A stretch of 62,185 bases of DNA, the filler included, from Vezdaea acicularis (Eukaryota): NCBI GenBank assembly GCA_026025075.1. It is 5 parts of 5 records of this genome, joined end to end, with 100 filler letters (N's around TTAATTAATTAA, not from the genome) between each part and the next. Parts side by side here need not be neighbours in the genome. Positions count along the whole stretch, not along the records: positions 25,543 to 37,745 come from JAPEUI010000245.1; 4 more parts are not named here. One strand, 5' to 3'. The notes under the pieces are model-generated. The model was given only the letters and a program-made list of their open reading frames with translations, had not been told where the DNA came from and ran no database searches. Shown one piece after another: positions 1 through 62,185 of this stretch (the first letter of the stretch is position 1; each line of letters begins with the position of its first letter). The position numbers were made by a program, and so were the translations under genes.

Positions 1-18
1 GCGGCCACCCCTCTATGT

Positions 19-236
19 TATGCAACCCCTCCATGCTATGCAGAGCCTCCATGCTAGGCAGAGCCTCCATGCTGTGCAGAGCCTCCATGCTATGCAGAGC
101 CTCATGCTATGCAGAGCCTCCATGCTAGGCAGAGCCTCCATGCTGTGCAGAGCCTCCATGCTATGCAGAGCCTCATGCTATGCAGAGCCTCCATGCTATG
201 CAGAGCCTTCACGCAATGCAGAGCCTCATACTATGC
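19..236. repeat. Minisatellite of 18-nt units (CAGAGCCTCCATGCTATG) with 16-nt variants, about 12 copies, just past the MFS gene 3' end
   Basis: Repeated GCAGAGCCTC(C)ATGCT(A/G) units are directly visible. Confidence 0.9.
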
Positions 237-293
237 AAATTTCGAGCCAGCTAATCCACGTCCATCCCACCACCTCGTTTCACCCAAGACATT

Positions 294-2379
294 TCACGCC
301 TTCCTCCCGTCGACATCCGGACCCAGACCCGACTCCCCGGCCGCCCTCCTCCGCCGACTCTCTATACGATCCAAACGCTTCTGCTCCTCGACATCCAGCC
401 CTGTCTCCGTCTCCTCATGCTCTTTACTGAGGGTACGCATCTTAATCGCCGCGCTCGCGAGCAAGCCACAGAACGCGAGCGCAACGTACAAATACCAGAT
501 ATCTCTCAAGCCGCGCCAAAAGGCGTCGCGGACGACAACTTGCTTAGGGCCAGGAGGGATCGACCTGGCGATGCCGACATTGGCGGCGGCGGAGCCGCCG
601 CTGAGGAGGGCGGCGAGGCTGGGGCCGAGGGCGGCGGTGAGGGCGGCGCGTTGGCGCTGCATGCCGTTCTGGAAGACGACGCCACCGATGACGACGCTGA
701 TGCTGGTGGCGACGTTGCGGGTGAAGCCGAAGGTGGCGGTTGCGGCGGCGATGTCGCGGGGGCGGACGCCGGATTGGAGGGCGATGAGGGGGGATTGGAA
801 CTGGGGGCCGACGCCGAGGCCGGCGACGATCTGGAAGAGGATAATGCGGGCCCATTGGTGGGTGTTGGGGAGGGCGATGTAGAGGCCGAAGCCGAGGGTC
901 ATGAGGGCGAGACCGATCCAGATGGGTTCGCGGTAGCGGCCGGTTTTCTTGATGATGACGCCTGTGACGGCGGAGGTGAGGGAGAGGGTCAGGGCGAAGG
1001 GGAGGAGGTAGACGCCGGAGAGGATGGGGGTGGCGCCGAGGACGGCTTGGAAGTAGAGGGGGAGGAAGTAGGCGCCGGCGATGAAGACGGCGCCGTGGAA
1101 GAAGCAGACGAGCAGGCTGGCGACGTTGGAGAGCGAGCGGAAGAGATGCAGCGGGATGATGGGGTATTTGGCGAGCTTCCACTCGTTCAGAAAGAAGAGC
1201 ACCCAGGTGAAGATGCCGAAGATGATCAGGCATAGCACCGTTGCGGACTTCCAGGGGAATGTCACGCCTCCGAACTCAAGGCCTAGCAGGAACATGACGG
1301 TGCCGCCGACGATGGTGACCGTGCCAATCCAGTCGATGGCTTTTAGACCGGCTATCAGGGGCGTGCGCGGCGTGCGCAGGTGTAGGAAGAAGAAGAGGAT
1401 GGAAATGCCAAGGCCTGTTAGGGGGAGGTTGATATAGAAACACCACCGCCATGAGACCTTTTCTGTGAAGGCGCCGCCAACGACAGGTCCGATGGCCGAG
1501 GCAAGCGCCCAGGTCATGCCAATCAAGCCGTAGTAAATACCGCGGTCACTTTGTTGCGTTAGTATCGCTATTTACCCATGAAGCAAAAGAAAGGGGGAAA
1601 GAAGGGGGGGACGGGGGTTAGCATACCGCTGCGAGAACAGATCTCCGATACAAATATTAGCTAGAATGATGAGGCCACCTCCCCCTACGCCTTGGACTGC
1701 GCGGCCAACTAACAGCATTGTCATGCTGGTCGAGGCAGCGCTAAGGGTGCTGCCGATGAAGAAGATGACACCTGCAAGGACGAGCACGGGCTTGCGGCCC
1801 CAGATGTCGGCGAACTTGCCCCAGGAAGGGGTCGACGCCGCATTGGCAAGGAGGTAGGCACTACCAATCCATGTGTAGCCCGTGGAGGAGTGGAAGTGTG
1901 CGGAGATGGTAGGGAGGGCTGTCGTTACAATTGTCTAAAGAAGTATTAGCAACGGTTGGGGGGAGGGTTTGCTCTAAGAGGTTTCTGATGGACGAACGTT
2001 ATCGAGGGCAGCGAGAAACACGCCGAGCTAGAACTCCCGTTAGCTCGTCGTTCAGTAATTAAGGGGATCATGAAGCGCATACGCATAAGGCAAACACTAT
2101 CACAGCGTTCTGTGCCTTTGTCCGTGGTGGCGCGCCGACTTTCTGCTCCTGTGGCACATCGCCCGCCTTCTCATCCACGACTGCATTCTCCGCTCCCCTA
2201 TCGCTCGAGCCCTTGTCGCTGTCAGGCGCATCAATTCCCCTCTCGATCTCCTTGTCGTTCAGTCGTGTATCCCCAACCGGAGGGACCTGCTGGCGATCAA
2301 GCTCGTGCGACGGCGCAGCACCCGCAGGCGAACCACTCGTTACCGGCGGGCCCTGCTCAAGGCTTTTCGGGGAGGCCAT
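294..2379 (-). CDS. MFS drug:H+ antiporter, DHA2 (14-TMS) family; about 4 exons (approx. 2379-2083, 2027-1998, 1934-~1628, ~1548-294)
   Basis: Spliced translation gives LGVFLAALDNTIVTTALPTI, WIGSAYLL, WGKFADIWGRK, GRAVQGVGGGG and WRWCFYINLP; GT-AG introns with CTAAC-type branch sites. Confidence 0.93.
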
Positions 2380-3196
2380 TTCGTTTTTTTTCTTTCTTTG
2401 CGCAGTTCACACGCGCGAAAATCGGTGGTATTCGCAAGTTTGAACAGACCGAAAGAATTCCTCTTGTATGATGTAGTGTTCAGGGCGCAAGCACGTAATT
2501 TTTCTGGTCTCTCTTTCAATGACCACTTGACCCGCTCGGAAGGGCCAGGCCGCCCAATCAGAGCGCGACGATGCTGCAGAATGTCGGCGTTCTCGGCATT
2601 TACGCCCTCCGACTCCTCGGCTTTACGCTTCTAAAATCGGCCGACTCAAGCTCCCGCTCGCGTTTCCGCTGAGCTTTTTGTCTTGACCGCATATGGAAGT
2701 TCTATGGTCCCAGAGAAAGTGCCATGCATAATGAATTGGCATAGTGCGCTGCCGCGCGGGAAACGAGAGAGTACCAAGCTGAAGGCGTTTGCTGGATGAC
2801 CTCAAGATCAAGGGAAGATATGTAAATACACAAGGGAGCTGACAAGAAAGATACAGCTTTAAGGGGCCTTTAATAACAATTTGTTTCCACATAATACTTC
2901 CGACCTGAGCGCATCTTTCGATGGCTTTGCGATTGACCCGTCAGTTAACGACGTTGTCAAAAGCGAGCTTCGTTATCTCTTCGTTTCTTCTAAATACTCG
3001 GTCTCTTAGATGCAAATCACTGATCTCTAGCGGAAGTACAAAGGCGCCATGTCTACCATACCTATGTATCTGCCTGAAAGCCATCCATCTCGCAAGTCTC
3101 ATGAACCGAACCCTCTTCGGCGTTACTCGTGATATATGCAAACACACCATTCTCATCCGTGACCTCCTTCCCATCCTCTTTAGCAAAGCCAACATC

Positions 3197-5117
3197 TCAC
3201 AATCCGAATTCCTCCCTCAACGCCCCTCCCAGCCTCCTAACCGCCTCTTCCATCTGCTCTTCCCTTTCCGCCGAAAAGGTAAGTCTGAAATACATATCCT
3301 CCCCCGCATCCTTCTGCGCTCTGAACCAACTCCCCTTACTGACGAGCACCCCCCTTTCCACAGCCCGCGTGAACACCAAATCCTCCACCTCCAGCAACGT
3401 CAACCCCTCCTTAGCTCCCGGATGCTTTTGCCAGTCGATACCAACCCAGTGAAACATGCCCGCTGCGGGGGCACTCCAGCTCGCGACCCCAGAGGGGAGA
3501 TACGCCTCGCACGCTTTGAGCAGCACATCGCGCCGGCTTGTATATTCCATGCGCATGTGCATCAGCCAGTCGAGGTAGCCCGCTTGGCCCCAGGTTTCAT
3601 CGAGCATCTTGACCAGTACGGCCTGGGTCAACCCGGACACCGTCTGGGTGCTGACTTCGTTGTGGCGGACCATGCGCTCGATGATCTGCTCGGAGGCAGT
3701 GATCCAGCTACAGCGGCAGCCAGGCGCAATTACCTTGCTGAAGGAGTCGAGGCGCATGACGCGGCCGTCAACGTCCATGCTGAGTAGGGAGGGGATTAGG
3801 GCTTTGATGAACTCCTCGCGGTTGGCTGGGGGTGGGGCGGCAGGGCCGTCGCTCGCGTAGGGCTGCATCTGTAGGAAGTAGTAGGGCTCGTCTTCGATGA
3901 TGAAGATGTCGTGTTTCTGGGCCATCGCGTAGATTTCTTTGCGCCTTTGAAGACCTTGCGTAGCGCCCGTTGGGTTTTGGCCTGACGGGACGGTATACAG
4001 AACGCGGGGCTTTCGGGCGCCGTTGCGGACAGACGGGGACCAGTTCGTGAGAATTTCGTCCATGTGAGAGGGAACAAGGCCTTCCTCGTCCATCTTAATA
4101 CCAACAATCTTCACACCCATTGGCATTGCCATCTCAACGGCAGTCGCAAACGTATACTCTTCAGCAAGTATGTAATCGCCTCGCTCGGTGAACATCCGGT
4201 ACGCCATGTCAGTGTAGGAGGTGCTACCAACTCCGAGGCAGCATGCCCAGTCTTTGTATGGAGGATCGTGGATCATCTGGTGTATTTTAGTAAGGAGCAT
4301 GAAGAACATGTTAAGGTGAGCATCTACTTCAGTGTGCTCAGTCACGAAGCGCAAAAGGACAGGTGTACCTGGCCCTTGCCCGTACTGGAGGGCAACAGAG
4401 AGGTCTGTCATGAGAGCCATTAGAACCCGCGCTCCCGAAGTACGACCGACTCGACGCTAGACATACCATATTCTCCTGTCCCCTCTGTCATATCATATTT
4501 GCCAATAGTGGTCCATACACCTGACTCTTTTGTCTTCTCCTCTGTGAACCCAGGCGGATTGGGAATCTTCGCTGACAGTCGCTCAAGGGGGAAAGTACTG
4601 GCTGATGGAAGGCCACCTCCAAGTGATATGAGGCCTACGCTCACTTCGTTAGCCAATGCTCGTGGTACTTGTCAAAGTAGCTTCTCTCACCAGGCTGTTT
4701 CAGGAACTTCCCTGCTGCTTTCAAGGATGATGGCTAGGGCGCTTTAGCACGGCCATACAATTGCTACTACATCGGAAACTCCGTACCTTGCGCGACTTAG
4801 CTTCTTCACTCAAGAAGGCTTGCAACCAGTTAGTCTGGAGTCCCACAAGTCTTATAAAGAAACTCACCATCCCACCTCTTCGCCATCGGCTTCCCATGTT
4901 GTGGCTGCGTGGGTTAGATATGAACGGCCCAAGGTCGATGAAGAACGCCTACCTTCTTCTTGAAAGATTGTTTGGCTGCGTAAGGCGCAAGGTTCGGAGG
5001 TGTTTTCATATTAATTGTTCCATTAGTCTTTCCACCTTTGGCATTTGAATCATTTAATACAACTTTCGAGATTGTATCAGTGACGCCGACAACCTCGACA
5101 GCCATAGGTGGAGCCAT
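3197..5117 (-). CDS. ARO8: Aromatic/2-aminoadipate aminotransferase (PLP class I), multi-exon
   Basis: Motifs LISLGGGLP, ALQYG, LYTVPSGQNPTG, IIEDEPYYFLQ and RLDSFSKVIAPG (PLP lysine); several short 5' introns. Confidence 0.88.
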
Positions 5118-6213
5118 TGTATTAGTCTGCCCCGGCTGGGCCTTATGCAAGTTGCTAGAATCAATCGTTATGGTCCTTGTAAGTCAAATGAAGGCTATGT
5201 GGTTCAAGTGGTCTCTAAAATTGGTCTGGTGATATAGGGCACAGAAAGACCGTAAGTAGCCGAGACAAGGAAAGGAATTAGTTGCGAGTCTAATTACTTA
5301 TAAGGACCTAGGTGTCGCATTTCAACATTGAATTGATGAACTCAATTCTGTGGCAATTAATGGCGGACGAGGACGCGAAGGATCATCAAGAATGACTCTT
5401 TACGCCCTTTGCAGATCGCCAGGAGTCATTAAAGGAACGGACGGCATGATGCAGCCGGGAGAAACTTTCCGTTATCGGTCTTATCGCTATGCAGATTCGC
5501 TTAGGACCGGCTTGCATTTCCCCGGAATCGTCTGCTTGGCGACAAATCAACGTGCGAGTGCTTTCGTAAGCATAGTATACGAGCATTACTGGCAGTAGAG
5601 CCTTTTGATATTCAACTAGTCCGTTGCTTACGAGACGTCGCAAGCAAGGTCCAAGATAACGACTGTCCATATCCCAATTCCTTCACTTTAGAAAGCATGT
5701 CAGGTAACCATCTGACCATCTGGTGCTCTAGGAGTGCTCGCGCAAGGTGAATCTAGTGTAACTTTAGGACTGGCAGACATCCCAAAAGCAGAATCAAATC
5801 CTTTCATATTCCTCCCATAGCTCCTTGCCGCAAGCACGCTTCCGAAATTCTGTCGATAAATTGTGTAGAATAGAGATTGGTACATTGATTGTTCAGGGGC
5901 CAATACTAAGAAGGAACGGTACAGGGTGTCGTCTAAAAGAGGGCTATGCTGGCCACTGAGAGACATTGCTTGGTCTTCTCTAGATCTAAGAAGCTTTTTC
6001 TCCATTCTCAAGCTATGCTGAGCCTTTTTGGGTATCGTACAGTGCGTGGGAAATATAATTTTTATACAGCTTGTCGTTGTGAAATCGCAATCATCCCATT
6101 TTGCACTCGTTGTCGGCGTTTCCTTCGTGGTCGAGGATACTCTGAATATCTGAGAGGTATTCGAAGCGACTGTGAAGTTGCCGTACTGGCGGTGGCTGTC
6201 GTCGTTGTCGAGT

Positions 6214-7349
6214 CTAATATGGGCCACCGCCGACGCCGTTGTGATGGCCCGGTACGATGGACGGGTACACTGCGCCAAAGGCATTGTTGTTTTGGTCTTG
6301 TACCGTCGGTGAGGTCAGGATGTGGTTGGACCCCTCGGGGTCCCCCTGAAAGGCTGTTGAGGGGGTGGCATTTGGAGCGCCGCTGGATCCGCCGACGGGA
6401 CCTCCTGCGCCGAAGCCGCTGCCTGGGCGGTTTGTGCTCTCTCCCCTTGCGGATTGGGTCTCATGCCACCAATCAATTTCGTTGTTCAGAATAATGTCTT
6501 GCCAAAGCTTGACGACAAATGGAAGGAAAGGATAGGGGAGTGACAAAGGAAGGCACCCTAGACACTTACTTCGCGATATTTCGAGAGATATATCTTCAAT
6601 GCCTCTGCATAGTTCTCGAACCCCAGGGATGTCATAGCGAACAGAATATCCTCCCCATTCACTGTCTTGCGCTTCTCTTGGTGACACTTTTCTGAAGCTA
6701 AATGGGTATGTCAGTACTGTTTATTTCCTCAAAGCCAGCGCCCAGAGTTGAGGATGAATGGTTCTGTACCTTCGCTTGTGATGAACGAGATGAACTCGCT
6801 GACACATTCCTGCATACACTCTTTGGCCTCTTTCGCAATCTTTGCATTCTCCGGTAAGGCAGTCTTCATAATCCGCGCGACTGGAGCAAAGTTACGGATG
6901 TTAGCATCAGACGCGACAATCTGAGCCGGGCAACTTGAATCGTCGAGTGCCGGCGACTGCAGAGGAGATTGAGACATGGTAGATTATAACTGGCCAGAAG
7001 AGATGCCGCCAGAACTTGAGAAATGCAGTGTAGATCTTGGCTGAGCCAGTAACGAATGGTGTTTGGAGGAATGAGGCAGGAGAGGCGCTGAAGCGATGCC
7101 AGTCACAGCCATTCTCCATATGCAAGTGAGAGAAAAGAGCACAAATGATGGAGGGGGGGGCTTGCGTAAGGAGAGGGACGCACCGTTTGCAATTGGTAGC
7201 CATCGATCTTGCTCCTTCACGTCAAACTCGTAGCCGAGTGCTTGCGCTTCCGTACCTTGATGTTCAGGGTCCATATGATTGTTCTCCCTATCATCAGGCG
7301 ACTGTGCTTCTGGTTCCACATCCGCAGACTTCGGGGGGGAATCCGACAT
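6214..7349 (-). CDS. HAP3: CCAAT-binding complex subunit HapC/Hap3 (NF-YB); exons approx. 7349-7184, 6880-~6770, ~6698-6570, 6459-6214
   Basis: Histone-fold sequence [90 protein letters not shown]. Confidence 0.95.
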
Positions 7350-10300
7350 GATGTATGTATTTGGCTGCCTGCAGACCGCGGCAATGACCCGTCTACGCCC
7401 TACCCGTTACTCTGCCTTGCTGTCTCTCCCTGACGTGTTCGTGCAAGTACGATTGTTTCGGGCGTATGCAAGACTACGTTACCTTGCGTCAAAGCTGAAC
7501 CGTTTCTCGTACCGGTCTGTCTAGGGACCGGGGGGGATATGAGCCGGGTCGGGGGAGGGGGCTAAGCAGCGAGGTAGCCTTCGGGCCTGATGCAACTAAG
7601 TTAATGTGTTGTTGCTGCAGGATCAATCCGAATAAGCTCGGAATAGGCGAACAACACGTCGTGGCGACGAGCGAAGTCGCTGGATCGATACGACCGGTCT
7701 TCTACAGAGAGGAAGCCTATCCTTCGGCTGCGAAGTCGCGTCTGCCGAATAATACGTATGCGGTATGTAGCCCGGCTGGCGGTGAGGGAGTGATCGTAGT
7801 AACTATGACGGTATGAAGCCAAAGCAATGCCTCGGGCGAATGCAAGTTTGCTGTTCTTCGCGCCGAATAGCTGACTTGTACAACTCAATTGCACACAGTC
7901 TGCCCAGGAGAACGGTCGCGGACTAAGACCTAGGCGCATGCACGACAGCGTGGGGTCGAAGCTGTCTGACAACCAAAATATACCGGGTAGTTGGAGGGTG
8001 GATGATGTGGGCGTCCACGATGTATTCGCTCAAGCGTTGAGAGGCGCCGACGGGAACAATACAAGAGCACCGGGGGCGATCAACAAACACGCGGGATAGT
8101 GCAATTGCACGAGATGGAGCGCAAACGGCGTTTATTGAAGGAGTGTTTGAAAGCGTCGCAGCTGTTTGGCTGCGTCTTTCGTGAAGTTAAAGAAAGGACC
8201 GGGACTGGTGGATCGTTTGGAGAGGTCCGATACCTTGTCGGCCAAACAAGTCGCGGGCCGTCGCACGTCGAATGAGTGACGGCGGTTCGGTCCTGGGTCG
8301 CGACTGATCGACCCGTCGAGCCCAACGGGCTACTTGGGAGCGCGGGTGGAGGTTGGGTCGCCGGTGACCAGACAGGTCAAGCGGCGCCTCTGATCTTGTC
8401 CACTTTTTCCTGGGCGGAGAATTGCGGCGGGCAGCGACAAGGCTAGACTGCGTCGCAGCTTTGTCGAGTTTGGTCTTCCAATGAGATGGATGAAGAGCTG
8501 GTACAAGGGTTGAATGGCTCGGGAGGGCACGTTTACGGGTCCAATGGCCGCAATTGTTTCGGACCGGGTGAGGCTATTGGTGCGATGGAGCACGAACCCG
8601 ACGTTTTCGAGCTCGAAGAGAGGTCGACAAATGACAAATGACGGACGAGTGAATTTTTCGCGTTGCGTTTAAGATGAGGAGCGCGATCCAGTGAGAGCCG
8701 AGCAGGTGAAAAGAGGAGAGGGAAGAGAACTCTGACTGGGTGCTGCACCTTTAGCCTTTATGGGCCGATGGACCAATTGGCTTATCGGCGCGTCCGTTGA
8801 ATTTCTGACCGAATACTAAATCCGGACTCTTTTTACCTGCACGGTGCCACCAAGTCCACGCACTGCAGCATCACGCCGTATCCAGGCCAGCGTTCTCCCA
8901 CACCCCCAACGACCCCCCCGATGGGAGGAAAAGAAAAAGGAATGCGTGGGTTGTTCATTCGGGCCTCTTCAGGATGCTCTGACTCGCCGGTGATTCTTCC
9001 TCGGACCCTTCCAGAAAGACGTGGGGGCCGTTGCCACCTCCACGCTGTCATCGCCAGATCGTATCGACATGATAGATAGTTATGCCATAAATTCACAGCA
9101 TCTTGACCGTCGGCACGTTGGACCCTTCTGATAGAGACCCGAGCTTCCACGTTTACGACCGTCCAAGTGCGTGGCTGCGCGTCCATGCAAGCACGTAGCG
9201 GTGTGTACGGGTATATGCCACGCTCCGTATGTTCGGGCGCTGAATTCAGAGATGTCCCAAAAGCTCTTTAGGAGGTATCTCGTAGAGTCGTCGTCCGGAT
9301 CGGGACGCCTCAGAAAGTCTTTCGTCGGGTCGGTGAACCCTCCATCACTCGGCCATGACGCGGTGGAAAGGTGGTCCTCCTTCAACGGCTCCGAGATTCT
9401 TCGCCCTTGCCCCATCGCATTTCGGAAGGCCGAGAATAGTGGAGAGCGCAGGGCGGACTACATCATGGACATCACCAGAAGAGCCCCGGGCTTCAGTGGG
9501 CTCCGAAGGGCTGTTCTCGTCGTGGCCATGCTCGCCTTACTCATGCGTTGATGCCGTGCCCACTCAAATGCTCGCATCTCAACAAATCACCTGGTCTCTG
9601 TACCTGGATATTTGCCAGCGCAGAGACAGGACCTATGACAGAGAGATCCAGAACCATGGAAGAAGTGACACATCGCATTCTCTCTTAGCTTCACCGTCCA
9701 GAGATCAAGCCCGCCTCGAGCCTTGGGATGGGGGAGGCGCATCATACCCGTCGCAAACGATTGGGATGAAAAGCCGCGGGAAGCTGGCGAGTTGGAACAA
9801 CTCATCGCGCCTAGTTCGCACATCATGGCCACGATGGGGGTGTGCAACCATCGCCCCGTAAGCGACCCCACGAGTACGGTCGATTTTAAATCAAAATGCC
9901 ACGCTCACCCAGATGACGGAGTCTATAGCACGAGAGGATCTTGGAATATAGAAGAGATCAGATTTGAGGTCTTGCTACATTCCTCCGGGCATCGGAGCTA
10001 GAGCCGTCACCGACTATGCGCAAGGCGCGCCAGCTACGCAACCTATTCCTAAAGATACAAGAAGATGGTGTCGAGAAGTGGACAACACACAGTGCAGATT
10101 TATAGTGCGTAAGTAGTTACGAAAATAATCGGGACACCATGACGAGGAGGCCCCATGACCAAGTGAAGCCGCGGAGGCGGAAATGGATGACGATGTGGAT
10201 TCACGTCCAACGAGCTTTTGATGAAAACCCGTAAGAACGTGATTACCAGATACTGGGTGCAACACGAGATGATGCCGTGTTTGACCCGATCTTCTCGATA

Positions 10301-10560
10301 TCTCTCGAGTGCTGCGTAAACCTCATGTAGAGACTAAAGCCGAGTCGACAAGTCGCAGACTCTTGTTGCTCATGCTTGCTAAGAGCATTCCCGATCTCAG
10401 GAGCGGGACGAATGCATTCGGAAAGAGTGTTGCCAGAGGCACAGCTCATTAGACTTGAAAGGATTTGTAGCCGAGAACTTGGCATGTCGCCGTTGTCGTG
10501 CGTACTACGTATAGAGCCGTTCCAAGAAGTGAGTTGGTATCTAGCCAGGAAAGTCTTCTT

Positions 10561-11188
10561 TCATTGCTGAACGACCTGGATGTTGTTCTTCTTCTGTTCC
10601 GCGGCCGCAACATTAGCGCTGTAAATATGCACTCTCTTGTCTCCTTTGGGATATTACCTTCCACTTCTCCATCTCATCCTGTAAGGTCTTATACTGCTTA
10701 AGGAGGTCATCCAGGACCTTCCTCAGCCCGTCCGAGTTTATTTTCAATGCAGGCATGACATCCGCCACGGTCCGTTCGACTAGCACACCGTTGATCATCC
10801 GGAAGCACTTCCGTTCTCCCGGCAGCGGATCGAGGGTTTCGAGGACAAGTCTGCGATTGGCAGAATGGCGGTGAGCAGGCGGTCAACAGTGTTGGAATCT
10901 TGGGGACGGGACGGCTGGAAGAGCGTAACGGCCCGCGCGCCTTGGGAGGCGGTGAAAATAGAAAGTTTGGGGAAAGTGAAAGGGAGATGGCGTACTTGTG
11001 CTCTTCTGTCTCTTGCTCGACGTCACCGATCTTTTGGGCGATTTGTTGGAGGTTGTTCTTGTAGTTGGAATACTGCAACTGGAGCTCTAGTAAAAACCCG
11101 GGGTTAGCCCGATCTACAACGTAGGACATGCAGCCCTAAATCGCTTGAGATTACCTTGTTGCTTTTTTGCTGGGAGTTGTGAAGCCAT
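10561..11188 (-). CDS. GIM4: Prefoldin subunit 2, 4 exons
   Basis: Spliced MASQLPAKKQQ|ELQLQYSNYK...ETEEHK|LVLETL...RKCFRMINGVLVERTV...MEKWK|KKNNIQVVQQ*; RKCFRMINGVLVERTV is typical of PFD2. Confidence 0.92.
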
Positions 11189-11455
11189 AATTGGGATTTC
11201 GGACGGCGCGAAATGGGTGTTTCTGGCGCGTCTGAGGAGGGTTGAAGTCGAAAGTCAAAAGGTCCAAGGGTTGCCCGTTCGGGTCTTGCCGGGGACCCTT
11301 GTCAAACAGGGATCGCGCTTGGAGATCCGATCACGACCTTCTGCATTTCGCAATCCACCTTCGAGGGCGCTCATTGTACAAACGGAACGCTCCCACTTTT
11401 GTACTTCATAGGATACCCATCACCACAGTGATATCAAATCAATCCTCGGGACGCC

Positions 11456-11506
11456 CAGCACCACAGCACCACAGCACCACAGCATCACAGCAGCACAGCA
11501 CCACAG
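11456..11506. repeat. 8-nt repeat (CAGCACCA-like) x about 6 in the CMC2 5' region
   Basis: ccagcaccacagcaccacagcaccacagcatcacagcagcacagcaccacag. Confidence 0.7.
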
Positions 11507-11526
11507 TCCCACCAAATTCCTCGACA

Positions 11527-11881
11527 ATGCATCCCCACCTCCACCCCAAAGACAACAGCGGTACATTCCCCTCCCCAACCCCCATCTTCCGCATCCCCCC
11601 TCTTTCCCCTCCCCCCCCCCCCTCTCCCCTCTCCCCCTCCAAAACCCCCCCAAAACTGACCCCCTCCTCCAGGCTGCGAAGAAATAATGGCTCTCCTCGA
11701 CGCCTGCCACGCGCGAGGCTTCCTCCACAAACTGACGGGCGGATGCAACGAAGCAAAGCGGGAGGTCAACCTCTGTCTGCGCGCCGAACGGCTCGAGCGG
11801 ACGCGGATCAATCGCGAGAAGGCGAGGGAGAAGAGGAAACTCATTCAGGCCAAGTGGGATGAGATTGATGCTAACTCATGA
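11527..11881 (+). CDS. CMC2: Twin Cx9C mitochondrial COX-assembly protein; intron 11561-11672
   Basis: MHPHLH N-terminus; CEEIMALLDAC and CNEAKREVNLC (two Cx9C motifs); divergent from GIM4. Confidence 0.9.
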
Positions 11882-12673
11882 ACGGAGGGAGATTTGGGGG
11901 GGAGATAGATGGGATTGGGGGAGGGGGGGGGGGTGTAATATAGGTTATGGGAGTGCATGGGGAAGGCGTTGCATGGTTCTGTGTTCTGTACGATATTTGT
12001 CGTGGATGCGGTCTGGTGCACATAGCACGGATGCTTTCACGAAAGAAATGAGGTCCCCTCCGACAACCCAAAGCGCCTGTTCGCGACTTGATGCATCTGC
12101 AAGGGTCCTCTAAAGCTCACGACCTTGATGGGAAGACCTCCTGATAGAAGCCCAGGCCAGCTCTACCCCAGCGACAACACTCACGCATACCACGCAGTTG
12201 CATACCATGACGAAAAGTTCTGCACCATCTGTATATTCTCTAGCCTGCAACTGAACGAGCCCCTAATCGCTACAAAGAAGCAGATGTCCAATCCAAGCAC
12301 CATTTGGCAATAATCGCGCGCGACCCGGCGGGGGGAGAGAGAGGGAGAGGAAGGGTCACGCGGCAAAGCAATTTGGTATCTCAAACAAGGGGCAGACGCT
12401 ATTTTTTGGAAAGCAAGGAGAAAGACATGCAAGAAAGGGAGCGAACAAAGGGAATTTTTGGGTTCGGTGAGGACCGTTTTTAATTGGGGAGGAAAGAGCC
12501 ATCCACCAAAGTTTGGAATATGAAGATTATGGCCCATTTAGATGAGCTGATGCCGTTAGAACTGGTTTCGTGTATTGCGAAGAGGTGTTTCATGTGATGC
12601 TGAAATGCGTTTGAATTGTTGCAAGATGTGATGAAGTTACTTTCATTCCGTTAGCTGGGCGGTTTCTGGTTTG

Positions 12674-12773
12674 NNNNNNNNNNNNNNNNNNNNNNNNNNN
12701 NNNNNNNNNNNNNNNNNTTAATTAATTAANNNNNNNNNNNNNNNNNNNNNNNNNNNNNNNNNNNNNNNNNNNN
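12674..12773. other. Artificial contig linker N44-TTAATTAATTAA-N44
   Basis: Six-frame stop spacer inside Ns, identical at four positions. Confidence 0.98.
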
Positions 12774-13458
12774 ATCATGATGCTAATCCTTCTAATCCCG
12801 GATAAGTTTAGCGTAGGCGCATCTGGCTTTTCTCTCCCTCGATATGTTGCTTTTAGTGCGTTCCAGGGGAAGAAGATTTGCTTTGTGGCTTCCCCTTCCC
12901 CAGCAACCGTAGCATCGGTCGCCTGAAAGTCGTACTCATAGGATATCGTCGACTGCTCCCGTCCGTTCGGTGACTTTGGTAATACAGAGTCTTTGAAAAT
13001 CAGGGTGTAACGTTTGCCTAGCATCCAGAACCGAATGAGATATGACTCTACAGTATTGAAAGAGGATGTGGGTGGGCGTAACAAACCATCTATCCGACCC
13101 AAGCTTAATCGTATACCATCATATTCCGAAAAGTCCCAAACTTTGGTCTCTTCCACCGTTCGCTGGCTCGCAAACCCCGCGTCTCCGAGCGTTGTGATGT
13201 CCAGGGTGCCATGAAATCGAGCGATATTACTGGAGGGCTCGTATTCTAGGTAGGACTACAGGGCTGGTTAGACCTAGATGGGTGGAAACCTAATTGGAGT
13301 AAGCAACCTGGGACTTCCCCCCACGAACACGATCGTCGCTTGCGGTCCACTCCGCTTGGTCCCAGGGCCTGGGGCGATCACCGTTAGACTTAATCAAACG
13401 GCACGTAACGGACCATGTCTTACCGATCACCGCCAAACAGGAATTTCTCGTGCGACAT
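12774..13458 (-). CDS. CIA30 (NDUFAF1-like) domain protein, 3' end truncated by the contig edge
   Basis: Spliced MSHEKFLFGGDRPWDQAEWTASDDRVRGGKSQ|SYLE...FHGTLDITTLGDAGFASQRT...DG|KRYTL...ATYRGREK. Confidence 0.82.
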
Positions 13459-15077
13459 TCCTCGCGTGCTTTGTTAACCAGTCTCGAGCAGCATGGTGAG
13501 ACGATATGGTCAAATGGAGTACTTGTGGCGAAATGGACTACCGTACGAATTTAAAGTTATGGGCTGCGCTAGCGAAAGGCGGCTTGACGAAGTCCTGCTA
13601 AGAAATATCTCCGAGAAGCGCGCCAAGCCTTCAAGAACAAATCGAAGCGTGCTGCCCGTAAGCGCGACCGGACAGCGTAGGTCACTTCTGATCGACCCAA
13701 CTGTCGTGCAGTGGCATTTGAGTTCTCCCCCCACGTCGCACTAATACTTGGGAAGGTTGGGGCTGGTAGATGCGTCAGCACTTTCCTGCCCGGTGGGAAA
13801 TAGACTGCCAAGAGCTCGATACGACGGTCGTGAGGTCGGAAAACAGTGCTCGGGTGTGTTTGCAGGAACGGCGCTAGGAAGCGGTAAGGCGGAGGACCGT
13901 AGTACTTTCCGGACCTTATTCCGAGTAAGGTCCTGACAACGTCCATGTGGTTTCGGGCGTGGGAAGTGATGCCGGCGCGTGTGCATCTCAATCGCATAAA
14001 CTGCGGTTTTCTTGACGTAAGTGGCTTGGCAGATACATTGCATGTCTTCTCTCCAGTCGCGCACGGCTAGCACCGTTCTTACGTCCGTATGTATACTTTT
14101 TAAACTTCTCATCCGATAAGTCACGCCACATGCGTACTTGAGACGTTGGACCTTTGGCGTCTGATCTCGCTAGAAGGATCGCAAGGACAGGGAAGTGAAG
14201 GGATTTCCGCGTCATATTGCATCGACGGTCATTGTTGATCGAAGGGATTGCCACTCTATCTGACGGACGTTCCCTTCACCACCTGAAGACTTTGGCTTGA
14301 AGCCTTTCACTAATAGTCTGAAGACACTTGTTACCGAGCCAATTGATATGGGTCAGGCAGGAATACGGCAAGGCGTGTGTACCTTGCGGCTGGGTTTCCG
14401 AGGTGGGTGGATGGGAATTTACCATCAGGCGGATTTCTGGCATCGCCCGCAGGAAGCGGCACAGTAACCATTGGCGTGAAGTTTTTAAGCGAGCGCGGTG
14501 TCGAACGATTGCGTCTAAAAAAGCACGGCCCCCTTCGCCCGAGTCACGACTGCGCAAAAAAACATTTGTCACGGAAAGTCGATCATCCCTTGTTTCAAGG
14601 CGCAATCTATTTGCTACGGTCTATCACGGACTGTTGATGATTTGATTTTGAGTATTCTAAATTCAACCGGCAAACGCCTCATGTAACCGCTGCGATAAAT
14701 TCCTGCAGTTGGGCCCCGTTGCCATACAACGCCCGCTCCCTGTCCCCAAGTGCAACGCTAGATGACGTGGAATCGCCGTGTAAAACTCCAGAGAAAGTGC
14801 ATTTTGTCCCCGTATCTTGCAAGTAGGGAATGGTCTTGACAAGCACCAGATCGAGCGGGTCAGCATGGTGACCCTGGCATCGATATTGGTGTGGTCGGGT
14901 AGATAGACGAGTCTGAAGGCGAGCCGGAGGAGTGTTCATAGGACTTTGATAAGGGAGGTGTCTGAAGAATTTCGAACCGGTCAGCGATCTAGTTGGGCTT
15001 ATATCGAAGATGAAGAAAGAAAGAAAAAGTCGAAAAAGTCGAGATCTGGTATCTTTTTTTTGCTCGAGAGAATTCGG

Positions 15078-15992
15078 CTATTGAGAAAAGTAATCGGGAT
15101 AATTTACATGTGTATTGTATGCTTGATATGATTCCAAGGGTGCATCTACGGCGTGGAGGGCGGCGTAGCTGACGTTGAATGGATTCATGGCTTCCTCGTC
15201 GAAGAAGGCGTCCTGTTTGCCGACGCCGCCATGGCCCGCGCCCATGCTTGGCAGTGTGGATGGGACTGGTAGTAGATAGGATGACTGAGCCGTCAAGGCA
15301 CCCTGCGAGGACATTGACATCGTCTGAGCTGGAGCTTGCTGGGCGTATGGGGCGTAGAGGCTTTGGTTTGAGGGCGAATAGGTGGGGTACGCGAACATGG
15401 GTGGTGAATTGGAGAGCTCGCGAGAATATTGCGAGTCCAGGAGCTCATCACGATCTTCGGACATCTGGCCGATGAATTGACTTTGGGTGATGAAGTCCGG
15501 CGATAGTGGGCGGTAGGAGGGCCTCGAGGTCTCATGCGCGCTTGAGCGCGAATCATGGTAATGGTCCTCTCGGCCATACTCCGAACTCGTGCGCTGGGAT
15601 TCCGGCGGAGGAGAGACCGAGCCGGAAGCCGCGCGACGCTCGAGATCTTCGAGACGCTTCTTTAGCTTCTTGCCTGCAACGGAGGAGTCAGCATCAGATG
15701 GAACGAAAGGGCGGCGTTGCAGCCAAGCCAGTCCATTTGCCCTTTCCCCCCCCCCCCCCCCCCCACAAACTTCTGAAGGGAATCGCGCGTGAATTAGGAG
15801 GAGGCACTTACGGTAGTTTCGCTGGGCAATGCGATTCTGAATCCTTCGTCTCTCGGCCAGATCGGATATTTTGGTCCAGTCTTCGTTGGGGTTTGCGCTG
15901 GCACTGAAGGCGCTGCTGGTGCCGTGGCTGGCCGTATATCTCGCGGTGGGCTGGCCCGCGTAGGCGTACGCCATGGTGGACTGCTTCTGCAT
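15078..15992 (-). CDS. bZIP transcription factor; intron 15811-15674
   Basis: EDWTKISDLAERRRIQNRIAQRNYR|KKLKKRLEDLERRA basic region plus zipper. The 3' end could include a further exon. Confidence 0.88.
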   Translation of the reverse strand: MQKQSTMAYAYAGQPTARYTASHGTSSAFSASANPNEDWTKISDLAERRRIQNRIAQRNYRKCLLLIHARFPSEVCGGGGGGERANGLAWLQRRPFVPSDADSSVAGKKLKKRLEDLERRAASGSVSPPPESQRTSSEYGREDHYHDSRSSAHETSRPSYRPLSPDFITQSQFIGQMSEDRDELLDSQYSRELSNSPPMFAYPTYSPSNQSLYAPYAQQAPAQTMSMSSQGALTAQSSYLLPVPSTLPSMGAGHGGVGKQDAFFDEEAMNPFNVSYAALHAVDAPLESYQAYNTHVNYPDYFSQ

Positions 15993-16513
15993 GATGGCGA
16001 TGGCGACGGTGAAGATAGAGAAAGAGCGCCGGGTGAGGAGATAGTTACGGTCAGAGTAGCAAGTGGGGGCACTTGCGTGTCGAAGGGCCTCGTCACGACT
16101 TGTTGCTGCGTATGGGCGAAGGGTGAAGAAGACGATGCGGAGGATGGAGCAAGTGTATATGTATTGGATGCGAGGGTGGGGTGGGTTGGGTTAGGTTGAT
16201 TGGGGGCGTTGGGCAGAGGAGCGTGGGAGCGGAGATAGCGACGTTCTCGGACGAGGGGAGGACGGACCCTTATTTATGAAGCTGAAAAGGGCAGAGCAGC
16301 AACGGTCCTGACAGCATCGCCGCGTGGAGCTCCCGGAGGCCCTGGGAAGCAGACCCCTGCTCGGCCGGAGGCTTGGGGGGGGGGGAAGGCATACGGGTGC
16401 GGTGTGGGAGAATGTACAGTTCCATTTGTGAGGTGCAGATCGCGGCGCCGCATGCATGATGGAAGCGGGGCCCGAGATGCAGCCTGGGATGGTCCGGGAT
16501 CCCTTGCACGCCC

Positions 16514-16588
16514 TGTGTCTGTCTGTGTGCGTGTGTGACGGTGCGTGTGAGAGAGTGCGTGTGAGAGAGTGCGTGCGTGCGTGCGTGT
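16514..16588. repeat. GT/GA-rich microsatellite-like tract upstream of the bZIP gene
   Basis: tgtgtctgtctgtgtgcgtgtgtg...gagagagtgcgtgcgtgcgtgcgtg. Confidence 0.6.
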
Positions 16589-19500
16589 CGATGTCCGCCC
16601 TCCGCGTTGGCAGAGGGGAAACGGGGGCGGGGTGTCGTTGTTGCGCCCATTGCCCGTCCTCCGCCGCCGTGTGGTTCGGCGTGCTCCTGGATACGGTGTC
16701 CGAGCAAGGCTTAGGGCCATCTTTTTCGGCCCTCTGTCGCAGGTTAATTTGGGGTCGGCGAAGGGGAGATCGGAGGGGGAGACCCTGGTCCGCCCTCGTC
16801 CGGAGAGTCGGCCGTCCGTGTGACGGAGCGTTCGCGAGCAGCCTGAGGGGCGGATGGCGGATGGCGCGAGGCTCGGCGAGGAGCGGCGTCCGGGGGGTGA
16901 TCGGCCGTAGGCTATAATGGGAGATTTCGACGGGCGAAAATAGACACAAATTAGCCCGGATGCAGTAAGCGAGGAGCGGGGGCCGGCACGGTGGGGGGCG
17001 GCAAATGCCCCCAAATTAGGTCGATTTAAACATAGGTTAGCCTCTGCGCGCAAACGACGCAGCCAATCAGCGCGGCGGAGGCCTCGGGGGAATCGCAGCC
17101 AGCTGCATGACAAGCGCATCGCGCAACGCGCAACGCGCAACCCCCCCCCCATTATAGTTCAGCTCTCTGCCCTACGCCGACCACCCGGCGTCACCCACGG
17201 CCGCTCCTCCCCTTCGCGGTGGCACGTCTGACAGCGTGCCGCTGCACATGATACGCGACGGACGGCGGGATGCATTCCGCGGGTGGAGGAAGAAGCTTCT
17301 CACCGAGCGCCCCTTCCTCTCTCCCTCCCCCCCCTCCCCCCGCGGCCGTTCCCCTTTCCCTCCACAAGGCTCGCAGGGCTGCAGATAGCTTAGAAGGTCG
17401 GCTGCGTCGTGCTAACCCCCGTTTCGTCCGTCTATCCGTCTATCCGTCGTTGCCTTACCGAGAGCAGACGCGCAGAGAGACAGACAGACGTGACTTGGGT
17501 CCGGCACGCGGCGTCAGATACTGACATACGCCCGCCAGCGGCAACAGCAGCAGCACCATCAGCAACAGTAGCAAAAACAGCAACGGCAGGATTCTGCTCG
17601 CGTGTGCTGAAGGGGCTGGTGGGTTTAGCGTCGAGTTGGAGAGACGATCGACGAATGCCGCCGCACGGCGCGCAGGCGTTCACATCGCTCGAGAAAGAGC
17701 GGAGAGCGAGCGACAGAGATTGCAAATGGGCGCACCAAGGCGACATGGACGATGAGCAATCGCGATGGCGATGGCGGTGCTCCCTCGGTGTGGCCCTTAG
17801 CTTTCCGCCTAGCCTTCCGCCGTTGTGCTTGTTTGATGGGTCAATGCCACGCTCAAAATACGACTCTGATACCACGTTAGAAATCCATATTTCACATCAA
17901 GGCCATTCGGAAGCACGGCATGATACGTCATGGGAGCCTGGCGCATCGTGGACAAAGGTAGGGTTTCTTCTAAGTCCGAGCCTTCGTCCGTCGTTGCGGT
18001 CCACCGCTGTCTTGCCCACGCCAGCTGCTCGGTCGTGCTCCGGGTCATTCATTTAGAATGCTGACTCCATTCCCCTTCGCCCACGGAGGCCCCCGATGGA
18101 CATGAGCTACCGCCATTTGGCTGCGACGATCTCCCTCGTTGTCTCGTGCTAGCCTGTTTCGCCAAGCGAGGACAAGCGACGACGGTCCTCCCTAACGGGC
18201 CTTTTTCTCCTCCTCGTTCCACTTTCGGCAGGAGGTTCACCGTGGGTTCCAACAAAGATCCAACGAATGACGCGGCAGCGGACGACGGGGACGAATCACG
18301 GATCATAGGTGACAGACGGAGAGGGAGTCTGTTGCGTCCGAAAGATCGAGTCCCGGTCATATCGGAGATGTGCTGTGCGCGAAGGGCATGGATGGATTGG
18401 AAAGGGCAGCGCATGTTCCACCTTGAGACGGACGAGTTCTTCTTCAGATGGGGGGAGGCACGACTGGGGTAGCTCGACGCCTGCCGAAGCCTCCACCGCC
18501 AGTGCGTCTGCCAGATGGGCGGCGCGCGGGCCTGTATCACCCCAAGGGCGCGGTGAGCACGAGCGTGCACGGTCGACGGTTGGCCGGCGGATGGCGATCG
18601 TCGTGATTTAAGATTCCCGGCCATTACCAAGCATGCCATGCACGAACACCGCTGACCAAGCGCCTAGGCCGCATGGGGCAAGGCTTGCGTGCGCGAGCAG
18701 GGGGTTCGTGCCAAGCCACCCCTCCTCTGCCGCTCTTGCCCTGTCACGGCCTGTCATGGCCTCCTTCTCTTTCTGTTCTTTTTGTTCCTTCCGGGGGCCG
18801 GAGGTTGATTGGCCGATTCCCCCGGGTGAGCGAGGGCAGCGCGCAAACGAATTAGCGGCCATTCGATGTCCTTGCTGACTTCCTCAGCTCAACCACCCCA
18901 GACCTCTTGTGCAGAGCCCCGATCTAGCACACGGGGCATCTCGGTCTGATTGGCGGTCCTGCTTTGACTGGACTCGGCGATAGAACCCCAGAATGGCCAA
19001 GCCTCAAAGACCCTGAGTATGCCCGCTCATTCAGACTTGGCTTTCCTTGTCCCCAATCCGAGTGAAGCGATCCTCGTTTCCCATCATGTCCTCCCAAAAA
19101 GGCATGGATCATGTCGCGCACAGGAGGCAACGCACTCCCTTTCCCCATTCGGTGATCGGCCAATAATGTCAGGTCAGGATCGGGTTTGATGACTGATTTC
19201 CTCCGACCGCCGAGGACCTCAGGGCCGTAGCGGTGACTTTGCAACACCGCACCAGATGGACGCGGATCCTTTCTGTCTATTGCAGAGTCCATTGAAGAAG
19301 AGCACTCGCACGGTATGAAGCGATCATTGGGGAGACTATGGATGATTTGGGGGCGCTTCAACGGGGTTTCTTCGGCGACGAATCCGTTTGCATATGCGAG
19401 ACTGATGATATTCACCATGCCACTTGGCGACCAATGGGGGGCTGACGTTATGAGTCCTCCTCTCAAGGCAAGACCATGACCGCCGTGTAGACGTTTTCCT

Positions 19501-19882
19501 CTCACGATCTCGGAAGATCCTCAGCCGTTGAAACTGAAAATCTGCGCCCCACCGCGAGATTTAGCCGAGGTCTGCAAGAGCTGAAGGTTTTCCCCAAAAT
19601 GCACAACAACATCTCCTGCACTTCACCGCCCCGGCCGTGTCGGGCGTGACGGAACTCAGCAACGCCGAAACAATCGAGATGTGGAATCCCATCAATTTGA
19701 TTCATCCCCTAACTAATACACCCGGTAAACGGCTGGGAAGTCCCGCTTCGATATCGTATCAATATACAGGCTTTCAGCTCCACCGCCCACCTCACACACC
19801 CCATGTTCGCGACCACCGGCGACACTGCCACATTTGGGAGAAAAATAGCTAACCGATTCTCTTACTTTGCCGGGGACCAGCT

Positions 19883-20726
19883 TTATTCATCGCCCTTCTT
19901 GGATTTCTTGCTTTTACTCGCCGGAGCACCTTCCTTCTTCTGGCGAACTTCTAGACGTGTCCACGATTCTTCCTTGTCCCACACGAATCCTTCCAGAATA
20001 GGCAGCTCCAGTTCATCATCGGCCTTGGACATTTGTTTTTCAGTAAAAAGAATGCTTCATGAATGTTCGGGTGAACGGATTACGAGTGTGGGACCAACCT
20101 TTTTCTTGAATTGTTTGTAGATTGCATCTAGTGCATCCTTGATCGTGACACCTTTCAGATTTCGGGCGGTCACTTCCAGTCCGAGCGGGAAATGTAGGTC
20201 TATCTTCTTGACCGGTGGGGTCGTGAGGAATTTCTTCAGTGTGTCCTTTTCATCCAACGTCGCAGGTGAAGTGTTCAGCTTCCTGCGTCCTCGGTCAGTC
20301 ATGGGGATCTAGACTGGAGACTGCCGTGTGGAATGAGATATATCAAAGAGGAACGGGTGGAGAGGAGCAGGAGAGGGAAATTAAAGATGATCCACCGCAA
20401 TGTGGCACGCATTCGGTGATTTCACTCATGAAGAGGAACAGACAGCATGCTCCGTTTACGCGACATCAACCTACCAGTTGAGTTTCTGTGTCTCTTTCGC
20501 TATCTGCAGCTCTTTGCCTTCCTTTTCTATTACTGACGCATTAGAATTCATTGGGTGATGAACTATGGAAGGGCCACCGACCTAGGTCACTGATATTATA
20601 CACGCCAGCAGCACTGCTGCTCGTCCTCCGATGTCCTTTCTCCTTTGCAGCATCTTTCGGGGGAGAAGACGATAAGCCGGACACGGCCGAGTCAACTTTG
20701 GTCAAAGGCGCAGTATCAGCGGACAT
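19883..20726 (-). CDS. Small fungal hypothetical protein, about 4 exons
   Basis: Spliced MSADTAPLTKVDSAV...HRRTSSSAAGVYNISDL|EKEGKELQIAKETQKLNW|KLNTSP...LHFPLGLEVTARNLKGVTIKDALDAIYKQFKKK|ADDEL...GFVWDKEESWTRLEV...KKGDE*; splice sites keep the frame. Confidence 0.8.
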
Positions 20727-23118
20727 GATTGCAGTGTATGGTGTTGGGGGTATTTGTTTCAAGCTCAAAGAACTTCAACGGTTGGTAGCGGTTTGATTGC
20801 AGCAGGTTCCAAGTATACCTAGCGGATGAATAGAAGGAAAGCTGTCGTTCAGGTACGGCAGCAAGGAGGAGAGGTATGATGGCGGGATGGGTTCCACCAT
20901 CGATCTCGTGCGGGGTCACAAAGACTGACGCACCCACCCAGGTGAAGTGAGGGTGTGACCAAGGCCCGGAAGCTCCTTGGACTACCCCGCAATTGGTTAG
21001 GAAGGGCAAGGAGCCAGGGCCTTGCGACCAAGCTTGAGACGCCCTGATCCTCATTAGACATCACCGGGCCGTCATCATCATTGCATCTATCATCCTCTGT
21101 TATCATAGACACTCCACATGTGCATCGCATGAGATGTCTGTAGTTAACGCGTCGCTTCTCTGCGATCAAACGACTTCCTACTTCTTCCAGCTCTCTAGTG
21201 CTTCCCCGCATTCGCTTCGCTACGCTGCAGTCTCCACCAGGGTTGTGAGGGAGCACTAATGCCACCGAGTACTGCAAGGCTGAATCGCAGACAACGTCCT
21301 CTACTTTCATTATCCTGCCGCTTGCCGCTTTTAAAAATTCCACACCACCTCATACATGTGAGCGTGATGAAGGCGTAGTCGAATCGCATGCCAAGTTTGG
21401 CACTGGATTACGCTTGCCACGTGACCCACACCTCAAGGCGTGCGACAGGTACATCGGATCTCGGTTTACGCCCCAAGTTGAAGGACACGTCTTAAATTGG
21501 GAGTATCTCGCATGATCCAAATTGAGGAGCTACTCATCTCGCCTGCCTTAGGCATGTCGATACTTGTATCGATTGCTTTGGGTCCTCCTTTTATAACCCT
21601 TTTCTCTCTCCTGCCATGAGCATCTTTTGGCTCCAGCCATCCGTCAACGATCTTTCCGCTTCTCTTCTCCACCTGTTTACTATGGAGTGAACTTGTTTCA
21701 AAACCTAACAGAGTAATAGACACCACAACAAGGAATAGGCTTAGCTTCCAAATCTCTTTGCATTCACAACAATAGCTCTCCAACCCTCGAGCGATTCCTC
21801 AGCAACGACATAATATGCCACTCGCCGACTCATCCTGGAATGTGCAACCCTGTTCACCAAGTGCCAGTGCTTGAATAGTCAAGGGCGTGCAAGTCAATAC
21901 CGTCTAGCCCATACGTTTCTAATGCCGCGAAGGCTGCGAAGTCCAGCAATGCTAGCCTTGGAGGCATCTATCAGTTACCTCCCACCGAACAGAATTCATA
22001 TCTTTCAAAAAGATGTAGTCTTGAATTTTCGATTGTGTTTAACGTTAACGTGCATGGGACATCAGATCTCTAACCTAAGCAAAAAAGTTCCCCACTCATC
22101 TCCCGTCCCGCTCACCCTAAATCCCCCTCCTGTCGGACCAACACTCTTCTATTCTCCCATCCGTCAATGCTTCCTATCACACGCGTTCGTCTACTCGCCA
22201 TCCACAGTATGGTAGGGCTATTTACAGCCGACGCTGAGTGGGCAGAATGACAAGACTGAGCTTATCGTCTCCTTTCACTTACTCTCCGAATGAACATCCC
22301 GTGGAATAGTAGCAGCGATTTTCAATCAGATATTTGTAAGGGAGCGAAGAATCAATATGGACAATGAATACCTAAAACTGTGCTCCTCGCTCCCGTCCCA
22401 AAGTCAGGGTGGATTTGAAACCAGGGGTCTGACTTGGCTGTGAAGGGCTCTGTCACTAAGATTTGAAAGACTTGTAGCTCCGAACTTATGGGCCAGGCTA
22501 ATAGTGACGTGAAGAGAGTGTATGAAGCGTGTGGGATCTCCAAAATCCCGACCTTTCTGGTTCCAAGGGGCCTGGAATTGAATAGTTGAGCCCTTTGAAA
22601 AGACGTAAGCTCGAGTCGCGTGAAGTAGGCTGAGATGATTCGCTTTTGAGCGTTAGCAATAACTAGCCTACCGTAAGGCGAATAGGAGGTAATTATCTCA
22701 TTTTACATCAGTGGAAGGTCTTATGAAATGGGCTCTCCACGTATATAGTTGCCAAGATCGACTCTGGGCACTCTCGGCCAAGACCCAGGAGACATTTCAT
22801 TTTGCACTTCACGCTAGCGCGGTTCTATGGGTAACGCCTGGAATTCAAAACCGTCAAAACTCTCAGAGGTGAGAGCCGCAATGCATGATACTGACTATAC
22901 CACCCACGTGTCCGAGAACTCCATGTGTGAGAGTTTGACGCAAACGCCAACCGTCTGGGACATCCCTGCTCCTCAAGACATTCCGTAAGAACGATCTTTT
23001 TCGCCCCCTCCCCAACAATATGAGAAAGCCAGAGATAAGGGAGCCATCGTTGACCTTAACTGTGGCATGCGCAGTAATCAAATGAAGTGGCGATTCGCAT
23101 TAACCTTGTTTCCAACGT

Positions 23119-24201
23119 TCAGCCACCATTCCCCGCTCCGTTCGTGTCCATTCTACCAGCCGTGTCGACCAGCATTCCATTTGGATCGACAACCTGTTTA
23201 CGCCTTCGGATTGGTGCCTTCTTCCTTTTAGTGAAAACTGCTCCGTCGTCACTGTCATCCTCGTTACTCGGTCCATATCGTCCCAGGTGTATGCGTCGTT
23301 CATCTAATTCATTAATGTCGTTTGGTTTTGATCGTAGCCATCTCATCCGTGGGCCTCCCTTCGATACTTCTGCTACTTTGAAGCCATATATCTTCGGCTC
23401 ATAGATCTTTCCATCGCCGAGCCCAGGCGCTAAGTTTGCTGTCGGCACGCCATTTATTGTCGTAGGTTGAGGTGGTAATGACTCTTGCTCGGAAGAAGCA
23501 GCCGTTAGGCCAGATAGAGTCGAAGGGGATCGTGCTTTCTCTATAGCTGGTAGTCCCTCCGCTCTGGCGCTTACGTCAAGGTCAGGAAACGTAAAAAAGA
23601 AGAGATTTCCAAACGTCGTTCCAAAGTATGCCCCATCAACAGACTGGAATCGACTGTTTGGTGGAACGTAGACGTCCTGACAACTTGGACAGTAAAGCTT
23701 CACAGTATCTATTCCAGGTGTGTCCGTGATACCGACTGGCAGTACTCTGCAGCTATTGCAGAGCGTGCGTGGACAAACTCCGAAGTGTTGCAGGTCGTAT
23801 TTCTCAGCCATTTGTTGAATACCAGGCCTTGATGTGATGTACCGCTGATGAATGAGGCCGTAGAGTGTCTCCGCCGAAGTCTCTATCATACTGAGATCGC
23901 TAGCTATTCGCATGTGCCTTCTTTCGCCTGCTCTCCTATAACCAACTGGCTTATCCTCACCTAGCGCATCATCATCCTCGTCTTCCTCCTCTTCATCTTC
24001 TTCCTCCTCCTCATCTTCTTCTGGTTCAACATCTAATATCATCTCAAGGGCTTCTTTGTACATCTGTACTTGCGACTGAAGCCCGGTAAGATTGAAGTCA
24101 TCTTCTATGAAATCTTCTGACACCTCGGCGAAGTATTCGTGACCGAGCAGAGAGCAGAATGATGATATCCAGGACTCAGGTTGAGGTGACGAGGTAGACA
24201 T
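23119..24201 (-). CDS. CKB1: Casein kinase II regulatory beta subunit, single coding exon
   Basis: SWISSFCSLLGHEYFAEVSEDFIEDDFNLTGL, long acidic loop, zinc ribbon CPRTLC...CPSC, VDGAYFGTTF and YEPKIYGFK. Confidence 0.96.
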   Translation of the reverse strand: MSTSSPQPESWISSFCSLLGHEYFAEVSEDFIEDDFNLTGLQSQVQMYKEALEMILDVEPEEDEEEEEDEEEEDEDDDALGEDKPVGYRRAGERRHMRIASDLSMIETSAETLYGLIHQRYITSRPGIQQMAEKYDLQHFGVCPRTLCNSCRVLPVGITDTPGIDTVKLYCPSCQDVYVPPNSRFQSVDGAYFGTTFGNLFFFTFPDLDVSARAEGLPAIEKARSPSTLSGLTAASSEQESLPPQPTTINGVPTANLAPGLGDGKIYEPKIYGFKVAEVSKGGPRMRWLRSKPNDINELDERRIHLGRYGPSNEDDSDDGAVFTKRKKAPIRRRKQVVDPNGMLVDTAGRMDTNGAGNGG

Positions 24202-25319
24202 GGTTGCGTGTGGTAGACCTGGAAGAGAGTAACCCTCTCAGGTCTCTCAGACTGCGCAGTGTGAGTGACAGGCCGATGATTGAAACAGTCTGAAGGCCAG
24301 GTGTGATGATACTATTTGAATGATGAAGCGCGCTCGTAATCAGTAAGGCTCTACTTTGTATGCAGTTGAACTAATGGAATGAGAAGAATTGGAACTCAGA
24401 TCGCCTGTATGAAATTGCAACCACCCACAGGTGAAGAAGTTGGCGTTGAGAGTGAAGCCCTAGCTTCCTAAGGCGCAGCGCGATTAGACTTCATTGGAAT
24501 TGTCTCTCGTATAGAGAGGGCATTGTGATATTGAAGTTATTGCAGTTGCGGATCCTTAAGCGAGCCATTTGTTCCCAGGCCACAATATCGGGGTTTGCTG
24601 CGCTGCGGTGGCTTTCATATCCCGCTTACGTGCTCCACTATAAGAGGCCCTAAACCAAGAACTCATTTGTATTCAAAAAGGAACCTGAGATCTTCCTCGC
24701 TACACTGCCGTGGTTGCCAACCTACGTAACTTGAAGCACGCAAGGTTGCCATGTCGGTCGTTCCGCGTCTCGTCACTCACGTCGAATTCGTGGCTTCGCC
24801 TGCGCGCGGGTTATCTTCGTCGGTTATGTCCCATGTCGCGAGCTTTTGCCAGCTATGCCAGCTTGGCTTCGTCGTAAGGGTTGGTCGGTTGCCAACATTC
24901 CGCCAACATCATGTCCGTTCAAAAGCTGTGTCAGACCGGCAACAGCCCTTGGTTTGCCAAAAAGCCCCCGAAAGTAAAATAGATATAAGTAGACGGGATT
25001 GGTGGCTCGTGAGCAATGGGTTCTTTCTGAGAGCGTCAGCAATTAATGATAATTGTTCATAATGATTGCTTGATAGTAGTCGCCGCTTCCATCTTACCCT
25101 ATGCCTTGCTGAATCTTATCCCACAATTGAACATTCCCCCTTTTCCTCTTCTCATTTCCACGAATGTTCATCATCTTTTTAGATCATACGAATTGAACAG
25201 TGGGGAGTTAGTGGTATCTGTGGCACTTTGGCATTGCTACAGTGGCTTTGTAGGGGGTTGTGACGCCTTGTGGTGTCTTGCGCGTGGTTTTGAAGCCGTA
25301 AAAAGGGCCCGGCGTATTT

Positions 25320-25442
25320 TTAGGGTTAGGGTTAGGGTTAGGGTTAGGGTTAGGGTTAGGGTTAGGGTTAGGGTTAGGGTTAGGGTTAGGGTTAGGGTTA
25401 GGGTTAGGGTTAGGGTTAGGGTTAGGGTTAGGGTTAGGGTTA
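25320..25442 (+). repeat. Telomeric (TTAGGG)n, about 20 perfect units at the contig end
   Basis: Perfect array with the G-rich strand running 5'->3' toward the contig end. Confidence 0.96.
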
Positions 25443-25542
25443 NNNNNNNNNNNNNNNNNNNNNNNNNNNNNNNNNNNNNNNNNNNNTTAATTAATTAANN
25501 NNNNNNNNNNNNNNNNNNNNNNNNNNNNNNNNNNNNNNNNNN
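25443..25542. other. Artificial contig linker
   Basis: N44-TTAATTAATTAA-N44. Confidence 0.98.
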
Positions 25543-26772
25543 AAAATACCCCTGCTTATTGAAAGCACTTAGGCCGTCTTGAGCTTAGACCCGCTTCCTG
25601 ACGGCCAATAGAATTGTTCGATAAACACATCCCGGCCGTGATGCTGGCAATGTCGGGTGTGACAGCCTAGTTGGGCCTAAGTGCTTTCAATAACGACGAA
25701 ATACCCCTGCTTATTGAAAGCACTTAGGCCGTCTTGAGCTTAGACCCGTTTTCTGACGGCCAATGAAATTGTTCGATAAACACATCCTGGCCGTGATGCT
25801 AGCGGTGTCGGGTGTGACAGCCTAATCGGGCCTAAGTGCTTTCAACAACGACGAAATACCCCTGCTTATTGAAAGCACTTAGGCCGTCTTGAGCTTAGAC
25901 CCGCTTCCTGACGGCCAATAGAATTGTTCGATAAACACATCCCGGCCGTGATGCTGGCAATGTCGGATGTGACAGCCTAATTGGGCCTAAGTGCTTTCAA
26001 TAACGACGAAATACCTCTGCTTATTGAAAGCACTTAGGCCGTCTTGAGCTTAGACCCGTTTTCTGACGGCCAATAAAATTGTTCGATAAACACATCCTGG
26101 CCGTGATGCTAGCGGTGTCGGGTGTGACAGCCTAATCGGGCCTAAGTGCTTTCAACAACGACGAAATACCCCTGCTTATTGAAAGCACTTAGGCCGTCTT
26201 GAGCTTAGACCCGTTTTCTGACGGCCAATGAAATTGTTCGATAAACACATCCTGGCCGTGATGCTAGCGGTGTTGGGTGTGACAGCCTAATCGGGCCTAA
26301 GTGCTTTCAACAACGACAAAATACCCCTGCTTATTGAAAGCACTTAGGCCGTCTTGAGCTTAGACCCGTTTTCTGACGGCCAATAGAATTGTTCGATAAA
26401 CACATGCTGGCCGTGATGCTGGCAATGTCGGATGTGACAGCCTAATTGGGCCTAAGTGCTTTCAACAACAACAAAATACCCCTGCTTATTGAAAGCACTT
26501 AGGCCGTCTTGAGCTTAGACCCGTTTCTTGACGGCCAATAGAATTGTTCGATAAACACATCCTGGCCGTGATGCTGGCAATGTGGGGTGTGACAGCCTAA
26601 TCGGGCCTAAGTGCTTTCAATAAGCAGGGGTATTTCGTCGTTGTTGAAAGCACTTAGGCCATCTTGAGCTTAGTCCCGTTTCTTGACGGCCAATAGAAAT
26701 GTTCGATAAAGACATTTGGGCTTTGAGGCTGAAAATGTTATTTGTGACAGCCTAATTGGGCCTAAGTGCTTT
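25543..26772. repeat. 155-bp tandem array: 7 near-identical units plus 1 degenerate unit, running off the contig start; palindromic junctions
   Basis: Units start (AAATACC) at 25544, 25699, 25854, 26009, 26164, 26319 and 26474; the arms GGCCTAAGTGCTTTCAA / TTGAAAGCACTTAGGCC are reverse complements. Confidence 0.96.
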
Positions 26773-26894
26773 TTAGATCGAGGGAGTAGAAATAAATAAA
26801 TTAAAAGCTATGCCGACAAACTTTAAGTGTTAAGGCAAAGATCAATGATCAGTAACTCAGAATCAATTTCAGAAAGCCTAAAGGGTAAAAATAG

Positions 26895-27800
26895 TTCGCA
26901 GATCAAAGATTGATGTCTCGAAATCAATTCCAAAGGATCATCAGATTGAGAATCGTCAAATCCGTGATCGATGACGCGAAACCGATGCCGGAAGACCAGG
27001 AGGGCTGGAATTGGCAGATTCCTGAAAGACGACTCGGAATCTATTTCAAAAGGCCAAGCGGGTAAAAATCGACAAGTCAAAACCAATGCCGGAAGATCAA
27101 GAGGGTCGAAACTGGCAGATCAAGAGCTGATCCCAAGAGTTGATGTCTCAAGATCGATTCCAGAGGATCATCAGATTGAGAATCGTCAAATCCATGATCG
27201 ATGACGCGAAACCGATGCCGGAAGACCAGGAGGGCTGGAATTGGCAGATTCCTGAAAGACGACTCGGAATCTATTTCAAAAGGCCAAGCGGGTAAAAATC
27301 GACAAGTCAAAACCAATGCCGGAAGATCAAGAGGGTCGAAACTGGCAGATCAAGAGCTGATCTCAAGAGTTGATGTCTCAAGATCGATTCCAGAGGATCA
27401 TCAGATTGAGAATCGATAAATCCGTGATCGATGACACAAAACTGATGCCACAAGATCAGAAGGGCCAAAATTGGCAGGTTCATCATGGATGACTCGGAAT
27501 CTATTTCAAAAGGTCAAGAGGGTAAAGATCAACAAGTCAAAACCAATGCCGGATGATCCAGAGGGTAAAAACTGGCAGATCAAAAAAGTTGATGTCAAGA
27601 GTTGATGTATCAAGATCGATTTCAGAGGATCAACAGATTGAGAATCGACAAATCCGTGATTGATGACGCAAAACTGATGCCAGAGGACTTGAAGATTCAA
27701 AATTGGCAATTCTTCACTCAATGTCTGGAAACTGCTGCCAGAACATTGAATCTATCAAAATTGACAGATTGAAATCCATTCCACGATGATGACCACGCAA
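26895..27800. repeat. 230-bp tandem array, about 3.5-4 copies, with an internal ~40-nt sub-repeat
   Basis: ATGAC(G/A)C(G/A)AAAC recurs at 26971, 27201, 27431 and about 27662; duplicated ORF fragments appear in the ORF track. Confidence 0.9.
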
Positions 27801-27808
27801 AACATCGA

Positions 27809-30800
27809 TCAGTTTTCTCTGGTTCTTTCCAGTTGATTTTTGAATTCTAAAGCTAGATTTAGCTTGGTGTCTATGCCAAATTGTATTGGATTTTTGATTA
27901 ATCCGGAGTCTTCAGAATGAATGTCACCTTCAGTCAAAAGAAGAAGCTGATCTGCTCTCGTCAGTTGTTCATGAATTTCTTGCCAATGTGGATTTGATCC
28001 AGTACTAAGACGGCTCTCCTGCTGGACTGATTGCTCCAAAGCTTCAAACATTCCAAAATACAGTGGATTCAGCTGCGGGATAACCCAGTTGGTCCGAGAC
28101 AATGTTTCCATCTCTTGCAGCATTTCAAAAGTCTTGGGCGCATTGTGCTTTGAAGCTGTTCGTATGACAGAGAGTTTGTCAATATTGTACTGCGGTATGA
28201 TCCACATCTTTTGGCAAGCGTGAAGATTGATCACTTTTTCAAAGCTTTTTGATGTCTTTGGTCCTAGCACATCTTTGACAATATGTCGAAGCCGGCGTTT
28301 CCATTCTCGAAATGGGCTGTGTTCCCATCCACGTTTTTTGACTGCGCCAGGCATGTTATCATCTAAACCAAACAGTCCAGCAATGCGGCCAATCCAGGTA
28401 CCAGTATTGTATTGATCCAAAAGGCTCACACCACGACGGGCGGCTTTTTTAACTAGGATCAGATGCGGCGGCATCTCCAGAAGTCTTGTTAAAAGATCAT
28501 AGCTAAATCCCTCTAGGCCTTTAGACTGTATTGCATCAAAGCGTTCTTGGACTATGTCTATTCTTGGATCCAATTCCTTGGAACGTTGACGCAGAATATC
28601 AAGGATCTCCAGTTGATAGGATTGAATGATCAATTCAGCTCCTAGTTGAAATACCCATTTGCGCGCATGAGGATCCAAGCTCTCCTTAGGAAAAGTCAGT
28701 GACCGCTGCAACCATTCCCGAAAAAGCGCCAACTCTCGATGTTCTTGCTGAAGAAGATTCTGAATCCTCAAGGTTTGGTTTCTTTGTCTACCAAATCCAT
28801 TGATTGCTAGTCCTAGTCGAGGAATGATATCTGGCTTGAACATTGGAAGACCTTCCCATAGGATTAAATCTGAGGGCAACTAAGCTAAACCAGTCTGTTC
28901 TAAACTTTTGCAATAATCCAGCCCTAGACGTGTTGAAACTTCATTCAATTCTTCATTCTCATCTAATTCACTTTCATTTTCTTCCAAAAGTGATTTGACT
29001 TTCCAATCATGCAACCATATAGATCTTTGCAGCAATTTTTGTACATTTCCCAAGTTGGAATGCAATGTTCTGATGATAGCGCTAACCATCACACCATTGA
29101 TCATCTGTTGCTCTGCAGATGCAGGAGAAAGTCCAATGGGCCCTGGATTAACTTGACAGATCAATGCTTCTAGACACATCAACCATCGATTGATGTCATA
29201 TCCAATATATGTATTGACATCTTTGGTTCGAAATACATAATAGGGCCGATGTCGATATGGATCGTTGCTTGCTGCGTCATTTAAAGCAGCATCTAACTGT
29301 AGGCGGGAAAAACGTTCAAGAGTCATTCGATATTCTTGCCGTACACCAAAGCAGGTATCAATGGTAGAACATATCGCTTGATTTACCCGTTGTTTAGCAT
29401 GTTGATATATCTTTAGCAGATGCTGGCGTTTGTCTAGATGGGAGGTTTGCCTGCCCCGATAGCTCAACCCATACCAACGGTTGAGCAGGTCTTGATCATA
29501 TGCTAATCCTTCCAGCTGCTGATGATCAAATGGAACCAATCCTTTTACTGGAGTAGTAAAGAGATCTTTATGAAGGCTATAAGCTTTGTTAAAAGCAATT
29601 CCGCCTTTGGCATGCCATTTGTTTGTTGGCAATATTTCAGCACGAGTTGACATGATATCTCGAGTTAATGCCCAAGGAAACTCTTGAGTGCGAAGAAGTG
29701 ATGATCTTTGATCCACAGCTTGAAATTGAATATTCCAGCTGGCACAACATTTGGATTTTCGCAAAAGAGTTACTGCTTCATTCTGAAATGGTTCTGGAGT
29801 GTCTTCCAGTCCTAAATCTACCCAACATTTTTGTGCAGGCATATACCGTTCATTGGCATGAAAACATTGCCGAAGATGACGGAAATAATCTTGTCGAACC
29901 TGTTGAGGATCCAGCTTCTTGGTAAAGAGCTTTAGATTGTGCCCTTGCACAATCAAAAACACCTCCCGGAAAATGGCAAATCTAGGGCTGTTGCATTTCT
30001 GCAAGACAAGATTCCAAAAACAATCCAAATACTCCTCAGGAATGCAAGATCGAAGATCTATTGGCTGTTGCACACCGGTAGGATGCCACTCTTGTTTGGC
30101 GGTTGCTTTGATTTTAACTTCTGCAAAACTTCGAGGATGATGTTGCAGAATATCATCTGGACAACTTTCGCGCAAGGACGGAATGATAATGTTGTCAATC
30201 CATTCCTCCTGTTGTACATCTGTCAAATGAGTTCCATCCCGATGAAGAACAGGCATATGAGGAAAGAAAACATGGCACTGATAATTGAATCCGGCAGAGG
30301 CAAGTCCATGTCCTAACCTTTGGTTTTTTATCTGATGCAGGCGTTTTCCTTGAAATATTACATAGGGATTTTGGGTCACACGTCGCAAGTATGGAGGCCG
30401 ATAGGCTAGATCAAATCCATCCCGATGTACGCCCAAACTGGTAACCTCTGCTATCAAGCTGTCTACATCCCAACGTCGAGATATTTGGAGAGAAGATTCT
30501 TGAATAGGGATACCAGACTCTATTTCCGAACAGGCAACATTTAAACTTGGAGGAATTCCATCTTCCCCCGCTAACAATGCTTTCCAAGCAATGTTCCGAT
30601 AGTCTCCGTGTCTTCCATCTCTTGGTAACAGATTTTCATAATTTATAGGAAAGGTATTGGAGTGACTGGGACTGTCTCTTCTTGGCATATGCCTATTCCA
30701 ATATTGACACATTTCCTTAAATCCCAAGCTTGATTCGTCTGATAAGTTTGTTCCTGCATTGCAAAAACAAGTGGTGCTTCAGGATTTTTGCAGTCGTTCA

Positions 30801-31450
30801 TCAATCTCATGATCCAATCCTAAAGCATCGTCTGAATTTGTTTCACTCAATGTCAAAGATTGAGTGTCTGCAATATCATCGTCTCTTTCCAAGACATTAG
30901 TTGCTATACTGGAAGAGATATTTGAGCTATCCAAAAGCTCTAAAGATTGTCTGAAGGCATCCAGCTCAAGTCCGGCCTCATCAGCAACATCTAATTGGCC
31001 TTGAACAGTTGATGGTTCCTGATTTGATGCAAATGATAGATTGAGAAGTTCATTAGATTCCGAATTAAGTCCATCTGAAGTAGTTGAATGAAAATCTAGT
31101 AGAATATTTAAGTCAATATCGGATTCTTCATGTGCTTCTGCCGGCAAAAGAGGATGATCTGTTTCTGGATTAGACTCAACATCAAGTTGAGCATCAGCAA
31201 AAAGATTGGCAAGTCCATCGAAAGGCTCATTCTGTTCGCTTGCAGCATGCAAAACTGGTGAGGAAATTGATGGAGCCAAAACAGCTGAAATAGATGATGA
31301 CGTGGATTCTGGTAAGACGCTCAGTGGTGTTGATGAATAGGACTGATTCAAGGATCTAAGTTGATAACGGTTTTGCCGTGCTTGTTGAGCCTGCAGCTTT
31401 TCTGCTTGAGTCTTTGCTTTTCGCCCCATGATTTTGATGGGAGACATCAA
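27809..31450 (-). pseudogene. Single ~1200-codon intronless reading frame of unknown function with two in-frame stops (TGA 30779-30781, TAG 28880-28882); probably mobile-element associated
   Basis: ORFs 30779-31450, 28880-30727 and 27809-28879 are in the same frame and read through as ...LQKS*STTCFC... and ...TGLA*LPSDLILW...; AT-richer than the host genes. Confidence 0.7.
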
Positions 31451-31528
31451 ACGCTATGGCGGATGCGTTGATATTTATTAACATGGTAGGAAGGCCACCT
31501 ATGGCTTGTAGTGGCGTGTCTATAATGA

Positions 31529-31858
31529 CCAATCATAAGTAGAATAAACCGTCAAGCGTGATATGAAAACTGCCTATTCCATTTTTGTTAGGTCTGGTTT
31601 AATGGAACTAACCAATTGCTGATTGATTCAGCTTAAGCGAGATTAACACAAGCAATTTTCATACATGCGCGATTTCTTTTATCCAATGATTCAATGACAC
31701 GGCAGGTTATCAGAAGTTGTATGGTCGCTACCATAGATAGAGCACACTAAAAATTGAAGTGTAACCAATGAGATGAGAAATAAACCGTCAAGCGCCATTA
31801 GTCCTTGACGCCAAGCGAAACGAAAGCGCGCTTGACGGTTTATTCATCGCTTGATAGG
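31529..31858. promoter_or_regulatory. Three copies of CCWAT-N9-AATAAACCGTCAAGCG (two direct, one inverted) upstream of the long ORF
   Basis: 16-mer at 31543-31558 (+), 31779-31794 (+) and 31829-31844 (-), each preceded by CCAAT or CCTAT with a 9-nt gap. Function is inferred. Confidence 0.6.
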
Positions 31859-32942
31859 CTGCGTTGCATTAGAGGCGCATACTAATGCTCGCTTATGCAC
31901 AAATAACCAATTAGCATCTATGCCGTCCCTCCACTACAACCACGCCATCCCGGTATGCAACCATCTTCTAGGCCGTCTGGCTGCTGGAAGAAATTCCCAT
32001 AATCCTAATCGTGTCACATCATCAATGCTAACTCTAGATGTCGACACAGATGATTTTTTTACGCTAAGTCTGTTGTCGAATCGTATAAAGAAGTTCGTGA
32101 GCGGCACGGATATTTGGGCGTGACCTGCCAAGACCGTAACGCAAGGAATCAACTAAGACCACAAACATTCACCATTGCTATTGTGCTCATAGAAAGCTTT
32201 CGTCTTGTTTCCGCTCAAGCCAGGGCCGTAGCTTCTCGCGATGCCATTTTACTTCTTGTTGTCGCTCTTTATGCTTTTGCTGTTGCTTGGCCTCTTATCA
32301 TAGTTGCTCTTGCTGCCGTTCAAAGCCGAGCGTTCTTTATTGCAGGCGCCATGACTACAACAGGCTAGAGGGCTTGTGCAAATTTACTCCTCCGATGTTG
32401 CTTACGCATGGTTAAATCTTTCTTAGCCCCTATTTGCATTTGTGACCACATCCGTCGAGCATCTTAGACATGCTTGGGTTCAGCCTGATGCTCCTCGGAA
32501 GAATCCACTTAGGCAACGCCGCCCCCAACTTTAAGACGAAGCAGTCCTATTAGTTACAAATTGGATCTATCATGTAGCTTGAAGGGTGGCAGGGCCGCAT
32601 CTCAAGTCAAGTCAGGCTCAGGGTTAATAACATGGAACTCGAAGTATATCTGGTAATTGGCGCAGTTTCGACAGTATCCTCCAAGTTTGAACATCACCAA
32701 GTCATACGGCTCGAATCATGGAGTCTCTAGCCATGGTGGTAGCGCTTTTTCAGATCCCCACGTTAAGGAGTCGGGCCCCTGGTCCTCGCAACGATCAAGG
32801 GATGTTGTATAAATTAGACAAAGGCCTCGGAAGAGCTCACGGTATAGTTTCAATCGATAGTCATTCCATTAGATAAATTTTACAACACTATAATCCCTGC
32901 GTGCGCTCCAAGCAATTAAACCCTCATCAAAACACCCTTTCC

Positions 32943-35191
32943 TCATATAAGGATAGACACTGCGGTTGCATTGGGGTCTAATACATCATAGGCAACCGTC
33001 TTATCGTCCATTTCGTCACTTGTCTTTTTGAACAGCTCTTTAAGCACTTTGAGATCTTCATACAGTTTACTCGCTGCTGCTGTAATAGCTGGAGTATCCT
33101 TTTTCTTGTAGAGGTTCCAAAGAGAAGCTGCGTAGTTTATCAAATTCTGGTCCTCAGCCACGCGAAAGCTGAGTAGATGTGGAAGATGTGAAGAGAGAAG
33201 CCATTCACGGGGCCGGTTCACCGGGAGTGCTCGCAATACGTCATCTTCTTTGTACCGTAGTAATTCTGCTAGAGTTTTTGGTGGTGGAGCGAATAAACTT
33301 GCAGGTCTGTTGATCACGAATGATTGATAGTACTCTTGTAGATAATTAACGGCGGTGTGCTGCGGGGAGGCGATATGGATGCACATGGTGATTGCGTCGA
33401 CTAAGTCCTTGATAGTATTGATGAAGGGAAACGATTTCATGTTTCCTCCTGTCTCGCTGCGCATCTCTTGTACCCAATCCTTGATATACTGGTCATTGGC
33501 CACCTGATCATCACTTGTGTAATGGACGGCGAGCATCGAAGAGACAAATGTCGAAAGTACGCGCCACAAAAGAATCATATTTTTTCCATATGCGTAATTA
33601 TGTCCTTTCTGACCCGTTAAGTCATTAATAGGGAATCCACGCCTTGGTAGATCATTTGGAATATAATTCTCGGTCCAATTGAAGCGAGCATAGGCATCAT
33701 TTACAAAAGCGTATGTCTGGTCCGATGTAAATCCTACGAGGTCAACTATCACGTTAGGGACCAGGATGAATCGTGCGGCAGCATTGAGTGAAAGCGTCTT
33801 GAACCAGTGTGGTTCTAGCAAGCGGAAAATTGGATGGTCGGTTGGAAATGCGCGATGAGCAGCAACGATGGTAACTTCTTCGACGAAGTGTGCATTGACA
33901 AGATGGACCGCAATCTCATGGCGTGTCCAGTCAGCAACTTGAGCGCATGTCTTCGCGTACCGCCAGGGCCAGTCCGTTGCTTCGGGATCGCTTGCGCGGG
34001 CCAATACTGAGCTGCGCGGTTGCAAAGTTTTATTGAATATTACGACTGAGTTGTTCATAGTTCTCTTATAATCGATCACTATTGCCAATGGGTGAAGTTT
34101 TCCGTTGGCATTCAACTGAAAGAGACTGACAGCAGCGCATGCGTAGCGTGTTCCGTCGTCTGACTTCATGAGATAGTCCGGGGCAACGTTAATGGCGTCG
34201 CGAAAGTAGCTGTAATCCTGAATGTAAAGAGACTTAGGATCGGCGGACGTGAGAAGACTCAACACTCTCTTATTAGACTGTGCAGCTGCAGCATCTTTGA
34301 ACTGCTTGACCCATTCTATTGGTGCAACTGTGATTGTAGCTGGGTTTGCACCAGTAAACTGTTGTTGGGCGAATACTGCGTCGGTGTACCAATCCACTCG
34401 ATCGCCAATATTCGGATCAACGTAAATGTCCTTTTTTTCGCGGCGGTACTCCTTGTCGATCTGTTCAATTTGAGCGATGGAGGTCGCGTCTTCCGGCTTT
34501 CCGTGTAAGAAATCGGTAATGAACGTGGGAACGATTTGTGGGATGAGAGTCGCCGTATCAGCCAGACGCATGACGTTGAAGATATCCCATAGGGGAACGA
34601 AGTCTGCAGGCGGGATCAGATTGAGATGTGGCGGATATTTGTCACTTCCTGGCACTTGAAATCTATAGAGGATCTTCTTCGTCTCATGATCGATTAGTTG
34701 TGGAATGGTGGGCTCTAGGTTGGCCACGTCAAAGAACGAGGCAAATCTAATCGTGCAAGTTAGCCCAAGCTTATTTCAACTTTGCTGTAATTAGGCTCGT
34801 AGGAATACGCTAATGACAGTGAAGCTGATGTATAGGATTACTCATCTACACACCTATTTTCGATACGGTCGAACATTTCTGTCAATGCCAGCTGCGTTCC
34901 ATGGTACGTACCTTCCTCTATAAGATTCCTATTATCGACGGGTGGTGTCAAGCTCTCTGGGTTTCCATCGGTGGCTTTGCTCAATGATAACTGTCGGGGG
35001 TAAAGAGCTAGGTTGTTGAGTTCCGACGTGAAGATGCCTTTATCCCATTGCTTAAGATTGATTTTATCCACCGTGGGGGGTAATTTTGGTTGCGGCTCCA
35101 ACAATTGCTGGCTCAGTACGTTCAGTATGGTGCTTGGTATATTGAAAACGGCGCCCACCAGCCTGTGGGCAGTGTTCAGTATCCCGAACAT
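32943..35191 (-). CDS. Lipoxygenase, Fe-LOX type, about 713 aa; exons 35191-34854 and 34746-32943
   Basis: WRYAKTC, HEIAVHLVNAH (hexamer His ligands), QHTAVN, C-terminal SILI with a terminal Ile; no evident signal peptide. Confidence 0.92.
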
Positions 35192-36559
35192 GATTGTTAG
35201 CCAAACGACGTGGTACTCTGGCACAAAGATGGAGTAACAGAGTGTGATATGCCACAGTCCAAATCTACGCTGATAAGCGTCGAATGAATCCCATTCTCAT
35301 GGCCCGGAGGGATCTGGGAGGTTTTAACATCATTTGGGCAGACAAGCCTGTGTCAGCGGCAGTCAGTCAGCCTGCCATATGTGTGAGCTGAAAAAGGGTC
35401 TCGACCGCTAAAAAAGAGGTAAGCTCGATCCGATGCATAGAGGGCAATGCGAGCTGAAAAGCATTCGAAGGGTTCTTGGTCGTATTGGTGAAAGCATGCA
35501 TTGGGGCCCTGCCGCATTCCGTTCTTTGTATTGGTCGTTCGTGCATGGTCCTTGTTGCCCTGCTTCGTTCAAGGAGCACATGTTCAGCACGAGGGCGGTA
35601 TTTACCGTTCTGACGGAAAAGGCTTTCAGCCCTCACCTGTAACTGTCAAGTGCCTCGGCAGTACCAGCGAGTAATTGAGAATGCGGTTCCCATAGAAGAG
35701 TTGAAGCTACCAGGTAGAGCTCCCTGCCTTGGTCACGGAGAACTTGAAGGTCGACTCCTATTCGAAGACAACGACAGGACCAAAGGGTGGGGTTCTAGTG
35801 TCATTGGGTCGCTCCATTAAACTTTCTCAGGGAAAATCGTTCCTCTGTAAGCTTAGCGAGGTACCTGACCCCTTAAATTGTATGGGGGATACTTCGCACA
35901 CCAAACAAATCCCCGCCACTTACTTGGCCGTGCAGAGTGCGGTTTTTTCTGGCACTCGCGTAGGGCCTCATTGATCGCAGAGCTCGTGCGTCGGTAACAT
36001 CTTGGATCAAAGGCCAATCAAGAGTATCCACTGCAGAGCTTTTGTTGGGCTAGGGACCGCAGACCGATGGTGCCTTCATTTAGGCATTATCAACTCATAA
36101 ACGCGCGTTCTTCACATGCGGGGCGTAAATGCTGGAGAGACGCTGACAGTTGTGTGGAGCTAGTGGAGTGGAATGGAACCTGGAATGGCGCTCGGACTCG
36201 ACACCATCACAAAGGTCATTCTGCAGCTAAGACGTCGTGGCGCACTTAGTGGACAGCTGGAGGTTCTGACCTATGATTTTTCGGACGTTTCGATGCGAGT
36301 TCAGCAAGCTAACCAGTGAGCTACCACTTTTACCAAACTTGCCCAAAATTTGGTGCTGGCTGCGCAGTAACAGGTCGCTACCACAAAAAGAAGGCTGCGA
36401 ACCGCGGCCATTGGACCAGGGGCCAGATTTTCTCAAATTATACGCATTGGATGGTTTTCTAAGCGATTTCTTACTTGACCAAGTGTGAGGCGCGAGCGTA
36501 TAGGCAGGCAACAGACTAGTCTCACTTTGGATGGCCGCATGCAATACGCATGCAAGTCG

Positions 36560-37163
36560 CAGGCAATAGTAGATAGTAGATAGTAGTCAATTGATGTCTC
36601 TTAAGATTAATACAATTGAATACTAAGGAGCTATTCTACAGTGCTTTCTTGCTTTCCTATTACAAGAATGTGGTGGCATTCATTTAGGGTGCGGCAGCGT
36701 GTTTTAGACAGCTGTTTTTGCTTAGACACCGGCGGCGCTCAGAGGGCATTTAGTCAGCGCACTTCTGACATATATATTGAGCTGGTTTTGCTAGAAACTT
36801 GGCATCAAATAGTTTTGGCTTACAGCTAGTTATTAGAATCTATTCATGTAATTGTAATTAACCTATTATATTGCTATATTTCTATTTTTCTATAGCTCAG
36901 TAATATTGTTAGCTATTGCTGGCAACCTACTTATTCTTATAACTTCTTTAACATGCAATAGCACTGCAGGCAAATAGCAAACAACATTTGGCCTACCATG
37001 CTTTTAGAATCAGAAGCAACTATTGTGTCTGTCTTTACATTAGCTTACACGTTTATAGATTTTTGCCTTCTAATAAAGCATTGATTTATCTTTTTACATT
37101 AGAATTAAATTATTTTTGAAAAAAGAATCAACACAAAAAGTATAAATGTAAAGACAAGCACAA
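36560..37163. other. AT-rich, TpA-rich degenerate region, probably a RIP-mutated repeat remnant
   Basis: Abrupt AT enrichment with many TA dinucleotides and stop codons; abuts an LTR-like element. Confidence 0.5.
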
Positions 37164-37745
37164 TGTAATGACTGTACTAGCCCCTAGCTTCTATCAAGCC
37201 TTTTGGGATGAATAAGGGGTAAGGAGGCTAGCTTCGCTTCAGCTTCGCTTCTGCTTCGCCTAGCTCCCTAGCACCTAGCATAAGGCCAGGTGGTTCTTAG
37301 ATCACCTGACATAGACGAGCGTAGCTATTAGAGCTGCTGCTTCCCTTAGGATAGCTCTTCAGCAATCAACTCATCTATTCATCTGAATAACTAGTAGAAA
37401 GGCATCCTCGCTTTGCTTTGTCTGATCTTTCTCCTATCTTGCCTTGCCTCGTCTTGCCTCGCCCCAGTACTATCACTGCATCTAGTCTTCGTCTGCAAGT
37501 TCTTGAGTCCTTGGGAGTTAGCTCACACGCCTACAGACCCTCGCTCTCTGACGAAGCACTGGCCTGTCCTTACACTTTGATTGCTCCTCATACTGTACCT
37601 GTGTGAGCTATCTTCGTTTCACTATCATGGATCCTTCTTCTCAGCCTATTATGATCTCACAAGAGCAACTAGAGCATTTTTCAGCGATGTCTCATCAGCT
37701 TGAACAGATGCAGCAGGAACTGCAAGCTTTAAGACAACCAACACC
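37164..37745 (+). mobile_element. Putative LTR retrotransposon 5' end: LTR about 37164-37480, gag-like ORF from 37627 truncated by the contig end
   Basis: Starts TGTAATGACTGTACTAG and ends CCAGTACTATCACTGCA (imperfect inverted termini, TG...CA); followed by MDPSSQ...QLEQMQQELQALRQPT, a coiled-coil-like start. Confidence 0.6.
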
Positions 37746-37845
37746 NNNNNNNNNNNNNNNNNNNNNNNNNNNNNNNNNNNNNNNNNNNNTTAATTAATTA
37801 ANNNNNNNNNNNNNNNNNNNNNNNNNNNNNNNNNNNNNNNNNNNN
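37746..37845. other. Artificial contig linker
   Basis: N44-TTAATTAATTAA-N44. Confidence 0.98.
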
Positions 37846-38344
37846 ATGTTGAGTGATCAAGCGATATAGGCCCGCGTCCTGGCTGCCTGTGAAGATCCAC
37901 ATTCGGCCATCAAGGGGTACATGATGTGTTTTACACATAATTGAAGCAGATACAAGAACCGAAAATCTCCATTAAGATCGCCTCTTGAGAAAGCAAAATC
38001 TGTCGAGCTGTTGTTCGGGACCACACATTCGTTCACTTCCGGGGTGGCATGTGAGACAAGGGTGCTCGGTTCAGCTCGGCCCGTTCACCCCCGATGGGAA
38101 TTTTTCTTGCCTAACCTTTCTCCGGAGCTTCGAGTCGAACGAGACAGACTCCCATTGCCGCACTCTTTCATAATTCAAGCTTCGTGTACTTCTTTTGCTA
38201 CAATCCTTCGGGCTTCGCCGTTCTTTACTCTTGTACTAATAGTTGTTCACTTCCTTCGGGCATTGCGACTCTCCTTCTCGGTTCAATTGCATCTTTTGTT
38301 TCGACGTCATTTGCATCTTTCGAGGGTACGGCAATTACTTTGCG

Positions 38345-41300
38345 ATGCAAAATCAGGATCATGACGCTAACACCCACGACAACCACAACCGTATGTCTCT
38401 CATTCATGACCGTGAACTGTAGCTTCACATTGTTGAATGCTTAAACCAGACCACTCGCTGAAATTAGCTAATTAAAGATATGACAAACATAGAGATCTCG
38501 CAGCCTCCAGATCACTCTGGTTTGGCAGAGCACATAAACGGAACTCCCCTAACCCAAAATGGCGAAATTGTTGACGAGATGGGAGAAAAAACGGACTCGA
38601 AGGAGCTTCCTGGAGGTACTGCATGCCCTTGACATAGCTTCAATCAGATCTCAAGCATATGCTGACATACAAACTCTTAGACGTCTTCCAACTCACTGTT
38701 AAACTACCTCATGAGCCTTTCGATATACAGATTATGGTACAGACCACGAAGAAGGAATATTAACAGTACTTTTGCTGAAAAGTCATAGGTTTCGTCTCAA
38801 GAGCAGATGCAAGATGTTCGACAGTCTATTATCGAAATTCCTGAGACCTTTCAGTACTCATGTTTCCACCTGGAGCACAACGGCAAACGAGTCAACGACT
38901 TTGTCGAGCTATCAAGCGTGGAGAACATAAGCTCAAAGTCAACCCTATTATTAGTGGAGGATCCATACACCGAGAAAGAAGCTCGAGTACACCTCATCAG
39001 GGTTAGGGAGCTTATTGGTGCTGCAGGCGACCGGCCAGAAACCATACAAGGCATATCTGCCGGGCAGTCTTTATTTGACACCGTCTTGGAGAAAGGGGCA
39101 GACATTGCACAACCTAAAGATTCCAAAGGAGCTTCAACAGACGCTGAGCGGGGCGAGGCGAATGCGCTGTCGGATTATGATTTCAAGAGTTTGGGGACAT
39201 TGCAACGATTAATTCCACAAGCTCAAGAACCAGTGCGTAAAACTGTGAAAGGTATCTCGCTCTCGCCATGGCATCCTCCTCCATTGCACTTGCGGCAAAA
39301 AGGACATCTTCTGTACCTACAGGTGACAACCAATGAAGGGGAACAATACCAGATAACATCTCATGTGTCCGGATTTTACGTCAATCGATCATCTAACAAC
39401 AAATTCGATCCGTTCCCGCGAGCACCACCAAAAAACTATAGAGCACACTCGCTACTCACACTCATATCTGAGATTTCGCCTTCGTTCTCAGGTGCGTTTA
39501 CTGGGGTTCAAGAGTATAACAGCAGAAAAGAACCGTTAGCAAGCATTCAATTGACGAATGCTATACCTAACAACCCCTGGCTTGTAGCATCCTCAAGCTC
39601 GTCAACTCCAACTCATCTATCTGATCCGACTAGGGTTCAGGAAACGTACTTAATGGCGGGCGTTGAAAACAATGATAATCTACGGGACTGGAATGAAGAG
39701 TTCCAGTCTATACGTGAACTGCCCAAGGAGAATGTTCAGGACAGGGTTTTCCGTGAGCGGCTGACTTCAAAGCTTTTCGCCGATTACTGCGACGCAGCCG
39801 CTCGAGGAGCAGTTGCAATCGCCCGAGGAGAGATTACGTCACTAAATCCTACCGAAGAGAAGGACGCTCAAATCTATGTGTATAACAATGTCTTCTTTTC
39901 ATTCGGCGCCGATGGTGTGGGCACATTTGCCTCGGAAGGCGGGGACGAGGCAGCAAGGGTTGCTACAGGAAAAGATGTGCTTGGTGTTAAGGCGGTCAAC
40001 CAACTAGATATTAACGACTTGTTTACTCCTGGAACGGTTGTTGTTGATTATCTTGGTAAAAGACTTGTCGGCCAGAGCATAGTTCCTGGCATTTTCAAAC
40101 AAAGAGGACCTGGGGAGCATCAAATCGACTACGGTGCGGTAGACGGCAGGGATGTGGTAGCGAGCAATCAAGCCTTTGCTCCAATGTTCGAGAAGCTTTC
40201 GAAGGCACTCCATATCAAAGCGCATTCAGTATGGGATAAAGGGGGAAAGCAACACAACCTTGAGGGAAGCGTAGAGACAAAGGGATTGTTGGGCACAGAC
40301 GGGCGCAAGTATGTGCTCGACTTGTACAGACTGACGCCCTTGGACATTTTATGGATTGAAGAACACTGGTGGGACAACGGCGATGCGAAAGGCACTACGC
40401 CAGCCAAGCCAAGGTATCCACACAGGATGACAGTGTTACGACAAGAACTCGTCCAAGATTTGTTCAATACCAAGGCGGCCAATTACGTCAATTCCGAATT
40501 GGAAAAGAAAAAAGAGAAGTACGAGGAGAATACGATTGTCGCGAAGAAGAATGGCACTCAGCAGTCTTCTGATGGTGTTGACAACGTCAATGGTCAGGCT
40601 GTCACAGAGAAAGAGGCGGAATCTCAAGATGGCTCAGCGGACGAGCAAGAGAAAGTGGACCTCTCTAAATTCTCCTTTGCTCTCAATCCTGATGTTTTCA
40701 ACGGACAATCTCCCGAGACAGCAGAGGAGAAAGAGGTATGGGCTCAGGACGAGGAGGATGTGCGATCGGCTTGTAATCACCTACGTTCAGTCGTGATACC
40801 AAGGTTGATTCGCGACCTTGAAGAAGGCGATGTTGGCTATCCTATGGATGGAGCGTCTCTGACACGACTTCTTCATAAGCGGGGGATCAACGTAAGGTAC
40901 CTTGGAAAGATTGCCAACATTGCTCAGGAAAAACTTCCAAGACTAGGAGCACTCAAAGGGCTAGCTACTCAAGAGATGATTACGAGGGCATTCAAGCATG
41001 TGGCAGGCAAATACATGCGACCCTTGCCGGTGCCTTTCATTGATGCATGCCTGTCGCATCTTTTGAATTGCTTACTTGGTGGCGAGTTCAATGCTGCTCC
41101 AATCGCAGAGGTGGATGAGATGATGCGGGAGCTTTATTCAGAAGCTGATTTCAGCTTTGAGGGCGTGTCCGTGGCAAGTCTCAGGGCTGAGATTGAGGAG
41201 CAAGTCTATTTGCGCTTCAGATACGACTTGAACAGCCAGTGGTTCTCAGATCTCAAGCGTGTTCAGATCCTACGCGAAATATGCCTCAAATTAGGGATCC

Positions 41301-42577
41301 AGATTGAGTCTAAAGAGTACCACTTTGCCGCGCCAGTAGCAAATGTCGAACAGAACGGCTCCGCGATGACAAACGGCGTCACAACAAATGGAGTTACAAA
41401 CGGCCATGCCCCATCTGGCGGCAAGAAGAAGAGGAAAAACGGCGGGCAATCCTCCGAAACCTCGTCACACGCCTCGGAATCTTCGAGGGTGCCAACAACG
41501 TTCAGTCCGAGTGATATCATGAACATAGTTCCTATTATAAAGGACGCTGCTCCGAGAAGCTCTCTGGCCGAGGAAGCACTGGAAGCGGGACGAATATCAA
41601 TAGCACAGGGCCAGAAAGACCTGGGCCAGGAACTCCTTCTAGAAGGTCTATCTCTGTACGAGCAGATTTATGGCATAGTGCACCCCGAAGTAGCACGTGT
41701 TTATACTAGCCTATCAATGCTATATTACCAACTGGACGAAAAGCTCGGGGCGGCCGAGCTTGCGCGGAAGGCCGTTATTGTGTCTGAGCGTACGCTGGGC
41801 GTCGACTCTGCGGAGACCCTCCTCGGATATCTCAACCTCGCTCTGTTCGAGCATGCAAACAGTAACACCTCTCTTGCCATATCCTACATCAGACACGCTC
41901 TCGAGCTGTGGAAGATTGTGTATGGGCCTGGCCACCCGGATTCGATCACGACCTTGAATAACACCGCTGTCATGCTCCAGCACCTGAAGCAGTACCATGC
42001 ATCTCGCTTGTGGTTTGAAGAGAGTTTGCGGCTCTCAAATGAGATTTACGGCGCGTCGTCTGTGAATACCGCGACGCTGCTGTTCCAGTACGCGCAGGCT
42101 CTGGCCCTTGACCATGACTCGAAGGCAGCCGTAAAGACCATGCGCGAGGCGTACAACATCTTCCTGACTCAGCTGGGTGCAGACGACCGAAACACAAAGG
42201 AGGCAGACAGCTGGCTCGAGCAGCTCACCCAAAATGCCGTCTCCATCGCAAAGCAGGCAAAAGACTTGCAAGCAAGACGTATCAGACGACTCCACTTTAG
42301 TCCGCGAATGGGTCTTGGCGCCACCAGGACACAGCCCGGCGTTGGGCAGAGCATGGCGCAAGTGACGGAGAGAGAGGTGGCGCAGGCTGGCAACAGGGCC
42401 TTCAGGAGCGCAAGCCTGGATTCTAGGAGTATCGACGAGTTGCTGAAGTTTATCGAGGGTAGCGCAGAGACGAAGCGGAAGAGCGGGCAGAAGATTGGGC
42501 GGGCGAATCCGAAGAGAAGGGGTGGGTCGGGGGCGACTACAGCTGCCGCTGCCACTGCTACTGCGACAGCTGTCTAG
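38345..42577 (+). CDS. CLU1: Clustered mitochondria protein (CLU domain plus TPR); 3 short 5' introns
   Basis: FQLTVKLPHEP, GHLLYLQV, LRDWNEEFQS, GTVVVDYLGKR, KGLLGTDGRKYVLDLYR, LHKRGINVRYLG and C-terminal TPRs. Confidence 0.96.
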
Positions 42578-43799
42578 CCAGTAAGCTGAGCAAGAGTTTG
42601 CCAGAGTATGTGGATATCAAAGCATTGAAATAGACGTGGCGACGACACGACCATGTTGGTGGTACTATCCCCTCTTTGTATATGTATATTTTCTTGCTCC
42701 CCATCATCTTTGCTGCATTTTCTGTATCTCCTATTCACACAAGGCCTATATTGCTGTTTTTTTGCGGAAAGACGCCACTCATATCATATCATTGCATCAC
42801 ACCATATCATATCAGCGAACGGTGAGGTTTCAGTCTCATCTGCACTTCTCGACTCTTTTTTTTTTCTCTTCTGTTGCTCCATTTTGGGGGGCGGGGCTGG
42901 CTACTGTAGTGGCAAGTACAGCTGAGCTTTGTATGAGTAGGCTTGCCTCTGTGTTAGTATATAAACTCTATTACTACTACCACCACCATCACCAGTACTG
43001 CTCTCTTGTCACTGTTCATTACTACCCAGACGTTTGGACGAGCGTTGTTGATGTGACTACCCAAGCCCGATGAACCTAGCTTATCATAGCATTCACTCCA
43101 TGCCCCTCTCACAGACCACGTGAAATGAGTTCCTTCCCACCCATCCGTCCACTCCGGGCGATACGCGTGACTCTCTGCGCCACCGCGCCTGCTCGGCTGG
43201 GGGAGTTGATTTTGGGGAAATTGGGGTAGGAGGATTGGTTTGTGGGAGATGTGAGATTGTTGAGGTCAGGCGGCAGTGGGGGTGCTGACGTCCTGAGTAG
43301 ATCTTGCTGAGTATGTCGTGCTGAGAAGGTGGGGGATGGGTGGGCGGGGTATAGCTCGTAGGTCTGTGTAGTGGAACGATTACCGTAGTCTCATGAAGCC
43401 TACCTTCGCTCTCCTCGAGAGGAGGGCGGAGGTGGAGGCGAGTATGAAGGTATGAAGGAGGGTACATGTAACTCATCCGCAAGCTCTCGTCATACCCCCC
43501 CCCCACCCCAGTCCTAAGACGTCGAATCCCGCGCCAGCCTGTCCAAGCCTATCCAAGCCGATCTGGCCAAGAATCCTCGCATTTCCCACCTGATATACCA
43601 CGGGAAGGCTTCTCAAATACCGGACCTAACTCCACCCCCACCCTCTCTCCGGCCCGCCAGCGTTGAGGCCCGGAAGTGTGATCCGCCCCACCCATTTCTC
43701 TGTCCCACACGGATCGGCCCGAGGGAGAGGCCGTGGCGAACTGACTAAACCCTGGACTGGACTCCGTGCTCGAAGTGGGGGGGGTTGGGCCGGAGTAAC

Positions 43800-44485
43800 C
43801 CTCCGACAGCCGAGCCAGCTTGCCAGCGGGGGTAGGAGGTGTAAACAATCTGTAACCGCACTTCGAAACCGGACCTTGAAGCCGGGCGTTCCTGCTGGGG
43901 AGGAGGATAGGGCTGGAACGAGTTCCGCGTCCACTTGACACCCTGGGACTCCGCGCTTGAAGGAGAGGGTGGTAGGACACGGAGGGGATGTCCGGTAGCC
44001 GAGCCAGGCAGGCGGGGTAAACAAACTCAAACCGCACCGGGCATTCCCGCTGGGGGGGGGGGGCTACGTGTGGGATAGGGCTGGAACGAGTTCCGGGTCC
44101 AATCGCCCCCTTGTATCATCCCCGAAGAATGGCATGGTAGGACACGGAGTACACCTCCGGTAGCCGAGCCAGGCAGGCGGGGTAAACAACTCGAAACCTC
44201 ACCTCGAAACCTTACCTCGAAGCCGAATGTTTCTCCCGGGGGGGAGCTATGTGTGGGATAGGGCTGGACAAAGTTCCGCATCCAACTGACACCCTGAACT
44301 CCGCGCTCGAAGGAGAGGGTGGTAAGTAGAATCGGAGTAAACCTCCGATAGGGCTGGACAAAGTTCCGCGTCCAATTGACCCCTGTTATCCCCCCCGAAG
44401 AAAGGCGTGGTAGGACACGGAGGCCTCCTCCGATAGCCGAGCCAGCTCCCCAGCTCGTCAGTGAAGTAAACAAGCTGAAACCGCA
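43800..44485. repeat. Degenerate GC-rich repeat cluster, about 4 copies with ~90-180 nt spacing
   Basis: GATAGGGCTGGA(ACG/CAA)AGTTCCG at about 43906, 44075, 44257 and 44347; CCG(G/A)(T/C)AGCCGAGCCAG at about 43803, 43992, 44157 and 44430. Confidence 0.75.
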
Positions 44486-46176
44486 TCTCAAGACCGCAGT
44501 CTGAACACCACCGTTAGCAGGGCGATTCTCTACTGAGGAGGGTCGGGTGGGAGGGGGATGGAATGGACGGGGGGGTCTTGTGGGTAAAACCCTCGACTCA
44601 GGTTTCGAGGTTTCGAGGGTTAGAGGGTTTAGTGACGGGTCGGCTTAGGAAGGGAAGGGGAAGGGGAGAGGGTTGTATACCCCCTCCCTGCCTCCTAACC
44701 CGTCACCCTCCTCCTCCTCCTCCTCCTCCTCATCGTTGCAGATGCGAGCGAGAACAAGCCATACGAAACCCCCCCCCACCATCTAACTCCCATCCCTCCG
44801 TCCATCTGAGCCTACCCCAACCTACCCCACCCATCCTCCTCGAAGGGTGTAAACAATTTGAAACCGGAGTTCTCATCCGCCTCTCCTTCTTCCAGCAAAG
44901 ACGGAACACACCTCCAACGAATCATCTCCCTCGGAAGCTCGATCTGACCAAAGAGAGGGAGAGGGTAAACCCCTCAAACACGTTTCAAGAGAGAAGAGAA
45001 GACGGACGTGAAGACGGACCGGACATCCGGACCCCTCCCCCCACCGCCTTCTCTGTCAAAAGAATGGCTGTTGCATGCAGGAAGGAAGGGAAAAAGCGGA
45101 CAGGGCCGGGAGACGCGGAAGGAGGAGCCGGACCTGTCGGACGCACGCAGCTTGATCGTGTGTGCGATGGGAGGGGTAGGGTAGGGTAGAATAACTTTCA
45201 AGCGTGAAAATAAGCTTATGTCCCCCAGAGCCGGGAGCGGGGGGGCGCGGGTTACCGGATCGGGATTACATTGGCATTGTGCGAGGGGAGAGCACACACG
45301 GTTTTTGGCTCAATGACAGAATCTCACCATTAAGATTAAATCTAGCGAGTGACTCGGGAAACCCAGAAACCCCAACTAACTAGCCCAGGTCCCCCCCCTC
45401 TCCCTCTCCCTTTTCCCGCTTTCTCTTCTTCCCTTCCCTTCCCTTCAATTCAATGCACGCAACGCACGCGACTCGAGAGAGAAGAAGAGAAAGAAAAAAC
45501 GGAGAGAGCAGCCCCAAAAGAAAGAAAAAAAGTCCGACCAAAGATGGAAATGGGGAAATCGAACGCCCGGCGCCCATGCAGAGCAAGAACAGAATGCGGT
45601 TGTTCGCGAGAGGAAAAAGGCGCTCAGAGGCGCTCGCCAGGAGCGTAGGCGCAGAGTATCGAGAATGGAATGGCGGGGAGTATGTAGGAGAGAGAAAGCA
45701 GATGAGAGTGTAGACAAGGAGATGCTGGAAAAGCGAGAGGATGCTTATGAGACAAGCCAAAGGGAGTGTGTTGACAAAAGAAAAAGAGTAGCACGAGAGC
45801 AATCGACATGAAGGAAATTGCAAAGCAATGCAAGTCGAGCCGGTATATCCACCACCATCATAACCACCGTCGTCGTCACCTCAAACCTTCCACAAAGCTC
45901 AACAAACCCAACACTCCCCCAAATAGCCGCCTTCGCGGAAGAGAGAAACAGATACAACCACATCATCATCATCGTCCAAACCAAGCCAGCGCCGCCCTAA
46001 AACCAGACGACGTCAGAGGCGCCCTAGAGTCCTCGTCGAAGAAGAATGATAATCCCAGCATGTTGGCGTTCCCCTCAGTCGTCACCTCGTGATTCCCGAA
46101 ACGCCCGTCATCTTCGGATTATGAGATGGCTGAATTGATGAATGAATCAGTTGCCTGCGCTCCCTCCCCACCACCG

Positions 46177-48636
46177 TCATAAGACTTCGAAGATGCTGCG
46201 CACGATGGGGGCTTCGCCTCGCTGGGCGGGGCTGCGCGGATCACGGTCGACCGTCGTGGGGCTTGCGAGGGCTCCACTTAGAAAACTAAAAGTGGAGGGG
46301 CCGGCGCCTGGGCGTGGGGCCGTTGGTCCGAGGGAGGAATGGAAGGGGTTGGCCATGAATTCGGTGCGTGGCGACATGAGAGATGGCGTGGGTGGCTCTT
46401 CTTCTGGCGCAGGAGCAGGTAGGGTGATTTCGCGATGGACGATATTGTCTAGGACCGGAGCTGGCGCAGATGGGGGAGCTGGCGTATCACGAGTAGGCTT
46501 AGGCGGGAGCGTGAGCGGCACGAATGTATTCTGCTTGAGATCCTCTCGAGGCTGGGCAGCAAAATTGCCAAACGGCAAGTTTTCAGCCGTAGCCGTCTGC
46601 GGCGAAGGCAAGAACGCCGTCTCGCCATGCCACCCGGGGGGAGCAGACTGAGGGACGACAGGCATCATACCAAAGCTATTACCCGCATGCAGAGCGGGCA
46701 TGGCACTCAGGGGGCCTTCTCCGTTCGGACTCGACCTTACAGGCGTCCGGTCCCGGTCATCCGGCAGAGGAGCCGTCTGTGGTTCCGGCCTTACGTCCTT
46801 GTAAGTATCAAGAGCCAGGGATGGTCGTGAGGTGGGGCTGCTGCTAGTGATCGTGTTCGCTCGACCGTTGCCCATCAAGCCCATCATTCCACCACCACTT
46901 CGCCATGATCGAAAGCCTGGCTGCTGCACTCCTAGCTTCTTGTGTAGTCGGCTGCGGAACTCTGACAGCTGATAGATTAGGCTCATGTTGGGACCTATCC
47001 ATCGACTTCGCCTCTTGACGACATCATATGCCTCCTGAACGGTCAGCGAGGGGTTCTTGAAGAGACCATAGGCAACGATCAGACTGGCTGATCGGCTCAC
47101 TCCACACTGGCAGTGCACTAATACTCGCTTTCCTTGCCGGACACGGTCATCGATAACCTCGACAAGAGTGAGTAGGTCATCTACGATGTTCGTGTTGTGA
47201 TCCCATGGGATGTGGATGTATTCAGGTTCTTTTGCAGCAGGTATCATCCCTACCGACGCTTTGGGCGTTGTGGGCGATGCGGTAGAAGCCGTGGTTGGCG
47301 TTGGTAGAGTTTCGAAAGCCGTGGCGAAAGTCATCACTGAGGCTGCTGTGTCTGGAGTCATGATATCCTCGCGCGAACTGAATCCGATGTTCGGCATCTC
47401 CACCGTCCGTGAGAGGGCTTCTTTCTCTCTTCGCTCCTTAGCGACCACGAACGGGTTCTTCACTTCCCTTGCAACGTTGAAGATCACATCAAACTTGGAT
47501 GCTTCCTCATCGTTTGGCTCCAGGTAGAGAAAGACGTGAGGGTCATAGATACAGACAGGTCCAGCTGTGTATGCTGGTGACTTGACTTCCTGCGATAGTG
47601 GAACATCATAATCTTCTTCCTCTTCAAGTTGCGGAAGACCTTGTGAGCTATTTGGTGATGAGTGTTCCGAGATGGCCGATGCTGGTTCAGCGGCTATTTG
47701 CTGCTTGAGGTCTCCTGGATGCCGTGGGCGGTGGAAAAGCGTAGACTGCTGATTAGGCAACGGTGGCAGTTGCATACCTCCATCTGGTCCCCCCACGCTT
47801 GGCGAGAAGAGTGACAATGAAGGTGACGACTGGTGATGTCGCAGCAGATGTGGTCTGTTCGCCGGAGTTGGTGGCACAATGCTAAGACCCTTGGGGCCCT
47901 TACTCGAGAAACTGGCAGCCGGGCCCGGTGTTTGTATGGTTAAACCGAGCTTGCTCGCCCTACGCTTTGGTGGTTTGGGAGGAAGGACGAAGGATGGAGA
48001 CGGTGGTGCTGAGTTGGGATGCGAAGGTTCAAACGCAGATGCGGTTCGGAGTATCGGAGGCGGGGGAGCCTGTCGTGATGGAGGCGGTGGCATCATGGTG
48101 AGAGCAAGATTCTTGGTGTTGCGGGATCGTTTGTTGGGTGAAAGAGGAGGAACTTTCCAGCTCGGTAATGGACTCGGGGGTGGGTTCATCGACAGCTCTT
48201 CTGGTGAGTGAACGCCCGTATTCTGTGACGAGAAGGATGAGAGTCGAACAATCTCAACCGGTGACTCTGGTGATTCTGGAAAGGAAGATGAAGGTGAAGG
48301 GTCGGTGATGGACGATGAATCTGCAGTTGAAATAGTGGTCGTTGGTGAACACTCCAGTGACTCCACGGATTCTGTCGTTGAAGTGGACGTGCTGCCTCGA
48401 TGCTGGTGTTGAAGTAGATATGGGTTGTCGCCCAGGACGGCCAGCGAGTCCTTGTTTGTCACGCCTCCCGCTTTCGTGCTTGCCGACGTAGGTGGTTGTT
48501 GTTGCTGTTGAAGTCGATGAACTAAGCTGCCCTCCTCCGACATTCTCGTCATGTTTGTGTCCTCACCGAACACCGACATGAATGTGGGCAAGGGAGGGTG
48601 ATGAACATTGGTGCCGACCTGGTTGACCACGGGCAT
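46177..48636 (-). CDS. MSG5: Dual-specificity MAPK phosphatase (Msg5/Pmp1-like)
   Basis: Catalytic VHCQCGVSRSA; GPVCIYDPHVFLY, YIHIPWDHN and IGPNMSLIYQL; N-terminal docking-like RNTKNLAL. Confidence 0.88.
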   Translation of the reverse strand: MPVVNQVGTNVHHPPLPTFMSVFGEDTNMTRMSEEGSLVHRLQQQQQPPTSASTKAGGVTNKDSLAVLGDNPYLLQHQHRGSTSTSTTESVESLECSPTTTISTADSSSITDPSPSSSFPESPESPVEIVRLSSFSSQNTGVHSPEELSMNPPPSPLPSWKVPPLSPNKRSRNTKNLALTMMPPPPSRQAPPPPILRTASAFEPSHPNSAPPSPSFVLPPKPPKRRASKLGLTIQTPGPAASFSSKGPKGLSIVPPTPANRPHLLRHHQSSPSLSLFSPSVGGPDGGMQLPPLPNQQSTLFHRPRHPGDLKQQIAAEPASAISEHSSPNSSQGLPQLEEEEDYDVPLSQEVKSPAYTAGPVCIYDPHVFLYLEPNDEEASKFDVIFNVAREVKNPFVVAKERREKEALSRTVEMPNIGFSSREDIMTPDTAASVMTFATAFETLPTPTTASTASPTTPKASVGMIPAAKEPEYIHIPWDHNTNIVDDLLTLVEVIDDRVRQGKRVLVHCQCGVSRSASLIVAYGLFKNPSLTVQEAYDVVKRRSRWIGPNMSLIYQLSEFRSRLHKKLGVQQPGFRSWRSGGGMMGLMGNGRANTITSSSPTSRPSLALDTYKDVRPEPQTAPLPDDRDRTPVRSSPNGEGPLSAMPALHAGNSFGMMPVVPQSAPPGWHGETAFLPSPQTATAENLPFGNFAAQPREDLKQNTFVPLTLPPKPTRDTPAPPSAPAPVLDNIVHREITLPAPAPEEEPPTPSLMSPRTEFMANPFHSSLGPTAPRPGAGPSTFSFLSGALASPTTVDRDPRSPAQRGEAPIVRSIFEVL

Positions 48637-50043
48637 CCTTCAGTGGCGACCCAACGTCACGAAAAGGCCAGTGGCCGGAGCCGAATTGAAGAATTGAAGG
48701 ATAGTCGACGAGGCGTGGAAGATGGAAGGAAGGAAGGAACGACGAAGGACGGTCAGAAAGGAAAGTGGAAAGTGTTGTGCAGTCGGTGAAGGTTCGTTAG
48801 TGGCGGTGGTGCTTTTTTGGAAGCGGCTTCGGGGAAGTGGTGCTGGGTGGAGCGTCTACGACCTGGCTCGCGGCGCGGATGCACGACCAATGCGACTGGA
48901 TACAGGGAAGGCGAGCAGAGAGAGCGTGGATGGGGCTGGCGGCTGGCTTCTCTCCCTCTTGCGGCGATCCCTGATGGGCGAGGGGATTGAAGAGAGAGGA
49001 AGAGAGAATGGGGGATTGGTCGGGCGAGGTCAGTGACAACAGCTGCGACACCACACCCACGTCCCGACGGACACACACGAACGGGGGAGCAAATGGCGAG
49101 GGCGAGACGAGCGAGAGGTCGAGCAGGCGGGCGAGCAAGCAGGCGAATCGCGCTGAGGACCGGGAGGTTTCGCCTTTCGGGCTGTTGCTATGTTTAGACG
49201 TTGCCGCTCTAACTGCGCGGCCCCCGCGAGCCGTGGTTGGGAGGGGGCAGCCGAGCGCAGAGCGAGGGAGCGGACGGTGATGGGGCAGCCGGTGCATCAG
49301 CCCCCGGCGCCGACAACGTCGAGATGAAACGAGGGAGGAGAGGTTAGGGCGGCGTGATGGATGTTGTTAGAGGGAGGGGCCAGGGGGGGGCCAGGACCAG
49401 GGCTGGAAGGCGAGCGCGGGCGCCGGGGTCCGGCCAATCACAGCAGGATCTGGTGGCGGAAAAGTGGAGAACGGACCGGCGGCGGGGCAGGGGGGGAGCG
49501 CAGAAGGGCAGGAAGACGGTTGCAGGGGGCGCCGCCAGGGAAGCCGCGGCCGCTGCTGGAAGGGAGAATGAAAGGACTCGGCGCCGGACGGACGAGCGCG
49601 AGGGCGCTTAGTGGGCCTCGTTCGCTGCGGCCCCAGCCCTAACCCTGATCCCATTGGACGGCGGCCCCGATCCCACGCTGTTGGGACGGGGGTCGGCCGT
49701 CAGCGGTCGTCTGCTTTGGGACGCGCTGGCTCTGCGCTCCAACAGCGCGCGTCCGAGCAGACCCTGACGTCCCTCCGCCTCGGCGGCTCCAAAATATTGC
49801 CCATCATGCTCCTTCCAGCGCCGGTGAGATGAGAAGATACCAAAGATAACCTCCGCAATCTCGCCTACTCGGCTAGGCCCACCGTGGGACGGCGTGGGCG
49901 CCATCGGCCGGTGGACGAACGTACGAACGCGCGCGGACGGAGCATTTCGACGGTCACGGCAGGCGTCGCGCCAGCCCGTTCGGACAAGACGACGGTGCGA
50001 AAAGGGAGAGCGAGGGGGAGAGGCAGATGGCGAGATGGCGAGA

Positions 50044-50143
50044 NNNNNNNNNNNNNNNNNNNNNNNNNNNNNNNNNNNNNNNNNNNNTTAATTAATTAAN
50101 NNNNNNNNNNNNNNNNNNNNNNNNNNNNNNNNNNNNNNNNNNN
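50044..50143. other. Artificial contig linker
   Basis: N44-TTAATTAATTAA-N44. Confidence 0.98.
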
Positions 50144-51157
50144 CACAGAGTAAGTGCAGCCCACTTCTTTACATGCCCAGTCTGGCGTGCTAAATGGTTT
50201 TCCGCTAGGTACTCTGGAATAACTGAAGCCATGCTCGACCCAATCACAACCACCCTTCACGATGTCCAGATCAAATTAAAGAAAATACTTCACTCAGGGG
50301 CTATCCTCTGCGGCCACGCAATCGCCAACGATCTCACGGCTCTCAAAATGACCCACCCCTTCCTCGTCGATTCAGCCTACATCTACCCGCACCTCCGGGG
50401 CTTCCCATACAAGCACAAGCTCAGCTACCTAGCCACAAAATACCTGAACCGATCCATTCAAGCTGCGGGCGGACGAGTCGGCCACGACTCCATCGAAGAC
50501 GCCAGGGCAGCTCTAGATCTTGTCAAGATGAAGTGCGAGAAGGGCCCCGTGTGGGGAACCCTGGAAGCTGGCAAAGAAGACATCTTTAAACGTCTTTCTC
50601 GCACGATGAGACCGAAAAGACATTCTTCCGCCGTTACTGATGAGCCCCGCACGGGAGCGATCGTCGACTGGCCTAAAGTGGTATCGGCCTACAGCGCCTC
50701 AGCGGATGTATCCATACCCTGTCGAGACGACGACGACGTGGTCAAAGGCATCCAGACAGCTATCAGAGGTACTGCGGACGATACCAATCCGTCTGCTGGT
50801 GGCGTAGACTTCGTCTGGGCCCGACTACGAGAGCTCGAAGTTTTACGTGGGTGGACGAGTAGAGCCCAACTCGACGAAAACGGCGCGACAAACGTGGAAG
50901 AGCGATCCTCAAAGGATAACCACTACCCCCTTTCGACTAGCCTAGCAGAAGCTGTTTCCAAGACCGTCAGGTCCATCGAGGCGATCTACCATGATCTGCC
51001 GCCCTGTACAGCCTTTATCGTCTACTCCGGAAGTGGCGATCCACGGGAGATGCAGAAGCTACAAGCCACTGAACGCAGGACCGACGAAGAGACTGCTGCG
51101 CTGGAAGCGGCGGTGTCGAAAGCGATGCAGGGCATTGCTTTCATCACCGTTAGATAG
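50144..51157 (+). CDS. DEDDh RNA exonuclease (REX1/Rnh70-like), 5'-truncated; intron about 50150-50208
   Basis: YSGITEAML, LCGHAIANDLTALK (ExoII) and GHDSIEDARAALDL (ExoIII). Confidence 0.85.
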   Translation, partial: HRVSAAHFFTCPVWRAKWFSARYSGITEAMLDPITTTLHDVQIKLKKILHSGAILCGHAIANDLTALKMTHPFLVDSAYIYPHLRGFPYKHKLSYLATKYLNRSIQAAGGRVGHDSIEDARAALDLVKMKCEKGPVWGTLEAGKEDIFKRLSRTMRPKRHSSAVTDEPRTGAIVDWPKVVSAYSASADVSIPCRDDDDVVKGIQTAIRGTADDTNPSAGGVDFVWARLRELEVLRGWTSRAQLDENGATNVEERSSKDNHYPLSTSLAEAVSKTVRSIEAIYHDLPPCTAFIVYSGSGDPREMQKLQATERRTDEETAALEAAVSKAMQGIAFITVR

Positions 51158-53553
51158 TACCGCGGGGAACCCCGGTTCATGTCATCACTGGGTTTTTGAG
51201 GCTGCCACCTCATCTGTTTCTGTTAGCTGGGCGATGCAGCGGTTTGGAGGGGTTTTTCTGGTCACTTGTTGGGGTTTCCGTGTGAAGCGTCTGTAGGGGT
51301 AGACTTTGTCTTCCCGAGCTTCTGAGCTCTGATGTCCTGCTAAATGCATACAATGACATCCCATCCTGCGCGTCCCTTCTTTTCGTGCGTGGTCTCTGCG
51401 ATTGTTTTGAATCTTGCCCTTTCTTGATGATGATACCATCAGAAATATTCACGTTCATACACCGACGAACCTTCTCCCCTACCCCTCACCTCTACTCAGC
51501 AGCCCTTCCACCCCCTTACCCTCCACCTCCACTCCCCACTATCGCCCACAGGCAGCCAGGCGTGTGCAGAGAAGATCCCAGGATCAAGACCCGTGGGTAG
51601 GTGACACAGCATGTATTACCGTCAACCCGCGTGTAACGAAGCTGAGCGGGGGGGGGGTTATCGTGCTTGCAAGGCCATTGGCGCGAGAGGGTAGCGGACG
51701 TGGGAGGGGCGGGTCGTATATTACGGCAGTGGATGGCTTGGTTGGAGGGGATGGATGATGGATGGATGATGGATGGATGGATGGATGGAAGGGGGGGGGG
51801 GCAGTTTCATGGTTGGATACGCGCATTTCACGGCTGTTGATGAGAATGGAGCGTGGAAGCCTTTCTTAGCGGATATTCAAGCCTTTCATGTGCCTACATA
51901 GTCAAGTAATTTCCATGCTCTCATTCTCTTCTTCGGCGGCGTGGTCGTGATGGGCGAAGTGGGGGACGCTGGGTGGTGATGGTTGGATGGGGGAAACGCC
52001 TCGGGAACTGCAGATAGCCGGATCTCTCATACCATGGACCACTGACTTTCCTGCGCACGGCCGGGCGCTGGTTACACGGATCGCGCCGTTTGGGGGGCAT
52101 GGTGGTGATAGTGATGCGATGGATCCTCGGCCGCTTCAGTCTGGTCTGGGTGCCAGATCACTTTCTACCGTTTCGGCATCCGCGCGAGGAATGGCGAGAT
52201 CACAAACTCGGACGGTCGCTCTGATATGCCTTCCTCGAACCAGGTCAACCACCCAGGGCGATTGATGTAACGAGTAAGCCGTCGCCGTTCTTCGCCGCAG
52301 CCAGAACGGCTCCTTGCAGGTTACTGGATGGCACCCCGGCTCGAATCACACAACAGACGAGTGTTGGTGCTACGACGGGAGTTGAGAGAGGCGTTGCAAG
52401 CCTCGAGGTGGGTTCGAATGTGATGTGACATGCGCCTTGTGGTTACTGGCCGCCGCCACGATCTCTTGGGCCGCGGCTTCTATTTGGTTGGATCCGCCGC
52501 CGGTCGATCACACTGCAGATGCGATGAAACGACTGGGTCGGGTTCGAGGGCGCGCCGTTTCTATCCCTCCTCGACGCTGCGACCATGTTTGCAGTGGACA
52601 ACCCTCATCCGGACTGTCCAGACGACGGGCAAAGGATCGATTGAGCGTTCGGTGGCGCGGTTTGCTAATGAGAGATTCGTCGAAGAGGAATGATTGCTAC
52701 CTTCTTCCTTGCATGCGTCGACGTTGAATTGGACGACGCGTCCTGAGTCCCGTCGTTTCAAGGGCTCGCACTTGGCTCCGGCGACCGTTCTCGTGCCCCT
52801 GCTGCTCGCCGCGCCTCCTGCCTCTCCAGCCCGCCGCCCCCGGCTCGGCTTGTCTGGCTCGCCCCTTCCGCCTCCGCCGCGGCGGGTCCGGACCCCGATC
52901 ATTCCGCTCCTCCCCGACAAGGCGAGGGCATTCTCGTGACGATGTCGGGATTGGGGGGGGAGGGGCGGAGGAGAGATGAGGGCGTTGGAAGGGCGTGACT
53001 CTGCCATGGCTGCAGGTATGGAGTCTGGGGAAAGGGTTCGTGAGCTGTTCGATGATCCTTAAAGCAAGGGGATCCCTCCCACAGAAAGGGCCACCTTACG
53101 CTTAATTGTCCTGGGGCCGGGGAAGCGGTCCACAAGGAAACCGTGGCGGCCTCTGGGGGGGGGCAGCATCTGGCAGTTCCCGGTCGACACTAATCGCAGT
53201 TCGAGCAGCTCGCGGCGTTTCGCGTGCACCTGCTGCGCGGACGAAGGGGGGAGAGACTGCTGCATTCGAGAAGCTCCCACGTTTTCCGCACGCGCTGCCC
53301 ATCCCTCTCTGCCCTTTCTCGACCTCCAAACTTCCTTTCCCTTCAATCATCACCGTCCTTACGACCCTTTGCAGCCCCGGCGATCAATCCTTTGCTTTCG
53401 TCTCTCACTCGTTATTCGGCTGTTGTTTCCGAAACCTGATGCCAAAGTCCAATTAGGCTCCGCGGTCCCCTTCCACCCGACCGGGTAAACCGCTGGATGC
53501 AGCTCTGCCGCCCCCTCCAACGTTTCGTTGACGATCATTGGAAATAGCCCGAA

Positions 53554-55389
53554 ATGCTAGCTGACATGCCTTCCGCAACTTCATATCAGTCTCCGCCGCC
53601 ACCAGCACGACCTTCTTTAAAGTCGCATGTCTCGTCGGCCATCTCAGTCTCGTCCGTGGTCGAGACGGGGAATGGATGGCCGGCCACCCCGCCGACGTAT
53701 CGCATGCCCAAGCTGACGTATCGGAACCAATCTGAGCCATCCGAAATTTCTGGAGTCCCTCGAAAGGATACCGACGTGATCGAAGAACAGGCGGCGCAGG
53801 ATGCGGTGTCGCTGGCCACAAGAGTCACAATATCCGGTAGTCGTCCGGCCCGGGATGAACCACAACGGGGCGTGAGGAGTCTGGGCAGAATGGGAAGTCT
53901 CACGACGGGCAGTGGACGGCCGTTCAAGACGAAGACGTCGTCCATCATGAGCTTCTTCTCCACCAAGGAGCCCTCCGCCGTGGCTCTCGCTCAGTTGGAA
54001 GCAGAACAACGAAGGATGATGGGGGTGAGCAAGAATTCTCGCGAGATCCCGCTCGGTGTGTCCACCGCGAAGCTGCCTCCGGAGGTGCCCAAAGTAAACT
54101 CGAAATGGGATGGGGTCACGAAAGATTGGGAAGAGAATGGCAGGCCGAAGCCTGGTCGATCGTCGAAGGAGCGAGCCGGACGATCATCCGCTGGCTCTCA
54201 TAGCAGACCTTCTACCGCTCGGTCGAAGAAAGTGCGGCAACACGTCTCTGGCAGCTCAGAGCACGTCGGATCTAGTGTTAAACCTAGAACGCCACGACCA
54301 AGTCTGTCTAGCATCGCCGTGGGGAAAGAGGTTCGAAGTGGTGTACACACAGGGAACCACAGCAAATCCACAAGCAGCGTTTCTTCATCAACGCCCAAGC
54401 GCGAGGACACACCATCGATCGTCTCGTCATCGAATACCGATGACACGGCGCACGTATCCAAGGGGTCGACGAGGCGGCGCCGCTGGTCAAAGTCGCTGTT
54501 TCCGAGCGCAGCCTCTTATCAAGAATCCATCACGACACCCGGGAGCGGACCAGAACTCGTTCCGCAGCAGCGCCCTCCATCGAATATCTCTCTGAAAGAC
54601 GAGAATCCGTACTTCTCGTCCGACATCCCCGCCGAATACATATCCACCGGCTCCCCCGCCCCTCCGCCCCGCACCGAACTGCCCCCGACTCCCGCCAGCC
54701 TCCCTTCCCCCACCAAACCTGTCCAACCCCCCACTCCACTCTCGAACCCCGCCCTCCGCGACCTGCGGCGTCGATCCATCCGAAAACGCGATTCCCTGAA
54801 ACGGAACTCCTTAAAGCACACCTCCCTCTCCCGCCCGACCTCCCTCGCTTACTCCACCACCGACGACTCCTACAACGACGACGACGATGACGAAGGAGAA
54901 GACACCTACGACGACGAATCTATCCTCGACCTCGACCGCTTCCCCAGCCCGCCCACCACCGCTGGCGTCGGCGCCTCCATCTCTCCCATCTCTCCCATCT
55001 CCATCTCTCCCACCAGCTTCCCCAGCTTTCCCACCTCTGGCGGCCTCACTCTAAACACCACTCCCTCCCAAATAGACCTGCATCTTTTTGAAAAGAGTTT
55101 GCCGGCAGCGATTAATCCTACCCCCCCTCTCCCTCTTCTGCCGCCTGAAGAGCGTGCGACGGAACCTCGCGTGAGGAATCGGAGTGTGGCGCCGTGGGAG
55201 GAGCCGGAGGATGTGGTTGAGTGGGATATGCCTAGGATTGTGGAGGGGAGGCAGGGGAGGGGTGGGGATGTGTTGGGGTCGGGGATAGGCGTGGGAAAAG
55301 GGATGGGCATGGGTGTGGGAATGGGAAAGGGTGTAGGTGGGAGTGTGGGAAAGCGGAAAAGTCGCTATGCCCTCTTCCTAAAGAGTTAG
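53554..55389 (+). CDS. Ser/Pro-rich hypothetical protein, 611 aa, largely disordered
   Basis: Long uninterrupted ORF with one ordered-looking island, FFSTKEPSAVAL...GVSTAKLPPEVPKVNSKWDG. Confidence 0.7.
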   Translation: MLADMPSATSYQSPPPPARPSLKSHVSSAISVSSVVETGNGWPATPPTYRMPKLTYRNQSEPSEISGVPRKDTDVIEEQAAQDAVSLATRVTISGSRPARDEPQRGVRSLGRMGSLTTGSGRPFKTKTSSIMSFFSTKEPSAVALAQLEAEQRRMMGVSKNSREIPLGVSTAKLPPEVPKVNSKWDGVTKDWEENGRPKPGRSSKERAGRSSAGSHSRPSTARSKKVRQHVSGSSEHVGSSVKPRTPRPSLSSIAVGKEVRSGVHTGNHSKSTSSVSSSTPKREDTPSIVSSSNTDDTAHVSKGSTRRRRWSKSLFPSAASYQESITTPGSGPELVPQQRPPSNISLKDENPYFSSDIPAEYISTGSPAPPPRTELPPTPASLPSPTKPVQPPTPLSNPALRDLRRRSIRKRDSLKRNSLKHTSLSRPTSLAYSTTDDSYNDDDDDEGEDTYDDESILDLDRFPSPPTTAGVGASISPISPISISPTSFPSFPTSGGLTLNTTPSQIDLHLFEKSLPAAINPTPPLPLLPPEERATEPRVRNRSVAPWEEPEDVVEWDMPRIVEGRQGRGGDVLGSGIGVGKGMGMGVGMGKGVGGSVGKRKSRYALFLKS

Positions 55390-56525
55390 TCGCGGAGTAT
55401 CCACTATAATCAAAAATTACAGAGCCATCACTACAAAAACAAGCATAAACATAAGCCTAACACCCACCAAACGCATTTCATTCCTCAGAATATCCAAGCC
55501 ATATGTCTAAACCCTTTCCCTAACACGCTCCTATCACTTTCCTCTCCATACCTCTCACGAGCTCTAACTCACGGTATTTGGGAGCTGCACAGATCGTTCT
55601 GGGTTTAGGTCTGCCGAGGATGGAAGCGGGAGCGGGAGAGGGAGTAGAAATGACAGATGCTCCGGAAGATTACGAAAGCAGTGTGTGCTCTGTAGAGTAG
55701 AGGAGATTGCACCAACACCGCAGCAGCGGGGAGCAGTAGCAGCACCGCAGCACCGCATTTCCGAGTAATCTCATGTTTCTAAGTAGCTTTCTAGTGGGGA
55801 CGGCATGGCTCGGCGCATGGTTGGGCGTATGGATCTCTCGATGTTGGGCGAGGTTTTGCGGTATGCTTTTGTGGAGAGGGGGGAGGGGGTGGTATATGCT
55901 GGATTGAGAGGGGGATGGGGAGGTGGAGGGTTTGAGAGGTCTGGCGGTTGACGGGTGGGAATTGGGGGGGTTTGATGTACTGATCAGGGGGGGGAGAGGT
56001 GAGATGGTACGAAAGGGTTGAATGGGAGCAAGAGGGGTGCTATCGCCATACAACACTATAGCACGTAAGAAACGCATTGATGAGATACTAGACCTATGCT
56101 CGTGATCCTTGCTGGGTGGGTAGGGCTTAATGAGAGCTTTTCTCTTCCGTTTTCTCGTTCTTCTTTCTTTGTTTTGGGCTCTTTTGTTCGGGTGCTCGCT
56201 TCTAGCCACCATTTGCCAATATCTATCCTTGAGGGAAAATATGGGGAGGAGTGGGAGGGGAGGGGGAGCCTAAGTGGTGGTGGGCCTGGGCTTTCTGGGG
56301 AAAAGCAAGGGTGTAGCTGTCTGGCGGTGCGGGTAGAGCTTGGTCAGGGCTAGGGCAGGGACACACATTCACCACGCCTTGGGGGGTTTTTTTTGGCTGC
56401 GTCTATACGGAAGTGATTTTGTGGTATTAAGCGCTCGCTTGATGCGGCTGTGAACTTTCATGCTGGTCGGAAGGGGGGGGGGAGGTTGTGGCGCTTAAAT
56501 ACTTCTCTCGCTCTTCCGCGCGCTT

Positions 56526-56641
56526 CCTCTTTTCTTCCTCCTCACCTCTCTCTCCCTCTTTCCCTCCCCTCCTCCCTCTTCCTCCTCCCCCTCTCTCTCT
56601 CTCTTCCTCTCGTCTTATATATATATATATATATATATATA
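56526..56641. repeat. CT-rich tract followed by an (AT)n microsatellite upstream of the kinase
   Basis: Polypyrimidine run, then about 12 AT units. Confidence 0.7.
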
Positions 56642-57335
56642 CATCTCGCCGTCTAGGTACACGGCCAAGTCCACACGTGATGCCATGCACACTCACGACG
56701 AGGGCAGCAACCCCTCCTTCGAGCAGTCCGCGATCCGGCGAGACATTACGCCGATTTGACACCGATGGATCACGTTTTTTCCTCATTTCATTCTTCACCC
56801 GTGAGGAAGCCTAGGTGAGTCAAGTTTACGCACTTTTGCTCGTTCACTCATCCTCAACCACACGTTCAGTCAAGTGGAAAGTGCTCTCGCAGACTGAGTA
56901 TGTCACGCATTCACCTTTTCTGCCTTTTTCTCTTGATACTTCTCCTCTTACGAATCTTGAGCAGCTCTTTCACGGTCGAACAAGTACCGTATATCTTTGG
57001 GTTCCCGTCAAATCGGTATGTTCCTTGTCGGTTCCCCTCCATGTCAAGCTACGGGAGCTAACTTTCGGTTCCCAGATAATCCCTGTGAACCAGCTGCGTT
57101 AGCGTCGCTGCACCACCGGTCGGCTCTGCCTACTGCAGCAGGGTGCCTGGAGAAGGACGCTAGGAGAAAACGTGAGAGGATGGGTTCGTTTTCCTCTTGT
57201 TGCCGTACCGGCGTCCGCTTCGACGACGAGCCTCAGCTCCTATCGACAAGCAACGCCAACGACAACGACTCCGGCAACGTTGAACATTCGGTTGAAGACT
57301 CAGATGGGCCCGACGACAGCGGTGACGAGACCGAA

Positions 57336-60300
57336 ATGGAGGAGGAAGTCAACACGCAGCAAGCCACTCAGATCCATGTGGACCCAAGACGGCTGGGCAG
57401 GAACAACTCCGGTATCTACGACAAGGACCTCGCAGACTTGATCTGCATACTCCATCCGACGTCGCCTCTAGCTCACAGAGTAGTTGAGGATCTGGCCAAA
57501 ACGAATCCCCAGCACATATTCCGGAATGAGGAGCTATTGGCACCCATTGACAATGATGATCCCGAGATTTCCCCCTCTAATCCTCAAGGTGCCCCTCGTC
57601 GACCTTCGACAACGAGCCATGATATCGCGCTGCGGCTTTCTTCAACTGTGAAAGATATCACCATGGGCTTCGTCTTCGGGCGGAATATTCTGAGATCTGA
57701 CATACTGCTTAATGTCAGTGACGATGCGAAACGGCTAAGCAACACGCATTTCAGAATATACCTTAATGAAAGCGGGGTGGTCATGCTGCAAGACTGTTCG
57801 ACGAACGGTACTCGCGTTGACGACATCATGCTAAGGTACAAACCGGTGGCAAATGAGCCGATGAATGGCGCCTCCCGAATGCTGATCACGGGGTCATGCA
57901 TTGAACTCATGACTGGAACGCAGGACAACATCAAGTTCATGGTCAGGATACCAAAAGAGAGACATCCTTATGAAGATGACTACGCCGAAAAGGTCGATGA
58001 GCGAAGCCGTGCTATCAGTGAGGAAGTGGCCAGAAGAGAGGAAGCAAGGAGAAAAAACAATGCCGCGAGAGGTCTGGCGGGCCAAGTCTTTCCCGGAGCA
58101 GTAAGTCGTCACTGGCACTCTTTTGATCCGTACTGGAATCCAGACTCACAACATAATATAGGCAGCAGCTCGTGCTGGTGGAATCTTACACCAGAACATT
58201 GGTGGCCCACCAAATGTGGCACCTCCGCGTCCTCCTCCTCATACCGCAAGAAGCATGCGTCGAGTGGCGGCAAAGGCCTGGAACGGCGGCGACAAATACA
58301 ATTTCATCCGGAACATTGGGAGTGGAGCGTTTGCGACAGTCTATGAGATTGCCACGAAGAACAATGGCGTCGTGTATGCGGCGAAGGAAATACAAAAGAA
58401 GCAGCTTCATGGGGGTAACCCTGTTGATTATACCGTGGACAATGAAATGACGATAATGTCGCGTTTACGCCACGTACGTGTCATTCTCATCTGGACCTTC
58501 TTCATCTCAGCTAACCATTTTCAGCCATGCATCATCGAGTACCATGAATGTCATGAATACAATCATTACCTCTACATAATCATGGAGTATCTCCCGGACG
58601 GCAATATCGGCACTTATCTTTCGGAATACGGTACTATGCCAGAGCCACTGGTGAAGGCCATGGCACATCAGCTCTTATGGGCGTTAGATTACCTACACCA
58701 GCAAAAGATCACCCATCGAGACTTGAAGCCTGACAACATCCTGATTGCTTCTCACGATCCGTTCAGAGTCAAGCTCACCGACTTTGGCCTGTCAAAATAT
58801 GTCGAGGATACGGAGACTCACCTAAGAACATTCTGTGGAACAATTCTCTATTGCGCCCCCGAAGTATACCCCGATTACGCTGAATTTGTTAAGAAGCCCC
58901 AAGGTGGCGTAAAACGTGGGCGTGGACGGTAGGGATGTCTCAATATTCAGAAAAGTACTATAACTAATATGGCGTATAGAGGACATTCACATTCTTACGA
59001 CGAATCAGTCGACATGTGGTCTCTGGGGGCTGTTCTCTTTCAGTGCATGAGTGGCAAGCCGGCATTCCCTATCACAGATAACGAGAAAACGACGATGCTC
59101 CGAAAAGTCATGACTACGAAGCTAGATACGACGCCGCTCAAGGAACGCGGAGCATCAGCGATGGCCATTGAATTCATCAAATCGCTCCTAATACCCTACC
59201 CCTCACAGCGAGCTACTAAGCAATGGTGTTTTAATCATCCATGGCTTGCGGGCTTGGACCACGGCGAAATGAGCCGACATGTGAAGGCCGCACCCCAAAT
59301 AGAAAATGAGTCGATTGAAGACGACTATGGCATCGACGAGGGGTTTGATGAGGAAGGTCGACCTCTGACGGCTGATGATGTCAATCATGCTGCATCTCAA
59401 CTCAGCCTTGATGAGATCCCCCACCAAAAAGGAGGAGATGACAGCATCCAGGATGATTTCGACGATGATGTGTTTGTGGGGATGCAGACTGGACCGGATA
59501 GAATTTATGGGAAGGGAAAGGCTGTTGGTCAGACCCAACACCACCCACGCCCTATGGCTAGAGGTGAGACCAATCAATGGTCAATAAATGCTGCAGTAGC
59601 CGACAGTTCAGGCGAACCAGTGCTACCTGCAAGCCCTCCTGCTCCCATTCGTCCGAACCAACTCTTCGGCGAGATACCTCCATCGATGCTTCAGAGTTCT
59701 GGTGTTTTCCCTGGTGGAACAAATGCTCATCATTTAGAAGACTCCCACATGGCTGACACAACGAATGGAACTACCGAGTACTCAGGTCCTTCACTTGATT
59801 CATTCTCGTTTGGTGGTTTCTCGAATCTCAATAATGGCGCCGCTACTACCATCGTCAATACCCCTCAACCTCTCACTTCCTCGCAGACTGCCGAAAATGA
59901 GGCAGACCAATCCTCGCCCCAGCTGCCTCATATGCCTCAGCACTCCTCAGAGCCTCATGCAGCAGCCTCCCTTCTTGGCACCGAGTCCCTCGTCAGACAA
60001 CTCGCAGTCATTTCATCTCCTCGCTCCCCTCGGGAGGTTGCCACCCCTCCCGTTGAACCACCCAAAACTCCTGTCAAGCCGTCACTCCTTGGCACTAATA
60101 ATAGATCTGTATCCGCTTCAAAGCGAGAAAGGCCCAGCGACGAAAACAGCGACGGCCGAAGCATGAAGCGCCCCCGAAACTATGACCGCCAGATCCATGG
60201 CTACCCACCTGACGAACTCTACTGGGAGCATGGCAAACCAGAGACACGGGAGACCTCCTTTGTCGAAGCGCGCCGGCAAGCAGACCCCGCCTACTCCCGG

Positions 60301-60939
60301 TTCGTCAACGAGCGCCGTGAGGTCTACGAAGACGCGCTCGAGAAAGGAGAGGTCTCCCAAGGCATCTCCTTCGACTCGTGGCTCGAGGGTGTCGTGGCTG
60401 AGATCCGCACCCGACACGAGAGAGGCCGGCAAGCTGAGGATTCGGGAGCTTCGCCAAGTAACCGCACACCCTCATCGGGGGCGGCGTTGGGCTGGATGAC
60501 AACCACATCCGATTCCTTCTGGCAGTCCTCGTTTCCCCTCGTCCCTAGTTCCACATCCTTTGGGCGCTCTCCAGAGTGCTCCATTGTCTTCCCCGACGCC
60601 TCCGACGTCCGCGTACCAGCGCACGCCTTCAAGGTCTCCTTCGTGCCCGGCCGCGCTGGCAGTGAACTTGCTCCCGGCTCCCCTGTCTCTCAAGTCGACG
60701 CGACCCCTCTGCCCCTTGTGCCCCGCATCGAAACGGGCACGCGCAAGTTCATCCGCGTGAACAACGTCAAGCTCCAGAAGGGACAGTGGGGCTACCTCGC
60801 TGCCGGCGACCGCATCGCCGTCTGCTACAACCCCGAGGGCCAGCAGGGGGTGCTGAACATGGACGTGCGCTTGGCCGAGGGGAAGGAGGTGGAGGGAAGA
60901 AAAGGGGAGTTTGTCGTGTTTGGTGAAGTCGCCCGTTGA
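57336..60939 (+). CDS. FHA-kinase-FHA checkpoint Ser/Thr kinase (Chk2/Rad53 family, ChkC-like); introns about 58101-58161, 58474-58524 and 58929-58979; the start may instead be 57180
   Basis: TQQATQ, FHA1 (GFVFGR...SNTHF...DCSTNGT), kinase motifs (GSGAFATV, AAKEI, HRDLKPDN, DFG, APE, DMWSLG) and a C-terminal FHA-like region (SFGRSPECSIVF). Confidence 0.88.
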
Positions 60940-61484
60940 ATCATGCGAGGAAGTGAAGATGGTCGGGGAGGGGCTGGAATCGTTGGAGCAGGGGAGGGTA
61001 ATGTGCATGCATTTTTCTTCGTTTCATCGGGGAGCGGGCGGCACTTCAGCGGGTCATATACGCAGGCAGCGATGGGAGGATTTTTTATGTACTGCTTCTG
61101 TACTAGATTGCATAGCGAAATTGACAACGCTTTTTTTCAATGAAGGTGTGTTGTCTGGAGACCTCCTCGTTCAATGTGCTCCCGTCAACGCTATATATAT
61201 CTCAGAACTCTCAACCCACGTCTTCCCTTCGCCCTCAACCATACAGTGAATCATAATCATCATCTCGACTTTTAGGTGCAATCACGGAGCTATCCATGAC
61301 AACAGTGAATGGGGGTTTATTTTAGAAAAAGGATGCTGCCCAGTCGTTTTTCTATTGACAGGAAGATTAACTATACCGAAAGACGTCCGATGCTCCGAAA
61401 TGCTCGAGTGTCAAGATATGTTCAGATAAAAACGAACGACGCCACGATGCATACACAAACCCCCCCAACCCCACACGAGGTCTC

Positions 61485-62185
61485 CTACGCCAACACCACC
61501 TCCCCAAGATACATCTCCGGCGCCTCCCAAACCAAGCCATCAGTAACCGCGCAGCAACCGGTGCTCACATAGGTCGTATTACACGCACACGCCGGCAACT
61601 CCAGCGTTCCTCTCCTCCTGAGCCCGAAGTTCGAGCCCCCCTTGCCCAGTCCGAGAGTGGCCGTTAACGCGCTGACACAGACGCCGTTCGCCCAAGTTTT
61701 CCGGAACGACGAGCTCGTGACTCCTTGGAGCATGCAGACGAGGCTTTGACAGCCCCACGCGCCTTCGAACCGCGTGCACTCTTCTGCGTCGCGGCAGCCT
61801 CGGCCGCAGACGTTGTTATCGTAGGGAGTGTTCACGGCGCTGCGTTGACGGGGGACGCCATCGCCTCGACTTCCGTAGCCGTGGAAGCTCGAGGAGCGCT
61901 CTGATTCGTCGGCCATGGATTTCTTCCGACTACTTCCCGACACGTCGATGCTCACGCGGCCGAGCGACTTGGTTCCCAGCAGCTTTGACATGAAGCCCTT
62001 CTGTTTATCTTCCTCGGATTCGTTGGGGCATTCGCAGACGTGTTCGCAGTAGTCGGCGAGGGCGTCCCAGCGGAATCGTTCTTTGCATAAAGTGCGGTGG
62101 TCGATTGTGCAGATGCAACCCATGCTTGGGAGGTTTGATTCGGGGTCGTCGACGCAGAGAGACTGTAGGTTCGCATAGTCGTCAT
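61485..62185 (-). CDS. Cysteine-rich protein, probably secreted; 5' end lies beyond the window
   Basis: Frame is open to the window edge (DDYANLQSLC...MGCIC); many Cys; C-terminal CACNTTYVSTGCC...DGLVWE. Confidence 0.7.
   Translation of the reverse strand, partial: DDYANLQSLCVDDPESNLPSMGCICTIDHRTLCKERFRWDALADYCEHVCECPNESEEDKQKGFMSKLLGTKSLGRVSIDVSGSSRKKSMADESERSSSFHGYGSRGDGVPRQRSAVNTPYDNNVCGRGCRDAEECTRFEGAWGCQSLVCMLQGVTSSSFRKTWANGVCVSALTATLGLGKGGSNFGLRRRGTLELPACACNTTYVSTGCCAVTDGLVWEAPEMYLGEVVLA

Follow-up and report, generated by a model that had tools for sequence, protein, structure and literature searches.

Introduction

Helitrons pair Rep with Pif1. The Y' elements of Saccharomyces are units of several kilobases with a long ORF; their copies lie head to tail with short telomere-like tracts between them, and are presumably amplified by recombination. 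In the account given in PMC1635262, the subtelomeres of Magnaporthe oryzae carry a TLH gene between blocks of tandem repeats, with its 3' end toward the telomere and telomere-like repeats upstream; the parallel between TLH and Y' is drawn there as well. In Fusarium, Pyrenochaeta, and Colletotrichum, OrsD-helicases are described as genes characteristic of subtelomeres (bioRxiv 10.1101/721753). MoTeR and FoTeR are presented as telomere-targeted non-LTR retrotransposons, and the 5' ends of FoTeR are said to face the chromosome tip (PMC12857005). The AcademH and KolobokH transposons are reported to carry DEAD and Helicase_C helicases, with AcademH at low copy in Ascomycota (PMC10799480). The RNase H-like domains of Academ and Kolobok are reported to be without Pfam similarity (PMC5751038).

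The DNA analysed here is a stretch of 62,185 nucleotides from the Vezdaea acicularis assembly GCA_026025075.1 (the window). The finding is best explained as a single nonsense-mutated copy of a repeated unit, about 5-6.5 kb long, in a lichen-forming ascomycete genome. The large ORF of this unit belongs to a protein family that is called FAM below.

Results

Organization of the locus

The window consists of five contigs of 12.0-12.7 kb each, joined by N44-TTAATTAATTAA-N44 linkers. The contig bearing the unit is 12,203 bp long, and its edge is where the 155-bp array merely starts. Position 25543, taken in the first-pass annotation as the left end of a module, is therefore an assembly edge and no biological boundary. 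The features of the locus are collected in Table 1. The order in the window copy is unique gene, leader, ORF, arrays, and contig break. A search of the 12.2 kb of this contig found no helicase gene. The sole GACTTAGCG of the window (32062-32070, on the ORF strand) falls inside the probable 5' limit of the unit.

Table 1. Coordinates of the features in and around the repeated unit, counted along the window.
Feature	Position	Strand	Remarks
Artificial linker N44-TTAATTAATTAA-N44	25443..25542	.	Between two unrelated contigs; outside the element
155-bp tandem array	25544..26772	.	7.9 copies, 92% matches; truncated by the contig edge
Arm-spacer-arm junction, units 7/8, 57 nt	26604..26660	.	Spacer inverted with respect to the six remaining junctions
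230-bp tandem array	26906..27688 (core); 26855..27708 (with degenerate copies)	.	3.4 copies, 91% matches
Large ORF, family FAM	27809..31447	-	1,212 codons plus stop; two nonsense codons
In-frame TAG	28880..28882	-	Trp or Leu in homologues; TGG in 4/4 other runs
Conserved core domain, 471 aa	29099..30511	-	Model pLDDT 93.8, pTM 0.90; no known fold match
In-frame TGA	30779..30781	-	Trp in homologues P0009 and P0010; TGG in 4/4 other runs
31-nt motif copy 1, includes the 16-mer	31528..31558	+	81-111 bp upstream of the ATG
95-bp palindrome	31764..31858	.	Formed by motif copies 2 (31764-31794) and 3 (31829-31858, inverted)
Probable 5' limit of the repeated unit	32033..32110	-	Summed depth drops from about 22-44 to 9.4; single-depth contig begins at 32033
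Lipoxygenase gene, flanking	32943..34775	-	PF00305, E 7.7e-49; single-depth 3.5-kb contig, the copy-number reference

Two tandem arrays, an ORF of ~1,210 codons, and repeated upstream 16-mers had been described from the sequence before. All of these are real, as judged by the array calls, the reading of the ORF, and a shuffle test of the 16-mer. Each 155-bp unit consists of a 20-bp arm, 98 nt, an inverted 20-bp arm, and a 17-nt spacer. Its stable hairpin (-17 kcal/mol, z -8.35) was equalled by none of 200 shuffles, and is repeated 8 times in the array. The 230-bp array lies ~100 bp past the ORF stop, and the two share one unusual dinucleotide signature, unlike that of the flanks. Upstream of the ORF, the 16-mer AATAAACCGTCAAGCG occurs in three exact copies, two direct (31543 and 31779) and one inverted (31829), against 0.03 expected; three copies were reached in 0 of 100 shuffles. 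The 95-bp palindrome has a folding energy of -21.2 kcal/mol (z -4.28).

The two flanks had also been said to share a TGACGG/CCGTCA core. This link is at chance level. The core CTTGACGG was matched 6 times in the window, where 2.37 matches were expected, and 5 of 100 shuffles reach this count; five of the six are copies of one another, and within the array only units 7-8 carry it. The best word that the arrays share with the region upstream of the ORF (31448-32200) is 10 nt long, and 77 of 100 shuffles score as high. Comparison of the window flanks found no inverted repeat above chance that would join the two ends of the unit.

The two in-frame stops

Four other public runs (X1-X4), all from one study, were used for comparison. 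The first-pass annotation had read both in-frame stops as Trp; the residue was right but the reason was wrong, as these four runs have TGG at both sites. Both stops are apparent Trp-to-stop nonsense mutations of the window copy, or consensus errors. An alternative or mitochondrial code with TGA as Trp was rejected on the same codons, and because one stop is TAG and the standard code leaves the lipoxygenase ORF open. Among 38 differences listed between the window copy and near-identical copies, with 318 further differences beyond these, 16 were synonymous and 22 were not. The listed differences show only weak constraint on the ORF. RIP was likewise rejected for the window copy: over the ORF, TpA/ApT is 0.49 and (CpA+TpG)/(ApC+GpT) is 1.85, the opposite of RIP.

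The FAM protein family

The best protein match is a MAG protein labelled Vezdaea acicularis. A word search identified 11 homologues, and the profile search found 1,269 representative clusters at E<=1e-3 (882 at 1e-10 and 379 at 1e-30). Five organism labels were met: Vezdaea, Coniosporium, Flavoplaca, Xylographa, and Teloschistes. FAM is a widespread family of Pezizomycotina without a name; every source name met for its members was 'hypothetical protein', and a cluster look-up returned 10 of 10 as unnamed or 'hypothetical protein'. Nearly all members lie on short contigs, as is usual with repeats (longest for each of the ten looked-up members, 3.7-14.2 kb). The family keeps strongly conserved residues.

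The protein had been suggested to fit no known class, and the searches of Pfam, PHROGs, NCBIfam, PDB sequences, Foldseek, and VIA agree with this. The three pieces of the ORF matched no Pfam family at E<=1, and none of 31 long FAM members matched one at E<=0.01. The Pfam cut-off was reached in none of four homologues, where the sole row was TPR_PSMD3_N in P0009 (E 0.067; 13.1 bits against a cut-off of 27 bits). PHROGs and NCBIfam gave no match with FAM, and the FAM profile A2 had no match among PDB sequences at E<=1. The ESM Atlas returned unnamed bacterial clusters at about 0.90, or no match. Among proteins of 2,999-5,000 aa, profile A3 found no homologue, which is uninformative on other sizes. 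No description of the FAM protein family was found in the literature searched on AcademH, Academ helicases, telomere-linked helicases, and OrsD.

The fold was compared with Foldseek, as had been proposed earlier. Neither the core-domain model (against PDB and BFVD) nor the whole-protein model (pLDDT 68) had a match at E<=1e-3. In the core, D232, Y311, R391, E393, and R442 (domain numbering) are invariant; together with near-invariant D, D, K, K, and H, they are predicted to lie on strands. The best VIA-wide row for the whole-protein model was a helical Nup133 stretch (Z 7.8). In two separate models, the best VIA rows were the Rep_trans initiators 4cij_A (Z 6.1, rmsd 4.8, 182 aligned) and 4cwc_A (Z 5.8), with Z in the noise range.

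These residues and rows bear on one alternative, a new class of autonomous mobile element. FAM itself would cut or nick the ends of the element and join them, for example as a Tyr/metal nuclease whose saddle resembles that of Rep_trans or TBP; a RecQ/SNF2-type helicase would be its partner, as Pif1 is for Rep in Helitrons, and the hairpin arrays and palindromic motifs would be recognition sites. This is essentially the reading of the first-pass annotation. It is possible though doubtful. The conserved residues on strands and the two Rep_trans rows are in its favour, as are the stable hairpins of the 155-bp array and BFVD rows 2, 8, and 49, which are Inoviridae proteins including G2P and REP. 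However, a Z of 6.1 is below the typical best noise Z of 7-8, and the BFVD rows have E values of 0.03-1.3. Moreover, when the FAM profile was compared by hhalign with an alignment of Rep_trans ORFs (from six of seven plasmid loci), the probability was just 0.06%, and the motif link between the flanks is at chance level.

Another explanation considered is that the unit is a cut-and-paste element related to Academ/AcademH or KolobokH, with a divergent DDE transposase and a DEAD/Helicase_C helicase. FAM proteins of ~1,000-1,300 aa adjoin helicase ORFs and have a conserved D...D...E; the helicases reported for these elements and the low copy number in Ascomycota reported for AcademH (PMC10799480), and their Pfam-invisible RNase H-like domains (PMC5751038), would fit as well. 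However, the core is modelled at a pLDDT of 94, and no RNase H-like transposase or integrase appeared in the top 50 rows of the VIA-wide or Foldseek searches with this model. The conserved Glu is placed on a strand, not a helix. This explanation is very unlikely. The same core-model searches, VIA-wide and Foldseek, gave no match to an RT fold.

Related loci in other fungi

There are 36 related loci, all from metagenomes, at least 10 of them from one metagenome. The related copies are 80-91% identical across 4-10 kb. Nine aligned copies begin TTRTAAGGGTTAGRGGGTTAGGAAT...GGACTTAGCGAAAATTT, in left flanks that are unrelated. Telomere-like repeats occur at the 5' boundary in all nine, and are absent from the window copy. 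The left flank of L002 is a 12-mer array containing TTAGGG. Across 13 loci, the sense strand holds 14 occurrences of GGGTTAGGG and none of CCCTAACCC. The first 200 bp of the unit is kept even where the next 1.5 kb is replaced (L003 and L021 versus L036). Comparison of the window leader with the 5' ends of the relatives showed likeness in just a 9-mer, and MAFFT gave no convincing alignment. No terminal telomere tract was found in 37 sequences (the 36 loci and the window contig), with no run of at least three TTAGGG and none by a RIP-tolerant pattern; these contigs are short and are broken at repeats.

The unit of the relatives stops ~30 bp past the stop codon. In L005, L019, L034, and L036, a minisatellite with 2-21 copies of a 12-mer comes after the stop codon; it is more distant in L017 and L018. 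The '12-mer array' of L026 was rejected as a satellite, since it is a coding acidic tail instead. L005 has a partial next 5' end ~110 bp past a 3' end. L019 and L036 become similar again beyond an insertion of ~6.8 kb, which leaves the 3' limit of the relatives uncertain.

Many of the loci lie within RIP-degraded AT-rich DNA. A RIP-type signature (TpA/ApT >=1.49 and (CpA+TpG)/(ApC+GpT) <=0.71) is present in 15 of the 36. An ORF of at least 180 aa is missing in 7 of 13 examined loci, and L028 is without any of at least 120 aa. Helicase genes on the same strand were identified in 14/36 loci (10 locus types), either RecQ-type with OrsD or SNF2-related. The RecQ-type lies beside FAM in L002-4, L020, L029, and L030, with weaker matches in six more loci. 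The neighbour in L003 contains OrsD, DEAD, and Helicase_C, and its best PDB matches are RECQL5, RECQ1, RecQ, BLM, and WRN.

The common 5' end in different left flanks, the conserved first 200 bp, the RIP-type signatures, and the same-strand helicases all speak for the new mobile class; the 5' end, the signatures, and the helicases also speak for the preferred reading given in the Discussion. The 5' and 3' ends of the relatives are unrelated, and no terminal inverted repeats were seen. None of 12 junctions (6 left, 6 right) showed a target-site duplication; the 3' limits there are uncertain. Both results count against the new mobile class and against the DDE transposon. The L003 helicase, RecQ-like with OrsD, is of the subtelomere type, a further point against the DDE transposon. 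The CACTA- or Foldback-style architecture proposed earlier also finds no counterpart here, as neither these repeats nor an inverted repeat linking the two ends of the window copy was seen.

Copy number in this lineage

The summed contig depth of the ORF region (27690-32057) is 26-44 in 4/4 runs, versus 9.37 for 32058-36425 in X1; the same pattern was observed in X2-X4. The ORF region thus has 3-4 times the summed depth of the lipoxygenase flank, a ratio of contig depths that does not equal copy number. The ORF region is split into short contigs that are 90-99% alike, whereas the lipoxygenase flank is whole in a single 3.5-kb contig. Loose contig ends at 27693 and 27718 lead into array-like sequence (X1 and X2), and others lie at motif copy 1 (31528 and 31560) in all four runs. 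The unit looks multicopy in this lineage. The empty sites asked for in the first-pass annotation were not seen in the four runs, nor was an excision joint, which also counts against the new mobile class.

An ordinary decaying host gene beside satellites, with the extra depth supplied by several strains or species in the metagenomes, would be compatible with the normal lipoxygenase gene 1.5 kb away on the same contig, with a window copy that has no RIP signature, and with residues conserved as strongly as in a functional protein; contig depth, moreover, is not copy number. However, mixed strains are unlikely as the source, because the lipoxygenase depth would rise too, yet it stays single in one contig. 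Within single metagenomes, the relatives recur in copies degraded by RIP and with a common 5' end, and nearly all members lie on repeat-like short contigs. The host-gene explanation is very unlikely. Single-copy, syntenic homologues without flanking repeats, named earlier as what would speak against a mobile module, are not what the extra depth, the RIP signatures, and the common 5' end indicate.

Discussion

On balance, the unit is probably a telomere- or subtelomere-associated selfish repeat, TLH- or Y'-like, with a new protein. In its favour are the family size, the excess depth and variants over the ORF, the RIP-type signatures, common 5' end, and helicase neighbours of the relatives, and the M. 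oryzae precedent. Against it stand the absence of a terminal telomere tract from all 37 sequences, the window copy's lack of a telomere-like 5' end and of a helicase gene, the uncertain 3' limit of the relatives, the weak constraint on the ORF, and a depth measure that is not copy number. Read on the minus strand, the unit consists of a leader of ~0.6 kb with short palindromic motifs, the FAM ORF, and 3' tandem repeats. In the 3' block, the 230-bp array comes first; the hairpin array of 155-bp units, where the assembly broke, is probably next. The unit may be positioned near a chromosome end, and may spread mainly via recombination or break-induced copying primed in tandem or telomere-like tracts. 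The substrate of the FAM protein might be DNA, as suggested by conserved Asp, Glu, Tyr, Lys, Arg, and His on predicted β-strands and by the RecQ/SNF2-type helicase neighbours of the relatives. For the many loci in RIP-degraded AT-rich DNA, with their concentration in one metagenome, a dispersed transposon fits as well as chromosome ends. The earlier suggestion of an undescribed mobile module stands in that the unit belongs to no known class and behaves as repeated selfish DNA; the layout, terminal repeats, duplications, and motif link expected of it do not.

A more far-reaching proposal treats the FAM elements, which are spread widely through Pezizomycotina, as a class of eukaryotic mobile DNA that has so far gone unclassified. 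On this view, the protein of ~1,200 aa would be a DNA-processing enzyme of a new kind, with a β-sheet 'saddle' carrying conserved Asp, Glu, Tyr, Lys, and Arg, distantly Rep_trans-like, which acts on hairpin or telomere-like termini and recruits RecQ/SNF2-type helicases. We consider this proposal unlikely.

FAM comprises at least 1,269 representative clusters without a Pfam model, a solved or recognisable fold, or a name; it occurs in many ascomycetes, among them lichen and rock fungi, within DNA that is repeated and targeted by RIP. If the units are at chromosome ends, FAM would be a second protein beside the TLH RecQ helicases in the poorly understood gene content of fungal subtelomeres, and a handle on the copying of these regions. 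If the FAM protein mobilises the unit, it would represent a new transposon class. Under the far-reaching proposal above, 'Rep plus helicase' would have arisen a second time, independently of Helitrons, and the telomere-linked helicase regions of fungi could descend from such a selfish element. For repeat annotation in fungal genomes and MAGs, where FAM units so far pass for 'hypothetical proteins' on short contigs, the conserved 5' end and the family profile (alignments A2 and A3) can serve as markers.

Comparison with known systems

The likeness to Rep_trans (RepD/RepSTK1; PDB 4cij and 4cwc) and to Helitrons lies in structural rows that are the best found but weak, in a conserved Tyr with acidic residues, in a helicase partner, and in hairpin repeats. 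Unlike in Rep_trans initiators (PF02486), the profile-profile probability is negligible and Z is below noise. Unlike in Helitrons, Pfam finds no HUH/Helitron_like_N domain and no Pif1, and the neighbours are RecQ- or SNF2-type.

Compared by description, the AcademH and KolobokH elements (PMC10799480, PMC5751038) also have a large Pfam-invisible protein beside a DEAD/Helicase_C helicase, at low copy in Ascomycota. They differ from the FAM unit, in which no RNase H-like fold was detected, no TIRs or TSDs were seen, and the helicase is of the OrsD-RecQ subtelomere type.

MoTeR and FoTeR, as outlined in PMC12857005, share with the FAM unit a size of 4-7 kb, a single ORF of ~3.5 kb, tandem repeats that vary, telomere repeats at one of the ends, RIP-decayed copies, and co-located TLH helicases. 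However, no reverse transcriptase or REL endonuclease was found in the FAM unit (no Pfam family at E<=1, no RT fold match). The polarity is also opposite to that given for FoTeR, since the telomere-like G-strand repeats of the relatives are at the sense-strand 5' end.

The FAM unit resembles the Y' elements as a unit of several kilobases with a long ORF, and the partial next 5' end in L005 is a further likeness. The protein family is different, and the arrays here are of 155-bp and 230-bp units.

Compared with TLH region I of M. oryzae, as it is described in PMC1635262, the central ORF is an unnamed protein without a known fold, not a helicase; the window copy has neither a helicase nor a telomere-like tract, and no copy has a telomere on its contig. 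However, the relatives have telomere-like repeats upstream, and the 3' end faces repeat blocks. In both systems, the unit occurs at several places per genome and is mutation-prone, and a TLH-type RecQ helicase lies beside FAM in L003 and L030. Tandem-repeat blocks adjoin the ORF, as the 230-bp and 155-bp arrays in the window and as 12-mer minisatellites in some of the relatives. By this comparison, the layout of the window copy matches that of the M. oryzae TLH region.

Composition of the window and contig edges

The window is not one genomic stretch but five contigs, each 12.0-12.7 kb in length and arranged by size. The contigs are unrelated and joined by spacers; therefore, any feature that seems to span the spacer positions is an artefact. 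The large ORF and the arrays are located in the third piece (25543-37745, 12,203 bp), which has a GC content of 0.446, versus 0.53-0.55 in the other four pieces. A telomere tract forms the end of the second piece. This piece shares no sequence with the third piece by blastn, and the adjacency of the two is an artefact. Since the subtelomere at 12774-25319 has no sequence in common with the third piece, at least one chromosome end lacks the unit of FAM, the unnamed fungal protein family to which the ORF belongs.

At the right contig edge (36426-37745), summed depth was 118-190, versus 9.4 in the lipoxygenase region; 'goes back' and 'opposite strands' joints were found there in X1 and X4, two of the four public runs aligned to the window. 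This segment is a separate repeat, unrelated to the FAM unit, at the opposite contig edge. Small indels flank the lipoxygenase gene in other runs (TAAG after 32412; a 10-nt insertion after 32935).

Coordinates of the features along the window
Feature	Position	Strand	Description	Basis
Spacers N44-TTAATTAATTAA-N44	12674-12773, 25443-25542, 37746-37845, 50044-50143		artificial joins	
(TTAGGG)20	25320-25442		end of second piece; genuine chromosome end	
155-bp array	25544-26772		7.9 copies, 92% matches	Tandem Repeats Finder
230-bp array	26906-27688		3.4 copies, 91% matches	Tandem Repeats Finder
ORF	31447->27812	-	1,212 codons, two in-frame stops	
In-frame TGA	30779-30781	-		
In-frame TAG	28880-28882	-		
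Lipoxygenase gene	32943-34775	-	apparently intact, single depth	PF00305, E 7.7e-49

The ORF, its stop codons and the repeated unit

The large minus-strand ORF of the first-pass annotation was confirmed, with the TGA and the TAG in frame. The closest protein match is the NCBI entry 'MAG: hypothetical protein M1824_002928 [Vezdaea acicularis]' (99% identical). The two stops had been read as Trp. When ten homologues were aligned, Trp stood opposite the TGA in both sequences covering that position, and Trp or Leu opposite the TAG. Logan contigs of the four public runs, all labelled moss metagenome and from one study, were aligned to 27690-37745. Plus-strand positions 30779 and 28881 are C instead of T in all four runs, so that both stop codons become TGG. 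Thus, nonsense mutations are present in the window copy or in the MAG consensus, and near-identical intact copies exist; the residue had been read correctly, whereas the stops are mutations. RIP was considered for the window ORF and rejected, because TpA/ApT is 0.49 and (CpA+TpG)/(ApC+GpT) is 1.85, which is no RIP signature. Among the 38 best-supported ORF differences (318 others are unlisted), 16 are synonymous and 22 are not; this split points to no more than weak constraint among these close copies.

Summed depth at 27690-32057 is three to four times that at 32058-36425 in all four runs (26-44 versus 9.37 in X1), although contig depth is, by the tool's own warning, no copy number, and the four runs belong to one study. 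Over the ORF region, the run contigs are short, with 90-99% mutual similarity; a single 3.5-kb contig covers the lipoxygenase flank. It is very unlikely that the ORF is an ordinary host gene lying beside satellites. A single-depth contig begins at 32033, and GACTTAGCG has its one occurrence in the window at 32062-32070, on the ORF's strand; in the relatives, the unit carries it some 40 nt in from its 5' end. A common dinucleotide signature sets the ORF and the 230-bp array apart from the flanks and the 155-bp array. Loose ends at 27693 and 27718 lead into array-like sequence in two runs. The unit would extend roughly from 26855 (or 25544) to 32063-32110, i.e. 5.2-6.5 kb.

Tandem arrays and upstream motifs

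Both tandem arrays of the first-pass annotation were recovered. In the 155-bp unit, a 20-bp arm and its inverted counterpart enclose 98 nt, and a 17-nt spacer follows. Between units 7 and 8 (26604-26660), this spacer lies in the opposite orientation to the other six. A single flipped spacer would be the outcome expected from recombination or hairpin processing between the inverted arms. As single-stranded DNA, arm-spacer-arm gives a fold of -17 kcal/mol (z -8.35). This array starts with the contig's first base; since it is cut by the contig edge, the copy number need not reflect the full array length.

The repeated 16-mers upstream of the ORF are likewise real: AATAAACCGTCAAGCG has three exact copies, against 0.03 expected, and two of them make a 95-bp palindrome (31764-31858). 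The 33-nt stretch of motif copy 1 (31528-31560) has contig loose ends on both sides in all four runs, so that these samples contain the motif in one or more further contexts as well. The proposed core common to both flanks did not hold. CTTGACGG has 6 matches versus 2.37 expected, a count equalled by 5 of 100 shuffles, and five of the six are copies of one another; the best word shared between the arrays and the upstream region, a 10-mer, has a score reached by 77 of 100 shuffles. The CACTA/Foldback details were dropped. The arrays, the ORF, and the 16-mers stand as observed; their framing was partly wrong with regard to the contig edge, the stops, and the flanks.

The FAM protein family

The protein had been described as belonging to no recognised class, and this was borne out. 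Pfam returned nothing at E<=1 for three ORF pieces, no family above its cut-off for four homologues, and no match at E<=0.01 for any of 31 long members; the sole row among the homologues was TPR_PSMD3_N in the protein P0009 (E 0.067, 13.1 bits versus a 27-bit cut-off). PHROGs, NCBIfam, PDB sequences, and the ESM Atlas gave no match. A profile of 11 sequences found 1,269 representative clusters at E<=1e-3, 882 at 1e-10, and 379 at 1e-30. The source names seen were 'hypothetical protein' throughout, and the organism labels seen were Vezdaea, Coniosporium apollinis, Flavoplaca, Xylographa, and Teloschistes. The culturable Coniosporium apollinis carries the member H2201_008702, and the members P0003 and P0009 are intact. 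The members' contigs are short (3.7-14.2 kb in 10 of 10 looked up). The family has escaped annotation despite its size.

Conservation begins near residue 290 and continues to the C-terminus; the first 220 residues are of low complexity and open with a short, conserved basic stretch. The core domain (29099-30511, 471 aa) was modelled from 64 sequences with pLDDT 93.8 and pTM 0.90, and no convincing match was found by Foldseek (PDB and BFVD) or by VIA-align structure comparison. For both the domain and the whole-protein models, the top two VIA rows were the Rep_trans rolling-circle initiators 4cij_A (Z 6.1, rmsd 4.8, 182 aligned) and 4cwc_A (Z 5.8), followed by TBP chains (Z 3.9-4.9), and the BFVD rows included three Inoviridae proteins, among them G2P and REP (E 0.03-1.3); all these values fall within the tool's stated noise range. 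Profile-profile comparison of FAM with six Rep_trans proteins gave a probability of 0.06%. The Rep_trans likeness of the modelled core is kept as a lead only. RNase H-like transposases, tyrosine recombinases, and reverse transcriptases were absent from the top 50 of every fold list. Five core residues are invariant (D232, Y311, R391, E393, and R442) and six near-invariant (D15, D17, K62, K194, K315, and H421). In the core model they lie mostly on β-strands, which suggests that they might form an active or binding surface on the sheet.

An Academ/Kolobok-type DDE element would fit the silence of Pfam, which is no argument against it, because those transposases have no Pfam similarity, according to PMC5751038. 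However, the predicted fold lends it no support, and such an element is most improbable.

Related loci in other fungi

A metagenome contig scan identified 36 FAM loci (designated by L numbers), at least 10 of them from one metagenome. Related copies are 80-91% identical across 4-10 kb. Strong RIP-type signatures were found in 15 of the 36 (GC 0.30-0.38, TpA/ApT 1.49-1.91, (CpA+TpG)/(ApC+GpT) 0.37-0.71). In seven of 13 loci examined, no ORF reaches 180 aa, and in L028 none reaches 120 aa. One strand of L022:1-1815 lacks any C (TpA/ApT 6.4, (CpA+TpG)/(ApC+GpT) 0.0); this is extreme RIP, and its 605-aa 'ORF' a composition artefact. L010 (13,688 bp) carries a FAM relative of 36% identity, with normal GC, no RIP signature, and no ORF of 180 aa on the whole contig; its decay evidently took a route other than RIP.

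The relatives' unit measures 5.4-5.9 kb (L036:7576-12970, L019, L034, L031, and L003:276-6140), and these five have a common 5' end with differing left flanks. The 5' start, TTRTAAGGGTTAGRGGGTTAGGAAT...GGACTTAGCGAAAATTT, is telomere-like. The L002 flank has nine copies of a TTAGGG-containing 12-mer and then GTTAGGGTTAGGGG. Across 13 loci, the sense strand has 14 occurrences of GGGTTAGGG and none of its complement (the counts are not independent). The first 200 bp of the unit are conserved even where the next 1.5 kb is replaced. Similarity stops about 30 bp past the stop codon; a 12-mer minisatellite of 2 to 21 copies then follows in L005, L019, L034, and L036, and in L005 part of another 5' region lies about 110 bp further on. 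Nested insertions obscure where the unit ends on the 3' side. Terminal inverted repeats and target-site duplications were not seen in the relatives, and none of the 36 loci has a terminal telomere tract. The mobile module of the first-pass annotation, stripped of its CACTA/Foldback details and flank link, is retained as a new protein-driven transposon class, which we regard as unlikely.

Helicase neighbours

In L003, a 1,583-aa ORF with OrsD, DEAD, and Helicase_C domains comes after the FAM ORF in the same orientation; its best solved relatives are RECQL5, RECQ1, RecQ, BLM, and WRN. L002, L004, and L020 match L003 at 96-99% with the same order, which is also retained in the RIP-degraded L029 and L030; helicase-like stretches adjoin FAM in L008, L016, L017, L022, L031, and L032. 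In L012 and L035, the ORF next to FAM on its upstream side, in the same orientation, carries an SNF2-related domain (L012:670-4149) or Helicase_C only (L035:351-4625). The FAM proteins of these two lineages are only 27-43% identical to that of L003. FAM seems to be paired with helicases of more than one family. In total, 14 of the 36 loci (10 locus types) have a helicase gene, many other loci being too short to tell. GGGAGACTTAGCG recurs at L017:12780-12830, after the FAM unit and at the start of the helicase unit (compare L003:6140-6230); the two units may share a leader motif.

Relationship to known systems

Taken together, we lean slightly towards a selfish repeat unit that is associated with telomeres or subtelomeres and centred on a new protein. 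Its spread might occur either by recombination between chromosome ends or by the activity of its own protein. According to the preprint 10.1101/721753, genes for OrsD-DEAD-Helicase_C proteins of about 1,450 residues are typical of the subtelomeres in Fusarium, Pyrenochaeta, and Colletotrichum; twice in Fusarium, such helicases adjoin unexplained 'hypothetical proteins' of 1,255-1,830 residues. In Magnaporthe subtelomeres, a telomere-linked helicase gene lies between tandem repeat blocks, with telomere-like motifs upstream and the 3' end towards the telomere (Rehmeyer et al., PMC1635262). The window layout, i.e. unique gene, leader, long ORF, tandem repeat blocks, and assembly break, matches this arrangement. 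The FAM elements also resemble the FoTeR/MoTeR elements, as presented in PMC12857005, in the single ORF of about 3.5 kb, the variable tandem repeats, the RIP decay, and the TLH co-location; they differ in having no reverse transcriptase and in their opposite polarity. The unit is best read as a variant within a known type of element, carrying a hitherto unannotated protein family.
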